Shown in pieces: positions 1 through 64,000 of a stretch of 64,000 nucleotides of DNA (positions are counted from its first letter, which is position 1; the number at the start of each line of letters is the position of its first letter). The DNA comes from Blastocladiella emersonii ATCC 22665. Taxonomy: Eukaryota; Fungi; Blastocladiomycota. Both the position numbers and the translations under genes were made by a program. Where the stretch lies: positions 682,001-746,000 of the forward strand of contig JANHCV010000012.1 of NCBI GenBank assembly GCA_025594325.1, written 5' to 3'. Below the pieces are notes generated by a model that did no database searches, was not told the DNA's origin, and saw nothing but the letters and a program-made list of their open reading frames with translations.

Positions 1-2441
1 GCGTCGCTGCGCCCGCGCCCGCTCGACCCCGACAGCGTCCCGCTACACGTGCGCGACGCGTGGGCAAGGATCGCGCCCGCGCTGGGGTCGGCGACGGCGC
101 CGAATGCCGCGCTCGCCGCCCTGGGACTCCCCGCGGGCACCGGCGGCGTGCCGGGGACCAACGCCCGCGACACGTTCCGGCGGATCCACGCGGTGCTGTG
201 GCCGCTGTACCGCGGGTTCCGCGCCGGGGCGGCGCAGGGCGCGGCGCGCGTCATGGATTTTGCCGACACGGTCGACCAGACGGCGTATTTCGGGCTCGTC
301 AAGGTGTTTGGGCGCGCGGCGTTGACGGACGATTTCCGCGCTGTACGTCCCACTCTCGCCTCCCCATCCCGCGGCCCGCGGTCACTGACATTGCGCCGTA
401 GATCAACGAAAACGTGCACGCCGGGATCCAGGTACTCGAGTCGCAGCTACTGTCGTCGTTTGACCGCGCGTACGAGACCAACGACATGGACGGCATGCGC
501 CAGCTCGCCAAGTGCCTCTTCTTCCTGACGGGCGGCGACTCGTGCGTCCAGCTCTTCATCTACAAGTCGCCCATCTTCTTTGACCACGCCAAGGACGTGA
601 CAGACAACTTCCGGGCGCTCGGCCTCACCTCTGGCGCCGCTCCACCACCAACGTCGCCACCAGGGCCTATCAGCACCGACCTGACCTCGCCCACCTCGCC
701 CGAGTCCTCGTCCCCCACCACCGCGGCCGCCAAGTCGGCATCCCTCGCGCACCTCGCCGACAGCGACTCGCCGCTGCAGCGGTACCTGGACAGCATGTCG
801 CGCACTCTGGAATCGCAGCTCCCCGTCATCAAGCGCGTGTTCCCGCACCCGGTCCCGTCGCAGTACGCCTTCGTCTCGAAAGTCTTCGACGAGTGCATCC
901 TCGACTACCTGTCGCGGCTCCTCCGCGAGGCGCAGTCGCGGGACCAAGTCGTCTTCCTGGCCTCGCTGACGCACATGTTCGAGCACTGCTCGATCCTGAT
1001 CCGCGAGCTGGCCGAGCACCACGGGCTCGACGCGGCACGCCTCGAGGACATGCTGCACGCGTGCCTCGCGCCGTTCACGGGCGCGCAGTACATGGACCGC
1101 GAGGTTGCGCACCTGCGCAACGCGTACGCCGAGTCGCTCGCCGCGTGGGCCGCGAAAGTGGCCGCGCAGCGGCGTGCGGCCAAGGGCGCGGCCGGAGGGC
1201 ATGTGCGGGTGTCGGTGCCTGACCCGAACCTCGGACGCCGCGTCCTGTCGTCGGTCAAGACGGTCCTGCTCACGCCGCAGGCGCTCGTCGCGCGCGCGAT
1301 CCGCGGTGGGGGAAGTGGCGGGGATAAGTACTCGGCGGCGCTCGCGCTCTCGTCCACGTCGCCCGTCGACGGGACCGGCGGGCTCGGGCATGGCCTGGGC
1401 CACGAGATTGACGGGCTCGCGAGTCCGACGTCCCCGGGCGACGGCGACGCGGGCGAGGACGGCAAACCGGCGACGGCGGCGTTCGACCAGCTCGACGCGC
1501 TGCTGAGCGTGGACCTGGTGCTGTCGATGATCACGCAGAACCGGGCGTCGGTTAAGCGCGCCGTGGTGATGATGAAGCGGTCGGGCGACGTGAAGCGGCA
1601 CGTCGAGCGGCTGTTCTCGATCCTGCTGACGACGGTCGCGGAGCGGCACATCCGCCCGTCTTTCGAGATCGCGACGGAGCGGCTGTCGGCGTACAAGGCG
1701 AGCGAGGACCTCGAGGTCCTCCCGCTGATCCAGTTTTTCGGCATGATCCAGGTCGTCGACGTGCTGCTGCAGATGGTGCACCTGTACTTCACCGAGGACA
1801 TGGCGCAGTACGTGAACCTCAACGACTTTCTGTCCGACTCGATCCAGGAGAAGAAGAAGTTCGAGAAGGTGATCGACGACTGCGTCGCCACGGGGCTCGA
1901 CCGCGCCATGCTCACGCTCATGGCGCAGTCCGAGTTCCTCCTGTCGACGGAGCAGCACCCGAGCGATTTCGACCCGCCCGACGAGGTCATGACCGACACC
2001 CGGCCGACGGACGCGTGCCGCATGTCCGTGGCGTGCCTCGACAAGCACATCGAGATGCTGCGCGCGTGCGCCGAGAAGAACATCCTGTCCGTCTTCTTGG
2101 CGGAAGTCGGGTCGCGCTTCTTCCAGGTGCTCTCGAAGCACATCCGGCGGCAGCGCATCTCGGTGGTCGGCGGGTTCCGGCTCATGTGCGACCTCAACGC
2201 GTACCACGCGTGGGCCGAGTCGCTGCGCAACGGCGAGGTGGCGCGCATGTTCCGCGCGCTCAAGGAACTGTCGAACGTGTTCGTCGTCACCGACATGCCC
2301 GCGCTCAAGGCCCTCGTCAAGGACCAGGCGCGGTACGGCGGCGTGTTCCGCGTCGAGGACGTGTACGAGTTCATCGAGCGGCGCGCGGATTACGATAGGA
2401 TCAAGTCCAAGGTCAAGGAGTCCGAGTGCGTCATCATGTGA
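1..2441 (+). CDS. RCY1: Recyclin-1 (Rcy1)-like Sec10-domain protein with C-terminal CaaX box; 5'-partial; intron 343-401
   Basis: Frame-1 ORF joins the 414-2441 ORF in phase 0 through a 59-nt intron (GTACGT...CACTGAC...TAG). The helical body is Sec10-like and the protein ends in CVIM*. Sec10-like domain plus CaaX is the established architecture of fungal Rcy1; the F-box would lie upstream of the window. Confidence 0.85.
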
Positions 2442-2861
2442 TGGTGGGTTGGCGCGAAGTGATACATTGCTTTGGAGACACGAGAAGACGCGTCGAGGGT
2501 GGGTGCGAGACACTGATCACGCGGCGGGTGCGAGACACTGCCGCGCGTCCCGCCCGCGCCGCCGCCGCCGCGCCGAGTGGTGTCCCGCGCGCATGCAAAC
2601 AACGGACCGACTGCTGCTCGCTCGTCCGCCCGCTCGCTCGCCGTGATAGAGTGCCTTGCTGCCCCGCACCCCGGTCGCTCCTCGCTCATAACGCAGCCCT
2701 CCTCTCCCTGCCCGGCCTGCCCGATCGGATCCACCGCACCTGTCCTCCCGATAGCTTGCTCTGCTCTCGTCCCCGTGTGTGCTGCTGTAGTCGTTCAGCG
2801 TACGTTCTTCGTCTCATCACCCCCGTAGCCCGCGAGAGCCGAGTATGAAACGCGTCGTGTG

Positions 2862-3096
2862 GTGAGTGGACGCGCGGCGTTCGGTGCGGCTCTCACCGCC
2901 GCTCGCCTCTGCTCCGCTGCCCCCCTCACCCCGCTGGCCGGACAACCCCCGTCACCGCTCGCCAGTTGCTGCAACGGACCGCTCTCGCTGCTCGACGCGT
3001 GCTGCTGCTGCCGCTGCTGCTGAGCTGCTGTATGCTTGGATGGAATCGCATGGACGAGCTACGACGCTGACCCGCTGCACCCGCCCAACTTCGTAG
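2862..3096 (+). other. Possible 5'-UTR intron of the MAPK gene
   Basis: GTGAGT donor at 2862, GCTGAC branch-like site near 3066 and TAG at 3094-3096, 27 nt before the ATG at 3124. Confidence 0.35.
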
Positions 3097-3123
3097 CCCC
3101 CTACCCATCCCCCACCCACCCCA

Positions 3124-4419
3124 ATGCCATCCATGTCCACGTCCAAGGCCCCGCCCGCGACGCCGGCCGCGCTGTCGAAAAAGTACCAGCTGATCCGCGA
3201 GCTCGGGTCGGGCGCGTACGGCGTCGTGTCGTCGGCCAAGAACCTGGAGACGGGCGACGACATTGCCATCAAGCGCGTGACCAAAGTCTTTGACAAGACG
3301 ATCCTGGCCAAGCGCGCCCTGCGCGAGATCAAGCTGCTGCGCCACTTCAACGGCCACGAGAACATCACGTCGATCCTCGACATGGAGGTGCCCAGCAACA
3401 TGGCCGACTACAACGAGATCTACCTCGTCCAGGAGCTCATGGAGGCGGACCTGCACCAGATCATCCGGTCCGAGCAGCCCCTGACCGACGCCCACTTCCA
3501 GTACTTTGTGTACCAGATCCTCCGCGGCCTCAAGTACATCCACTCGGCCAACGTGCTGCACCGCGACCTCAAGCCGGGCAACCTGCTCGTCAACGCCGAC
3601 TGCGAGCTCAAGATCTGCGACTTTGGCCTCGCCCGCGGCTTCTCCAACGACCCCGACGCCAACGGCGGGTTCATGACCGAGTACGTGGCCACGCGGTGGT
3701 ACCGCGCCCCGGAGATCATGCTGTCGTTCCAGTGCTACACCAAGGCCATCGACATGTGGTCGGTCGGGTGCATCTTCGGCGAGCTGCTCGGCGGGAAGCC
3801 CATGTTCAAGGGCCGCGACTACGTGGACCAGCTCAACCAGATTTTGGCGGTGCTCGGCACCCCCGACGACGCGACCCTGCGCCGCGTCGGGTCGCAGCGC
3901 GCCCAGGTCTACATCCGCTCGCTCCCGCGCTCCCCGCGCATCCCGTTCCAGACCCTGTTCCCGCGCGCCACCCCGCTCGCCCTCGACCTCCTCGACAAGC
4001 TCCTCCAGTTCGACCCGGCGCAGCGCATCACGGTCGAGGACGCCCTCGCCCACCCGTACCTCGCCACGTACCACGACCCCGACGAGGAGCCCGCGCACCC
4101 GCACCAGTTCGATTTCGCCTTCGAGAACGCCAAGACCATCGACGAGATCCGCGCCCTCATCACCCGCGAGGTCGTGTCCTGGAAGGCGCAGCGCCAGCAG
4201 GGCAGCGGGGCTGCGAATGTGCCGCCGCCGATCGTCGCGCCCGTGCCGGTTGCCGCGGGGGCGGCGCACGCGGGCGGAGCACACCGCGGCGACGGGCTCA
4301 AGTCGCCCGATATCGAGCAGGCCCGCCAGGTGCCCAAGGCCGTCGTTGACGAGGCCGCGGGGCCCCGGCCCGGTGTCGACCCCGAGCTCGAGCGCGAGCT
4401 CGCCCAGGGCGTGTTCTAA
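3124..4419 (+). CDS. SLT2: Cell-wall-integrity MAP kinase (Slt2/Mpk1 type), 431 aa
   Basis: Motifs [25 protein letters not shown] and TEY. The segment [47 protein letters not shown] matches the Slt2/Mpk1 subfamily signature. Confidence 0.92.
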
Positions 4420-5012
4420 GGTCGATGTCGTGATTCCTTCTTCCCCTCTACCGCCCAATGACGATGACGATCCCCGTGTGTAAATACATGAACGAAAATG
4501 GATGACGCCCTGCCTGATCACCGAGTCTCCCGCGTGCGACGATGAGTGGGCGAGCCGCGGTCCGACTGCTGGACGCTAGCTCGGGTGAGCTCGCTCGCCC
4601 CGCGACGCGCGCACCCGGCACGGCGGCACGGAACGCGAGACAACAGTCAGCTGATGCGTGGCGCAACGCGTCGCGTACGCGTCCGCATCCGCGTCCGCGT
4701 CCCAAGTTCCCCCACGCCTACGTCGCGGTCCCGTCCCGGTTCTTCGCGTGCCGAAACCCGCTTCAATGAGCTACTCGCCGGCGATTCTCGCGCTTCTGAA
4801 TCGTACTCGCCGCCGCTGCGAGCCGTGAGCGGAGCCGCATCGGCCGGCGCGAGGGACACGGCCTTCCACTCGCGGCGTGCACGAGATAGACTTGCCCCGC
4901 GCGGCCATCGAAATCGCTATTATTCCGAGCGCGGCCGATGGGTCAACTGATAGTCCGATTCATCACGCATTCCATCACTCAACCGTCCGTGCAGACGCAC
5001 CTGCAGTCAGTA

Positions 5013-6242
5013 TCACGGCATCCCGCCCTCGTTCGTGTTCGACGACCGGGCGGGCACCGTCTTGAACGACGCCATCGTCTCCGACTCCTTGGACGCGCGC
5101 GACGCCGAGGCCGAGTTCGACGAGGAGTCGGCGGTGGTCGGGCGCCGCGAGTTGTTGCCGTTCTTCATCACGCGGTTGAGGCCATCGAGGAAACTACACG
5201 CCAGAAGCAGGTTAGGCTACCAAAACGCGCTGACAAGCTGATGAGCTGGACGCACGAGCTGAAGATGCGCAGGCGGACCGCGTCAGCGAAGAAGAAGCTA
5301 CACGGACGCGCGTGAAGTGAGTCGTCGCGCCCATGGCCATGATGGTCATCGCGGCACTCTCGCATACGTGAACCACGAAGGATCGAAGCCCGGGTCGACG
5401 AACCGGCCGATCGTCGTGAACAGAATGAGCGAGACCTCGCCGAGCAGGAGGAACTGAATGTGCCGCGTGAGGCCGACCATGTCCGACCGCATCGTCACGC
5501 CGCCGGCCGGGACCACGGTCAGGTCACGTAGGAACAGCACGAAGAGCAGCGAGATGCTCGAGTTGACGAGGCAGTCGACGATGAACCAGGCTGTGTGGTT
5601 GGTCAGCGTGAGTCGGGCACGAGGCTAGCGAGGAAGTGCGTACACGTGTAGACGGCCTCGTTGGCCGCCTTGCTCTCGGCCGCGGCAAAGTACGAGTTCC
5701 ACGTCAGGGTCAGGTACCAGACGGTGCAGGTCGCGAGCAGGGTGACCGCCGCCGCGGCTCCGAAGAGGAGGATCTGTACGGCGCGCTTATACCGCTTGTA
5801 GCACGTAACGTACAGCCTGGATACTTGCTCTCCGCGAGTGAGTTTACGAACCATTTCGCTGCTGCCGACGCATCGCGTACCGTCGCACGTTCAAGCAAAC
5901 AAACACGCTTCCGCAGATCCCCTCGAGGAGCGTCGCGATCAGCGAGTACTCGACGGGGCACATTTCGGGGGACGCGTACGTCGCCGTCAACGCGATCGTG
6001 ATGTACACGCGGCCCAGGGCAACGCCGCTCAGGATCGCGTAGTACCGCGTCTTGGTCCTCAGGTACAGCCGCGTGCTCGTGACGAGCGCGAGCGAGTACA
6101 TGAGCAGCGTCATGCCGGCGAGCGCGCTCGCCGGGCTCCAGATGAAGACGGGCTGCGCGCGCGCCATGATCGCGGGGGGTTAGCGAATGCAATCCGTGAG
6201 CGTGCGCGGCGGCCGTGGATCACTTACTTCGGTCAATCCCAT
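5013..6242 (-). CDS. Seven-transmembrane (GPCR-like) protein, about 308 aa, 6 exons
   Basis: Exons 6242-6228, 6152-5881, 5816-5644, 5590-5368, 5297-5235 and 5193-5013 are joined by GT-AG introns with branch-like sites; total 927 nt, in frame. Seven hydrophobic segments, a Cys at the top of TM3 and a Ser-rich C-tail. Confidence 0.75.
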
Positions 6243-7060
6243 CGTTTAAGGCTGCATCAATAAATTTTAATCGAATGCGTGGAGGTTTGACCACATGCCA
6301 TCAAAGTGGTGCTTGAGTTCGGAGCAGGGACCGTGGGATCCCGCACGTCTCCCGCGCCTTTTCGCGGACATGGCCTGTGGTGCGCGTTTGAAGTGCTGCC
6401 TCGCGACAATTTTGGCGTGCGTGGTTGATGATACGGTGGTTGTGATCACGGTGGTGAGCCTGTGGCTGGCCAAGAGAGGCGATTGCAGCACCCGTCGTTG
6501 TAGGACGCGGATCGGCACTGGCCACAACCTGCGAGGAGTTCTTTCGTCCTTTCGAGGTATCCCTCACCTTAGAGTACTGATCGCGTATGCAAGGTATCGC
6601 TCTCAGACTTCCTGTCCTCCTTGTCTCGTTGTCGCAATGCCAACGGCCCAGCCCGCGCGTGGCGAACATCAGCGATTTCTGCTCGCGCGAGCGCGTGCCC
6701 ACTGAACGTACTCGGAACGAGTCGTTCCCGTCGACTGATTCGCTGGGCAGGGCATTGACAGAGAGCTGGGAGACGAAACCTGGTGCGGCGCGTCGCGTTG
6801 CGTCGCGGTTCGCGAAGCAGAGACGCGTCGGACGTGATGCGAGACACGACGCGTTGAGGTGTCTCGCGTCCCGCGAGCGCGTCACGCCCGCCCCGCCGGA
6901 TGACGGGGTGGGCGGCACCAGGTCGCTGACCTCGCGCTCTCCTTGGCCCTCGTGCTGCGTCGCAAGATGAAGTTTATGAAACGAACACGAGGCGATGGCC
7001 GCCGCTCGCTCGCTGCAGCTGCATGAAACTCTAGCGAGCTAGAACTAGACGGGCATTACC

Positions 7061-8824
7061 ATGACCTCAGCGGGCAACAGCTCCTCACGCCCTCCGCCAG
7101 CTGCGGAGCACGACCAGCTGCTACTGCCGTCGCAAGTCCCCGCCGCGCCCACGCAGCGGACCGCTGTCGGCCGCGACCGCGTCCTCGATGCTGCTTCAAC
7201 CGTTTCGCTCGGCGCCGAAGCCGCGCAACCCGGCAGCAGCAAACCGGACCCAGCACCGTCAGCATCTATCGCGATCCCCATCACCGACCTCCCCGCTCCC
7301 CCACGCCGCCGCCCTGACCGCCGCAGCTACATCGGCCCGCGCACGGGCACGCGTTTCCACCGCTCCTCCGTCTGGCGGGGCGCAGTCCACGCGCTTCTCT
7401 CCGCGATCCTACTCGCGGGCATGGTCATGTTCGCGACCGTCACGCTCTCCGTCGTCGTGGCCGTCGGGTACCTCGCGTTCAAAGTGAGCGACGACTCGCT
7501 TCCGCTACCCCTCGGAATCGCCCTCTACGTGTCCGTGTGCCTCGCGCTCGCTCGCAGCGTGCTACGGACGGGGCTAAGGGTTGTCGTGTGGCTGTGGTCG
7601 GTGCCGGTGCGCCCCGCGTCGGCGGGCGCGGGCGCGGTGTTGATGGGCGAGTTCTCGTCGCCGCTTGCCGCGCTCGTAGCCGCGCCGGGGAAAGCGGCGG
7701 ACGCGGCGCTCGCGCGGTTCGTGCACTGGGCCGTCGACCGCGCGTACGCGCACGCGCAGCGGTCAAGGACCGAGGACCGCGGGTATCCCGGGCACTACGC
7801 GCGGCCGGTGGTCGCGCCGGCGCCTGCGGGCGACGAGGGCAAGGAGGCCGAGGAGGGAAAGGCCGTGATGCGCGACTCGCTTCGTCATTTCCTATTGTTT
7901 AACGCGATCCTGCTCTTCCTCGTGCTGCCGTGTCTGGCCACGGCGGTCCAGTTCGGGTACGACGCGATTGCGTCGGTGCTGTCGTTTGTTGTGGTCATGG
8001 GTACGCTCTCCCTCACACCTCCGCACTCTCCCGGCAATGACCTCCCGCAAAGCGTCCATGGCCGCGATCCTGCTCACCAACGCGGCGAACCGGGTGCACC
8101 GGACGGGCCGGTTCCTGTGCATTCTGTGGAAGCAGGGCGAGGTGAGCCGCGAGCGGCAGCTCGCCATGTACGTGGCGAGCGTCGGGCAAGAGGCCAAGAT
8201 CGACATTCTCGACTCGATGGCCGACCAGGTGGTCAAGGTGTTTGCGCTGATCCTCGTCGTCGGGCTCATCATTGTCAACTCGGTACGCTCGCTGACGTCT
8301 CAAAGCACGAGCAGCGACTGATTCTCGTGGTGTAGGCGAGCAAAAAGTACCTCACCGCCGTCTCCGCGGGCATCGTCGCAGCGTGTCTGCTGTTCCGCTC
8401 GCGCACCCTCTTCACGCGCTGCTGCCGCCCTCGGTCCATGCCCCGCGCCGGGTACTACGATGGCACACGGCTCCGCGAACCCCTCGTGGTCCTTCTCGCG
8501 CGCACGCTGGCCACCGTGACGGGCCTCGTGTGCCTGGCGTACCTAGACCTGAGCGAGGTCAACACCAACGGCGCGAGCGCTGCGCGCGTCCTCGACCTCA
8601 TCGCGCAATCAAACGGGACGGACCGCGGGCTGCTGGTCCCGCTGACGTGCGCGTACCTCGCCGCGTACCTGTCAGCGGACGTGGCGTTTGTCGCGGTGCG
8701 GAACACGCCCCCTTGCGGCGTTCGCGGGCCGTGCACCGCCGCGCTCCCGCCGACGTGTCACAGGTGGGCGAACACGGTCGCGACGCTGCTCGCGCACTGC
8801 TACGGGATCGGCGCTGCGAGGTGA
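7061..8824 (+). CDS. Multi-pass membrane protein of unknown function, about 552 aa; introns 8001-8052 and 8283-8335
   Basis: Two GTACGC...AG introns link three ORF pieces in frame; many hydrophobic segments. The 3' end may have a further intron. Confidence 0.65.
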
Positions 8825-9892
8825 AAGCGTAATCCATTTTGCTTGCGGGTGCGGACAGAGACGCGCGCGAGCAGAGAGATTTTCACGCGCGCGTGTGCGC
8901 GGGACCGCGCGCGAAGGGAAGGGACTTGGTTGCTCCCACGCGTCGGGTCGCTTGCCGCTTGGCCGTCGGCCGATCGCGATCGCGGCCACCGCCCGTCTTC
9001 GTCTCGCCGCCGCGGTCGCGACCCACCGCCCATGGCGCGCCCATCGCGCGCCCACCGTGGCCACCACCGCCTGCGCTGTGCGCAGTCCGTTGCTGACTCG
9101 ACCCGCTGCTGCTGCGTCATCCCGCAGATGCCGCGTCACTTCGATAGACGCGTCGTTCACGCGCGCGTGCGTGGCCGCGGCGGGCGTGAAACGGGGCCCC
9201 GGGCTTGGACCACCACTCAGCGCGCCCCGCCAGAGACGTAAATACGCCGTGGCGCCGCTCGTTCGTCGCGCGCCTCCCGTTGTGTCCTCCGAAAGAGAGA
9301 GAGGATTCATCGTCATCGCGTCGCTGGTGCAGTCCGCGCGCCCATCCGCCATCGTCGTCATCGCCCGCCCACCGGTGCGTTGCTCCTCCGCCCCCGCCCG
9401 CTCCGCGCCCTGCCCCGCCCTGCTGCGCCTCAAGTTCATTGCCTGGTCGCACGGGCCGGCGCTTCACCTTCGACCTTCGCGTCTGCTGCTGCCGTCGCGT
9501 CCCTCCTCCCATCGCTTATCGCTCACCTTCCGACCCGTCGTTTCGAGCACAGTGGGCTGCGTCCTCAAACACCGCTGCCGCATCGTTCGTTTGTTCGCTC
9601 CTGCCGCCGTTTCGCATCGGCCCCCTCCCGTCCCGGCCTGCCGAAGTTCGTCCGTCCGTCCGCGACCGGCCGCCACTTCTCCTCCTCCTCCTTCTCTCTC
9701 CACCAGTTACCCTCTCCCCATCCCTTGCCCTCGCCGGCGCACCACGAAGCTATCTCTCTTGCTGCACTGCGCTCCACGGACCTCAAGCGCGCAGTGCCAC
9801 CCCGTCATATCCCCGCAGCGACGAACCCGTCGTCGTCGTCAACGCTTCGCTTCCTCGCTCGCTCTCGTAACCCGTTCTCAACACCCTCAACC

Positions 9893-12429
9893 ATGTCGCT
9901 CAAGCCGGCCGCCGCCAGCGCCGCGCCCATCATGGCGGCCGCGACATCCTCGCACCGCGGCAATGGCGGGCCGGCCGCCCTGCAGCCCGCCGCGCCCTTC
10001 CAGCCCGACTCGTGCCGCCTCTACGATACCAGCGCCATTGCCGAGATTGGTACGCTTGGCCCGCTCCTCGCTCGTCCCACCCACGGCTAACATCCCCCCA
10101 AACCCGTCTAGTCGCCGCATCCCCCGACCTCGCGCACCTGCGCCCGCAGACGGCCGACGAGCACGCGGCCGTGGCGCACTACCTTCGCGTCGCCGACAAC
10201 GCGCTGACGCCGCCCATGACCACGTGGCTGTACGCGGCGATTGGGCTCATCCCGTACGTCGCTGCCGACGTGGACCCGGCGCGCGAGGCGCTGCTGCACG
10301 CGCTGTCTTCGCTCGAGGCGACGCTCGCGGTCCAGCCGTCGCTGCTGCCCGCGCGGTTCACCGTGGCCGACGTGGCGGTCGCCATCACGCTGTTCCCCGC
10401 GTACAAGAACCTGCTGGACCAGGCGACCATGATGGGCCGGCTGCCGAGCCTGACGAAATGGTTCTTTGCGTGCATCAACCACGCCGTGGTCCAGTACGTG
10501 TACGACCAGCTGCAGGCCGGGCAGGTCCAGTACGAGCCCAAGCAGGAGGCGCGCAAGCGCAAGGTCACGGTCGACGACTACCACATCATCCAGGTGCTCG
10601 GCAAGGGGTGCATGGGCAAGGTGCTGCTCGTGCGCCACAAGAAGTCGTCCAACCTGTACGCGCTCAAGTCCATCTCCAAGTCGTCGGTCATCGTCCACAA
10701 GGAGCTCAACCACACGCTCGCCGAGCGCAAGATCCTGTCGACCATCGCCCAGATCCACCACCCGTTCCTCATCCAGTGCCACAACGCGTTCACGTCCGAG
10801 AACGAGCTGTTCCTCGTCCTCGATTTCGTCGCCGGTGGGGACATGGCCACCCAGCTCGCCAAGTTCGGCCGGTTCCCCGCACCCCGCGTCCAGTTCTACG
10901 CCGCCGAAATCGTCCTCGGCATGCTCGAGCTGCACCGCCTCGGCGTCGTGTACCGCGACCTCAAGCCCGAGAACATCCTGCTCCAGCCCGACGGGCACAT
11001 CCTGCTCACCGATTTCGGCCTGTCCAAGATGTTCCGCACCAGCAAATCCTCCTCGTCTTCGTCGGGCTCGCGCCGCACCAACACGTTCGCCGGCACCGCC
11101 GAGTACCTGGCGCCCGAGATCCTGCGCAACGAGGAGTACGGGTTCGAGGTGGACTGGTGGTCGTTCGGCACGCTCATCTACGAGATGCAGGCCGGCGTCA
11201 CGCCGTTCTGGGCCGACAACCACGCCACCATGTACCAGCGCGTGCTCGACGACCCGCTCGAGTTCCCGGACGACGTGCCGCCCGCGACCCGCGATTTCCT
11301 CGGCCGGCTCCTCGAGCGCGACCCGGCACGCCGTCTCGGGTCGGGCGCCAGCGGACCGCACGATATCCAGTCGCACCCCTTCTTCGCCGGCGTGAGCTGG
11401 GAGGACGTCTACTACAAGCGCGTCGCCGCGCCGTACGTGCCCAAGGTCCGCAACCCGCTCGACCTGTCCAACTTCGAAGAGTGCTTCACCGCCATGTCGC
11501 CCCGCCTCTCGCCCGCGTCCCACGACCTCTCGGCCTCGCTCCAGGACTATTTCGCGGGCTACTCGTGGGCCCCCGGCGCGCCCATCGGGTCGCTGTCGCG
11601 CTCGTTTGTGCCGTCGACCTCGCTCGCCTCGTCGTTCTACGGGTCCAGCCACATGTCGTCGGCGGGCGCCGGCGCCGGCGCCAACGGCGCGGCGGCCAGC
11701 GCGCTCGCCCGGTCGCACCAGAAACCGTCCAACTTCCCGCCGTACGCCGACCCCTCCTCCTCCTCGAACCGCAACTCGGCCGCCGCGGGCCTCGTCGCCG
11801 CCGCGTCCCGCACGACGGGTGCCGTGAACCACGCGAGCGATTTCGGCGGCGCCTTCGACATGGACCTGGACGTCGGGTACCACCACCCGGCGGGCCACCC
11901 GGAGGAGGACGAGCTGGACCTCGACCTGCTCGCGCCTTCTTCCGCGACCGTCTCCCCCGCACCGTCCAACGGGTCCCTCTCCGCCTCGTCCGCGATCGCG
12001 CAGCAGCTCACGTTCTCGTCGCGCGTGAAGAAGCCGCCCGCCACGAGCTCGGCGGCGGGCAACGCGATGGCGACGCCCGCGGCCTCCGCGTCGCCGAGCC
12101 CCGCGCTGCACCACCGCCCGTCCATGGACGACTTCTACAGCAACACCGCGCGGACCGGGAGTTTCGATTCCCCGAAGCTGTGGACCGGCGGGCTCCTCGG
12201 CGGCACGGCTTCCGCGCCCGCGTCGTCGCTCTCGTCGCCGACGCCGTCGCGGCCCGGGACCCCAACGCCGGCTACGTCCGCGCCGTTGGTGGCCGCGAGT
12301 GCGTCCGCGAACAGCGTGTTCGCGATGCACCGCAGCCCGTCGCCGCGCCAACAGGCGGGGGTCCAGCGGAGCAACTCGGGCCACGGCGCCACGTACTGGC
12401 AGATGTTCACGACGTCGCGGCAGCACTAG
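9893..12429 (+). CDS. AGC Ser/Thr kinase (Sch9/Ypk/SGK-like) with N-terminal eEF1Bgamma-type GST C-terminal domain, about 824 aa; intron 10050-10111
   Basis: 62-nt intron (GTACGC...GCTAAC...TAG). Kinase motifs [24 protein letters not shown] and [12 protein letters not shown]; AGC C-tail [15 protein letters not shown] and hydrophobic motif YFAGYSW. The N-terminal segment aligns by eye to the eEF1Bgamma GST-C domain. Confidence 0.9.
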
Positions 12430-12840
12430 GGTTGGTGGTGATGGAAGTGCTTGACTTGTTATTAGAGAGGCCTGGGTGCCTCGGCTTCCGTTAGTTTCTT
12501 TTTGTGGTATTCTTAGCGCGTGTTCTCATTCTCATTGATTTATTTGTGTGCTCCCCTCATCTCCTCTGCGTGCGTGTTCTCTCTGTATTGTTGTCGGTGC
12601 GAATACTTCTCCCCAAAATTCGAACTGATCGACTTGGCCGTGGCGAGGTGCAGGGCGAGGTTAGCGGGCAGCGACGGCGAGACAGACAGGTCGCCGCGTC
12701 CTCACATGATATCGCGACGCGTCCTCGAGTCGAAAAGAGAAAATCGATAGACTGAGAGAAGGAAGACTGTACAAGTTGTTGATGATAACCAACCACAACC
12801 ACACTCGCGCGGGCCTGCGCGCCGCGCCGCGCCGCGCAGC

Positions 12841-14646
12841 TCACTCGCCCGCCCGCATCCGGAGCAGCGCGACGCCCTCCTCGCTGCCCTCGGTCACCCA
12901 CCCACTCTCGTCCGTTTCGGACACGGGCAGCGACGCCGGGAGCGACACGCTCGCCTCGTCCTCCCACCCGCTCTCGTCATCTTCCGAGACGGGCAGCGAC
13001 GCGGGGAGCGGGACCTGCACCGCCTCCTCGGCGTCGTCCGAGGGGACGAGTTGTGGCGGCGACGGGAGCGGGAGCGGGATCGGGATCGGGGGAAGGTGCA
13101 GGATCGCGGGCGCGGACGACGCGGCGGCCGTCGACTGCGACGCGGGCGGCGCCGACGACGGGCGCGCGGGGGCGGGCGTCGGGGTCGCGGCGGGGGTCGC
13201 GTCGGCGATGCCGGGCGGACGCGGGTGCGGGTGGTGGAAGGCCGGGTGCGCGGCGCCCGACGACGAAGACGAGGCCGAGGCCGATTCGGCGGCGGCCGCG
13301 GCGGCGAGCTGCAGCTGCTGCTGGTACCGGCGCGCGGGGTGGTCGCGCGGGAGCGAGACGCCGCCGTTCCCCGGCGTGCGCTGGATGAGCGGCGTGGTAT
13401 CGCTATCGTCGTCGTCATCCGCGTCCGCCGCCGCGTCGGCGTGCACGAGCACGTCGCCCATCTCGAGATCCTCGTCTTCTTCCTCGACGAGCTCGAAGCG
13501 GCAGATCGGGCACACGTTCTTGCGGTCGCGCAGCCACGTCTCGATGCACGCGCAGTGGAACCGGTGGGTGCACGGCAGCTCGTGCATCTCGTCCTCGTCG
13601 ACAAACTCGTCGAGGCAGATGACGCACATGGTCGCGTCGTTCTCGTGGCACTTGGCCGCGTAGAAGGTGCGCACTGGCAGACTGGCGAGGACGCGCGGCG
13701 ACGTCGCGGGCGGCGGCGGGCCCGACGGCCCCCCATTCCCGCCCCCGCTCGTCGCGCTCAGCACGCACGCGCGGCACAGGGCGTACACGCCGACGAGCAG
13801 GATCAGCGGCGCGACCACGGCGGCCAGGATCACGTCGACCACGGTCCACGCGTCGTCGTCGGCGCCGTCGCCGACGAGCCACGCCCATTCCGTGACGGCG
13901 GCGGAAGTGAGCGCCGTGTAGTCGGCGAACCCGATAAAGACGGCGGGCACCGTCACGTCCGACGTGTCGCCGCCCGCGTACATGGTCACGAGCCCCGCGC
14001 CCGGCCCCGTGTCCTCGTCGCCGACCACGACGCCCGACGCGCCCGAACGCTGCATCGCGCGCACCTTGTCGACGAACGCGCACCCGCCGCGCTGGACGAC
14101 CGCGATCCACGGTGGCGACGCGGGGTCCGTGTTGTTGGCGGCAGTGGGAGGAACCGGCACCTTCCACCCGCCGGGCAGCGGCACACACCCGTGGTGGTTC
14201 CCGCGGTCGACGTTGCCGACGGGGACCAGCCAGCCGCCGAGCATCTCCTCCGGTTCGGGCTCGGGCTCGGGCTCATCAATCGGTAACGGTCCCTCCCCCG
14301 TCTCGTCATCACCGTCACTATCCCCGCCAAAGATCGGGTCCTGCAACGGCGGCGACGCGGGGCGCGGCGGCGGCGGCGGGCGCGGGCCGAACGCGGCGCC
14401 GCGCGCGGGAATCGACCGGTTCGTCGGGCCCACCCACAGCTCCGCGTCGGGGACCGGGCCGACCGGCGCAATCACCTGCGACGCGCCACCGCCGCCGCCC
14501 GCGGAGGCGGGGGAGGGGAGCGCGAGGAGGAGGAGCGCGAGCGTCGCGATGGTGGCGGTGGCGGCGAGGAGGGGCGCGAGCGGACGGCGGGGGCGGGGGT
14601 GCCGGGATGGCCTTCTTGCCGGTGGTGGTGGTGGTGGCGCGAGCAT
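12841..14646 (-). CDS. PA-TM-RING-H2 E3 ubiquitin ligase (RNF13/RMR-like), about 601 aa
   Basis: Hydrophobic signal segment, PA domain (WIAVVQRGGCAFVDKVRAMQRSGASGVVVGD), TM helix and RING-H2 (CVIC...LPCTHRFHCACIETW...CPIC). Start placed at ATG 14646. Confidence 0.88.
   Translation of the reverse strand: MLAPPPPPPARRPSRHPRPRRPLAPLLAATATIATLALLLLALPSPASAGGGGGASQVIAPVGPVPDAELWVGPTNRSIPARGAAFGPRPPPPPRPASPPLQDPIFGGDSDGDDETGEGPLPIDEPEPEPEPEEMLGGWLVPVGNVDRGNHHGCVPLPGGWKVPVPPTAANNTDPASPPWIAVVQRGGCAFVDKVRAMQRSGASGVVVGDEDTGPGAGLVTMYAGGDTSDVTVPAVFIGFADYTALTSAAVTEWAWLVGDGADDDAWTVVDVILAAVVAPLILLVGVYALCRACVLSATSGGGNGGPSGPPPPATSPRVLASLPVRTFYAAKCHENDATMCVICLDEFVDEDEMHELPCTHRFHCACIETWLRDRKNVCPICRFELVEEEDEDLEMGDVLVHADAAADADDDDDSDTTPLIQRTPGNGGVSLPRDHPARRYQQQLQLAAAAAAESASASSSSSGAAHPAFHHPHPRPPGIADATPAATPTPAPARPSSAPPASQSTAAASSAPAILHLPPIPIPLPLPSPPQLVPSDDAEEAVQVPLPASLPVSEDDESGWEDEASVSLPASLPVSETDESGWVTEGSEEGVALLRMRAGE
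12899..13013 (-). repeat. 66-bp (22-aa) tandem duplication in the RING ligase tail
   Basis: LPASLPVSEDDESGW and LPASLPVSETDESGW, period 66 nt. Confidence 0.85.
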
Positions 14647-15025
14647 GGCGACGTTCACGCTCGGTAGTAGGGGAGAGAGGTCAGGGACTACGCGGTGAAG
14701 GATGGGGAGGGTGAGCGATGGAACCGCCGCGCGTCTCGATGATGACGACGATGACGCACACGTTGAGGGCAGCAACGCGGTAGCGGGTTGAACAGGTTGC
14801 AGGATGTTGTTGATGCGTAGCGGTGCGTAGCGTCGTCGTCGGCGCCGGCTGTGTGAGAGCGCGGGCGCCGCCGCGGTGAAGCCAAACGAGAAACGGGCGG
14901 CCGGGAAGGCAAGCCTCGCGCGCGACCCGTGCGGCCCGCGGCCCTCTCGCGTCGACGGCGACGACGGCGACGCGTTGGGCTGTTGAGTCAGAAACGGTTC
15001 AGAGTGTATTGTGCCACCGTCAGAG

Positions 15026-16618
15026 TCACGGCTCGCGCATCGCCCTCGCCACGCGCTCCTGGATCGCCCGCACCAGCTGCTCCTGCCGCGGCCGCGCGCT
15101 CGACGCCGTACTGCTGCCGCTGCCGACCGACCACGAGGAGGATGACGTCGGCGCCGAGAGCGGCGCAAGCGCCACGCCGCGCGGGTTCTCGCGCCGCGAC
15201 AGGAACGGCGAGCTCGCCCACGCCCGCGCGTACGCGTGGTACCGCGCCACCGGGTCCGTCGCGGGGTTGCGCGGCGGGCGCAGGCCCATGCGCGCGTCTA
15301 CACGGGGAGCGGGTGCTGGGAGGTTAGCGGCGGGGCGAGTGGCGGTGGGGGGAAGGGACGTACAGGCGGCCGATGTGACTGATGGACTCGCGGACGCGGG
15401 CGGAAGACGCGACACGGAGCCGAGTCGCTGCGACGAGCTCGACCGCGAGAGCGATGGGCGGGTGGACTGTGGCGGCGGTGGTGGCGCGGCGGACCAGACC
15501 GAGTCGCCGTCGTGGTGGTGGTACGAGGGCTCGTCGTAGTGCTCGCTGCGGTCGTCGTCGCCGTGGTGGTGGTGGTGGTGCCAGTGCGAGCCCTCGTGGT
15601 GCCGCGAGTCCTCGTACCGCGAGTCCCACTCCTCGCGCTGCTCGTACTGCCGCTGCTGGTGATGGTCATGATGGTGCGACTGCTCGCCGCGCCGGTCCCA
15701 CTCCTCCTCCCCCTCGTGCTCCGTATACCGCGAGTCGGACCGCGCAACACTATGCGCCATCTCGCTCGCCTCCTCCTCGTCGCCACCGAGAAAGCTCGCA
15801 TTGAGCGCATCCACCAGCTCGTCCACGAGCTCCGACGCCAGCTCCTCGGGCCGGTACCCCATCTCGACCAGGTGCCGCTCCAGGTCGCGCCGCTCGAGCG
15901 GGGTCGCCGCCACTGACGACAGGTCGCCCATCTCGGTCACGCTGTAGTCGTCGTAGTCGGTCAACGCCGTCAGCGACGTGGTATCCGACGCGTCCGTCGC
16001 CGTCGTGAACGAGGACTCGGGAACAGAGACGTGCGCGACCTTGCGCCGCCGCTGCCTCCGCCGCCGCTCGGGTTCGGGTTGCCGGACGGGGGAGGGCGAC
16101 CGCGCCCGTGCCTGCACGTCGCGCAGCACGTCCTCGGCGTCGGCCAGGTCCGCGTTGCCGCTGAGCCACGACTCCTCGTCGCCGAGAATCGTGGACAGTT
16201 CGACCGCAGGCAGCCCGCGGAGCCGCTGCGTTGGCGGTGGCGAACCGGGTGACACCGACTCGTCATCGGTCAGCACCGTCAGGTTGGCCGGGTCGTTGAG
16301 GTCCTCGACCAGCGCCTCGACCACGTCGCGCGGCAGCGACGTGTACCCGAGCGCCGCCAGGTGCGCCTGCACCGCGTCCGCCGTCGCCACCGGGTACAGC
16401 GCCGGGAGACCGCCCGCAAGCTCCGACGGAGACGCCGACAGGATCGAGGCCAGGTCAAAACCGGGAGAGAGGGGCGGTGGTGAGGTCGGCGAGAGGGGCG
16501 GGTCGAGGAACGACACGCTCGCGCCCAGGGGTTTCGCGCGGCGCGTTGCGGCGGCGCTGCTGCCCGTGGCGGGGATGGGCGCGCCGTGGGGCATGCAAGA
16601 AGTCGTGGTCGCTGTCAT
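15026..16618 (-). CDS. HYLS1: HYLS1-like centriole/basal-body protein
   Basis: C-terminal RNPATDPVARYHAYARAW matches the HYLS1_C signature (K/R-x-DPV-x-R/K-Y-x-x-Y-x-x-x-W). There are two N-terminal HLxxLGY...helix boxes. Start placed at ATG 16618. Confidence 0.75.
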   Translation of the reverse strand: MTATTTSCMPHGAPIPATGSSAAATRRAKPLGASVSFLDPPLSPTSPPPLSPGFDLASILSASPSELAGGLPALYPVATADAVQAHLAALGYTSLPRDVVEALVEDLNDPANLTVLTDDESVSPGSPPPTQRLRGLPAVELSTILGDEESWLSGNADLADAEDVLRDVQARARSPSPVRQPEPERRRRQRRRKVAHVSVPESSFTTATDASDTTSLTALTDYDDYSVTEMGDLSSVAATPLERRDLERHLVEMGYRPEELASELVDELVDALNASFLGGDEEEASEMAHSVARSDSRYTEHEGEEEWDRRGEQSHHHDHHQQRQYEQREEWDSRYEDSRHHEGSHWHHHHHHGDDDRSEHYDEPSYHHHDGDSVWSAAPPPPPQSTRPSLSRSSSSQRLGSVSRLPPASASPSVTSAACTSLPPTATRPAANLPAPAPRVDARMGLRPPRNPATDPVARYHAYARAWASSPFLSRRENPRGVALAPLSAPTSSSSWSVGSGSSTASSARPRQEQLVRAIQERVARAMREP

Positions 16619-16788
16619 GGAGCGGGATTCATGGGTGTGTGCGTGTCTCAAGAGCGAGGCCAGTGATGATGACGGCGGCGGCGACAAGGGTGCGCCAGGA
16701 GACCTCCTCCGACCACGACGACGACGACGACGACGGCACCGCGCCGCATGCATCTTCGCACACCGTAACTCCCCGCAACGCCGCCACC

Positions 16789-17769
16789 ATGTCGCTGCGC
16801 GGCACCGCCGTCGGGCAGAACGCGCGGTTCACGGACAAGCAGGCCAAGCTGCTGCGCACGCTCAAGTTCCCGTCCGTGTACGCGACGCGCGTCGACCCGT
16901 CGCGCGTCAACCTCGACGTGATGCGCGAGTGGGTCGACGCGCGCCTCGTCGAGCTGCTCGGCATCGACGACGACATTGTCGCCCAGATGGTCTTCGAGTA
17001 CCTCGACTCCCCTGACCCCGACCCGCGCACCCTGCACATCAACCTCGTCGGGTTCCTCGAGGACAAGACCGCCGCCTTCATGAAGGACCTCTGGAAGAAA
17101 CTCGTCTCGGCCCAGAACTCCCCCGAGGGTATCCCCGCCGAGCTCATTGACGCCAAGATCAAGGCGCTCCACGACCAGGTCCACAGCGAGCAGGAGGCGC
17201 TCCGCCGCATCCAGCCCGCCCGCGAGTTCCGCACGACCGCGAACGAGTACCACAGTCTCCCGCCTCGCCCCGCATTCCCGCGGCGCCCAGCGGGCGACGA
17301 GCCGCCGTCGCCGCAGCAACGGTCCGAGCGGCCGCTGGAATCGCCGCCTCGCCGCCGCGAGCAGCCGCTGGAAGCATCCCCTCGCCGCCGCCGCGATCCT
17401 CGGCTGCGCTCCAGGTCGCCGCCGTCGCCCCCGCGCCGTGATACCAGGTCCCCGCCCACGCCGCCGCCGCTGCCGCGCCGCGGCCGGTCACCTTCGCGTT
17501 CACGGTCCCGCTCGCCAGCTGCTCGGCGGACCGAGTCGCGCCGCTCCCGTTCGCGGTCTCGCTCGCCCGCTGCCCGGCGGTCCGACGCGCGTCGTTCGCG
17601 CTCCCGGTCTCACTCGCCTTACCGGTCTTTGTCGCGCAACACTCGACGCGATCGCGGTGGTCGGTCCCGGTCGAGATCTCGGTCTCGCTCGCGCTCGCGG
17701 TCGCCGCGCCGTCGCCGCCGGACGTGGGACGACGAGGGCGATGGGCGCCGGGGTAGTAGTCGTCGTTAG
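16789..17769 (+). CDS. SRRM1: PWI-domain SR-related splicing coactivator (SRm160-like), 326 aa
   Basis: RGTAVGQNARFTDKQAKLLRTLKFP...VNLDVMREWV...LLGIDDDIV...INLVGFL is the SRRM1 PWI signature, followed by an RS/RP-rich tail. Confidence 0.88.
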   Translation: MSLRGTAVGQNARFTDKQAKLLRTLKFPSVYATRVDPSRVNLDVMREWVDARLVELLGIDDDIVAQMVFEYLDSPDPDPRTLHINLVGFLEDKTAAFMKDLWKKLVSAQNSPEGIPAELIDAKIKALHDQVHSEQEALRRIQPAREFRTTANEYHSLPPRPAFPRRPAGDEPPSPQQRSERPLESPPRRREQPLEASPRRRRDPRLRSRSPPSPPRRDTRSPPTPPPLPRRGRSPSRSRSRSPAARRTESRRSRSRSRSPAARRSDARRSRSRSHSPYRSLSRNTRRDRGGRSRSRSRSRSRSRSPRRRRRTWDDEGDGRRGSSRR

Positions 17770-17970
17770 CGGATTACCTAATACATATGGCAATTCGTTG
17801 ACTATGCGAGAAGATCTTGCTGTTGTGAGCAAAATAGCCTTGCTGTTGCATCGAGGTCGCGAAGTATTCGACGCGTGCTTCGAGCAAGTTCCCTTGCTTC
17901 GACCAGCGCGAGGTCGCCGCCACTCGCTCTCCCTCCACCACTCCCTTCCCGTCAGGCCATAGATCTGCGA

Positions 17971-19187
17971 ATGAAACAAATGAACTCTATGCAACGCGTC
18001 AGGCTCAGGATTCCCGAGATCATCAACCAAATCCTCGTTGAGGCCGTGAACTTGCACGGCCCCCGCGAACTTGGCGCCATGGTCGAGTACGCTCGCGTCA
18101 TGCCGGCTGCGCGGATCCCGGGAGTCGTGCCAGCGATCCGAGCAATCCTTGAGCGCGTTTTTGCCGATGAAGCAACCATCCTAGGCCGCGTGGACTTGCT
18201 TCGGTGTCGGAAGCACTTTGACATGTCGCTTGAGCACACTACGGCGGTTATGGCGTCCGCGATGAACTCTAGGCATTACCGCGTGCTTGAGTTTTGGTGC
18301 GACTTGGGGGTTCCGCTTTGTCTTCAAGGCGGGTCCGAGCTTAGTGCGTCGCTGAGGATCCTGTTGGGTGTCCCGCGGCCTCAGGGATCTGAACCGGTTT
18401 GGCGTTCCCATGCTTTCACTGAACCTTTCGGACGTCGTTCTCGGTGCATCCCTGCCCAGCAGGGATCCATCCCTTTGTGGTTGACCTCGCCTTGTTGGCC
18501 ATGACCCAGGATGCCAGCATTTTGTAGAGCTCGCGACCCACTTTGAGCGTTACTTGAACACAACGATGCCCTCATCCGTCGTGCCCGCCGCGCCTGTCGA
18601 GCTTGTCGCTTGTGTTTTCAACTGGCACCGACTCAAGTCGCCCGACGCTCAGCGGCAATGCTCGCGGGGACATGAAAGAGTATCAAGTCCATTCGGCTGA
18701 CCCTGTCTCTGATACTGGGACACCGTTTCTTCGCCTCCCTGCGCTCGAGATCCTGGTCTTGAACGACGGGCAGTACGCGTTGCCCACTCTCCAGCGCATC
18801 ACGCCGTACATTGTGCCCTCACTCCGCGAGCCCCACTTGCCTCACTGCCACATCGACGATGACGTCCCCGCGCTGGCTGCGGTGATGCCGCCGCAACTCG
18901 AGTTTCTCAAGCTGTTCGACAACAAGATTAAAGACCCTGGCGTCTTGTCACTTGCGCCCGCGCCTCCGCTGACGCTGAAAACGCTTCACATCCAGAATAA
19001 CCTGATCGACGAGGTCGGCGCCTACTTAATCCTTCAGACGCGTTTGCAGACCAAGATCACGGCGCTGCAGTTTTGGCTGCAGTCGCGAGTTCCGGAGGAT
19101 TCCTCAGCTCGATACATGTTCAAGGCTGTGCTTCCGAGCTGCAGGGATGAGGGAGAGGCTCCACGGTCCAGATCAGAGAGCGCATAA
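17971..19187 (+). pseudogene. LRR-family paralog 1 (N-module intact; exon 2 frameshifted, with stops and a large internal deletion)
   Basis: MKQMNSMQRVRLRIPEII N-module; VELVACVFNWHRLK is followed almost directly by FLRLPALEIL and the C-terminal LRRs. Confidence 0.75.
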
Positions 19188-19253
19188 AATCTAGGTATTT
19201 GCGCACAAGCGCTACGGAGTGATGTGGGGTGTTGTGGCATTCGAAAACTCGAG

Positions 19254-19311
19254 AAACGCGTCGCCGCGCGGTCAACTGTGCTGGGCTGTCAAACCTGTCA
19301 AACTGTCCCGC
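19254..19311 (+). promoter_or_regulatory. 58-bp conserved upstream module, copy A
   Basis: AAACGCGTC-N4-CGCGGTC-N9-GGGCTGTCA-N3-CTGTCAA-N-CTGTCCCGC, 60 nt before ATG 19371; aligns without gaps to copies B and C. Confidence 0.7.
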
Positions 19312-19370
19312 AGTTGATCGGAGGCGTCGATCGGAGGCGTCCAACGCTCGCGCTGCTCAACTGTACTCTC

Positions 19371-21188
19371 ATGCACATGATGAAGCGAATGAACTTGATG
19401 CAACGTGTCAAGCTCGCAATCCCAGAGCTGATCGAGCGGATTTTGGTGGAAGCCGTGGCGCGACATGAGCCTCGCGAACTTCGCGCGATGCTCGAGTACG
19501 CCCGTGTCATGCCGGCTGGGCAGATTCCGGGCGTCATGCTGGCGATCCGCAAGCAAGTTGAACAAGTTTCTGCCGCCGACGCGACCAAGGAAGGGCTCGT
19601 GGAAGTGCTCTGGTTCCGCAAACGCTTTGGCATGCCACTCGAGCCTCGCGAAGCGGCCTTGGCGCACGCTGCTCAGAAGCGGCACTACGGTGTACTCGAG
19701 TTCTGGCGCGACTCGGGGATCCTGCTTCACTTTCCTTCGCGATCTCACACCCATATCTGCGCATGGGCAAAGGTTCTCCTTGGGCTTCCGCGTGACCGAT
19801 TCACTCGCCCGGTGCGAAGATTCGAGTCGTCGCATGAGTTGAAAACCTTGACTGACGCTGTTCTCTAGGACCCTGTAACGGTACCACCTTCGGGCGATGA
19901 ACTTGCGCAGAACATCGCCCACGCTGCACGCACGCAAGGCGTCGAGTCCGTCTCCGTGGCGTGGTCACGACTTACCGAGGCCGGGATCGAGTACTTGAAC
20001 GAGGCAATGTCCATTTCGTTGCTGCCCGTCAAGTAAGTGGAACTTGTCGCTTGTGATCTCGACTGGACCCGCCTCAAGGCACTCAACTTCCCGCCCTCAG
20101 TCAGCTCGCTCACGCTTGCCCTCAACCGGCTTGACGATGGATGCTACCCGGTTTACGCCAAGTGGTTACCCGACTCGCTTTTGTTGCTTTCCCTCCAGTT
20201 CGAAAACTATCTGTCGCCAAGTCTCGCTGCACGGCTCACGATGCTTCCACGCTCGCTCGCCTGCTTGACCATTGAAGGTTGTCCGCTCACGCCAGACATT
20301 CTTCGACCACTGCTCAACAGCTTGCCGCCCTTGCTGACCAGATTATGCCTCAGACGGACCCAGCTTGGCGATGAAGGAATCACGCTTCTCGCTCAGCGTC
20401 TTCCTGCCGGACTCGTTCACCTCGACGTATCTTACAATGGCATGGGACGCGATGGAGCTCGGAATCTCGCGCGTTGTCTCCCAAAGACGCTGAGGTCGCT
20501 CGACATCCCAGGCAACATCCTTGGCCCGAGCGGATTCTTCGCCATCGTGCACCATCTCTCCTCGTCAATCGAACAGCTCAACGCGAGTCACTGCGAGATA
20601 GGCCTGCTTGGTGTCAGTGCGCTCCTGCACTGCGAGCTGCCAAAGCTCACGTATCTCAACCTGACTGCCTCGTGCCGTGGCGGCTACGACGCGCCCCATG
20701 TCGATCTAAATCAGCCAGCCAATGTTGTACAACTCGCCCTTGATCCGGCCACCTCGTTTCCTCGCCTTCCAGCGCTCGAACTATTGAGCTTACAATTCGT
20801 GGCCCCATCGGGGAACGCTCGACTATTTGTCCCGCTCATTGTGCCCAGTCTTCGTCATCTCGATTTCAGCCGGGCTGACGTCGATGAAGAAGTTATTGTT
20901 GCAATTGCCAAGGCGATGCCGCCCAAGCTCGAGGTGCTCAACCTCTCCCATAATTGGTTTACTGACGCTGGCGCATGCCGCCTTGTGCCCGCGCTCCCCC
21001 GGACGCTCAAGTCGCTTTACCTCGACAGCAACCTCTTTGGCGAGCTCGCTGCCTACGCGATCCTGCAGAGGTGCATTCGCATCGGCGTCACCAAGCTCGG
21101 GATGAAGGGCATGCGGAGAATTCCCGAAGACTCGGAATTCTGGTTCATGTTTGAGACCGTGTATGGCGATGGCAAGAAGGCTTGTTGA
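19371..21188 (+). pseudogene. LRR-family paralog 2; intron 19812-19868; single in-frame TAA at 20034-20036 (possibly removed by a novel intron)
   Basis: Exon 1 (147 codons) joins exon 2 in phase 0. One stop, then an uninterrupted 383-aa LRR ORF ending FWFMFETVYGDGKKAC. Confidence 0.75.
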
Positions 21189-21406
21189 GTGAATGATTTC
21201 GTAAGTGATACACAATTTCTTGATTCGTCACTCTTTAGGCATGGAGCGGTCAAGGTCGCCAACACTTGGACGAGCGCGACCCGGCTAGCTATCACTTGCC
21301 CAAATCTGGAGGGTGTACTCATGACGCCGGGCAAGTGCTCCTATACGAGGTCTGCACGTGGGTGCTCGAGACAGAGCGATTGGGAGAGACCACCTTCGTG
21401 CGCAGA

Positions 21407-21464
21407 AAACGCGTCCCGACGCGGTCGGCTGATTCGGGCTGCCAAAGCTGTCAACCTGTCCCGC
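21407..21464 (+). promoter_or_regulatory. 58-bp conserved upstream module, copy B
   Basis: Same ungapped motif, 75 nt before ATG 21539. Confidence 0.7.
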
Positions 21465-21538
21465 GATCAGCCAGAGACGTCGCGACGGCGGGCGCTCAAC
21501 CACCGACCCACTTGAACAATGCAACCCACACAAACGCC

Positions 21539-23319
21539 ATGGAACCAATGAACTCTATGCAACGCACTAAACTTGCTATACCGGAGCTGCTGAACCAAAT
21601 TCTGGTCGAAGCGGTGAATTTACACCCCGCGCGAGAGGCTGGCGCCATGCTCGAGTACGCTCGCATTATGCCGCGCGAGTACATTCCGGATGTCATCCCG
21701 GCCATCCGAAAAAAGGTCGCTCGTGTATCGGTTGACGCCGCGACCGAGCACGGCTACCTAGCCGTCCTTCGGTGCCGCCGTCTTTGCGGGCTATCGCTTG
21801 AACACTCGGCCGACGCGCTTAAACGGGCTTCGGACAACCGAAACTATCGCTCTCTCAAGTGGTGGCGGGATTCTGGGCTCCCGCTTCAGCACGGCCTTGT
21901 CACTGCTCTCTGGGCCCGCGTCCTGCTTGGCGTTCCGCCGCTTGGCGACTCAGGCTTGGTGCGATTGACGTCGTCGTCTCCGAAGTTGACGGAACTAGAT
22001 TAACACCCTCCATTCACATATTTTAGGGGTCTGCGGATGCGGCAGCGCTGCCAGGTAATCGCGTGGCGACCGGCGACGCCACCGCCGGGTACCTTGTCCG
22101 CTTGGCGAAGCCTCAGGGCCTCGAGTCCGTTTGCTTGCAATTTCAACGATTGTCGAAGACGGGGATTCAAACTCTGAACCGCCTCATGACCTTGTCGGTG
22201 CTTCCCATTACCGCTGTGGATCTGGTCGCATGCGACCTAAACTGGAAGCGGTTCCAGGCGATCAAGTTCCCCCCGACCTTGCGCTCGCTCCGAGTCGGCC
22301 ACAATCGCATCCATGATGGCTGCGACCGCACAGCGGCACACTGGTTGCCTGCCGTTCTCACGTCGCTGCATATCTTTGCGGAAAACCTCAGGGCTTCGTT
22401 TTATGATGGGAAGTTCCAGTTTCTCCCTCAAGCGATGACTTCGTTGACTATCGAAGATTGCGACATGCGATCCAAAGCGATCAAACTGATGGCTCATGTC
22501 CTGCCGCAGACTCTCACCAAGCTTCACCTTGTCAGAATCGCGCTCGGGGACTTGGGCGTTATTGCCCTTGCTCGCCACCTGCCTGTCGGGCTTCTCGATC
22601 TGAACCTTTCAGGGAACTACTTTGGTCGCAATGGAGCCGGGGCACTCGCACTATTCCTCCCTCCAAACCTGAAATCTCTTGACGTTTCCCACAATATCTG
22701 CCTTGAGTCGGGCGGACTCATTGCGCTTGTCCAACACCTGCCCGCCTCAATCAAGTACCTCAACGCGGACAAGTCTGCCATCACACTTGTCAGCGCCCTG
22801 GCCATCTACTACCGCAAGCTGCCCAGACTCAAGACGCTCAAGTGCAGCGATCGAGTTTATATTAACGACCCGATTGACAGCAACGGTCAATTCTACAACA
22901 ACCGATTCCACTTTTCGTTTGATCCTGACACGATTCACCTTCGGTTTCACCAATCCGAGCTGGCTTGCTACGGTGGATCGCTTCACCTTCATCCCTTTGA
23001 CTTGGTTCAGCAAGCGCTTGTTCCAACGGTCCGTAACCTGTTTCTGAGTTCTTGCTTTATCGACGACGGAGCAGTTGATGTCCTTGTCAACCAGATGCCG
23101 CCCCGCCTCGAAAAACTTGATATCGCCAATAACTACATCACGGACGACGGTGCGGAGAGGCTCGCTGCTGCCCTCCCTGTTACCCTCCGCCTCCTTAGCT
23201 TTGACGGCAGTCTGATGGGCGAACGCGGCGAAAACGCACTCACCCAGGCTTTTGAGCGCATACAGTGGGAACGCAAAGCTAACCGCAAAGCAAACAAACA
23301 AGTTTCTTACGGAGTTTGA
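21539..23319 (+). CDS. LRR-family paralog 3, intact, about 570 aa (F-box/ankyrin-like N-module + RNI-like LRRs); intron 21959-22026
   Basis: 140-codon exon 1 joins the 22063-23319 ORF in phase 0. Repeats of the type LPxxLxxLxLxxNxxGxxGxxxLAxxLP. Confidence 0.8.
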
Positions 23320-23679
23320 CTTGGCCGCCGCCAGAGCATCGCATCAAGTGGGCGTTGAGTCTGGGCGCGTGTGAGCGTTGTGATCGTCTATGAAATATAT
23401 GTGTTTGATTGACGTGTTGCCACAATATTCTTCGCGAGAAAGAAATCCTTCCCGTGCATCGTGATCCGCGCAGGGGCCTTCTTGTAGCAAACGCGTCATT
23501 GCGCTGTTGAGTGACGAAGGACAACGCGAGGAGGCCACGGTACAGCTTGTCAGGGACGTGTACAGCTATTCAGGGATCTCTACTCCTTCCTTCGGTACCC
23601 TCACCCAGAGCGGGGTGAGAGGAGAATGTATTGTAGAGCAGGGTGTGCCGCTGCGGGGGTGCAGCGGCGCGGGAGCGAG

Positions 23680-24460
23680 GCGCGCTTTGCCGTCCTCGCT
23701 TACTAGTTTGAAACTGAACCCACTTTACAACGCGGGAATCAAGCAACTCGCGCAGTGTCTGCCCGCTGGATTACTTGACCTCGATGTTTCCTACAACGGC
23801 ATGCGTCATGATGGCGCACTTGCGCTTTCGCGTGCCCTGCCACGTACCCTTACGACTCTCAACGTGGCCGGTATTTACATTGGTCCAGAGGGGTTCTTTG
23901 CCATCGTCCACGGCCTCCCGAAATCAATCGAGCGGCTCGTCGCATCGCGTTGTGACATTGGACCGCTCGGCGCCAGCACACTGCTGCATCGTGACTTGCC
24001 AACCTCAAATTCCTCAACCTCAGTAGGCTGACTGACTCCGCCTCGTCCAATGTTGAGACGAGCGAGTCTGATAGCGTCGTTCAGGTCGCCTTTGATCCGG
24101 TCACGCCGTTCCCCCGACTTTCTGCCCTCGAGAACTTGATCATGGACAATGCAGCCGGGTCGCCAGGACACGCTCGCTTCATTGTCCCGTTTCTCGTGCC
24201 CAGTCGTCGGGAGCTTTCTCTTAAGCGGTCATGCCTTGACGACAGCGATCTCGCTGCGATTGTTGAGGCCATGCCGCTCAAGCTCGAGACACTTGACCTG
24301 TCCCGGAACCGCCTTACTGAGGTTGGGGCAAGCAAGCTCGCCCTAGGTCTCCTCTCCACGCTCAAGTCGCTCTCCCTTTCTTATGACCGAAACGGCGAGC
24401 TTGTCGCGCACGTGATCCTACGGACGTGCATCCGGATCGGCGTCAAGGACTTTCAAATTG
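23680..24460 (+). pseudogene. LRR-family fragment 4 (LRR part only, frameshifted)
   Basis: LAQCLPAGLLDLDVSYNGM...GFFAIVHGLP...MPLKLETLDLSRNRLTEVGA; no N-module. A degenerate copy of the upstream module follows at about 24488-24530. Confidence 0.7.
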
Positions 24461-26238
24461 CCAGTACCTCCACCACTCACTCCGTTCGGGTGTCAACTGT
24501 GCGGGGCTTTGCCCAACTGCCCTCTCGCAGCGATCACTCAGCGCAACGGACGCGTTGTGGACGCGTGGTTCAAGTAACTGCATGATTTATGAAGTGGAAC
24601 ACAAGGAACTCGCTTCAGGTGCAGCAGCGCTGACTGGGACCGTGCTTCGGATCCGCGTTAAATGGAGGGACACGAGAGAAAGGGTCGCGACGCCTCAGTA
24701 CCGCGCGTTGGAGCTGTCCCGACACGCCTACTTCTCTCGCTTTTGCTCGCCTTCCTGCTGTTGAGCTGGATTAAGTTGACTACGGACGGGACGGAGCAAA
24801 CTGAAGGTTGCCAACCGGGTCGCTTTTACTTCCTTCACTTAGCGCGCGCTTCCAGCGACTCAACTTCCCCATGGTCTCCCGCAACGCGACGAGCTTTCAT
24901 CTAAGGAACCAGCCGACAATGTGACCGTGTTCATCGCATGCCACAATCTAGTTTTAGGCCTCGAGCAAGCTTGGTTTCTCAGAAACGGACCAAGAGCGCT
25001 CAGATGAAGCGGGCCTACTGTGGAACGGTTGCGCAAGGTTGACGCGCGATAGGGCGGACCACGGGATGACGTTCGTTGCGACGTGGGACGCGTCAGCGCT
25101 AACCAACATCGTGTGCATCATGATGCACGCATGGGCGGAGCGCTTCGTCTCGTTCGTCCCCACCTGGCAAAACTTGCTCATGCAACAATACTCACTTCAC
25201 GCAAAACTTCGAGAACGGGAGGACTGTCAAGCTCGTGCTGACGCACGCCTGTCGGTGAGAAGCTGGCATCAGCGGCCGCGACGGCCTGCTCAGCTGACTT
25301 TCGCTCGCCTTCAGCTGCGCGGTGGTTGACGTGCACAAATTGCATGGGAAGCATATCAATGTCGAACGTCGTGATGATTCGCAGCGCGCATCAAATAGAG
25401 CTCGCCGACAAGGTGTTCTAGCGATTCAATAGCGCGTTCTGCCACCGGCCAGGTTGCAGCGATCATGAACAAAAGCGGTGAGCAGCACAGCCAATGGAGC
25501 CGCGCGTGCTTGCGCTGGAACGAAGTCAGCTGCGTGCTCTGCTCAGAACATAGCTCGCACCTCATACCGCTGAGAAGGAGATATCGAGTAGCTACTCGTC
25601 GCGAGGGCTCACGCGGCTTCGTCGCTCCGCGTCGCTCAGCGCAAAGTCCCGCGGCAAGTAACCAGGACGCGACGCAACGCTAGGCCTGGCGGGCACAACG
25701 GCAGTGTAGTAATAGCGGCGGCGGCGGCGGCGCACGAATAGCGAGTCCATCTACAGCAGGGGAAGGATAAGGACACAATGAGCAAGAATTTCGAGCTTGG
25801 GTCACCTCAGAGAACAAGGCACTGCAGCTCAGGCAACGTGAAAGCATCCTGCGGCATGCTTCTCCGCTCACAAGCTCGCTTAAGCAGCACTCGTGCAGCC
25901 TGAAGAGGACAGTGCGAAAGAGATGCCAATGGAACACTCAAGCCAACGGTCGAACGAAGCACAGCACAGCACTGCGCTGCGCGGGCTCCACCCAAAACGC
26001 TGCAGGAGAGACGGGACCAGCCTGCCGTCGATTTCATGATTTATGAGATCCATTGCATAGAGTAATTCAGCTTCATCGATTAAGGAGAGCAAACGGGAGG
26101 GGAGCGGAGCGGAAGCGAGAGCCGAAGCGAAGTGGCGCAACGCGACACGGGGAGTGATGTCATTGAGAAAAGTGTGACTGGAACGTGACGAAACGAGAGC
26201 AGAAAATCGCGGTCACTATAGCTTGGGCAAAGCCCCGC

Positions 26239-26334
26239 ATGCACGCGTACACTTCTTCGCAAATCCCTGCCAAGTCTCCGTTCTGGTTCATGCTGGAAAC
26301 GGCGTTCGGCGACGGCGACGACGAAAACGAGTGA
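26239..26334 (+). pseudogene. Orphan C-terminal tail of an LRR-family gene (fragment 5)
   Basis: MHAYTSSQIPAKSPFWFMLETAFGDGDDENE* matches the family tails IPEDSEFWFMFETVYG and VPKDWFFWFMHETAFG. Confidence 0.65.
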
Positions 26335-26804
26335 AGACGGACGGCTGTGTCGCGATTGATAAATACATCCGTTGCTCAGTGCAACATTTCGGATGACGAT
26401 GCATTTTTCACGCACACGTTCCGCGACCTTCAAGGTGTACCACATCACCCGCTTTTCGACCGGGAGGACGTGTCCGTGCCCCTCAGAGCGTTCGCACAAC
26501 CGCACTGCTGCGGACGCGGCGATCCTGGCAGGATGCGCGTGCACTCATACTCTGAACTTAATCGAGGCATATTTAAAGCATCTGCTCCGACTGCACGGCA
26601 ATCACTTCTCGAACTACCTGATCGCGATCAAGCGCGTCGCCGACTCGATCCGCTTGCGCAGCAGTCCAGGTCTCCCGCGTGAGCTGATGCCGCACGTGGC
26701 GGAGGGTTTGAGCCCGCGATTGAAGACCAGATACAAAGCGTCCATATGGTTTCAAGTAAATTCCTGCCAATGCATCGTAAACCGCACGATGGCCTTCTCG
26801 CGGC

Positions 26805-26862
26805 AAACGCGTCGCAACGCGGTCAGCCGATGGTGGCTGCCACTCCTGTCAACCTGTCCCGC
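26805..26862 (+). promoter_or_regulatory. 58-bp conserved upstream module, copy C
   Basis: Same ungapped motif, 57 nt before ATG 26919. Confidence 0.7.
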
Positions 26863-26918
26863 AGTGCGGCTTGAGACGAAGCGATCGCGGACGCTGGATC
26901 GCCGCTTCCCCCGTAGCC

Positions 26919-28773
26919 ATGGATGCAGCTCAAATGATGAAACAAATGGACTCTATGCAACACGTTAAGCTTGCAATTCCGGCGCTCTTGGACCAGATTC
27001 TCGTCGACGCGGTGAAGTTGCACCAACCGGACGAGGTCGGCGCCATGCTCGAGTACGCTCGTGTGGCGCCAAGAGCGCAAATCCCCGGCGTTATAATCGC
27101 CATCTGCAACCAAATCTCTCGCGTTTCGGCTGACCAGGCGACCATCTCGGGCCGCGCTGATCTGCTGCAGTACCGCCGCCACTTTAACATGTCGCTCGAA
27201 CATACTTCCGCGGCGCTCAAAAAAGGCAGCTGAAAATCGACATTTTCGTGTGCTCGACTGGTGGCGCGAGTCGCAGCTCCCGCTTCAAACCGCGGGACTT
27301 CTGTGGCCCACCTGGGCTCTGTTCGCGCTTGGTCTACTCTCACTCTATGAATATCGGGTACGGATCCCCTTTGTATTGAAAAGGAGTGTCCCTGGACCCC
27401 TGGCTATCCATAATGAACGATTGTACTGATTGATATGGGCCGCTTCTCCTCAACTCTAGCCGCCCGTTACCTTGCCAGCGGAAGGGGACACGAAGGCCCA
27501 GAAACTCTTGGATTCTGCGCGAGTCGATGGATTCGATGAGGTGAATTTGTACCACCAGCGCCTGACTATGGAAGGCATCGACCTACTTAACCAAGCCATG
27601 GCCAGCTCGGCGCAACCCATCAAGACTGCGTCCCTGCTTGGGTGCGATTTCAACTGGACTCGCTTCAAGGCGCTCAAGTTTCCTGATTCGCTCCGGACTC
27701 GGGAATTCGGAAATAATCGCCTTGACGATTATTGCGACCCTCTCCCGGGCAAGTGGCTACCCGAATCGCTTACGTCGCTTTACATTGAAGACGAATACTT
27801 TCGGTCTCCGCAGTTTCGTGCTCACCTTCACTTTCTCCCGTCGGCTCTCACTTCTCTAAGCTTTCGGGGTTTCCCTCTTGATGACGGTTTGCTCGAGGTG
27901 CTGGTCCATGGACTACCTCCGCTTCTTACCGACCTTTCACTCGCCGAGTGCGAGCTAAAAGACGTGGGTGTCAAAACGGTTGTCGTTAACCTACCACCTC
28001 GGATTCGCAGCTTGTCGCTTTCCAAGAACTTGATAACTCGCGACGGTGCGCGTGCTCTCGCTCGTCGGCTTCCCCCTAACTTGACAGCGCTTGACGTGTC
28101 GCTAAATCCAATTGGGTCGGACGGCTTTTTCGCGATTGTGCATCACCTTCCTCGAACCTTCGAGTGCCTCACAGCAACCGATTGCAAGTTTGGCGTATTC
28201 GGCGCAAACGCGCTTCTTCACCGCGATCTCCCGAGCCTGAAGCGTCTCACGCTCACCCAACTCGACGTGGAACTGACTGGCGAACCCGGTAATCCTTATG
28301 ACGAAGGTCTTGATGCCGTGTTTGACCCGGCCACCAACTTTGCTCGCTTTCCCGCGCTCGAAGTGCTTGCTTGACTTGGAATGGGCCATTCACTCATCTG
28401 GCTGTATTTCGTTCTGGACCCCCTACATTGTACCGACTCTTCGCGAGCTCACGCTCGCCCGCTGTCATTTGAACGACACCGATCTCGCGGCGCTTGTCAC
28501 GGTGATCCCGCCCCATCTCAAATTCCTAACCTGGCGCACAACGAAATCACGGATGATGGTGTCAAGGTTCTCGCTCCAGCCCTTCCCTCGACGCTCGAGA
28601 CGCTGCGCATCTACACGAATCCAATCGGCGTTTTCGGAGCGTATCTCATGCTGCAGACGTGTATCCGACTCGGCAGCGTCAAGTGCCTTCAAATGCACGG
28701 TTTGTCGATGGTGCCAAAGGACTGGTTTTTCTGGTTCATGCACGAAACCGCGTTTGGCCAACCCCAAGATTGA
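26919..28773 (+). pseudogene. LRR-family paralog 6, at least three frameshifts
   Basis: +1 shift in the A6 run at 27219-27224 (LKKAAENRHFRVLDWWRES resumes in the next frame); further shifts near 28370 and 28525. Confidence 0.75.
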
Positions 28774-28813
28774 GGGGAATTCATTCGGACTTTGGTGAAT
28801 AACATGATGTTTT

Positions 28814-31152
28814 TTACTCGCACAATCCACCGCGCACCTGATCGATCCGCGCCACCGCGCGACTCGCGTCGCGGTCGTTCCGGATCTGCTGCCACCACCG
28901 GCGCGCCGCGTCGTGCTGCCCAGACGCCTCGAGGTACGCAGCGAGCCGCTTGACGTCGATCCCGAACGCGGGCCGCGCGCCGTCCGCGATCGGCGCCACG
29001 CGGTCCGTGTACAGCGCGACGAGGTCCTCGGGCGTCATCGCCGCCACGGCCTCGCCGTCGTCCGTCTCGCGCGCCGCTGGATCGCTCGACAGGTACGGCG
29101 GGTACGGGCCGGGACACCGGCGCAGGAACGCGAGGTGCGCGGCGGCCGCGATCCCGCGGCACGTCTGGCCCGGCGATTGCAACGCGAGCACGGCGAACTT
29201 GTGCAGGAGGTCCGATACGTCGAGTGTGCCAGGCAGCCGCGCGGCCGCGACGACGGCGGCCTCGATGTTGCCCTGTGCCGCGAGCTGCGAGAGCACGCAC
29301 CGCGCGAGCGCCGTGATGTCGTCGGTGACGCGGGTCGAGCAGGCCTTGGGCTCACCCGTCGCCTGCGCGAGGCGGTGGAGCAGCTCGACGACCTGCATCT
29401 GCTCCGCCGCTGCTGCGGTGCCGCGGGACCGGCGGCACGTCGTGTCGTCCCACAGCAGCGTCGTGAGCACGACGACGTCTGCCATGTGGCCCGGCGAGAC
29501 GAGCGGCCATGCGGTGGCGAGGTCGCGGACGTGGTTCCAGTGGCCGCGGACGAGGAGATGCCGCGCGTAGGCGATGAGCGAGGCGAGGGCCGCCCGCGGC
29601 GCGGCGATGCGCACGCTGACGATGGGCCCACGCTGGAACACGACGAGAAGCGCCGAGTTGGGCGCCGCAGCCGGGCGCGAGTAAGCGTGCCGCGTCGCCG
29701 CGGGCTCGGGCGACCACGAGACGAGCGCGGGAGGGCAGCGGAATGCGAGCGACGGAAGCAGGTCGATGGGCGAGGGTGTGGTCGTGTCACGGCCGCGGGA
29801 AGCGAGCGACCCGGAAAGGCTGCAATCCATGGGGCGAAGAAGCGGGTCGAACACGGACAAACGGCCCGACGGGTACACGACCGCGGTCGCGACGCCGCGC
29901 GGATGGACGGCGATGTGCGACGGCGCGGCCTCGGGACCCGGAGTTTTGGCGACAATGTTCCACGACAAGTGGTCGGTCTCGCAGGTGACGCAGAGGTGGA
30001 AGAGCTCGCCGGTGGCTGTGCCAAAGTAGATGGAGGTCACGCCGTGTCGCCGCTCGCCGTCGTGCTCGGCGGACGCGGGCGGTGCGCTCGCGGCCCACGC
30101 CGTAATCGCGCTCGAGAGCCTGAGCACGGGACCGCGCGCGTCGAGCTCGGTCCAGGTGCCCTTGGTGAGCGAGTAGCCGCGGACCCAGGCTTCGCCGATG
30201 CCAGTCGAGTGCACGAGCGTGATGAGGGTGGAGCCGAGCGAGAGGTGGACAACGGCGAGCGGGTCCGCGGATTGGATTGTTCCCGTCGACTTGAGAAGCA
30301 TCCTAGGTCGGACGAGGTTAGGGTTTGAGTGGTGGCATGGCATGGGAGCAGCGAACCTTCCCTCGCGCTCGACGCGCTCGTACAGCTGGACGCTGTGCTG
30401 GGCGATGACGGCAAGATGCTCGCGGTGGCTTTGGAACCGCGAAAGCTCGGCGTGCGGGTAAGGTACGTCCACGAACTCGGGCTAGATGTACGATACGCGG
30501 GTCAGTTGACGCACCGCGGCAGACGGTTTCGAGAGCAACATACCCGAGCGGCCATGGTCGCGCGAGGATTCTGTTCGAGATTCATAATTTTGTGCCGCGT
30601 GCTGTTGTAGTAGAGCCGGATCTTCTCCTCGCCCGCGATTTGGGCGACGACAAAGTGCGGCTCAATGTGAGCGCCGGACCACCGCACGGGGCCTCGGATC
30701 GCGGCGGTCGTCGTCGCAGAAGCGGTTGAGTAGATCGCCTGCGGCCCGTCTCGCGCGGGCGGCGGGTTGACGACATTGGCAAGCATCGGGTCGAGCACGA
30801 CGGCGGACAAGTCATTCGAGTCGCCGTGGATGATAAGACGCACGAGAAGACCGGATGAGAGCGGGATCTGGACCGTGTTCTCGTCGTGCCACAGCAGACA
30901 CAGCGGTGGATCGCTCGTCAGGTGCGCCTCCAGGTTGGCGAGGGTCTGGCGGGTAGCGGCGGGCAGCAGGGCGGATGGCTCAGTCACTCGGCGGGCTGCA
31001 CCGCGCGTGGAGCGCCAGTGCTCGAACCAGTCGCCCTCGAGCGGGTCGGTGATCGACTCCTTGGTCCGCAGCGTGTACAGCGGGACGAAGGCATCGGCGT
31101 TCCGCGGAACATGGGCGGTCGTCCATATCGCAAGATCCAAGTGCAATTGCAT
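28814..31152 (-). CDS. WDPCP: WDPCP/Fritz (CPLANE ciliogenesis effector) homolog, about 758 aa; intron 30482-30543
   Basis: TLANLEAHL...LLWHDENTVQIPLSSGLLVRL...LSAVVLDPML resembles WDPCP SLKELEELM...KWKNKYVCQLLFGSGVLVSL...LEKVVIDRSL. PSHIAVHPRGVATAVVYPSGRLSVFDPLLRPM resembles PSLISCHPSGAILLVGSNQGELQIFDMALSPI (reference sequences recalled from memory). The 62-nt GTATGT...TAG intron is in phase 0. Confidence 0.8.
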
Positions 31153-31375
31153 GGTGCTACATCAGCTCTAGGGCTTCCAAAGAGTCTCCGCGGTGAGAAA
31201 GGCGGCCTGCAGAACGGCGGACGCGACGCGAGGGCGGAGACGCGTCGAGCCGACACGTGGCGCCCACAACGCGTTGGGGTGGCTTCGCCGATCGTTCGCC
31301 TCTCCCTCTATCTCTCCCCTCTCACAGCCTCAAAACTGACCGGCAGTTCATGTAACTCTGTGCATTGCACTCACC

Positions 31376-31749
31376 ATGACCATCACCAAGCTCGCCAACC
31401 GCGCCTCGGCCCTCGCGCCGCTCTTTGCCCGCGGGTGGAAGGACCAGCTGCCCCGCCGCGACGCCATCATGAAGTCGTACCAGTTCCGCGACTTCAACCA
31501 GGCCTGGCAGTTTATGTCCGCGATCGCCCTCAAGGCCGAGACTGCCGCGCACCACCCTGTGCGTACTGCCCGCCCGATCGCGGCTACTCGCGTGATCACC
31601 CCGCTGACCCCGCTCTTGTCACGTAGGAATGGTTCAACGTGTACAACAAGGTCGAGGTGACGTGGTCGACGCACGACGCGGACGGCTGCAGCGAGCGCGA
31701 TGTGAACCTGGCCACCTTCTGCGACGAGGTCGCTGAGAAGCTCAAGTAA
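31376..31749 (+). CDS. PCBD1: Pterin-4-alpha-carbinolamine dehydratase, 101 aa; intron 31559-31626
   Basis: The spliced product has the family signature [11 protein letters not shown]...[20 protein letters not shown]. Confidence 0.92.
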
Positions 31750-32138
31750 AATGCTTCCTTGACGAATATAGATCGAGAACTTTACGGGCGTGAGCCAGTA
31801 GTAAGAAACGTCGTTCAGCGGCGACGGAGGCGGCAGCGGGTCGTGATCATAACCGCGAGGCTTGGGCTTGCAGCCAGACACTCTCCGCTCCACGCGTCGC
31901 TGCACTCACTCTCTTAGGGCCCGCTTGGTTCAGATCAGGTGGATCAGCTGAAAAAGTTGCCACGTTTCACCTCACCCCCGTTCATCTCAGCGGCCGTGCG
32001 AACCAAACGCCCCGCTGGATGAACGCCCCCCCCCCCCCCCCCCCCGCAATAAAATCTTTCCCACCTCTTTGCAGCCGCGCTTATTGCAACGAATCAACAC
32101 CTAACCTCACGCATCGTGTTCTCGAGCCCTCAAACAAC

Positions 32139-33456
32139 ATGGACAAGGGATACAACCGCAAGCTGCGCGGCCTAATGCTCACAGCCGCCCTCGCTCTCCT
32201 GCGACGTCTCGCTGCGCGCAACGAGCGCCGCTCGTGGGAGCCTATCCGCACGTCCACGCTTTCTGGCGAGTCGTGGGTTCAAGAGCTGCTGACGTGCAAC
32301 AGCGAAACGCGTTTTTCGGAAATCGCCCGTATGCCCCGCGAGACCTTCAAGGCCATCTGCCGCCTGTTCCGCGACCGTGGCCTTCTCGCCGACGGCCGCG
32401 AGCTGTCCGTCGAGGCGCGCTTCATGGTTTTTCTTGTCATGGCCGGCGAGGGCAGCACCAACCGCAACCTCAGGGAGCGGTTCCAAATCTCTGGCGAGAC
32501 CGCGTCCAGGGTTCTGAAGCAAGTGCTCGACGCTCTGTACCGCCTGATGCCCGAGTTCATTGTCCAGCCGTCCGATTCTACGCCCGTGCATGAGCGCATC
32601 GCCCACGACCCGAAATACGCTCCGTTCCAGAACGCGGTCGGCGCGCTTGACGGAACGCACATCCCGTTTGTTGTGCCCACTAAGCTTCACGACTCGTTCC
32701 GAAACCGCAAGGGGACCATATACTCAAATGTCCTCGCTGCCTGCGACTTTGACTTGAACTTCACCTACGTTCTCGCAGGGTGGGAGGGCAAGGCGCATGA
32801 CTCGCGCGTGCTCTCGGACGCCTTCGCCCGTGGGTTCAAGATCCCCGCCGGCCGCTTCTACCTCGCCGACGGCGGCTACGCAAACCGCACGTCCATCATC
32901 GTGCCCTTCCGCAGTACCCGCTATCATCTTCGCGAGTTTGCCCGCGGCAAGGATGGGTACGTTCTCACTGCCATGACCATCACGTTGGCGCCATCTCATC
33001 TGCTTCACCAACGTACGTAGAGTTAAGAACCGCGAAGAGCTTTTCAATCTGCGTCACGCGTCGCTCCGCAACTCCATTGAGCATATCTTTGGCGTGCTCA
33101 AGAAGCGGTTCCGCGTCCTCTCGATTGGCGCGGCCTACCCAATCAAGACTCAAGTCAAGCTTGTGTACGCGCTCTGCACGCTGCACAACATGATCAACAA
33201 GTGGAACCAAGGCGGCGACGCCTTCTTTCGCGACGCCGAGACGGAGCTCCGGCGCGCGCGGGACGCGGCGCGTGAGGCGCCAGTGCGTGGGCGCGAGCCC
33301 CTGGACGACGAGAACGAGGAGGACGACGAGGCCGCTGTCCTCGAGGCCTCGCTGGACGGAGCTCGTCAGCGCGGTATCTCGCTTCGGAACCGCGTCGCAA
33401 ATGTTCTTTGGACCGAGTACAGGCGCGTCATGGCCGCTCGTGGGACCCATCTTTGA
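32139..33456 (+). CDS. Harbinger DDE transposase, 417 aa; intron 32957-33020
   Basis: GALDGTHI, GWEGKAHDSRVL, YLADGGY and, after splicing, EELFNLRHASLRNSIEHIFGVLKKRF; catalytic residues are intact. Confidence 0.92.
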
Positions 33457-33769
33457 AGGCGCGAAATAATTGTTGTACCCGCATGCATGCTGTAATATAC
33501 TGATTTGTCAAGTACTATAATGTTATATAAGCGATTCTAGATGATTTGACGCGTCGCTGAGGTCAGAATGCATCGGTGGAGACGCGTCGATCAATCACGT
33601 GACGTGTGAGACACTTTGCGAACCACGCGTTTCTCAACGAGTCGCGTCATTTTCGAGCCAAGGGTAACGATTGAAGATACGATGGACACAAAGCCAGATG
33701 TATTGGACACAAATGGGCGAGAACAAGGCCAGGAAGCAACGCGAGGGGAGGGGGACATGTGCGAGTGAG

Positions 33770-34234
33770 CTACTGAATGAAAATCTCGAGGATGCGCTTG
33801 CGCTTCGATTCGGACACGGCCATGACGCGAAGCGCTTGATCCTCGGTCAGGCGGGTGGCGACGTCGATCTGGTACTCTTCATTGTCGTTGTACGCGTCCT
33901 GGACCCATTCAAGTGCGGCGGTCAGGACGGGCTTGGAGTCGGCGGTCGCGACGCTCTGGAACACCTCCTTGATGCCCATGAGGAATTCCGAGTCCGAGAG
34001 GCGACGCGAGCTGCTGTCCGAAGTGCGGCTGCGCTTGCTGGCGGGGGCCGCGTCGTCTTGACCATCGACACCTTCCACGTCACCAGACTCCTTGCCGTCC
34101 TGCTCGAGGTGCGAGTACTCGCCGGTGGTGGTCGAGCTGCCCCACGAAGGAAAACAGCGTTTATATAGGCCGGGAAGCACAGCCTGAAGGTTTCGGGGGC
34201 GAGCAGACGGGCAATTCAGCGACGAGGGTTCCAT
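33770..34234 (-). CDS. Harbinger ORF2 remnant (C-terminal part of the partner protein, no recognisable Myb/SANT domain)
   Basis: Convergent with the transposase. Acidic linker, basic KRSR motif and a helical C-terminal segment. Only about 130 nt separate the ORF start from the TIR, leaving no room for a Myb domain. Confidence 0.5.
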   Translation of the reverse strand: MEPSSLNCPSARPRNLQAVLPGLYKRCFPSWGSSTTTGEYSHLEQDGKESGDVEGVDGQDDAAPASKRSRTSDSSSRRLSDSEFLMGIKEVFQSVATADSKPVLTAALEWVQDAYNDNEEYQIDVATRLTEDQALRVMAVSESKRKRILEIFIQ

Positions 34235-34391
34235 TCAGCTCATCCGGGGGTCGACCCAAACGCCGCGATGAACGCGACGGGGTGAAAATGCCACGTTTCA
34301 GCTGGGTGAACACCGGACCGTGTAAAATCGATTGATCCACCTGATTCACCCCGGAACCAAACGGGCCCTTACCTCGAACCCCAAACCTCAC

Positions 34392-36191
34392 ATGAAGCAA
34401 ATGGACTCTATGCAACGCGTAAAACTTGCGATTCCTGAGCTCGTGGCCAAAATTTTCGTCGAGGCGGTTAAATTACACGACACCGACGAGCTTGATGCCA
34501 TGCTCGAGTACGCTCGCGTCATGCCTCAAGCGCGCATCCCGAGTGTCACGGTTGCAATTAGAGCGCAAGTTTCGCAGCATGACGTTGAGGATGCGAGCAG
34601 ACGTGGGCGAGTCGACTTGCTGAGCGCGTACGGTCACTTTGGCTTCCCCATCTCGCCCGATACCGCGAAGGAAGCTATCGCCGCCGCCCAGAAGCACCGC
34701 TGCTACCGTGTCATCGAGTGGTTCCGGGACTCGGGCACGACCTTCGACTGTCCCGATCGGCCTTTGGGTTGGGTCCGTTCGAAGCTTGGCATCCCCCGGT
34801 ACCTTGTGAGTCGCGAGCCGGTACGTTTGCGTACAACCTCATCAGCACGCAGCGCCTTTCTGACGAATCTGATCAACCACTAGATGATCGGAAACCCTGT
34901 TGCAGCCGGCGATGCCGTCGCTCGCGACTACCAAGCCCTTGCCCTCACCAAGGGCTTTACCTCGATCGTCATTGATGAAGCTCGTTTGAGCATGGACGGT
35001 ATCCAAGCTCTCAACGAGGCAATGCGCTCCTCCGTCACACCGCTACAGACCATCGAGCTGTGCGCCTGCGATCTTGACTGGGCGCGATTCCGCGCGCTTG
35101 ATTTGCCGTCGACACTCGAGTCGCTTCGTCTTTACAAGAACACGCTCGACGACGGATGCACGCTCCCTGCGACTCCGTGGCTTCCTGCCTCGCTGTCCGA
35201 GCTTATGATTTCTGGCGAGCGGTTCTCCTCACGAGCAACGGGGAGCCATCTTGAGCTTTTTCCCAAAACGCTGACCGTGCTCTGCTTGGACAGCTGCGAC
35301 ATCTCGATTGAAGCGCAGCAGCAGCTTTTCCCCAACCTTCCTGCGTCTTTGACCAAGCTTGGTCTTAATGGTCTCAAATTGTGCGACGACAGAATCGACG
35401 ACCTTGTCGAGTTTCTTCCTGCAAACCTGGAAGAGCTCTCACTTGCATCCAACGAGATCACCACTTCCGGCACGAATCTCCTCGCTGAACATCTTCCGAG
35501 TTCGCTCAAGGTGCTCGTGCTCCATGGAAACGAGCTTGAATCCGGCGGTTTTTTTGCGATCGTCCACCGCCTCCCTGCTGGCATTGAAGAACTCGGGGTG
35601 TCCAACTGCTGCATCGGCCCGCTCGGCGCAACCGCACTTCTGCATCGTGGTAGATTCCCTCATCTCAAGGTTCTCGCAATGGGCTCGAACAATCAGGAGG
35701 ACTTCCCCATGCATGGACCCGCTTGGGCAAATGGCACCGTCGCGGCCGTGTTTTGCCCAGCTCGGCCACCTGCCTTCCCGCGTGCGCTCGAGGAGCTCGA
35801 CCTCTCCAACGCTTTCTTGCCCCGAAACGGCCTCAGCTTTTTTTCTACGATGATCCCGTCCACGCTGCGCAAGCTCGACCTGTCAGACCGTGGCACGGAC
35901 GATGTCGAGCTCGAGATCATTACCCGTGTTATGCCGCCGCTGCTCAAGACTTTCGTCCTCGACCAAAGCGAGGTCACGGATGTTGGCGCAGCCGCGCTCG
36001 CACGCGTCATTCCCCCGACTCTTCGTCGCCTCTCCATGTGCGGCAGCGCAATCGATGAGCTCGGCGGGTACTTGCTCCTCCCGGCGTGCATCAAGGCGGG
36101 CGTCACGGACCTGCTCCTGGGCGACAGTGAGATGGACAGGAACTCTCAATCATGGTCCATGATCCGCATGGCTTACCCTGATACCGCGTGA
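34392..36191 (+). CDS. LRR-family paralog 7, intact, about 578 aa; intron 34821-34883
   Basis: 143-codon exon 1 joins the 435-aa LRR ORF through a GTACGT...CTGAT...TAG intron in phase 0. The ATG lies 23 nt from the transposon end. Confidence 0.8.
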
Positions 36192-36544
36192 GCCATGCTG
36201 GTTTAACAGTTAAAGAATGTATGTCGATTGATGCCGTGTCGCGTGCTCGATTCTGATTTTTGCATCCTTGTCGCGCGCGTCCACGCCTCCGTCATCGACC
36301 ATCACCGGCGGGCGCGTCCCGTGCTCATACCGTTACCCGCGCTGGCCACGCCCTAATGATTGGGACGTCGGCGCTGTTCATGGCGGGCGTCGCGACGCTC
36401 GTGTGCCGTGAAATAACCGCGCTGCTCGGGCGAGCCATGACTCTCGTCGTCATCGTCCCCCACATACATGCTTGTGAGATAGATTTTAGTATATGCAAGC
36501 ATCTGCGGTAGCCTGCACGCACAGGGTGAGCGAAGAGTCCGGAC

Positions 36545-36662
36545 GCAATGCGCCACGCACATGAGCATTGCTCTGAACTCCTCTTCGCGCCGTGTCGCAC
36601 TTGGCACACGCTCCTCTTCAACGCACTTCCCATGTATCACTGATTCATAGAACTACCCGCAA
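36545..36662. repeat. Three-copy dispersed motif, copy 1
   Basis: GCRATGCGCCACRCACRTG, then about 65-70 nt, then ATGTATCRCT-N4-CATAKAACT-N4-GCAA. Confidence 0.7.
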
Positions 36663-38240
36663 TTGACTCCGAGGGACCCTAAGTCTCACATTCCGGTCCA
36701 GGTCGGTGCGAAGCTTGGTTTCAAGCCGAGTCTCGTTTGCACTCGACCTGTCTCGCCGCGAGATGAATCGAACACTTTTACTGCAGGCAGCCCTTGATTT
36801 TGTCTGGACCCGATTATCGCATTCTAACGAAGCGAGTGTCGACGTGGTACCGCTCGTGTCATTTGTGGCCATGCCCGTGCCGTCGTCTGACGAGTTTTGT
36901 GCGTGCCAGGGATCTTGTTGCCTGGTGCGGGCTCGCATAGCATATGAGGTAGGTGAACCCTGAAGTTAAACGCTGCAGGTCGTTTTTGATTTTCTTTCCA
37001 AATGCGCGCGGACGGGCGCTTACACCTGATCCGTTGCGTTTTATGCAGAGGCTAGCAAATGGAGCGCAAGCTGACTGGTCCGCTCGTTTGGCACCCTGTA
37101 GTAGCCGTTGACTGAGGCGTGGGGCTCCAGGTGCCGGCGGTGACATTGCTGCGACGCCAGCACTTTCGACACGGCTGCTCACATTGTTCCTCACGCGGCA
37201 CACGACCGGGTTGTTCTCGAAGCACACAACCTTCACGCACGTGCTCACGCCAAACCATGCGGGCATGTATCTACACACTCGCTCTGGTATCTGGAATCGC
37301 AGCAGCGCGCGGGACCTTCGCCCTAGACACGGCTCGTTCGTGCGCCGTGAAAAGTCCGCGCCGCGCGAACGAGCCATGTCCTTGCGTTGGCCGCGTCCCG
37401 CGCACTGTACTGTTCGTTCGGGCGAGCTGCAATGAGTCTTGTCTCGTAGTTTGTGTGATGCGTGCGTGATAGACTTGCGTTTTGCATAGCCTCCTCGTCG
37501 AAGTTGCTGTCTGAGAATGTCTGCGCGAGTTTGAATAGTTGGATGCCCACAACTCCCTGTCGTTTGAATAGATAGCTCTCAAGTTACAACACTCCCCTGT
37601 ACCGTGACGCGTCGTCGTCGAGCGAGAACCAAGAGAACGCGGGCGTCTTGAGCTTGGCGGCGGCCATCATCGCCCGTTGGCCGAACGGATGGACTACGCG
37701 CGAGGGGTGAGGGTGGTGAGTACACTGCGCGGAGCACGACGCAAGGTGACTGACGCGCGCGCCGCGGCGCACGCACGCACGACGCGTGCCCGTGGATGAG
37801 GTTGCCGATGAGGAAGGAGGAAGGAGGAAGGAGCGGTCGAGGTCGGGTCGATGATGAAATGAAGCTGGGGCTCAAGCGCGCGCGAGCGTGTCGAGGAGGA
37901 TCGTGCCAAGCGAGAAGCACGTCGTCGAGGAGGCTCGTGCCGAGCGAGAAACACGTTGGGGATTCAAGAAACACGTCGAGGAACACGTCGAGGATCGAAT
38001 CGAGGATCGAGTACCGTAGCAGGCGGAGCAGGCGGAGCAGGCTGTAGTGCGAGGGAACGTACACGTCGTCGTCGGGCGCGGGGGTAGGGTAGGGAGGAGG
38101 TTTTCGGGTCAGCACCACTCGTCGAGCTCGAAGAAGAAGAAGACCTGCAGCGGCAGCGAGGCGAGAGCGCACACGTTCCATGGCGACCCGACCTGCGGCG
38201 GCGGCCTGCGACCCGACCGACGTGCGCGCGTGTGCGCGCC

Positions 38241-38346
38241 TTGACCTGGACCTTGACCGAGTTGACAACCGAGTTGAGCTGGGTTGAGCTGAGTTGACCT
38301 GACCGAGTTGACGCGCGCCGACCGAGTACCGAGCCGACCGAGTCAA
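38241..38346. repeat. Degenerate CCGAGTTGA-type microrepeat
   Basis: Repeated TTGACC/GAGTTGA/CCGAG units over about 105 nt. Confidence 0.6.
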
Positions 38347-38523
38347 CGCGCGACAACGAGCTGAGACCGCGCTACTGCTGCTTCTTGGTGTTGTTGTTCT
38401 TGTGCTTGATGATCACGGACCACACGAGCTTAAACTCCTTTGTCTTGGCGTTGGGCGAGCAGCTGGTGTCAAAAGAGCACCGCCGGTGAACTTGGCTGCG
38501 GTCGAGGAGCACAAGGCCGGTAC

Positions 38524-38639
38524 GCGATGCGCCACACACGTGAGCGGCTCGCTCGGTCTCCGCTTTGCGCCGCTCAGCTCGGTTTGAGGTCTCCCCATCC
38601 TGTCTACCATGTATCGCTACTTCATATAACTTACCGCAA
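38524..38639. repeat. Three-copy dispersed motif, copy 2
   Basis: Same two blocks with matching spacing. Confidence 0.7.
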
Positions 38640-39613
38640 TGAACTCGAGTGAACCATGTCATCGCAACATAGCTTGTGTTGACGCTCGCGGTGCTGCTGC
38701 AACATGCCCCGTTGGGGTTAACCCACAGTATAGCGGAAAAGACCTCTGCTTTTCATCCATAACCAGAATGAGAGACAGTCGCTACATGCTTTGACGTGAA
38801 GCAAACCCATTTGCTGCAAGACTGTCGATATTGTTCGTGCAGATGTCGATGACCCATCCCTGCCTGCTTTCGAACCAGATCTTAGCCCGATACAGCATGC
38901 TAAAATTCTGTTCGGTCTGTCAAGGCCGAGTCAATGTCGAAATTCGCAGGCCACATTTCGTAGCTCACCAGGTTTCGCGACCAGCTCATGCAGACTTGCA
39001 CTTGGTACGTGCCTCGATCAGGATCGCGGAGCTCCAGCCGACTCATCGTCAGCTCCCGTTTCTAGCTTACCTTGTGGTGTACATAGCGAAGCTGCATGTT
39101 GAGCCAGCTGGCACGATTGCTTGGCGCGACTAGCGTTGCACAAGGTTCCGCCGCCCACTTTTCACCGGCGGTGCCACAATATGCGCCCTGAACGACGATT
39201 CTTTTTCACATCACACCGGCAACTCGTTCTCCAATCCCTGGATCGACCTTGCCAAGTGGCAGCGGTGCGCGGGACCGTTATCTTCAACGCGGTCTGCTTG
39301 GGCGCCGTGAAAAGGCCGCGTCGCCCAAGCAGGTCGTGTCCTCGTACCGATTTCGTTCGGCGCCCTGTTCCGCCATCCTGGGTGGATCGATATAGAGGCC
39401 AGCGTTGTGATTGTGCTCGAATTGTTGATAAATCTGCAGTATGCTGATGCTCAAGTCGATCCTCACTCCTTTGAGCCAGGCGGGCCTCAACGCGTTCGGT
39501 TGTTCGCAAACGCACGAGAACCAACCAGTCTGTGAGAGCTCGAAACTAGTTGTGCGCGGAGACCTCAAGGCGAGTGGGCCGCGTGTCTGCGACGAGGAGC
39601 GAAAGGCCAAGGC

Positions 39614-39735
39614 GCGATGCGCCACACACGTGGCCGCCCGCTGCTGTGGATTCTCATCAGCACAGCGGGGAGGCCCGGTCCGGGCTCCCCTTCATCGACT
39701 CATAATGTATCACTCACGCATAGAACTGCATGCAA
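39614..39735. repeat. Three-copy dispersed motif, copy 3
   Basis: Same two blocks with matching spacing. Confidence 0.7.
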
Positions 39736-40253
39736 CGGAATTATATGCACCACGGCGCCATGCAGCGTGCCAATTTCAAGTCTTCTTTGGTCATCCTTGT
39801 CGTCTTGAGTTCGGCGCGCCGTGCTGTGCTAGCCCGAGGCTCCCAGAGCCGACCGCACCGGTATATCAAGGAGAATATTGGTGTACGTGAGCAGACGATC
39901 AGCGAAACTGTACAGGTACTGAACCTGGCTGTTCCCGCGTGCCACCGATGTTCAACTCATGTCTCGTTCCGTTAGTTTGACGGAACGCAGCGAGGCAAAC
40001 TGGAGTCAATCCATGAATTTCTCTGGCTCGCCGGTGGATAAGCTGTTCACATAATATTCGCGCCTCGCTCCAATGTCCAAGGGCATTCCAGCGTCATCGC
40101 CGAGCTGGGTGGCGGGTTCTCAGGCGGTCCTCTCACGAACCACGAATTATCTGAGCTTTTCGCGAACGCCTACATCCGTACGTCCGTTTCTCACGCAAGA
40201 CCGATCGGGGTTATGCGTGCGGGAATCTAACGTGTTGAGTTCAGGTGGAATAA

Positions 40254-41066
40254 TCAATGATCAAGATCCGATGGCCGAGGCCGACGCGTTGCTCCTTTTG
40301 CTACCCGTGCACGCAACTCCCAGCGCCTGCCGCCGCCGCAGCATGGGCGGTTACGCCGCCGCTCAAGTCTATGCCCGACCTGCTCGGGCAAGCCATCATC
40401 TACAGCGGGACAGCGGATCGGCGGTAGGCAGCGGGTTGTCGTGGTAGTGCAGCGCGATGCGACGGCCGAGCTGGTCTGGCTGACCCAGATCCCGCTCATG
40501 TGCAAGGAGTTTCTGCCGAGAACCGTCAAGCACGCGCGGGATGTCATGGCGTGGCCCACCATGGTGACCTCCGAATTCCATTTCCTGCACCACGCGGGAC
40601 GATGCACGCGGAAAACAGTGCTCAAAATAAAGCGGGCCGTAGAGTCGGCCATTCCTGGAGTGATTGCGATAGCATAGGCTCGGTAGACGACGGGCGGGAC
40701 TTTGTCATGCGACTTGATCAGTGCGGCAGCGAGAGTACCAGGCGGAATACCGGCGGTCTGAAGTGCATGGCGATATCCGCGTATCGATGTGCCGACCGTG
40801 TCAATCTCCTGAAGGTCAATGACAGGGATGCGACACGTGCGCCACTTCAAGTGGCCAAGGAGGGCTTCTTGGTCGGCAGTGGCGCAAGTGACGCCGTCCT
40901 CGGGCGACCAAGTGTCAGGGGCGGACCTCGATTGCGTGAGCATAATGCAAGAAGTTGGAGATTCCGAATTCATTGCGATCGTGCTTGGGTACAGAGTTAC
41001 AGAGCTGGGCTGCGCGAAGCCGCGCGAAACGACGCGTTGAGAGAACGTGTGTGCGACTGATGTCAT
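40254..41066 (-). CDS. Hypothetical protein (270-aa ORF, unrecognised)
   Basis: Protein-like composition in the central part, divergent from the DUF4470 gene; no motif recognised. Confidence 0.25.
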   Translation of the reverse strand: MTSVAHTFSQRVVSRGFAQPSSVTLYPSTIAMNSESPTSCIMLTQSRSAPDTWSPEDGVTCATADQEALLGHLKWRTCRIPVIDLQEIDTVGTSIRGYRHALQTAGIPPGTLAAALIKSHDKVPPVVYRAYAIAITPGMADSTARFILSTVFRVHRPAWCRKWNSEVTMVGHAMTSRACLTVLGRNSLHMSGIWVSQTSSAVASRCTTTTTRCLPPIRCPAVDDGLPEQVGHRLERRRNRPCCGGGRRWELRARVAKGATRRPRPSDLDH

Positions 41067-41154
41067 GAAGAAGACGCCTGCTGTCGCAGCGATGCTTTCC
41101 GCCCACGCCTCTTGCTCAATAACCTATGCTAAACTGATGAATTAACTTGCTGCA

Positions 41155-44100
41155 ATGGGATCAGCCGAACCCGAATTCTTCCGAACGCAGACGAGCACGT
41201 CGATCCTGCTCACCGACCCGGCCGAACGCTTCGACCCGTTCCGCGACTCGTGCGCGGCCGACGTCTTCCTCTACCACAACGAGAGCATCGACGGTCGACA
41301 GCTTCACGCCCTGCTTTGTGGTTTCCATGACTTGCGCTCAGTTGCGCACACGCTGATCGAGGCGAAGCGCAAGGGCTCGCGCGCCGCCATGTCGTTCACG
41401 TTGAACGACCTGTGCCCGGAGCCGATTGCTCGCTCGCTTCTTATTCTGCACGCGCTCATGTCATCGTCTCTCGACCGCTTGACGCTTGACCGCTATGTTG
41501 GGCAACTTTGGTTTTCGGAGCACCTCGAGCAGTCCGCGCTTTCGTTCTGGACTGACCAGATGCACGCTTGCATTGCCTATGACTGGCTCTCCGCGACTGC
41601 TCCCGTTTGAGTGCTTGACGAGGCGACCCAGCTCTCGGTTCGCGAATGCTTGCGACGCTGGCTCGAGCAGGCCGAATCCCCTCCCACCTCCGCCGACCAA
41701 CGTGACTCGCGGAAGCTTCTTTTCGAATCGCTTGCGCTAGAGCACCACCGCGTCATCTGCGTCGAGGAGCCGGAGCACGAGTGCTTTGATCCCGACTGCA
41801 CACACTCGGAGCGTACGACAAACGAGGTCCTGCTGAATCGTACTTCTGCGACCCTCTACTTTGACTCGGCCGACAAGGTCGAGCGGGTCGTCGAGACGCG
41901 GACGCGGTGCGAGATCGAGCGCATTGTCGAAACCAACTCGTTCTTCCTCAACACGCGCTCGGGTCGCTGTCCCAACCCGACCTTTTTCGGCTCGACGTCC
42001 CGCGAGGCCAAGATTATCGCGCTGCCGTCCACGGGCTTCTTCATTGATGTGACCGAGGAGCGCGTCGAGCAGGCCATGGCGAGCCAGCTTAGCGCGTGGC
42101 TCCGCGCCCTTGCGGAGCTTTCCACGACCAATCCTGACGGCATCCAGCACCGCATCACTTTTGTTCTCGGCGACGCCGTCCTTGCCATGGAGCAGCTCAC
42201 CGCGGACCCCGCGCAGCGGTTTGACGTGGTCGACACGTCCGCGCTGGCCGATCGTTGTGGCAATCTGAACCTGCTTGTTCATGGATCCCCGCTCCTCAAG
42301 TACAACAACAAGGCGGCGGGCGACCGGTCGCTGCTCACGCTTTGCTCGTTGAAGTCGCGAATGGATGTCGACAACACCCTTGACGATAACTTCACAATCA
42401 AGTACAAGCTTCATACCTCCGCCCTGCCCGTGCTTTTTGGCGTGGCGCTCTGGGAGGAACACCCGCTTCATCACGACCACTGGGCGGCTCACACGCGGCC
42501 GTTCTCGTTCAACATGATCAAGTCGCGCGCGACCATGCCGTACCGCTTGTGCACCTTTTTCAAGGTGGACGCACCCGACGCGCCGGTCGCGTTGATTGTT
42601 GGCGAACCGAATTACCTTTGGCGCGCCATCTACGGCTTCATCACGTCGATGGCGCGTCACGACAAACTGGGCATGTACTCTCAAGGTCTGTATATTTTGC
42701 GCTTGCTCAAGTCTCCTCCCTACGCGGACTAACGTTCCAAACAAGTACAGGTGGCTGTTTCCTCACGCCTGCTTTGCCCGTCAAGATCCTTGCGTATGCG
42801 TTCGCTTCGCGGCGCGTCGTGTGGTCGGGTGGCGAGCCGTACACCTCGCTTTCGTGGCCGTGCGACGACGCCAAAGCTCTCAGCGATGACTTGGTCGATC
42901 TTTGGTTCATCAACGGCGAGGACGCCGAGCGCGGCCTCTACGCCCGGGGCTACGGGTTTGATTTCGAGTTCGACGAGTACGCTGACGAGGCCATTTTCCA
43001 GGTCCGCGCTACGTTCACGCTTCTGCCCGGCGCGCTTCCAACGTCGGCCATCCGCGTCTACCGCCTCGAGGTCGTAGGGTATACGTACTTCGAGACAATT
43101 CGCCACTCGTACGACGCGTCGAACGGAACGGTTGACGTGGTCTGGTACGCCAACGAGCACGAGCTCGATCCGTCGCCCAACGCCCACTTCTCGCTCTTTG
43201 CGCTGCCGGCGCTCGACACCCGCGGAAAGTTTGACATGAAAGCCGACTGGATCCGCATCAGCGACGAGCTGCCGTGCGGCGGTGTGGACGGCAACAGCGA
43301 TGCGACCGCGCTCGTCGTGACGCGGGTCTCCGTCGAGGCGATGCAAGGTGCCGTTCGCGGGATCATGGCGTCCGCGGCGGCGGCAGCGGCCGACTCTGCC
43401 GCGGCCCGCTCTGCCGCGCGCCCGCCTCCGACGCGGCTCACGGTTGTGAGCGTCATGGACGCGCGGCGCGAAGCGCTTGAGCTGGAGCTCGAGCTGCCGC
43501 GCGGCCGCGGCAAGGCGTCCGTCAAGCCCGTGCCCGTCGCGGACCTCGCGCCGTACCGCGGCGCCGTCGCGCTGCTCGTTGACGGCAAGGTGCAGACGCT
43601 CCAGCTGCCGTACCCGGGATACGCGGCGCGCGTCGATGTCGATGCCAAGACCCGCCGCGTGCGCGTGCTGGTCCTCAAGTCCGCGAACGCAGTTGTGCCC
43701 ACACTCGGCCTCCGTGCGCCGATCCCGCGGTTCGCGCCGTTCCCTGTCCCTGACCGCGGCCCGCCCGTGTCGCCGTTCATGCACGCGGCCGCGATGCGCA
43801 TGCTCGACCACCTGTACCTGCCCGACGACGCGCCGGACCGGTACGCGTCCATTTCGGAGGTGCCGTGGCGCGGGCGCGAGGGCGCGTGGGCCGCCAAGGG
43901 GCTCAAGCTCCTGTTCGAGCAGCTGGCCGAGTTCGCGAGCAAGAAGGGCGGCGCGTGCGTGCTCAAGATCTACGGGCAGGGCCTGCGCGGGATCGTCGCC
44001 CTCATCTTCGTGCACCGACCCGTCGTGATCCCGCCGCAGGGCAAGGCGTTCGGGCTCACGCCCGCGCTCGACGCCAGCTACGTGTACGTGCCGCCGCTCC

Positions 44101-44513
44101 CGCCGAAATCGGCATCCCCCGTGGCGCGCGCAAATGTGCAGCGGCTGCGCAAGCAGTACGAGAAGACAGAGAACGCGTACGCGCGCGCGCTCAATCTGCC
44201 GATCCCGACGCTCCGCGGCGCTGGCCTGTTCAGCGACGCGGTCGGCGAGTACCTCGAGTACTGCCACGCGGCGACGGTCGACCGCGCGATCCCTGATATC
44301 GGCCGGTTCCCGCAGACCAAGCCCGGGTCGCAGGGTGTGGCGGCGGCCGTCGCTGCGGCGTTCGCGGGATTCAAGGGCGAGCTCAAGCGCGCGCTCCTCT
44401 TGCCGCCGTTCCCGACGTACTTTGATAACCAGCCGCCGCCTGACGAGGATGATGAGGAGTGCGACGAGGGCGATGACGAGTATTATTACGACTCTGAGGA
44501 TGATGAAGAGTAG
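41155..44513 (+). pseudogene. DUF4470-family large protein with one in-frame TGA (41608-41610); intron 42686-42750
   Basis: LLCGFHDLRSVAHTL...FTLNDLCPEPIARSLLIL (DUF4470-like) and FDVVDTSALADRCGNLNLL resemble fungal DUF4470/MYND-associated proteins. The 65-nt intron has a CTAAC branch. The true start is uncertain. Confidence 0.65.
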
Positions 44514-47228
44514 ATGCGTGCTATAGTTGACCTTTGCTTTTCCCACCGCTGTCTTGACCAGAATCCTCTCGTTCGAGCTGCAGCCGAGTGAGCGGGAGGA
44601 GCGCACGCAACCACGCCTGCAACTCCGAGCGGTAGGACGCGATTGAGACAGAGAGCCGGGCCGCGAGCCTTGCCATGGAGCGAATATGCGGAAGTAGAGG
44701 TATAAGCGTGGCCGCGCGAGCTCGAGCCGAGCGATGTGGCATGTACCGACGAGATTTTGACGCCGCTGTCAGCCGAGGGTGGCAGAAGGTGCGCGGTCCG
44801 AACGGGAAACGCAAGACAGAGCTGCTGCTGTTCAGGCCGCGAAGTAGCTGGGCGAACGCTGGGTCGCCATGGAAGGTTTCCCCACGCGAGCGACCAGCTC
44901 AGCGAGGCCGTCACGGTCATTGAGCGATAGCTGCTGCAGCAAATGCACCGAGAATGGGCAGCCGGTGCAGATCTCGTTGAAGAGCGGGGGCAGCACGCTG
45001 GCGCACAGCAGGCTCGGGTCAGATCGCGCGGTACACGGTCCGGGCAACCGACTCCTGGGAGCTCGCGGCGGTCGTTGATGAGCATAAATGGTGCAAGCAG
45101 CGGGTTGCAAGTATCGGCGCGCGTTCATTCGATTCATCCGCGGCGGTCCAGTCGAGGCGAGAGAGTGGACCGGTCGAGACCTGGGTCGAGCCAGCCCACA
45201 TCGCCATAGCACGTCAAGGACGGCAACTCGACACATTGCAGCGACTCGAGGACAGGCGGAGACTCGGAGAGGAGCGGAGCAAGGGTGTTCGCGGCCGGGC
45301 GGCGCCACGCGCGCGTCCTTCTCCTGAGAGGCGTCCGCGCCGCGCGCCTTGAACAGCCGCCGCCCTCGAGTTGCTACTGCAACGCCGATCCTCGAACGTG
45401 AGAACATGGAGCAATATGGATGGCAAGCTGCATCGAACACCGTGGCGGCGACGCGTGAGAGCGGGGATGGCGGCCGAGGGTCCATCGCAGAGGACGCACG
45501 CAAGCGCGATTGGAGCGTGACGCTGCCAGTCTCGAGCGTCGAGATGAACAGAAGCGAAGCAGAGCTGTGGATGTAAGCGTGTGCTGTATATGAGGCCATG
45601 GAGTACTCGCGGCGTCGGCGTCGGCGCGGCGCGGAGGCCGCGGACGCTGCCCCTCTCGCGGCTGGATCGCCATCGAGTGCTGGACCACCCTCGTTCCTTG
45701 AATCGACCGTACAGTGATCTCTGCGTTTTGAGGTCCGAATCCTCACAGAGCTCGACCCGATGAATGGACGACCAGCGAGCGCCGTGAGCCGGGACACGGC
45801 ACACGAGCGACGGGCACACCAAGCGCCACGACCGCCGCAGCGGTGCTGAGACACCCGTTGCAGGCAGTCCTGCGTTGCTAGCGGGTCCATTTGATCCTAG
45901 GCGCGTTACGCGGCAGTGTGGATGCGAGAGAGGCCGCAGGGGAGCGTGAGAAGGGACGGATCGCAGCGTCACGCTGGACGTCACGGCGTGGCGCAGGAGA
46001 GAGTGTGGCGCAACGCGTTCGCCGCGGCGCAGCACTCGCGCTCCGCCGCACCGCGGGAGTGTGTGATCGAGCTAGTCGACGAGCGAAGCGACTTGGTGAA
46101 ACTCCTTGACCTGATTCTTGCGGAGACGCGGAGCGAAAACCGCGCCAACGTGATCCCACCTGAGAAATGTCTCGCAGCTGAGACGCGTCGCGCGCGCCAC
46201 TCGCTACGGCCGGCCGGTCGGCCTACAACGCGTCGCGTCGATAATTATCTCTCACCTCACTGACTCCATGATACCGTGCAACGTTATTTGCGACTCGACT
46301 TCGTCCTTCTGCGCGGCCCAGCAGTGAGCGCTCGCCGCATCCACATCGACACAATGAATACGTGCCGTTCCGCATCCGCCTGTGGCCGAGTCCACGCCGC
46401 TGCTCGCGCGTGCAAGTTCTCCGCATCGGCAACTGCTCTACAGCGCGAGACATGCGGCAAGTGTCGCGCAACCATTGAGACGCGGTACGACGCCGTATCC
46501 GCGCGAGGCACGGCGCCAGCCCCACTTGGTACGCTCACGGGGGATGCTTCCGGTCGCATCTCGAGCTAACCCGTGTCTCCACTCGTGTATTGACGGCCGT
46601 GACTGCGGCTCCGACGGCGCGTCGTGACTGTGGCCCCGCCCAGCTCGCTCGCGGGCGGTACGCTAAGCACGCGTCGCACAACGATCACTGACGCACGTCT
46701 TTTGAGTAGAGGCTGCCGCTCGGCAACACGTACCGTGGGCTTGCGTGTTCTGACGAGCACGACCGATCCGCGCGCGTGCGGCCCGCTGGCGAGCTCGCTC
46801 GTGTTCACCTTCCTCACGCACCGCCGCAAGGGCTACTGGTACGCGTGTTCGGGTCCGAGAACTTGACGCTGCAGAACGCGCACTTTCATCAAGTGCGACG
46901 GCTCGCCGGTCAGCGGTGCTTCCAAGCGCATGCAGCTCATGTACCTGGTCGGTCAAGCACCGTTCCCACCCGCTCGCTCGCCATGCAGTACCCAACGCGG
47001 CACATGTTCCCGGAAACCTCGCGCTTTCACTGGGCTCACACTCTCTGCGGTCAGCTCGTGTAGAGAACTCAGCGTGTGGCTGCGCCCTTCGTCTCTCTCC
47101 ATCGCTCCATGATCAGTCGGTACGTATTCGGCTGCTCGCACGCGGACTTCTGCGCACGTCGCATGTTGTCAACGCTAACCTGCGCGCCCGCCCACGTATG
47201 CCGACCAGTTACCAAGACGCTGCCTTGA

Positions 47229-50200
47229 CATCTCGCTCATCGCATCTTCGATCATGCTCGGCGGCGCCTTTGCCACATCCGGTACGCCAAGAACACGCTT
47301 TCGTGGCGACTGCTGACGCGACGCGAATCGAATCGTTCCAGAAATGCAACCGCGCTCCTCAAGTCAGCCGGTACGTGGCCATGGCCCAAGTCGCACTCCC
47401 CGGATACGCGTCGCCCGTCGGAGACCCGTACGCCGAGACGCAGGTCAAGCTCGACGTGGAGAGCGCTCCAGAAGTGCGACAACAGCGGCCCGGTGACGGT
47501 ACGCGCGTGTTTACAAGATCTGCCTAGCACGCTCGTAGCAGACTGATCTGGTCCGGCGGCTTTCGTGTAACAGCGACGACTTCAAGCTCGCACTTGGGCG
47601 TACTGGCCGCGGCGGCAGCGGCGGGCTCTTCCGCCACCATCAACTGCTCCTCGTGTTGCTCGCCCAGTTCTCGCAGCAAGGCCGCTTCCTCTCGACCCTT
47701 GCCTCAAGCAGAGCGACGATACGAGTTTTAATGGTCTCGTAGTGGTCGCCATGCCCTCATTGCTCACTCACAACGACCAACCGTGTAGTAACCGTTGCAC
47801 GGCTGCCTGCAGCGGGGGCCGCGCGCGCAAGTTCGAGGGACCGAGTCGCTCAATACTACGGCAGCACGCTACAACAACACCTCAAGTCGGCCGCGCTCAA
47901 TGCTCACGTTCAACGTACGGTATGGCGCTCGACGCTCGACCGACCGCGCAGCGCGGCGCGCAAGTCCAAGACGGCGGGCGGCGTACATTGCCCTGCAGGG
48001 ATGGTACGTGTCGTCGCTTCGTCGTCGGTCGCCACGAAAAGTATCACCAATGACCACTCACATCTTGCTGTCGCTGCTGCATTTCTTGTCCATAGCCTCG
48101 CCGTGACTCTCGATTCCGGCGACTCGTACTCCTCGGCAACGCACGACGACCCAAGAACCAGTACGCGCGCGTTCAACGCCAGCATCAGCGGTAGCATTGG
48201 GCGTGGGCCGGCTCGCGCTCATCGAGAAGCTCGACACGCACACACTGGTTCGAGGACTCGCTCGCTGGTCGAGATCGAGCGCGCTGCCATGATGGCCATG
48301 GTCGTGGTCATGATGACTCGCTCAAGCCACGGGTCGTCCAGCAAGGAGCAGCACCAGCAGTCCAAGCTGGCCATCGTCGTCGTCCATCCCCGAGACCGCG
48401 CGCACCGAGTTCAAGTCGACCAAACGTCAACTTACGGTATGCGCAATGTGCTCGCTGCCACCCACAGAATCGCGACTGACGCTTCGCTCGGAGCTAGGGC
48501 AAGTACGACACCACACGACTTTTCGACCGACCAGCGCTACACTTGCCGCTGCCGCCGACCTCACGTACTCGTCGCCCCCGTCGAGGCTCAACTTTCCCCT
48601 CCTCGACTACTTCAAGCGGCAGGGCGCCTCGGCGTCGGTCGTTCTGGAACTGCAACGGCCGCCGCCATCTCGGTCGTCAGCAGCGGTCCTCAGCCCAGCT
48701 GACTCAACACGGTACTCTCAACAACTGCGACTCGGCTTCTGCGAGTCGACTTCATCGACTTCCGCGACAACACACCACGCGCGCGTCGACCTCCAAGCTC
48801 CGGCCAGCCACGATACAACGCGCCGCGACGTGGACGACCAGCTCAAGTCGGCGGCGAGCGTCACACAGCGGGGTCGCAGGTCAACGTCAACCTGGGACGT
48901 GTCGCGCTGGATCTCTCACTCGTGCGAACATGGCCGATCACTCACTCACGCACCGCTCGCTCGCCCTGCGCTCTGCGCTAGAAGCCCATTGTGTGAGCCT
49001 TGACCAAGTACTTGCGCGTCTCTCTCTTGCAAGCGCTTCCGCTGCCGTCATGTCCATGGCCATTGCGTGTGCGCGCATCATCGTGATTCCGCCTCGCGCT
49101 AGCGCGTCAAGTCGATCCAGGTCAGCATCATCGCGCACCGCCGACGTTGCCGTGTGCGCGTCCGCCGCCGCTGCACCAGTGGACAGTGCTACCGCTACTA
49201 CTGCGGAGGCACGCTCCGGATCCTTTGCCACCGCGTCGTTGCCGGAAACTGACGCGTCGTTCGAATGTAGAGGACTGAAATCTCCCGAACGGAACACGGC
49301 CAGACGAGGTCCGTCGGAGCGTGACAACAGCAGCGACGACTACTCCAACGACTACTACGGCACGCACCCGAGCGAGCATCCCGCCTGCGAGCTCAAGAGC
49401 TACTGTTCGCGGCCTTCGACAACCTCGGGTTCGCTTCGCGCAGCGGCGACGGCCAAGAACTGCACGATCGAGATCAGCGTGAACGATGACGGGCTGCACG
49501 GCGAGTTCACGATCCATGAGCCGACGACCCAAGGCACCGACGAGTCGACCGACACTCAGCAACAGCACTCGAGCAGCAGACCTGGAACGTGGCGCCCTCT
49601 TCTTCCGATCGCGTCCGTCCGCCGAGTCCGTGATCGCTGACATCTGTTCTCCGCGACCAGTAGTTGATGGAAGTCGCGCTACTTCTCCTCCTCGCTCGCA
49701 TCGACCCGACTCGTGTTTACGCGCGCGCTGTACCGCTTAACAACGAGCTACCGCGTCGTTGATCTCTCGCTCGCGGCCAGCTGCTCGCCTCGTACTCGTA
49801 CACGGACGGCCTCGGCTGCATCTCCACCACCGCTCCGAGTCATGTACGCGCCGACCGAGACGAGCGAGGTCAAGCTCAAGGAGAACCGCGGCCGCGGGCG
49901 GACCACACCGCAACTCGATGATATCGGTACGCGTGGCCGAGACGAGACGGGACCATCCGCACGGCGGCTCATACTGACCGAGCCGCGCGACTGCATCCAC
50001 CGTGTAGCCGACTCGACCGGCTTCGAGTCCTTCTTCCTCCGCGCGCCCGTACTCGCCTCCATCTTCGACTCTGCCGCCGCGACCAGCGGTGCTGCGCGAC
50101 AATCACGGCTCGATTCCGTGATGGTACGCTCCATCTATTCCGCGTGTAGTGGTAGCTGCGAATACGGCGGACTGACGCGCGCGAACTTGGTTCCTCCGAG

Positions 50201-51462
50201 TAGGCGCTGCACGCTCAACAAGGTTTGTCGATCGATCGTATCGCCACCGTCGCTCCTCCTCTCTTCCTCAAGCGTGTCCGGATCATCTTCCTCGTGGTCG
50301 CCCATCTGCTGCTTCGGCAACCTCGACGCCCTCGCCACGCATTCGCGTTCGCCATCGTCCAGCCCAGCAGCACGTGTCCGTGGCCTCGCGCCGTGGCCAT
50401 GGCCGCGGAGGGCATCGACTATGGCTCATGACCCGCGCGCGACATGATTGGGCTCGGAGCGCGCGACACGAACCAACGACTCTCATCCTCGAGCTACGCA
50501 CCCGCACGCTCGAGTCCAAGTCGTTGTCGTGGTCGTGTCGGCGGCGGCGCAGCAGGTCGTCGTCCATCATGGAACGTGTTTTCCTGGGCCGCCGCAACTC
50601 CCGCTCATTAGCTGATGATCGATCACTCACGCCTCGCTCGCCCGCTGCGCTGCACTAGTAGAGCTGACTCCTGGTCCATCGTGCTTCGAGTCGAAACGGC
50701 GGCAATCCGGCGACGACGACCGCCCGCTTCGCGAGCAGCATCAACGACGCCGGTGGTCAACAAGGCTGCGATGCGCGCGTCAAGCTCTTCTTCCTCCACA
50801 CGTCGGCCTGCCTCCGCTACTCGATAGCAAGCTTGCCGCGCAGCACGGCGACCAAGGCTCAGGTGGCGAGCGATACTTTGGTGGGAGGGTACGCGACAAG
50901 CCGCTCCCTCGCTCGATGACTTGCCACGGATGCTGACAGCTCGCCCGAGTCTAGTGAGATTCGACGACATGAGGCCGCGGCACGCGACGACCGGCCGACG
51001 CGCGCTTCGTTCTGCGGCCGCGAGCGACGTTGGCGGCTACGTCTTCTTCTTCCGCTCCGAGCTGGGCTCGGCGGCGCGTCGCGGTTCGGCGGGTCAAGGT
51101 CAAGGGGTCTCGCTCTTCTCCTGGGCGACCTCGACTTTGCTGCGGCCAAGAACTCGATTGTGGCGGTGGTGCGGAACGGGCGCTTCCACGGCGCGCCGCC
51201 CGCGACGATCAACCTCCTGTTCATGCTCTTCGAGTTTCACGAACCCGCAACATCAGCAGCGCTAACTCGTGACGCGCGTATCGAGTACCCGGTCTGCAGG
51301 CGAAGCGAGCGACTGGGATCCACGCGGTACGTCGATGACCATTGATCGCCGCCCACTCGCCCACGAGATGACTGACTTCAATGCGCGCCCAAACGTAGTC
51401 CCGAGTCAGCAACAGTAGCAACTGCGGCGTTGACGGAACGCGACTCGACCATCCGCGCGACT
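47229..51462 (+). repeat. Degenerate 4.2-kb tandem duplication, unit 1
   Basis: Colinear with 51463-54600 at offset about 4234 (e.g. CATCTCGCTC..GATCATG, GCAGGTCAAGCTCGA, CAGTTCTCGCAGCAAGGCCGCTTCCTCTCGAC). Confidence 0.85.
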
Positions 51463-54400
51463 CATCTCGCTCCTCGCGTCCTCGATCATGTTCGGCGGCA
51501 CTTTTGCTACATCTGGTACGAAAAGGGCACGCTTCGTGGCATCTGCTGACGCGACGCGACGCGCGCATCGTTCCAGGCAGGCATCCACGCTCCTCCTCCT
51601 CAACGTCAGGCGCTGTCATCGAAACGCGTCGCCGTCGTTGATCGATGCGTCAAGATGCAGGTCAAGCTCGAACCGGATCGCGTCGATCCCGATGCGGCAG
51701 CAACGACTCGGTGACGGTACGCGCGTTTTCACGGCAGCCATCGCTCGGCTTGTCACTGACCTGGGTCGGCGGCTTCCGCGTAGCAGCGACGACTTCAAGC
51801 TCGCATTCGGGCGTGCTGGCTGCGGCGATGACGGGCTGTCGCGCGGCCATGTGCCTTTCCTCGTGTTTCTCGCCCAGTTCTCGCAGCAAGGCCGCTTCCT
51901 CTCGACGTTTGCCTCTCAAGCAGAGCGACGGTACGAGTTTTCATAGTCTCGTAGTGACCGCCACGCACTCGTCGCTTACCCACGTCCGATCCTGTAGCAA
52001 CCGTTGCGCGGCTGCCCGCGGCGGGGGTTGTGCGCGCAAGTTCGAGGGACCGAGTCGCTCGACTACTACGGCAGCACGCTACAACGACGCCTCAAGTCGG
52101 CCGCGCTCGACGCTCACGTTCAACATACGGCATGACGCTCGACGCTCGACGCTCTACCGACCGTGCGGCGGTGCGGCGCGAGTCCAAGTTGGCGGGCGGG
52201 CGGCGTACATCGCCCTGCATGGATGGTACGCGTGTCGATTCGCGTCGGTCGCCACGTAAGTATGAACGATGATCACTCACCTCATTCTGTTGCTGTATTT
52301 CTCCAGATCCTCGCCGTGTTCCGCGATCGAGGCGCTGGCGCTCCTCGGCGACAACACACCACGACCGGGAACCAGCACGTGCGCGTTCAAGGGCAGCGGC
52401 AGCATTGGGCGTGGCGTGGGCCAGCTCTCGCTCATCTTCAAGAATCTCGCGCTCACCGAGAAGCTCGACGCAAACCCGCTCGAGAGCTCACTCGCTGTTC
52501 GAGATCGAGCGCGCGGCCATGGCCATGGCCATGGTCGTGGTCATGAAGACTCGCTTGGGCCGCGGGTCGTCCAGCAAGGAGCAGCAGTCCAAGATGGCCA
52601 TCGTCGTCGTCCATCCCCGAGACCACGCGCACCGAGTTCAAGCCGAGTCGAGGGGTAGCGTATGGTACGCGCAAAGCGCTTGCTGCCACCCACAGAATCG
52701 TGACTGACGCGTCGCTCATGGCTAGGGCGAGTACGACGCTACGACTTCTCGACCGACCGATACTACGCGCGGCGCCGGGTCGAGCTGGGTCGAGCCGGGC
52801 TGAGCCTCACGTACTCGTCGCCGTCGTCGAAGCTCAACTTCCCCCTCTGCGACTACTTCAAGCGGCAGGGCGCCCCGACGTCGGTCGTTCCAGAAATGCA
52901 ACGGCCGCCGCCGCAACCATGTCGATCCTCGACCACGGTCCATGGGCAAACTCATACTCAACACGGTGCTATCAACAACTGCGACTCGGCTTCTGCGAGT
53001 CGACTTCATCGACTTCATCGACTTTCGCGACAGAAACACACGCGCGTCGACCACCAAGCTCCGGCCAGCCACAACACGACGCGCCGCGACGCGAATGACC
53101 AGCTCAAGTCGGCGGCGAGCGTCACGCGGCGGGGTCGCTGGTCAACGTCGACCTGGGACGTGTCGCGCTGGATCTCTCACTCGTGCGAACATGACCGATC
53201 ACTCACACACTGCTCGCTCGCCCTGCGCTTTGCGCTAGAAGTTCATCGTGTGGGCCTCGACCAAGTACTCGCGCGCGACAGCCTGACCGACCACTCTCTC
53301 GCGTCGAATGCTTCCGGTGCCGCCGCCATGTCCATGGCCCATTGCGTGCGTCCGCGTCATCGTGATCCTGCCTCGCGCCAGCGCTCCAGGTTGATCCAGG
53401 TCAACGTCATCCGCGCCCCACCAGCATTGCCATGTTCACGTCCGCTGCCGCCGCTGCGCCAGTGGGCGGTGGTACTACCACTCCGAAGGTACGCTATGGA
53501 TCTCCTGTCGCCGCGTCGTCACGGGAAACTGACGCGTCGCTCGAGCCTAGAGGGCTGGAATCTCCCGAACGGAGCACGGCCGGGGCTCCGTCGGCGCGCA
53601 ACGATGACAGCTACGACTACTCCAACACCTGCGGCATGCACTCGGGCACGCATCTCGGGTACGAGATCAAGATCCGCAACTCGTCGCCGTCAGCAAGCTC
53701 GGCTTCGTGCAGCAGCGGCGGTGGCCCAGAACTGGACGATCAAGGACGAATGAGAACGGAACTAACTGCGAGCTCATTACGATCCATCAGACGACGATAT
53801 ACGGCATCAACGAGTCCACCAACACTCAGCAGCACTCGAGCGGCAGGCCTGGAACGTGTCCCTTTCTTCTTTCCCTCCATCAACACCCGTGCGCAAGTCC
53901 GTCATCTCTGACATGTGTTTCCCGCGACTGGTAGATGGAAGCTGTGCTACTTCTTCGCGCTCGCATTGATCCGGCTCGTGGTTGCGCGCTGTGCCACGTC
54001 ACGACAATCTACCGCGTCGTCGCTCGCTCGCGGCCAGCTGCTCGCCTCGTACCTCCTGCTCGGTCGCGGCGACCCCACCCACTCATCGGCTGATGGTCAC
54101 TCACGCCTTGCTCGCTCGCTGTGCTGAACTAGTAGAGCTGGCGCCCGGTCCACCGTGCTTTGGGCCGAAAGGGTGGTCAGCAGTCCGACGATGATCATCC
54201 GTTTCTCGAGCATTGTATTGACGCCGTGATCAATAAGAATGGCGACGCGCGCGTCAAGCTCCTCTCCCTCCACGTCGATCTGCTTCCACTTCACTTCTCG
54301 CCAGCAAGCTAGCTTGCCGCGCAGGACGGCGACCAAGGTCCGGGTGACGGGCGATAATTTGGTGGGTGGGTACGCGACAAGCCGTTCACTCGCTCGATTA

Positions 54401-54780
54401 CTTGCCACGGATACTGACGGTTCGCCCGGGTCTAGTGAGATTCGACGAAACGAGGCCGTGGCGCGCGACGATCGGCCGGCGCGCTTCTTTCTGCTGCCGC
54501 GAGCAAGGCGAGCTGCTTTGACTGCAAATCACTCCACTCCAAGATGGGCTCAGCGGCGCGTCGCGTCGCGGCTCGGCGAGGCAAGGTCAAGGCTCTCGCT
54601 CTGGCGTGGGCCAGCTCTCGCACATTACAGAGCTCGACACTCGCGCAGGGACTCGCTCGCTGATCGGAATTCAGCGCTGGGCCACGGCCATGGCCATGGT
54701 GACTCGGGCCGCGGGTCGTCCAGCAAAAAGCAGCAGCAGCAGTCCAAGCGGACTATCGTCGTCCATCGCCGAGACCACTC
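51463..54780 (+). repeat. Degenerate tandem duplication, unit 2 (internal deletion) plus a third partial piece at about 54600-54780
   Basis: Lacks the counterpart of about 49800-50620. 54600-54780 matches 48200-48400 and 52410-52620. Confidence 0.8.
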
Positions 54781-55492
54781 CACACTTCCGATTTGGCCCT
54801 TGACTATGGATTACCGCGACTCGGCACACCACCGAGAGTTCACCTGCTACTTTCTATGGCTTCCAAAGCGCTCGCTCAACGATCAAATCGAGTTCGCTTT
54901 CGCTAGTTTTATTGCTTCCTCTCGTATTTTTGCCCGGTAGTACTCGCAAGCTTGGTCGCCGAGTCCTTGCTTTTCCCGCTCAGTCGGAGTTGGAACGTTG
55001 CGCTGCTCATGTTCATGCTCTACGCGGCAACCCGCGCATCCCCAAGTTTTTCTCATCAGTGGTAGGCTCTGAGCCAAGACCCAACAACAAGCTTCCATAT
55101 TGATTATTCGGCATCACTTGTCATAAACTCAGCGGGCACAGGTGCTATGCCCGCGCTCTTCGTCAGCAGTTGAACAAGCTGACGCCGCGAGTAAAGCAAA
55201 ATGATAGGTAACCCGTCGTAAGACGCTAGATATCATTGATTTTTTTTTCTTCAACCATATTGTATTCTTCGCTGAATTAAACACTTGTGGTGCACGGAGC
55301 GTGCAACGCGTGACGCGCTGCGCCACAGCTGCGCCACAGCGTGACCACGGCGAGCTCTGAGTGGTCGCGGTCCGCACTGCTCATCTTCGCGTCTCGCATG
55401 TCTCGCAATGCGCCTACGGCTCCGTCAGTCGGTCCTGTGCCCCTTCATTTGCACTCGCGGAGTCCTCGCCGCATGCGTGTCACCTCCGATCG

Positions 55493-55499
55493 TATAAAT
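55493..55499 (+). promoter_or_regulatory. TATA box of the Q/A-rich gene
   Basis: TATAAAT, 85 nt upstream of ATG 55584. Confidence 0.55.
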
Positions 55500-55583
55500 C
55501 CGGGCCGTTCCCCGCTCTCCCCGCCGCTTGCACAACACGCTTGCATACTTTGCTCACGTATCCGACAACCCTACTATCAAAGA

Positions 55584-56819
55584 ATGGGTCGCACTCAGCT
55601 CCACTCTGCCCAGCGCCAGGCCGTGCACCAGCACCAGGCCCAGACCGCCAACACCAAGTCCGCCATCGCGAACAACAACAACGCGCCCGCTGCGAAGCAG
55701 CAGCAGCAGCAGCAGCAGGCTCGTGTCCAGTCGCCGCAGCTCAAGCAGGCTGCCCCCGCCGCCGCCGCTCAGCAGCAGAAGCAGGCCCCGCAGCAGGCCC
55801 GCGCGCAGTCGGCTCAGCCCAAGCAGCAGCAGGCCGCTGCGTCCGTTGCTCCTCAGCAGCAGCTTAAGGCCGCGGCTCCCGCGAAGCAGCAGCAGACTCG
55901 CGCTCAGTCGCCCCAGCTCAAGCAGCAGCAGGCCTCGATCGCCGCTGCTCCCCAGATGCCGCAGCAGCAGCAGCAGCTCCAGGCCCGCACCCAGACGGCG
56001 GCCGCCGCGCAGGTCTACCGCACCACGCCCATGTGCGAGCATCCCGATGACGCGTTCCTCTCGGGCGCGTGGATGTTTGACGAGGCCCGCGTCCCTCAGT
56101 GGATGGCGCCGCAGCTGCCCAAGGCCCAGCAGCAGCAGGCCCGCGCCGCTCAGCCCACCGCCGCCGCTCGCGCTCAGTCGCCTCAGCAGCAGCAGCATTA
56201 CCTCAAGCAGGCGGCCCCCGCTGCCGCCACGCCCGTGAAGCAGCAGGCGGCCGCTCGCGCGCAGCCTCAGCAGGTCCAGCTCCCGCGCAACGCCGCTGCT
56301 GTGATCCCCGTCGGCGCGGTCCGCGCCAAGAACGCGTCGGCCGACGACGCCTTCTTCTCGGGCTCGTGGCTCTTTGACTCGTCCGCCGCGCCGCAGTGGC
56401 TCCAGTCGCAGCTGCCCGCGCCCAAGGCCCAGCAGGCGCAGGCTCAGGCTCAGCCTCAGCCTCAGCAGCAGCAGCTCAAGCAGCAGGCCCCCGCTCCTCG
56501 CGCGCAGTCGGCCCAGATTAAGCAAGCTGCCGCCCCGACTCAGCAGCAGCAGGCGCGCGCTCAGTTGCCTCAGCTGAAGCAGGCAGCGCCCGCTCAGCAG
56601 GCTGCCGCCGCTCCCCGCGCGCAGTCGGCCCAGCTCAAGCAGGTCGCTCCTCAGCAGCAGCAGACCCGCGCTCAGTCGCCGCAGCTCAAGCAAGCGCAGC
56701 AGCTTCAGAAGCCCCAGCAGCAGCAGCTCCAAGTCCAGGCCCAGGCCCAGAAGCAGCAGAAACAGCAGCAGGACCAGCGCCGCCCGCAGTCGCCGACCCG
56801 CGGCAACAAGCGCGCCTAG
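55584..56819 (+). CDS. Gln/Ala-rich repetitive protein, 411 aa
   Basis: Strong CAG/GCC codon bias; about 9 RAQS(P/A)QxKQ repeats; two DDAFxSGxWxFD....PQW islands; upstream TATA. Confidence 0.8.
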   Translation: MGRTQLHSAQRQAVHQHQAQTANTKSAIANNNNAPAAKQQQQQQQARVQSPQLKQAAPAAAAQQQKQAPQQARAQSAQPKQQQAAASVAPQQQLKAAAPAKQQQTRAQSPQLKQQQASIAAAPQMPQQQQQLQARTQTAAAAQVYRTTPMCEHPDDAFLSGAWMFDEARVPQWMAPQLPKAQQQQARAAQPTAAARAQSPQQQQHYLKQAAPAAATPVKQQAAARAQPQQVQLPRNAAAVIPVGAVRAKNASADDAFFSGSWLFDSSAAPQWLQSQLPAPKAQQAQAQAQPQPQQQQLKQQAPAPRAQSAQIKQAAAPTQQQQARAQLPQLKQAAPAQQAAAAPRAQSAQLKQVAPQQQQTRAQSPQLKQAQQLQKPQQQQLQVQAQAQKQQKQQQDQRRPQSPTRGNKRA

Positions 56820-56991
56820 CGGCCTCGACCCATAACGATACCCTTGACGTGCATCGCGAGGAGCGAAATCGGCTCTCCATAATGATTGTCCGATCAATAA
56901 ATGCTTTCTCTAACCTTTCACGTATCGGAGAATCGGTGGACGCGTTGCGATATCATGTGGCGGCCAAGTGACGCGGCGGAGACAGTTTTCG

Positions 56992-57462
56992 TTCGCGCTC
57001 GACTACGCCATCGTCGCCGGGTGGCAAGCCATTGTGAATCCGCTCTTCTTGGGCCTCATTGACAGCGACCTACTTAAGCTCTTCCACCTCAACAACTCGT
57101 TCAAGGTGCTCGTCCCCGGCTCGCTCGTGGATGCCAGCGACAAGATCAAGACCCAGGCCGAGGTTATCTCCATGATCAACACGCCGACCAGGAAGAAGAT
57201 CACGGCCAAGGGCACGCTCGCGCGCGACGGCACCGTGCTCGTTGAGGTCACGTCGGCCTTTTCCGTCCGCGGCGGCTTTGACAACTACCTCCACACCTTT
57301 GACAACGTCGACGAGGAGCCCATCTCGCTCACGGTGCGCCGCCCGCAGGGCCTCGCCGTGCTCGGGTTCAAGGAATACATCTCGTCTGACGCCGCCAGCC
57401 GCGTCCACGTCGCTGTCGGGTTCACGCTCGTGTTCCGCATCAAGAACCACATCGAGTACCAG
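56992..57462 (+). pseudogene. FAS1: Isolated fragment of the fungal fatty acid synthase beta-subunit dehydratase region
   Basis: LDYAIVAGWQAIVNPLF..IDSDLLKLFHLNNSF...KKITAKGTLARDGTVLVEVTSAF..RG resembles Fas1 MDFAIVVGWRAIIKAIF..VDGDLLKLVHLSNGY...KIVDVVGTLSRNGKPVMEVTSSF..RG (recalled from memory). No flanking FAS domains. Confidence 0.8.
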
Positions 57463-57956
57463 TCCAGCGCCGCCTACGTCCTCAACGCGGTCGCGCGTGG
57501 CGTCTTCGACGAGACCAAGCGCGAGGAGCTCGTGCGCTCTGCCGACCTCAAGGGCATCCCGCCGACGCGCAGATACGCCGCGACCCTGCTCGCCAACGTC
57601 AACGTGCTGCTTCGCCCGTCGTTACGCGAGTAGCGCGAGAGCAAGCTCAATCCCGTATACATCCACGCGCAGCGCCTCGAGGCCCGCTCCATCATCCCAA
57701 ACCTGACGGCTAAGCAGTTCCGCAGTTCCATGTCACGCGTGGATCCATTGTTCCAGTCGCCAATCAGACTGAGTCAGGCTCACGGTCGCGCCGCATGTTT
57801 TTATTGATGCTCGTGTTGCGGCGAGGGAGCGCTCGACGTTCACCAAGCAGCCGAAGCGCGCGACGCGTCTCCACTTGGTCGCGTGGCTTGACCCGGTCGG
57901 GCATGTGACGTGCGCTCGACTGAATTCGGCGTCCTCTCTCCCTTCGCTCTGTCACA

Positions 57957-59138
57957 ATGAATCCCCTTGACACCATGGAACGAATGGACTCTATGCAACA
58001 CGCTTCCCTCAGGCTTCCTGATGAGTTGGTGAATCAGATTCTCGCCAAAGTAGTGAAACTGCACGCTATCCATGAACTCGGCGCCATGGTCCAGTACGCT
58101 CTCGTCATGCCAAGCAACCGTATCCCAGGCGTTGTCGCAGCCATTCGTGATCAAATTGCGCTCGTCAATGTGGTCGCTGCATCTTCGGCGGGCCGTGTCG
58201 ATCTGCTCAAGGCCTTTGTCCACTTTGGCTTCTCCGTCCGCCTTGAAGACACCAAAAAGGCTATCAGCCTTGCCGAGCAGCGTGCGCGTTATCGAGTTCT
58301 TGACTTTTGGCGCGATTCTGGAATTACCTTAAAGGTTGGTTTGCTCTCAACGTGGGCTCGCGCAAAACTAGGAGTTCCAATGGGCACGAACACTGTATGT
58401 CAACGTAGTTCTACTGTTACGAACGAATGGTGGCAAACATTGACAAGTCCCCTCGTGTAGTTTACTGGGAGCCCCGTCGCTGCTGGCGATGTCGAAGCTC
58501 GCACGTATCAATCTCGAGCGCTCGCTGAGGGCTTTGACTCCATCACTATCGACATGGCTCGCCTTAGCATGGACGGCATCCAAGCGCTCAACGAGGCGTT
58601 ACACATCACGGTCTCACCGCTTCACGCTGTGGAGCTCGACGCCTGCGATCTCAATTGGACGCGATTCCGCGCGCTTGACTTCCCGCCGACGCTCAAGTCG
58701 CTCAAGCTAAGCAACAACATCCTGCACGACGGCTGCACGCTTCCCGCGACCTCTTGGCTTCCGGCTTCGCTGACGGAGCTTTCCATTACTCACGAGTCGT
58801 TCCAGACTGATGCGATCCCCCGCCACCTCGCAATCCTCCCAGCGTTGACGTCGCTCACCATCAAAGAGTGTGAATTTCCTGGCGATTCGATTGTTCATCT
58901 CCTTCGACGCCTTCCGCCGTCACTGACCAAGCTTGAGCTTGAATTGGTTGTTCTTGACGACAACGCCATGATTGTACTTTCTCAAGCCCTCCCAGTTGGA
59001 CTTCAGGAGCTCATCATCCCGGACAACAGAATTACTCGCCAGGGCGTTTTGGCTCTCGTTAGTCGGCTGCCCCCCGCCCTCAAGGTTCTCAACCTGAACT
59101 ATAGCAACATCGGATTGAGTGCGCTGTTTTCGCTTTTA
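57957..59138 (+). pseudogene. LRR-family paralog 8, truncated at the transposon; intron 58395-58460
   Basis: 146-codon exon 1 plus 226 uninterrupted codons of exon 2 up to the TIR; no LRR continuation beyond the element. Confidence 0.8.
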
Positions 59139-59272
59139 GGGCCCGTTTGGTTCCGGGGTGAATCAGGTGGATCAATCGATTTTACACGGTCCGGTGTTCA
59201 CCCAGCTGAAACGTGGCATTTTCACCCCGTCGCGTTCATCGCGGCGTTTGGGTCGACCCCCGGATGAGCTGA

Positions 59273-59737
59273 ATGGAACCCTCGTCGCTGAATTGCCCGT
59301 CTGCTCGCCCCCGAAACCTTCAGGCTGTGCTTCCCGGCCTATATAAACGCTGTTTTCCTTCGTGGGGCAGCTCGACCACCACCGGCGAGTACTCGCACCT
59401 CGAGCAGGACGGCAAGGAGTCTGGTGACGTGGAAGGTGTCGATGGTCAAGACGACGCGGCCCCCGCCAGCAAGCGCAGCCGCACTTCGGACAGCAGCTCG
59501 CGTCGCCTCTCGGACTCGGAATTCCTCATGGGCATCAAGGAGGTGTTCCAGAGCGTCGCGACCGCCGACTCCAAGCCCGTCCTGACCGCCGCACTTGAAT
59601 GGGTCCAGGACGCGTACAACGACAATGAAGAGTACCAGATCGACGTCGCCACCCGCCTGACCGAGGATCAAGCGCTTCGCGTCATGGCCGTGTCCGAATC
59701 GAAGCGCAAGCGCATCCTCGAGATTTTCATTCAGTAG
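59273..59737 (+). CDS. Harbinger ORF2 remnant, copy 2
   Basis: Translation identical to 33770-34234. Confidence 0.5.
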   Translation: MEPSSLNCPSARPRNLQAVLPGLYKRCFPSWGSSTTTGEYSHLEQDGKESGDVEGVDGQDDAAPASKRSRTSDSSSRRLSDSEFLMGIKEVFQSVATADSKPVLTAALEWVQDAYNDNEEYQIDVATRLTEDQALRVMAVSESKRKRILEIFIQ

Positions 59738-60050
59738 CTCACTCGCACATGTCCCCCTCCCCTCGCGTTGCTTCCTGGCCTTGTTCTCGCCCATTTGTGT
59801 CCAATACATCTGGCTTTGTGTCCATCGTATCTTCAATCGTTACCCTTGGCTCGAAAATGACGCGACTCGTTGAGAAACGCGTGGTTCGCAAAGTGTCTCA
59901 CACGTCACGTGATTGATCGACGCGTCTCCACCGATGCATTCTGACCTCAGCGACGCGTCAAATCATCTAGAATCGCTTATATAACATTATAGTACTTGAC
60001 AAATCAGTATATTACAGCATGCATGCGGGTACAACAATTATTTCGCGCCT

Positions 60051-61368
60051 TCAAAGATGGGTCCCACGAGCGGCCATGACGCGCCTGTACTCGGTCCAAA
60101 GAACATTTGCGACGCGGTTCCGAAGCGAGATACCGCGCTGACGAGCTCCGTCCAGCGAGGCCTCGAGGACAGCGGCCTCGTCGTCCTCCTCGTTCTCGTC
60201 GTCCAGGGGCTCGCGCCCACGCACTGGCGCCTCACGCGCCGCGTCCCGCGCGCGCCGGAGCTCCGTCTCGGCGTCGCGAAAGAAGGCGTCGCCGCCTTGG
60301 TTCCACTTGTTGATCATGTTGTGCAGCGTGCAGAGCGCGTACACAAGCTTGACTTGAGTCTTGATTGGGTAGGCCGCGCCAATCGAGAGGACGCGGAACC
60401 GCTTCTTGAGCACGCCAAAGATATGCTCAATGGAGTTGCGGAGCGACGCGTGACGCAGATTGAAAAGCTCTTCGCGGTTCTTAACTCTACGTACGTTGGT
60501 GAAGCAGATGAGATGGCGCCAACGTGATGGTCATGGCAGTGAGAACGTACCCATCCTTGCCGCGGGCAAACTCGCGAAGATGATAGCGGGTACTGCGGAA
60601 GGGCACGATGATGGACGTGCGGTTTGCGTAGCCGCCGTCGGCGAGGTAGAAGCGGCCGGCGGGGATCTTGAACCCACGGGCGAAGGCGTCCGAGAGCACG
60701 CGCGAGTCATGCGCCTTGCCCTCCCACCCTGCGAGAACGTAGGTGAAGTTCAAGTCAAAGTCGCAGGCAGCGAGGACATTTGAGTATATGGTCCCCTTGC
60801 GGTTTCGGAACGAGTCGTGAAGCTTAGTGGGCACAACAAACGGGATGTGCGTTCCGTCAAGCGCGCCGACCGCGTTCTGGAACGGAGCGTATTTCGGGTC
60901 GTGGGCGATGCGCTCATGCACGGGCGTAGAATCGGACGGCTGGACAATGAACTCGGGCATCAGGCGGTACAGAGCGTCGAGCACTTGCTTCAGAACCCTG
61001 GACGCGGTCTCGCCAGAGATTTGGAACCGCTCCCTGAGGTTGCGGTTGGTGCTGCCCTCGCCGGCCATGACAAGAAAAACCATGAAGCGCGCCTCGACGG
61101 ACAGCTCGCGGCCGTCGGCGAGAAGGCCACGGTCGCGGAACAGGCGGCAGATGGCCTTGAAGGTCTCGCGGGGCATACGGGCGATTTCCGAAAAACGCGT
61201 TTCGCTGTTGCACGTCAGCAGCTCTTGAACCCACGACTCGCCAGAAAGCGTGGACGTGCGGATAGGCTCCCACGAGCGGCGCTCGTTGCGCGCAGCGAGA
61301 CGTCGCAGGAGAGCGAGGGCGGCTGTGAGCATTAGGCCGCGCAGCTTGCGGTTGTATCCCTTGTCCAT
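60051..61368 (-). CDS. Harbinger DDE transposase, copy 2; intron 60487-60550
   Basis: Translation matches copy 1. Confidence 0.92.
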
Positions 61369-61777
61369 GTTGTTTGAGGGCTCGAGAACACGATGCGTGA
61401 GGTTAGGTGTTGATTCGTTGCAATAAGCGCGGCTGCAAAGAGGTGGGAAAGATTTTATTGCGGGGGGGGGGGGGGGGGGGGGGGCGTTCATCCAGCGGGG
61501 CGTTTGGTTCGCACGGCCGCTGAGATGAACGGGGGTGAGGTGAAACGTGGCAACTGTTTCAGCTGATCCACCTGATCTGAACCAAACGGGCCCTTATACA
61601 CATAGCGATCAACGAGGCGAGGAGATGACAAGGAAGCAGCTCACTGCACCCGAAACTCGCGCGAGAACAAGGTCGATCGAGATGAGATACTTTTATACAT
61701 TGGTTTTCATGATCGAGAAGCACTCAGAGGCCGCATCCGACCTCTCTTACTCAACACGCCGACCTCACACGCCGACC

Positions 61778-63031
61778 TCACACGCCGACGCCGCCGGCGC
61801 CCTCGTGCAGCGTGGCCTGGAGACACTGACGGATCACGTCGGTGAGCGAGACGACGCCGCGCAGCGGTCCCGCCTTGTCCGCGTCGTCGACGACCCAGGC
61901 GCGGTGCTCGCGCGCATAGACGAGTCGGTCGAGCACGCCCTCGAGCGTCTCGTCGCGCGTGACGAGGACGGGCGGCTTGACGGTGTCGAGCAGCTGGCCA
62001 ACGACCACGGCCGGGTCGACGAGCGCGCGCACCAGCGTGTCCGGGTGGCGCAGGTCGGCCCAGCTCCACGACCCGACGATGCGCGACGGGTCGTGCGCGT
62101 CGACGACGGCGAGCGCGCCGACCAGAGCGCCGACGAGGAGGCGGATCGCGTCGACGGCGGCCGTACGCGTGGTCACGGTCAGGACGAGCGGCGGCGCGGA
62201 CGCGTCAGAGCTGGAAGTCGAGGCGGCGCGGATCAGGCCGAGCGACTCGAGCGACTGCTGCGCGGCAATGTTGACGGCGGGGAACGACGGGCGGTTGGCG
62301 TGGATGAAGCGCACCACGTCCGTCTGCGTGCACAGGCGGAACGCGGCGGCGGCGCCGGGCACGGCCGACGTGTGGTGGTGCATCTTGAGCGGCGACGGTG
62401 ACTTGGCGTGGGCGGCGGCGGCCGGGTTGAGCGGCGCGCCCATCTCGATGGGCTCGACGTCGGCGTCGGGCGACCCGCGGATCTCGACGAGCCAGCGGTG
62501 CAGGCCCTTGGCGAGCGGCTCCATGATGGCGACGAGGTTGGCGTCGGCGGGCGCGATCCACAGCGACCGCGACTCGGGCGTCTGGCCGATCAGGTCGCTG
62601 ACGGGGGTGCGGGCGAGGAACGCGATCAGGGCCTCAGCGTCGCTCCACTGCGGGAAGTTGGCGAGCCACCGCGCCACGTCGGCGACCGCGACCATCCCAA
62701 TGTACACCTTGTTGGCGCCGTGCTCGACCGTCGCCGTCACGCCGCCCGCCGCGATCCAGTGCGCGGGCTCGCCCCACACGGGCACTGCCTGCACCTCGTG
62801 CAGCGCCATGCGGCCCAGCACCTCCCACACGCTCGTGTGCGCGTGCGCGTCCACCACGTCGCGCTTGCGCGCCACCAGCTCGGCCGCGCGGTGCCACCGC
62901 ATCGAGTCGCGCTCGGGCGCGCCCGGTGCGTGCTGCGCGTGCTGCGTGAAGTCCATGGTCGCGTGCGCGCCAGCGACGGGGACGCGAGACGCGGCGGCGG
63001 CGAGTGCGTCGGGTGTTGATGCCATGGACAT
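61778..63031 (-). CDS. CBS-domain protein (AMPK-gamma/Sds23-like), about 417 aa
   Basis: CBS-type segments: VLGRMALHEVQAVPV, YIGMVAVADV, EPLAKGLHRWLV, LCTQTDVVRF, IVGSWSWADL, RAWVVD...LRGVVSLTDVI. Start placed at ATG 63031. Confidence 0.85.
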   Translation of the reverse strand: MSMASTPDALAAAASRVPVAGAHATMDFTQHAQHAPGAPERDSMRWHRAAELVARKRDVVDAHAHTSVWEVLGRMALHEVQAVPVWGEPAHWIAAGGVTATVEHGANKVYIGMVAVADVARWLANFPQWSDAEALIAFLARTPVSDLIGQTPESRSLWIAPADANLVAIMEPLAKGLHRWLVEIRGSPDADVEPIEMGAPLNPAAAAHAKSPSPLKMHHHTSAVPGAAAAFRLCTQTDVVRFIHANRPSFPAVNIAAQQSLESLGLIRAASTSSSDASAPPLVLTVTTRTAAVDAIRLLVGALVGALAVVDAHDPSRIVGSWSWADLRHPDTLVRALVDPAVVVGQLLDTVKPPVLVTRDETLEGVLDRLVYAREHRAWVVDDADKAGPLRGVVSLTDVIRQCLQATLHEGAGGVGV

Positions 63032-63115
63032 GATTTGGTTGTTGTGGTGTTGTTGATTCGTAGCTATCAGAGCGTGTTTGGCGAGAGCGAGTGACGGGCG
63101 GGGGGCGCGGGCGGG

Positions 63116-63122
63116 TTTTATA
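63116..63122 (-). promoter_or_regulatory. TATA box of the CBS gene
   Basis: TATAAAA on the minus strand, 85 nt upstream of ATG 63031. Confidence 0.55.
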
Positions 63123-63451
63123 CGATGGGCCCGAGACCGTGAGAAGCGCGGACGAGTGCAAGAGAGTTGCCGCCCTGCCAAAACGCGCGCGCCATGCGTC
63201 ACCGTGACCCACCGTGACTCACCCCGGGCCCTGTCGTCCCTGATTCCCTGATTCCGACCTGGATTCCGACGAGCCAGCTGCAGAGCGTGAACGTCGCGTC
63301 GCGGGGAGGAGCTCACGGCAGGGGGGCTGCTCCAGCATCGACGAGATCGCCACGGAGGCCCACGTGATCTCGCCGCGGGACCGAGTCGTGCGCCGCCCTC
63401 GCCGATCACCGCCCGCGCTCTCGGCCATCAAGCACCGCCGCACCCACTCCC

Positions 63452-64000
63452 ATGAATGAACCAAACGACTTGATGCAATCTGATGAAATGGACGTAGGCG
63501 ACTACACGCTGGCTTGGCTCCCCGTCGAAATCGCAAGCGTCATTCTTCAGCTCGCCAAGCGGCGGGCTATCGTCACTGCCGCTTCATCGTCGCTTTACGC
63601 CGTGGCCCGCGACGACGCCGTTATCTTCGACTGGACCATCGATGCTGCCGAAAACCTTTGCTCTTGGGCGGTTCACAGATACGACAAGCCCCGCGACGCC
63701 CTTGCTCGCCTCGCCATGGTAGACCTTAATCCTGCTAAGCTTCGGGGGGCTGCTTTCTACAATAGAGATCCATATTCTCGCAAACCCGCGCCAACCGAGA
63801 TGCTTGTCAACATAGCTAAACTTTTATGTCGACGGATTCGACCTCACGAACTCAACGCCGAGTTGTTTCGCCAGCTCCTGAACGCCCCGCTGTCGATGCA
63901 TCTGCGCTCGCTTTGGAATAATCCTCTTGTTTCGCTGGTGCGGCTCGTCATGGCGGCGGTCGCGCACGGCTGGACGGAGCCCCTGATGCAAATCCTCGAC
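63452..64000 (+). CDS. F-box-like protein, 3'-partial (absent from the ORF track)
   Basis: 183 open codons from ATG 63452 to the window end. LAWLPVEIASVILQLA fits the F-box L..LP.EI...I pattern; AAVAHGWTEPLMQILD is ankyrin-like. Confidence 0.6.
   Translation, partial: MNEPNDLMQSDEMDVGDYTLAWLPVEIASVILQLAKRRAIVTAASSSLYAVARDDAVIFDWTIDAAENLCSWAVHRYDKPRDALARLAMVDLNPAKLRGAAFYNRDPYSRKPAPTEMLVNIAKLLCRRIRPHELNAELFRQLLNAPLSMHLRSLWNNPLVSLVRLVMAAVAHGWTEPLMQILD

Follow-up and report, generated by a model that had tools for sequence, protein, structure and literature searches.

Seven old ankyrin–LRR paralogs, mostly in decay, in the genome of Blastocladiella emersonii

The stretch of DNA analysed here, a window of 64,000 nucleotides from Blastocladiella emersonii ATCC 22665 (contig JANHCV010000012.1, positions 682,001 to 746,000), holds seven old paralogs of a soluble repeat protein of about 570 amino acids. 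On balance it is probable that this protein is a cytosolic adaptor with a conserved docking head and a divergent LRR arm, and that the family is mostly dying in the window. A full copy consists of a three-helix N-terminal module (N-module), two divergent ankyrin (ANK) repeats, a linker with a predicted intron, and leucine-rich repeats of the ribonuclease inhibitor (RI) type. No convincing transmembrane segment was found in the protein, and Pfam recognises no domain other than LRR in the window copies. Judged from the conservation pattern alone, it is likely to be a protein-protein adaptor: conservation is highest in the N-module, where identity is 56% within the window clade and 41% when compared with a sister array located on another contig; in the LRRs it is 26-39%. 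The head, formed by the N-module and the ANK repeats, would dock one common partner, for which a cullin-type ligase subunit is an unproven candidate, and the divergent LRR horseshoe would bind copy-specific targets.

Using HMMs built from the copies, seven loci (L1 to L7) were found, all on the + strand. The N-domain HMM matches at 17971, 19380, 21539, 26937, 34392 and 57975 (E 1e-42 to 1e-69), and the LRR-exon HMM matches behind all six of these as well as in an LRR-only fragment at 23684-24462 (+ strand). Eight loci had been counted in the first-pass annotation, but the "orphan tail" at 26240-26334 belongs to L4 as its C-terminus. Five of the copies have a two-exon structure: L2 (19380..21188; exon 1 19380-19811, predicted intron 19812-19868, exon 2 19869-21188), L3 (21539..23319; 21539-21958, 21959-22026 and 22027-23319), L5 (26937..28773; 26937-27357, 27358-27459 and 27460-28773), L6 (34392..36191; 34392-34805, 34806-34883 and 34884-36191) and L7 (57957..59138; 57957-58394, 58395-58460 and 58461-59138). 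The predicted introns are all of the form GT..TAG (GTGAGT…TAG in L6), 57-102 nt long, in phase 0 and located in the same linker, in line with the shared intron position proposed earlier. The N-module consensus, LxIPEhhxxIhxxAV … YARVMP … IPxV, likewise agrees with the exon 1 motif described then; to ascribe this exon to each paralog was too strong, since L4 has none.

Open frames are kept only in L3 (570 aa) and L6 (573 aa), the two copies taken as intact from the start. The other five have been disrupted by a nonsense codon, by frameshifts or deletions, or by insertion of a transposon, so that most copies are indeed decaying, although five rather than six are broken. In the pseudogene L1 (17971..19187) the N-domain ORF at 17971-18378 is intact, while LRR positions ~72-288 are deleted and the LRR remnants (18530-18640 and 18708-19187), in other frames than this ORF, are spread over three frames. 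L2 is interrupted by a single in-frame TAA at 20034-20036, which is also present in DNA contigs apparently of the assembly's own sample. No RNA run turned up for 19300-23400 or for exon 2 of L3. The four runs checked are DNA contigs from one sample, apparently the assembly source, and only confirm the assembly; in one of them the read ends contain loxP-like linker sequence, and it was taken for a mate-pair library. Rescue of the L2 frame by intronisation is unlikely, since an intron starting at the TAA would remove the conserved LRR N-cap. L4 (23684..26334) is a 5'-truncated LRR fragment with a body (23684-24499) that contains one frameshift, a 1.74-kb insertion and a C-tail (26240-26334). The pseudogene L5 has three frameshifts, one in an A-run of exon 1 near 27220 and two in exon 2. 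In L7, exon 2 encodes six LRRs and is cut off after LRR 6.

The insertion in L4 is an element of 1,740 bp (24500-26239) with perfect 17-nt inverted ends and no internal ORF of 100 aa or more. When it is removed the tail rejoins the body in frame, and unequal crossing-over was accordingly rejected as the origin of the tail. Two further elements belong to the PIF/Harbinger group, as seen from a DDE_Tnp_4 transposase (E 5.6e-11), inverted ends and a 3-bp TWA target duplication. Copy A (2,452 bp, 31917..34368, + strand) has the ends GGGCCCGYTTGGTTC and is flanked by TTA duplications at 31914-31916 and 34369-34371. Copy B (2,455 bp, 59139..61593, - strand) has the same ends, is flanked by TTA at 59136-59138 and 61594-61596, and sits at the end of L7. 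It is not the cause of the L7 truncation, because without the element and its duplication the frame stops two codons further on anyway. An inversion between the two oppositely oriented copies was also considered and dismissed, as each has matching target duplications. Since the two copies are 100% identical over 2,353 nt, the insertion at L6 is taken to be very recent. Copy A ends 23 nt upstream of the L6 ATG; the native upstream region is displaced, and an upstream module common to L2, L3 and L5 has been lost from L6.

The other copy with an open frame, L3, is without the conserved CIRIG…FWFMxET C-tail. With L3 and L6 each compromised at an edge, it may be that no copy in the window is functional. 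In its strongest form this would make all seven loci non-functional remains, any function residing in paralogs elsewhere. Besides the five overtly broken copies and the edge losses of L3 and L6, the codon usage is consistent with such a relict state: GC3 is 0.64-0.68 in the copies but 0.83-0.88 in conserved genes nearby, a difference that points to weak codon adaptation and perhaps to low expression. Protein searches also surfaced no gene models for the window loci. However, L3 and L6 have remained open over 570-573 codons although their dS to every paralog is above 1, which is unlikely without past constraint, and the Harbinger hit on L6 is very recent; a wholly relict array is considered quite unlikely. 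The preferred reading, an adaptor family mostly dying in this region, would itself include the loss of the C-terminal cap from L3 and, through the recent transposition, of the native promoter region from L6.

When it comes to the second half of the N-domain, the ankyrin-like character read from its letters is supported by several lines of evidence, and the region consists of two divergent ankyrin repeats. No Pfam family, Ank included, matches any window N-domain at E ≤ 1. A profile search with the N-domain found 1,108 proteins, and profile positions 62-125 recur as 5-9 successive units in chytrid and blastoclad proteins that score Pfam Ank_4 at E 1e-12 to 1e-26. An AF2 model of the N-domain has a pLDDT of 82, and its residues 64-135 align to solved ANK domains, among them TRPA1, cpSRP43, FEM1B, Notch and AnkB, with rmsd 1.8-3.7 Å and Z 5-6.5, a modest Z for a helical repeat. 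Foldseek against PDB and Swiss-Prot models returned generic helical repeats only, at E > 1, while Atlas shape and feature searches led to ANK, as did language-model features.

The N-module in front of these repeats had been likened to the start of a degenerate F-box. If so, the proteins would be SCF substrate receptors, with the N-module bound to Skp1 and the ANK and LRR arms recruiting substrates for ubiquitination. The helix-1 motif LxIPE(L/I)hxxIh is conserved, with P15 and I21 invariant, and resembles F-box helix 1 in its LPxE-hydrophobic heptad. By hhalign the N-module is linked to chytrid ANK proteins at their N-termini (probability 86%, E 5e-6), and among 17 such N-termini three match Pfam F-box-like (best E 3.9e-5) and two match F-box. 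Tandem arrays of genes that pair a conserved head with a variable repeat arm are, moreover, typical of F-box families, and the LRR period of 26 aa equals that of FBXL-type proteins. However, no window copy gives a Pfam F-box hit at E ≤ 1, one of 16 family N-modules scored E 0.2, and the module has no hit among PDB profiles. In the model of the isolated module (pLDDT 77) the helices are long (15, 13 and 12 residues). Its 19 Foldseek and top 50 VIA matches include no F-box chain, although with so small a domain such an absence is weak evidence. Language-model features of residues 1-64 again give ANK families, and helices 2-3 of the chytrid profile align weakly both to an ANK repeat (2aja, E 0.19) and to FBXO42 (E 0.83). 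Apart from the helix-1 motif and the weak transitive link through the chytrids there is no match by Pfam, PDB profile or fold. The assignment as an F-box is not supported, and SCF receptors are an unlikely explanation.

Exon 2 encodes an RI-like LRR arm, as was originally read. In four copies Pfam LRR_6 scores 34-65 bits vs a cutoff of 23.4, and the best solved relative is ribonuclease inhibitor (E 8.6e-24), followed by axonemal RI-like LRR proteins, GALA and NLRPs (NLRP5, 14 and 3 at 1e-9 to 1e-13). The arm has about a dozen repeats: seven regular ones of 26 aa, an irregular insert of 40-120 aa after LRR 7, and 2-4 more. In L2, L3 and L6 the repeat starts lie exactly 26 aa apart, and the alternating 28/29-aa length of RI was not found. 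About half of the repeats have Asn instead of Cys in the consensus.

LRRs of the RI/NLRP type could point to innate-immune or self/non-self sensors without a NOD, diversifying under pathogen pressure. The tandem arrays, rich in pseudogenes (the five of seven above and three of five in the sister array), and their position in low-GC islands with active transposons would fit this. The way the genes have evolved does not. The copies arose by old local duplication; pairwise dS within the window is 0.95-3.7, which makes pairwise dN/dS uninformative here. Among paralogs ω is ~0.13-0.4 with dS saturated, and the closest, least saturated pair, in which a conversion tract is present, has ω ~0.3 with no stretch above 0.5. 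Non-framework LRR positions are equally variable on both faces, strand and helix, so neither the positive selection on the concave face nor the immune- or effector-like evolution envisaged in the first-pass annotation is borne out. The paralogs are ancient and show no recent diversification, and no NACHT/NB-ARC NTPase (Pfam), death-fold or other signalling domain was found in them. Immune sensors are considered highly improbable, and an adaptor with a divergent binding arm remains the favoured reading.

The sister array of five copies lacks the intron and has the N-domain and the LRRs in one uninterrupted ORF, an observation that does not support the origin by exon shuffling suggested for the family. 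Four of the five copies are unannotated, and the single existing gene model covers up a stop codon by placing it in a spurious intron. In the tree the window copies form one clade (support 100/98), and the LRR-bearing forms are monophyletic against the ANK-only relatives (94/94). In the data that could be covered, the N-module came up in Blastocladiomycota alone and its LRR-fused form in B. emersonii alone; in agreement with the lineage specificity first suggested, the family appears to be restricted to Blastocladiomycota and specific to Blastocladiella and its relatives. Word-indexed protein searches, which say nothing on distribution, gave only P0001 and one unrelated LRR protein with L6 exon 2, only itself with residues 1-135 of P0001, and no match with the intact sister copy.

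Early-diverging fungi are poorly annotated, and here a whole repeat-protein family was missed by both Pfam and gene calling. Should the conserved head turn out to dock a common partner, the family would offer a way into the question of how variable adaptor repertoires are built in zoosporic fungi; if it is not a docking module, the array illustrates cleanly how old tandem paralogs erode in transposon-active islands of low GC. Under either reading the missing gene models would bias counts of domain gain and loss for early-diverging fungi. A bolder and rather improbable idea is that the head is a new docking module of zoosporic fungi, analogous to the F-box or SOCS box, which connects both ANK-only and ANK-LRR arms to a common ligase or signalling hub. 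Its hundreds of largely unannotated members would then constitute a hidden adaptor system of Blastocladiomycota and Chytridiomycota.

Among known systems, FBXL proteins (Skp2, Grr1-type) similarly begin with a small helical head that precedes LRRs of 26 aa, and their families expand in arrays whose members share a conserved head and differ in the arm. The window family differs in the lack of an F-box detectable by Pfam, PDB profile or fold, in the two intercalated ANK repeats and in the Asn-containing LRR consensus. Legionella AnkB (PDB 5k35), an F-box/ANK protein, also has a short helical module at its N-terminus, directly before its ANK repeats. Residues 64-135 of the model superpose on AnkB 62-142 with Z 5.6; the superposition stops short of the N-terminal part of AnkB, however, and LRRs are absent from that protein. 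Ribonuclease inhibitor and the LRR domains of NLRP/NLRC proteins are the best relatives of exon 2 among solved sequences, but they alternate between 28 and 29 aa where the window period is strict, and the window arm has the irregular insert and is without NACHT. In ROCO/LRRK proteins ANK and LRR N-terminal arms precede a Roc-COR GTPase and a kinase; the window family has the same order of ANK and LRRs in one chain but ends after the LRRs. The F-box/BTB repeat-protein expansions of the Parachlamydiaceae are lineage-specific, follow birth-and-death evolution mostly under purifying selection, and contain many pseudogenes (PMC4209131), and the large F-box families of plants and nematodes behave likewise. 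All of these have recognisable ubiquitination domains, whereas none is recognised in the window head. The true sequence relatives are the chytrid and blastoclad ankyrin proteins of the LPxEII and VLEWW type, such as KAJ3357586 of Allomyces javanicus, KAI9223998 of B. britannica and KAJ3124999 of Nowakowskiella. They share the N-terminal module and the ANK subtype, but carry 4-9 ANK repeats and no LRR, while the window family combines two ANK repeats with an RI-type LRR arm.

The family has an ANK-LRR architecture, and copies of it have decayed. Searching the window by tblastn and with HMMs made from its copies places six N-domains (the exon 1 product) on the + strand, at 17971 (L1), 19380 (L2), 21539 (L3), 26937 (L5), 34392 (L6), and 57975 (L7), with E-values from 1e-42 to 1e-69. 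LRR-exon sequence trails each of them, and an additional LRR-only fragment without N-domain is found at 23684-24462 (L4). The exon-1 consensus reproduces the motif described in the first-pass annotation. In five copies a phase-0 GT donor ends the N-domain frame and a TAG acceptor 57-102 nt further on restores the LRR frame, giving predicted + strand introns at 19812-19868 (L2), 21959-22026 (L3), 27358-27459 (L5), 34806-34883 (L6), and 58395-58460 (L7); the two domains meet in a variable linker. The proposed two-exon structure with a phase-0 intron is thus retained, as a prediction, for these five, and does not apply to L4, which lacks exon 1.

The predicted introns are backed by a sister array on contig JANHCV010000009.1 (L001:1-12000, numbered on the reversed segment 518891-540627), where N-domain and LRR share one uninterrupted ORF and hence form one protein. 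It contains five tandem copies, all without an intron at the domain junction; since this sister clade has no intron, the exon shuffling proposed earlier is unsupported. Two of the five are intact (L001:2418-4211 and 4913-6709) and lack a gene model, and two others are broken. In P0001 (H9P43_007151), the only one with an annotation, a TGA interrupts the frame at the W of LEWWRDSG, and the gene model jumps this stop by a non-canonical "intron".

Eight loci had been claimed, two intact and six in decay. L4, which also lacks about 150 aa of exon 2, is interrupted at 24500-26239 by a 1,740-bp segment with perfect 17-nt inverted ends (TGCGGGGCTTTGCCCAA), found nowhere else in the window, and no ORF of at least 100 aa inside. 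A non-autonomous DNA transposon of unknown class is its probable identity, and a 2-bp TG duplication may accompany it. When the segment is taken out, the L4 body and the supposed orphan tail at 26240-26334 are in frame, so the loci number seven. Five of them, L4 included, are broken. L1 has lost LRR positions ~72-288, with remnants spread over three frames, L2 has a single in-frame TAA (20034-20036), also present in three DNA-run contigs apparently from the assembly's own sample, and in L5 exon 1 is frameshifted once and exon 2 twice. L7 ends after six LRRs. Removing in silico the Harbinger copy at 59139-61593 (-) and one target duplication lets its frame run only two codons further, so the truncation is older than the insertion. 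That copy and the one at 31917-34368 (+) lie in inverted orientation and are 100% identical over 2,353 nt. Each has its own TTA duplication, which marks the two as separate, recent insertions of an element that is active.

The two copies called intact, L3 (570 aa) and L6 (573 aa), are open in frame, and both are altered at one edge. The conserved CIRIG…FWFMxET tail of L3 is absent in every frame, and the 2,452-bp Harbinger copy at L6, its TTA duplication intact, ends 23 nt before the ATG. It takes the place of a conserved module 60-120 nt 5' of the ATG that is common to L2, L3, and L5 (19260-19330, 21419-21490, 26817-26890) and diverged in L1 and L7. A wholly relict window array is a rival reading, and a quite unlikely one.

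Pfam finds no match anywhere in the N-domain of the window copies. A profile of the six copies gave 1,108 matches among 1.84 billion proteins, and its positions 62-125 match five to nine consecutive units, Ank_4 by Pfam, in Zopfochytrium, Nowakowskiella, Allomyces, and Blastocladiella proteins. In the AF2 model (pLDDT 82), helices at 14-28, 31-43, and 50-61 precede two helix hairpins; many solved ANK domains align structurally with residues 64-135 (Z 5-6.5, rmsd 1.8-3.7 Å), and Atlas shape and feature searches return ANK families. The ankyrin-like reading of exon 1 therefore stands, for two repeats.

No part of the protein is more conserved than the N-module, its first ~60 residues, which also shows the lowest pN between the intact sister copies and recurs only in blastoclad proteins, from Allomyces (P0021), B. 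britannica (P0033), a metagenome (P0094), and B. emersonii (P0001). The proposal that this module is an F-box draws on its helix-1 motif LxIPEhhxxIh and on hhalign, which ties it to a set of 17 N-terminal regions from chytrid ANK proteins (probability 86%, E 5e-6), three of which touch Pfam F-box-like (best E 3.9e-5). However, the window copies have no Pfam F-box match (one of 16 family modules at E 0.2), a PDB-profile search gives none, the isolated model (pLDDT 77) finds no F-box protein in Foldseek or among the top 50 VIA rows, and a feature search with residues 1-64 returns ANK once more. The chytrid N-terminus profile itself gives two weak alignments, one with an ANK repeat at E 0.19 and one with FBXO42 at E 0.83. 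An F-box is thus unlikely, and the module could as well consist of an N-cap helix and a single degenerate ANK repeat.

The LRR exon is RNI-like, as first described. LRR_6 exceeds the Pfam cutoff in four copies, and the best solved relative is ribonuclease inhibitor (E 8.6e-24), with axonemal RI-like proteins, GALA, and NLRP LRRs next. Repeats start exactly 26 aa apart (LPxxLxxLxLxxNxhxxxGxxxLxxx), seven regular ones preceding an irregular insert and 2-4 more. Neither an NTPase or other Pfam domain nor a convincing transmembrane segment is seen. The sole named relative in a protein search with this exon is a hypothetical protein of B. emersonii ATCC 22665.

The tree groups the window copies into one clade (100/98) with subgroups L6+L7 and L1+L2+L3, and LRR-bearing forms are monophyletic relative to ANK-only relatives (94/94). 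All window pairs have dS 0.95-3.7, so the duplications are ancient and their apparent ω (0.13-0.41) is unreliable. For the intact sister pair dS is 0.75 and ω ~0.3, and ω exceeds 0.5 in no 60-codon window; some 70 codons (aa ~430-500) have almost no synonymous or non-synonymous differences against pS ~0.5 elsewhere, which looks like a recent gene-conversion tract between neighbours. Identity at non-framework LRR positions is 0.06-0.38 on the strand face and 0.09-0.21 on the helix face, i.e. equally variable. Together with the sister-pair ω this leaves the suggested immune- or effector-like evolution unsupported, and immune LRR receptors are a very improbable identity for these proteins.

GC is 0.65-0.72 in the window and drops to 0.56-0.59 where the paralogs lie. 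Taken together, the arrays and transposons (18000-28000, 32000-42000, 58000-60000, and L001:1-10000 for the sister array) occupy islands of 0.56-0.60 in a genome of 0.65-0.72. Family GC3 is 0.64-0.69, ~0.2 lower than the 0.83-0.88 of adjacent conserved genes. Elsewhere in the window, 47609-51003 and 51819-54484 are a tandem duplicate of ~4.2 kb (80-92% identity) whose ORFs have no Pfam match, and the ORF at 56968-57633, directly 5' of L7, resembles the fatty-acid-synthase beta insertion domain below the cutoff of 27 (25.5 bits, E 1.7e-5). Two short N-domain stretches, 19695-19717 and 21569-21588, are touched by DNA contigs that come from other parts of the genome and then run into different sequence; one unmatched extension, translated by eye, resembles the N-module helix. 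Such extensions hint at more paralogs beyond the two arrays.

Ankyrin, leucine-rich, and F-box genes go unmentioned in the published B. emersonii assembly paper, and no description of such a family was found in literature on Blastocladiomycota or comparable tandem arrays. As SCF substrate receptors the proteins are doubtful candidates. The data fit, somewhat better than evenly, a lineage-specific ANK-LRR adaptor, a logic drawn from the conservation gradient between head and LRR arm. In such a scaffold the conserved head would dock a common partner and the divergent LRR arm would bind copy-specific targets. The family itself turns over slowly, gaining copies by duplication and often losing them.
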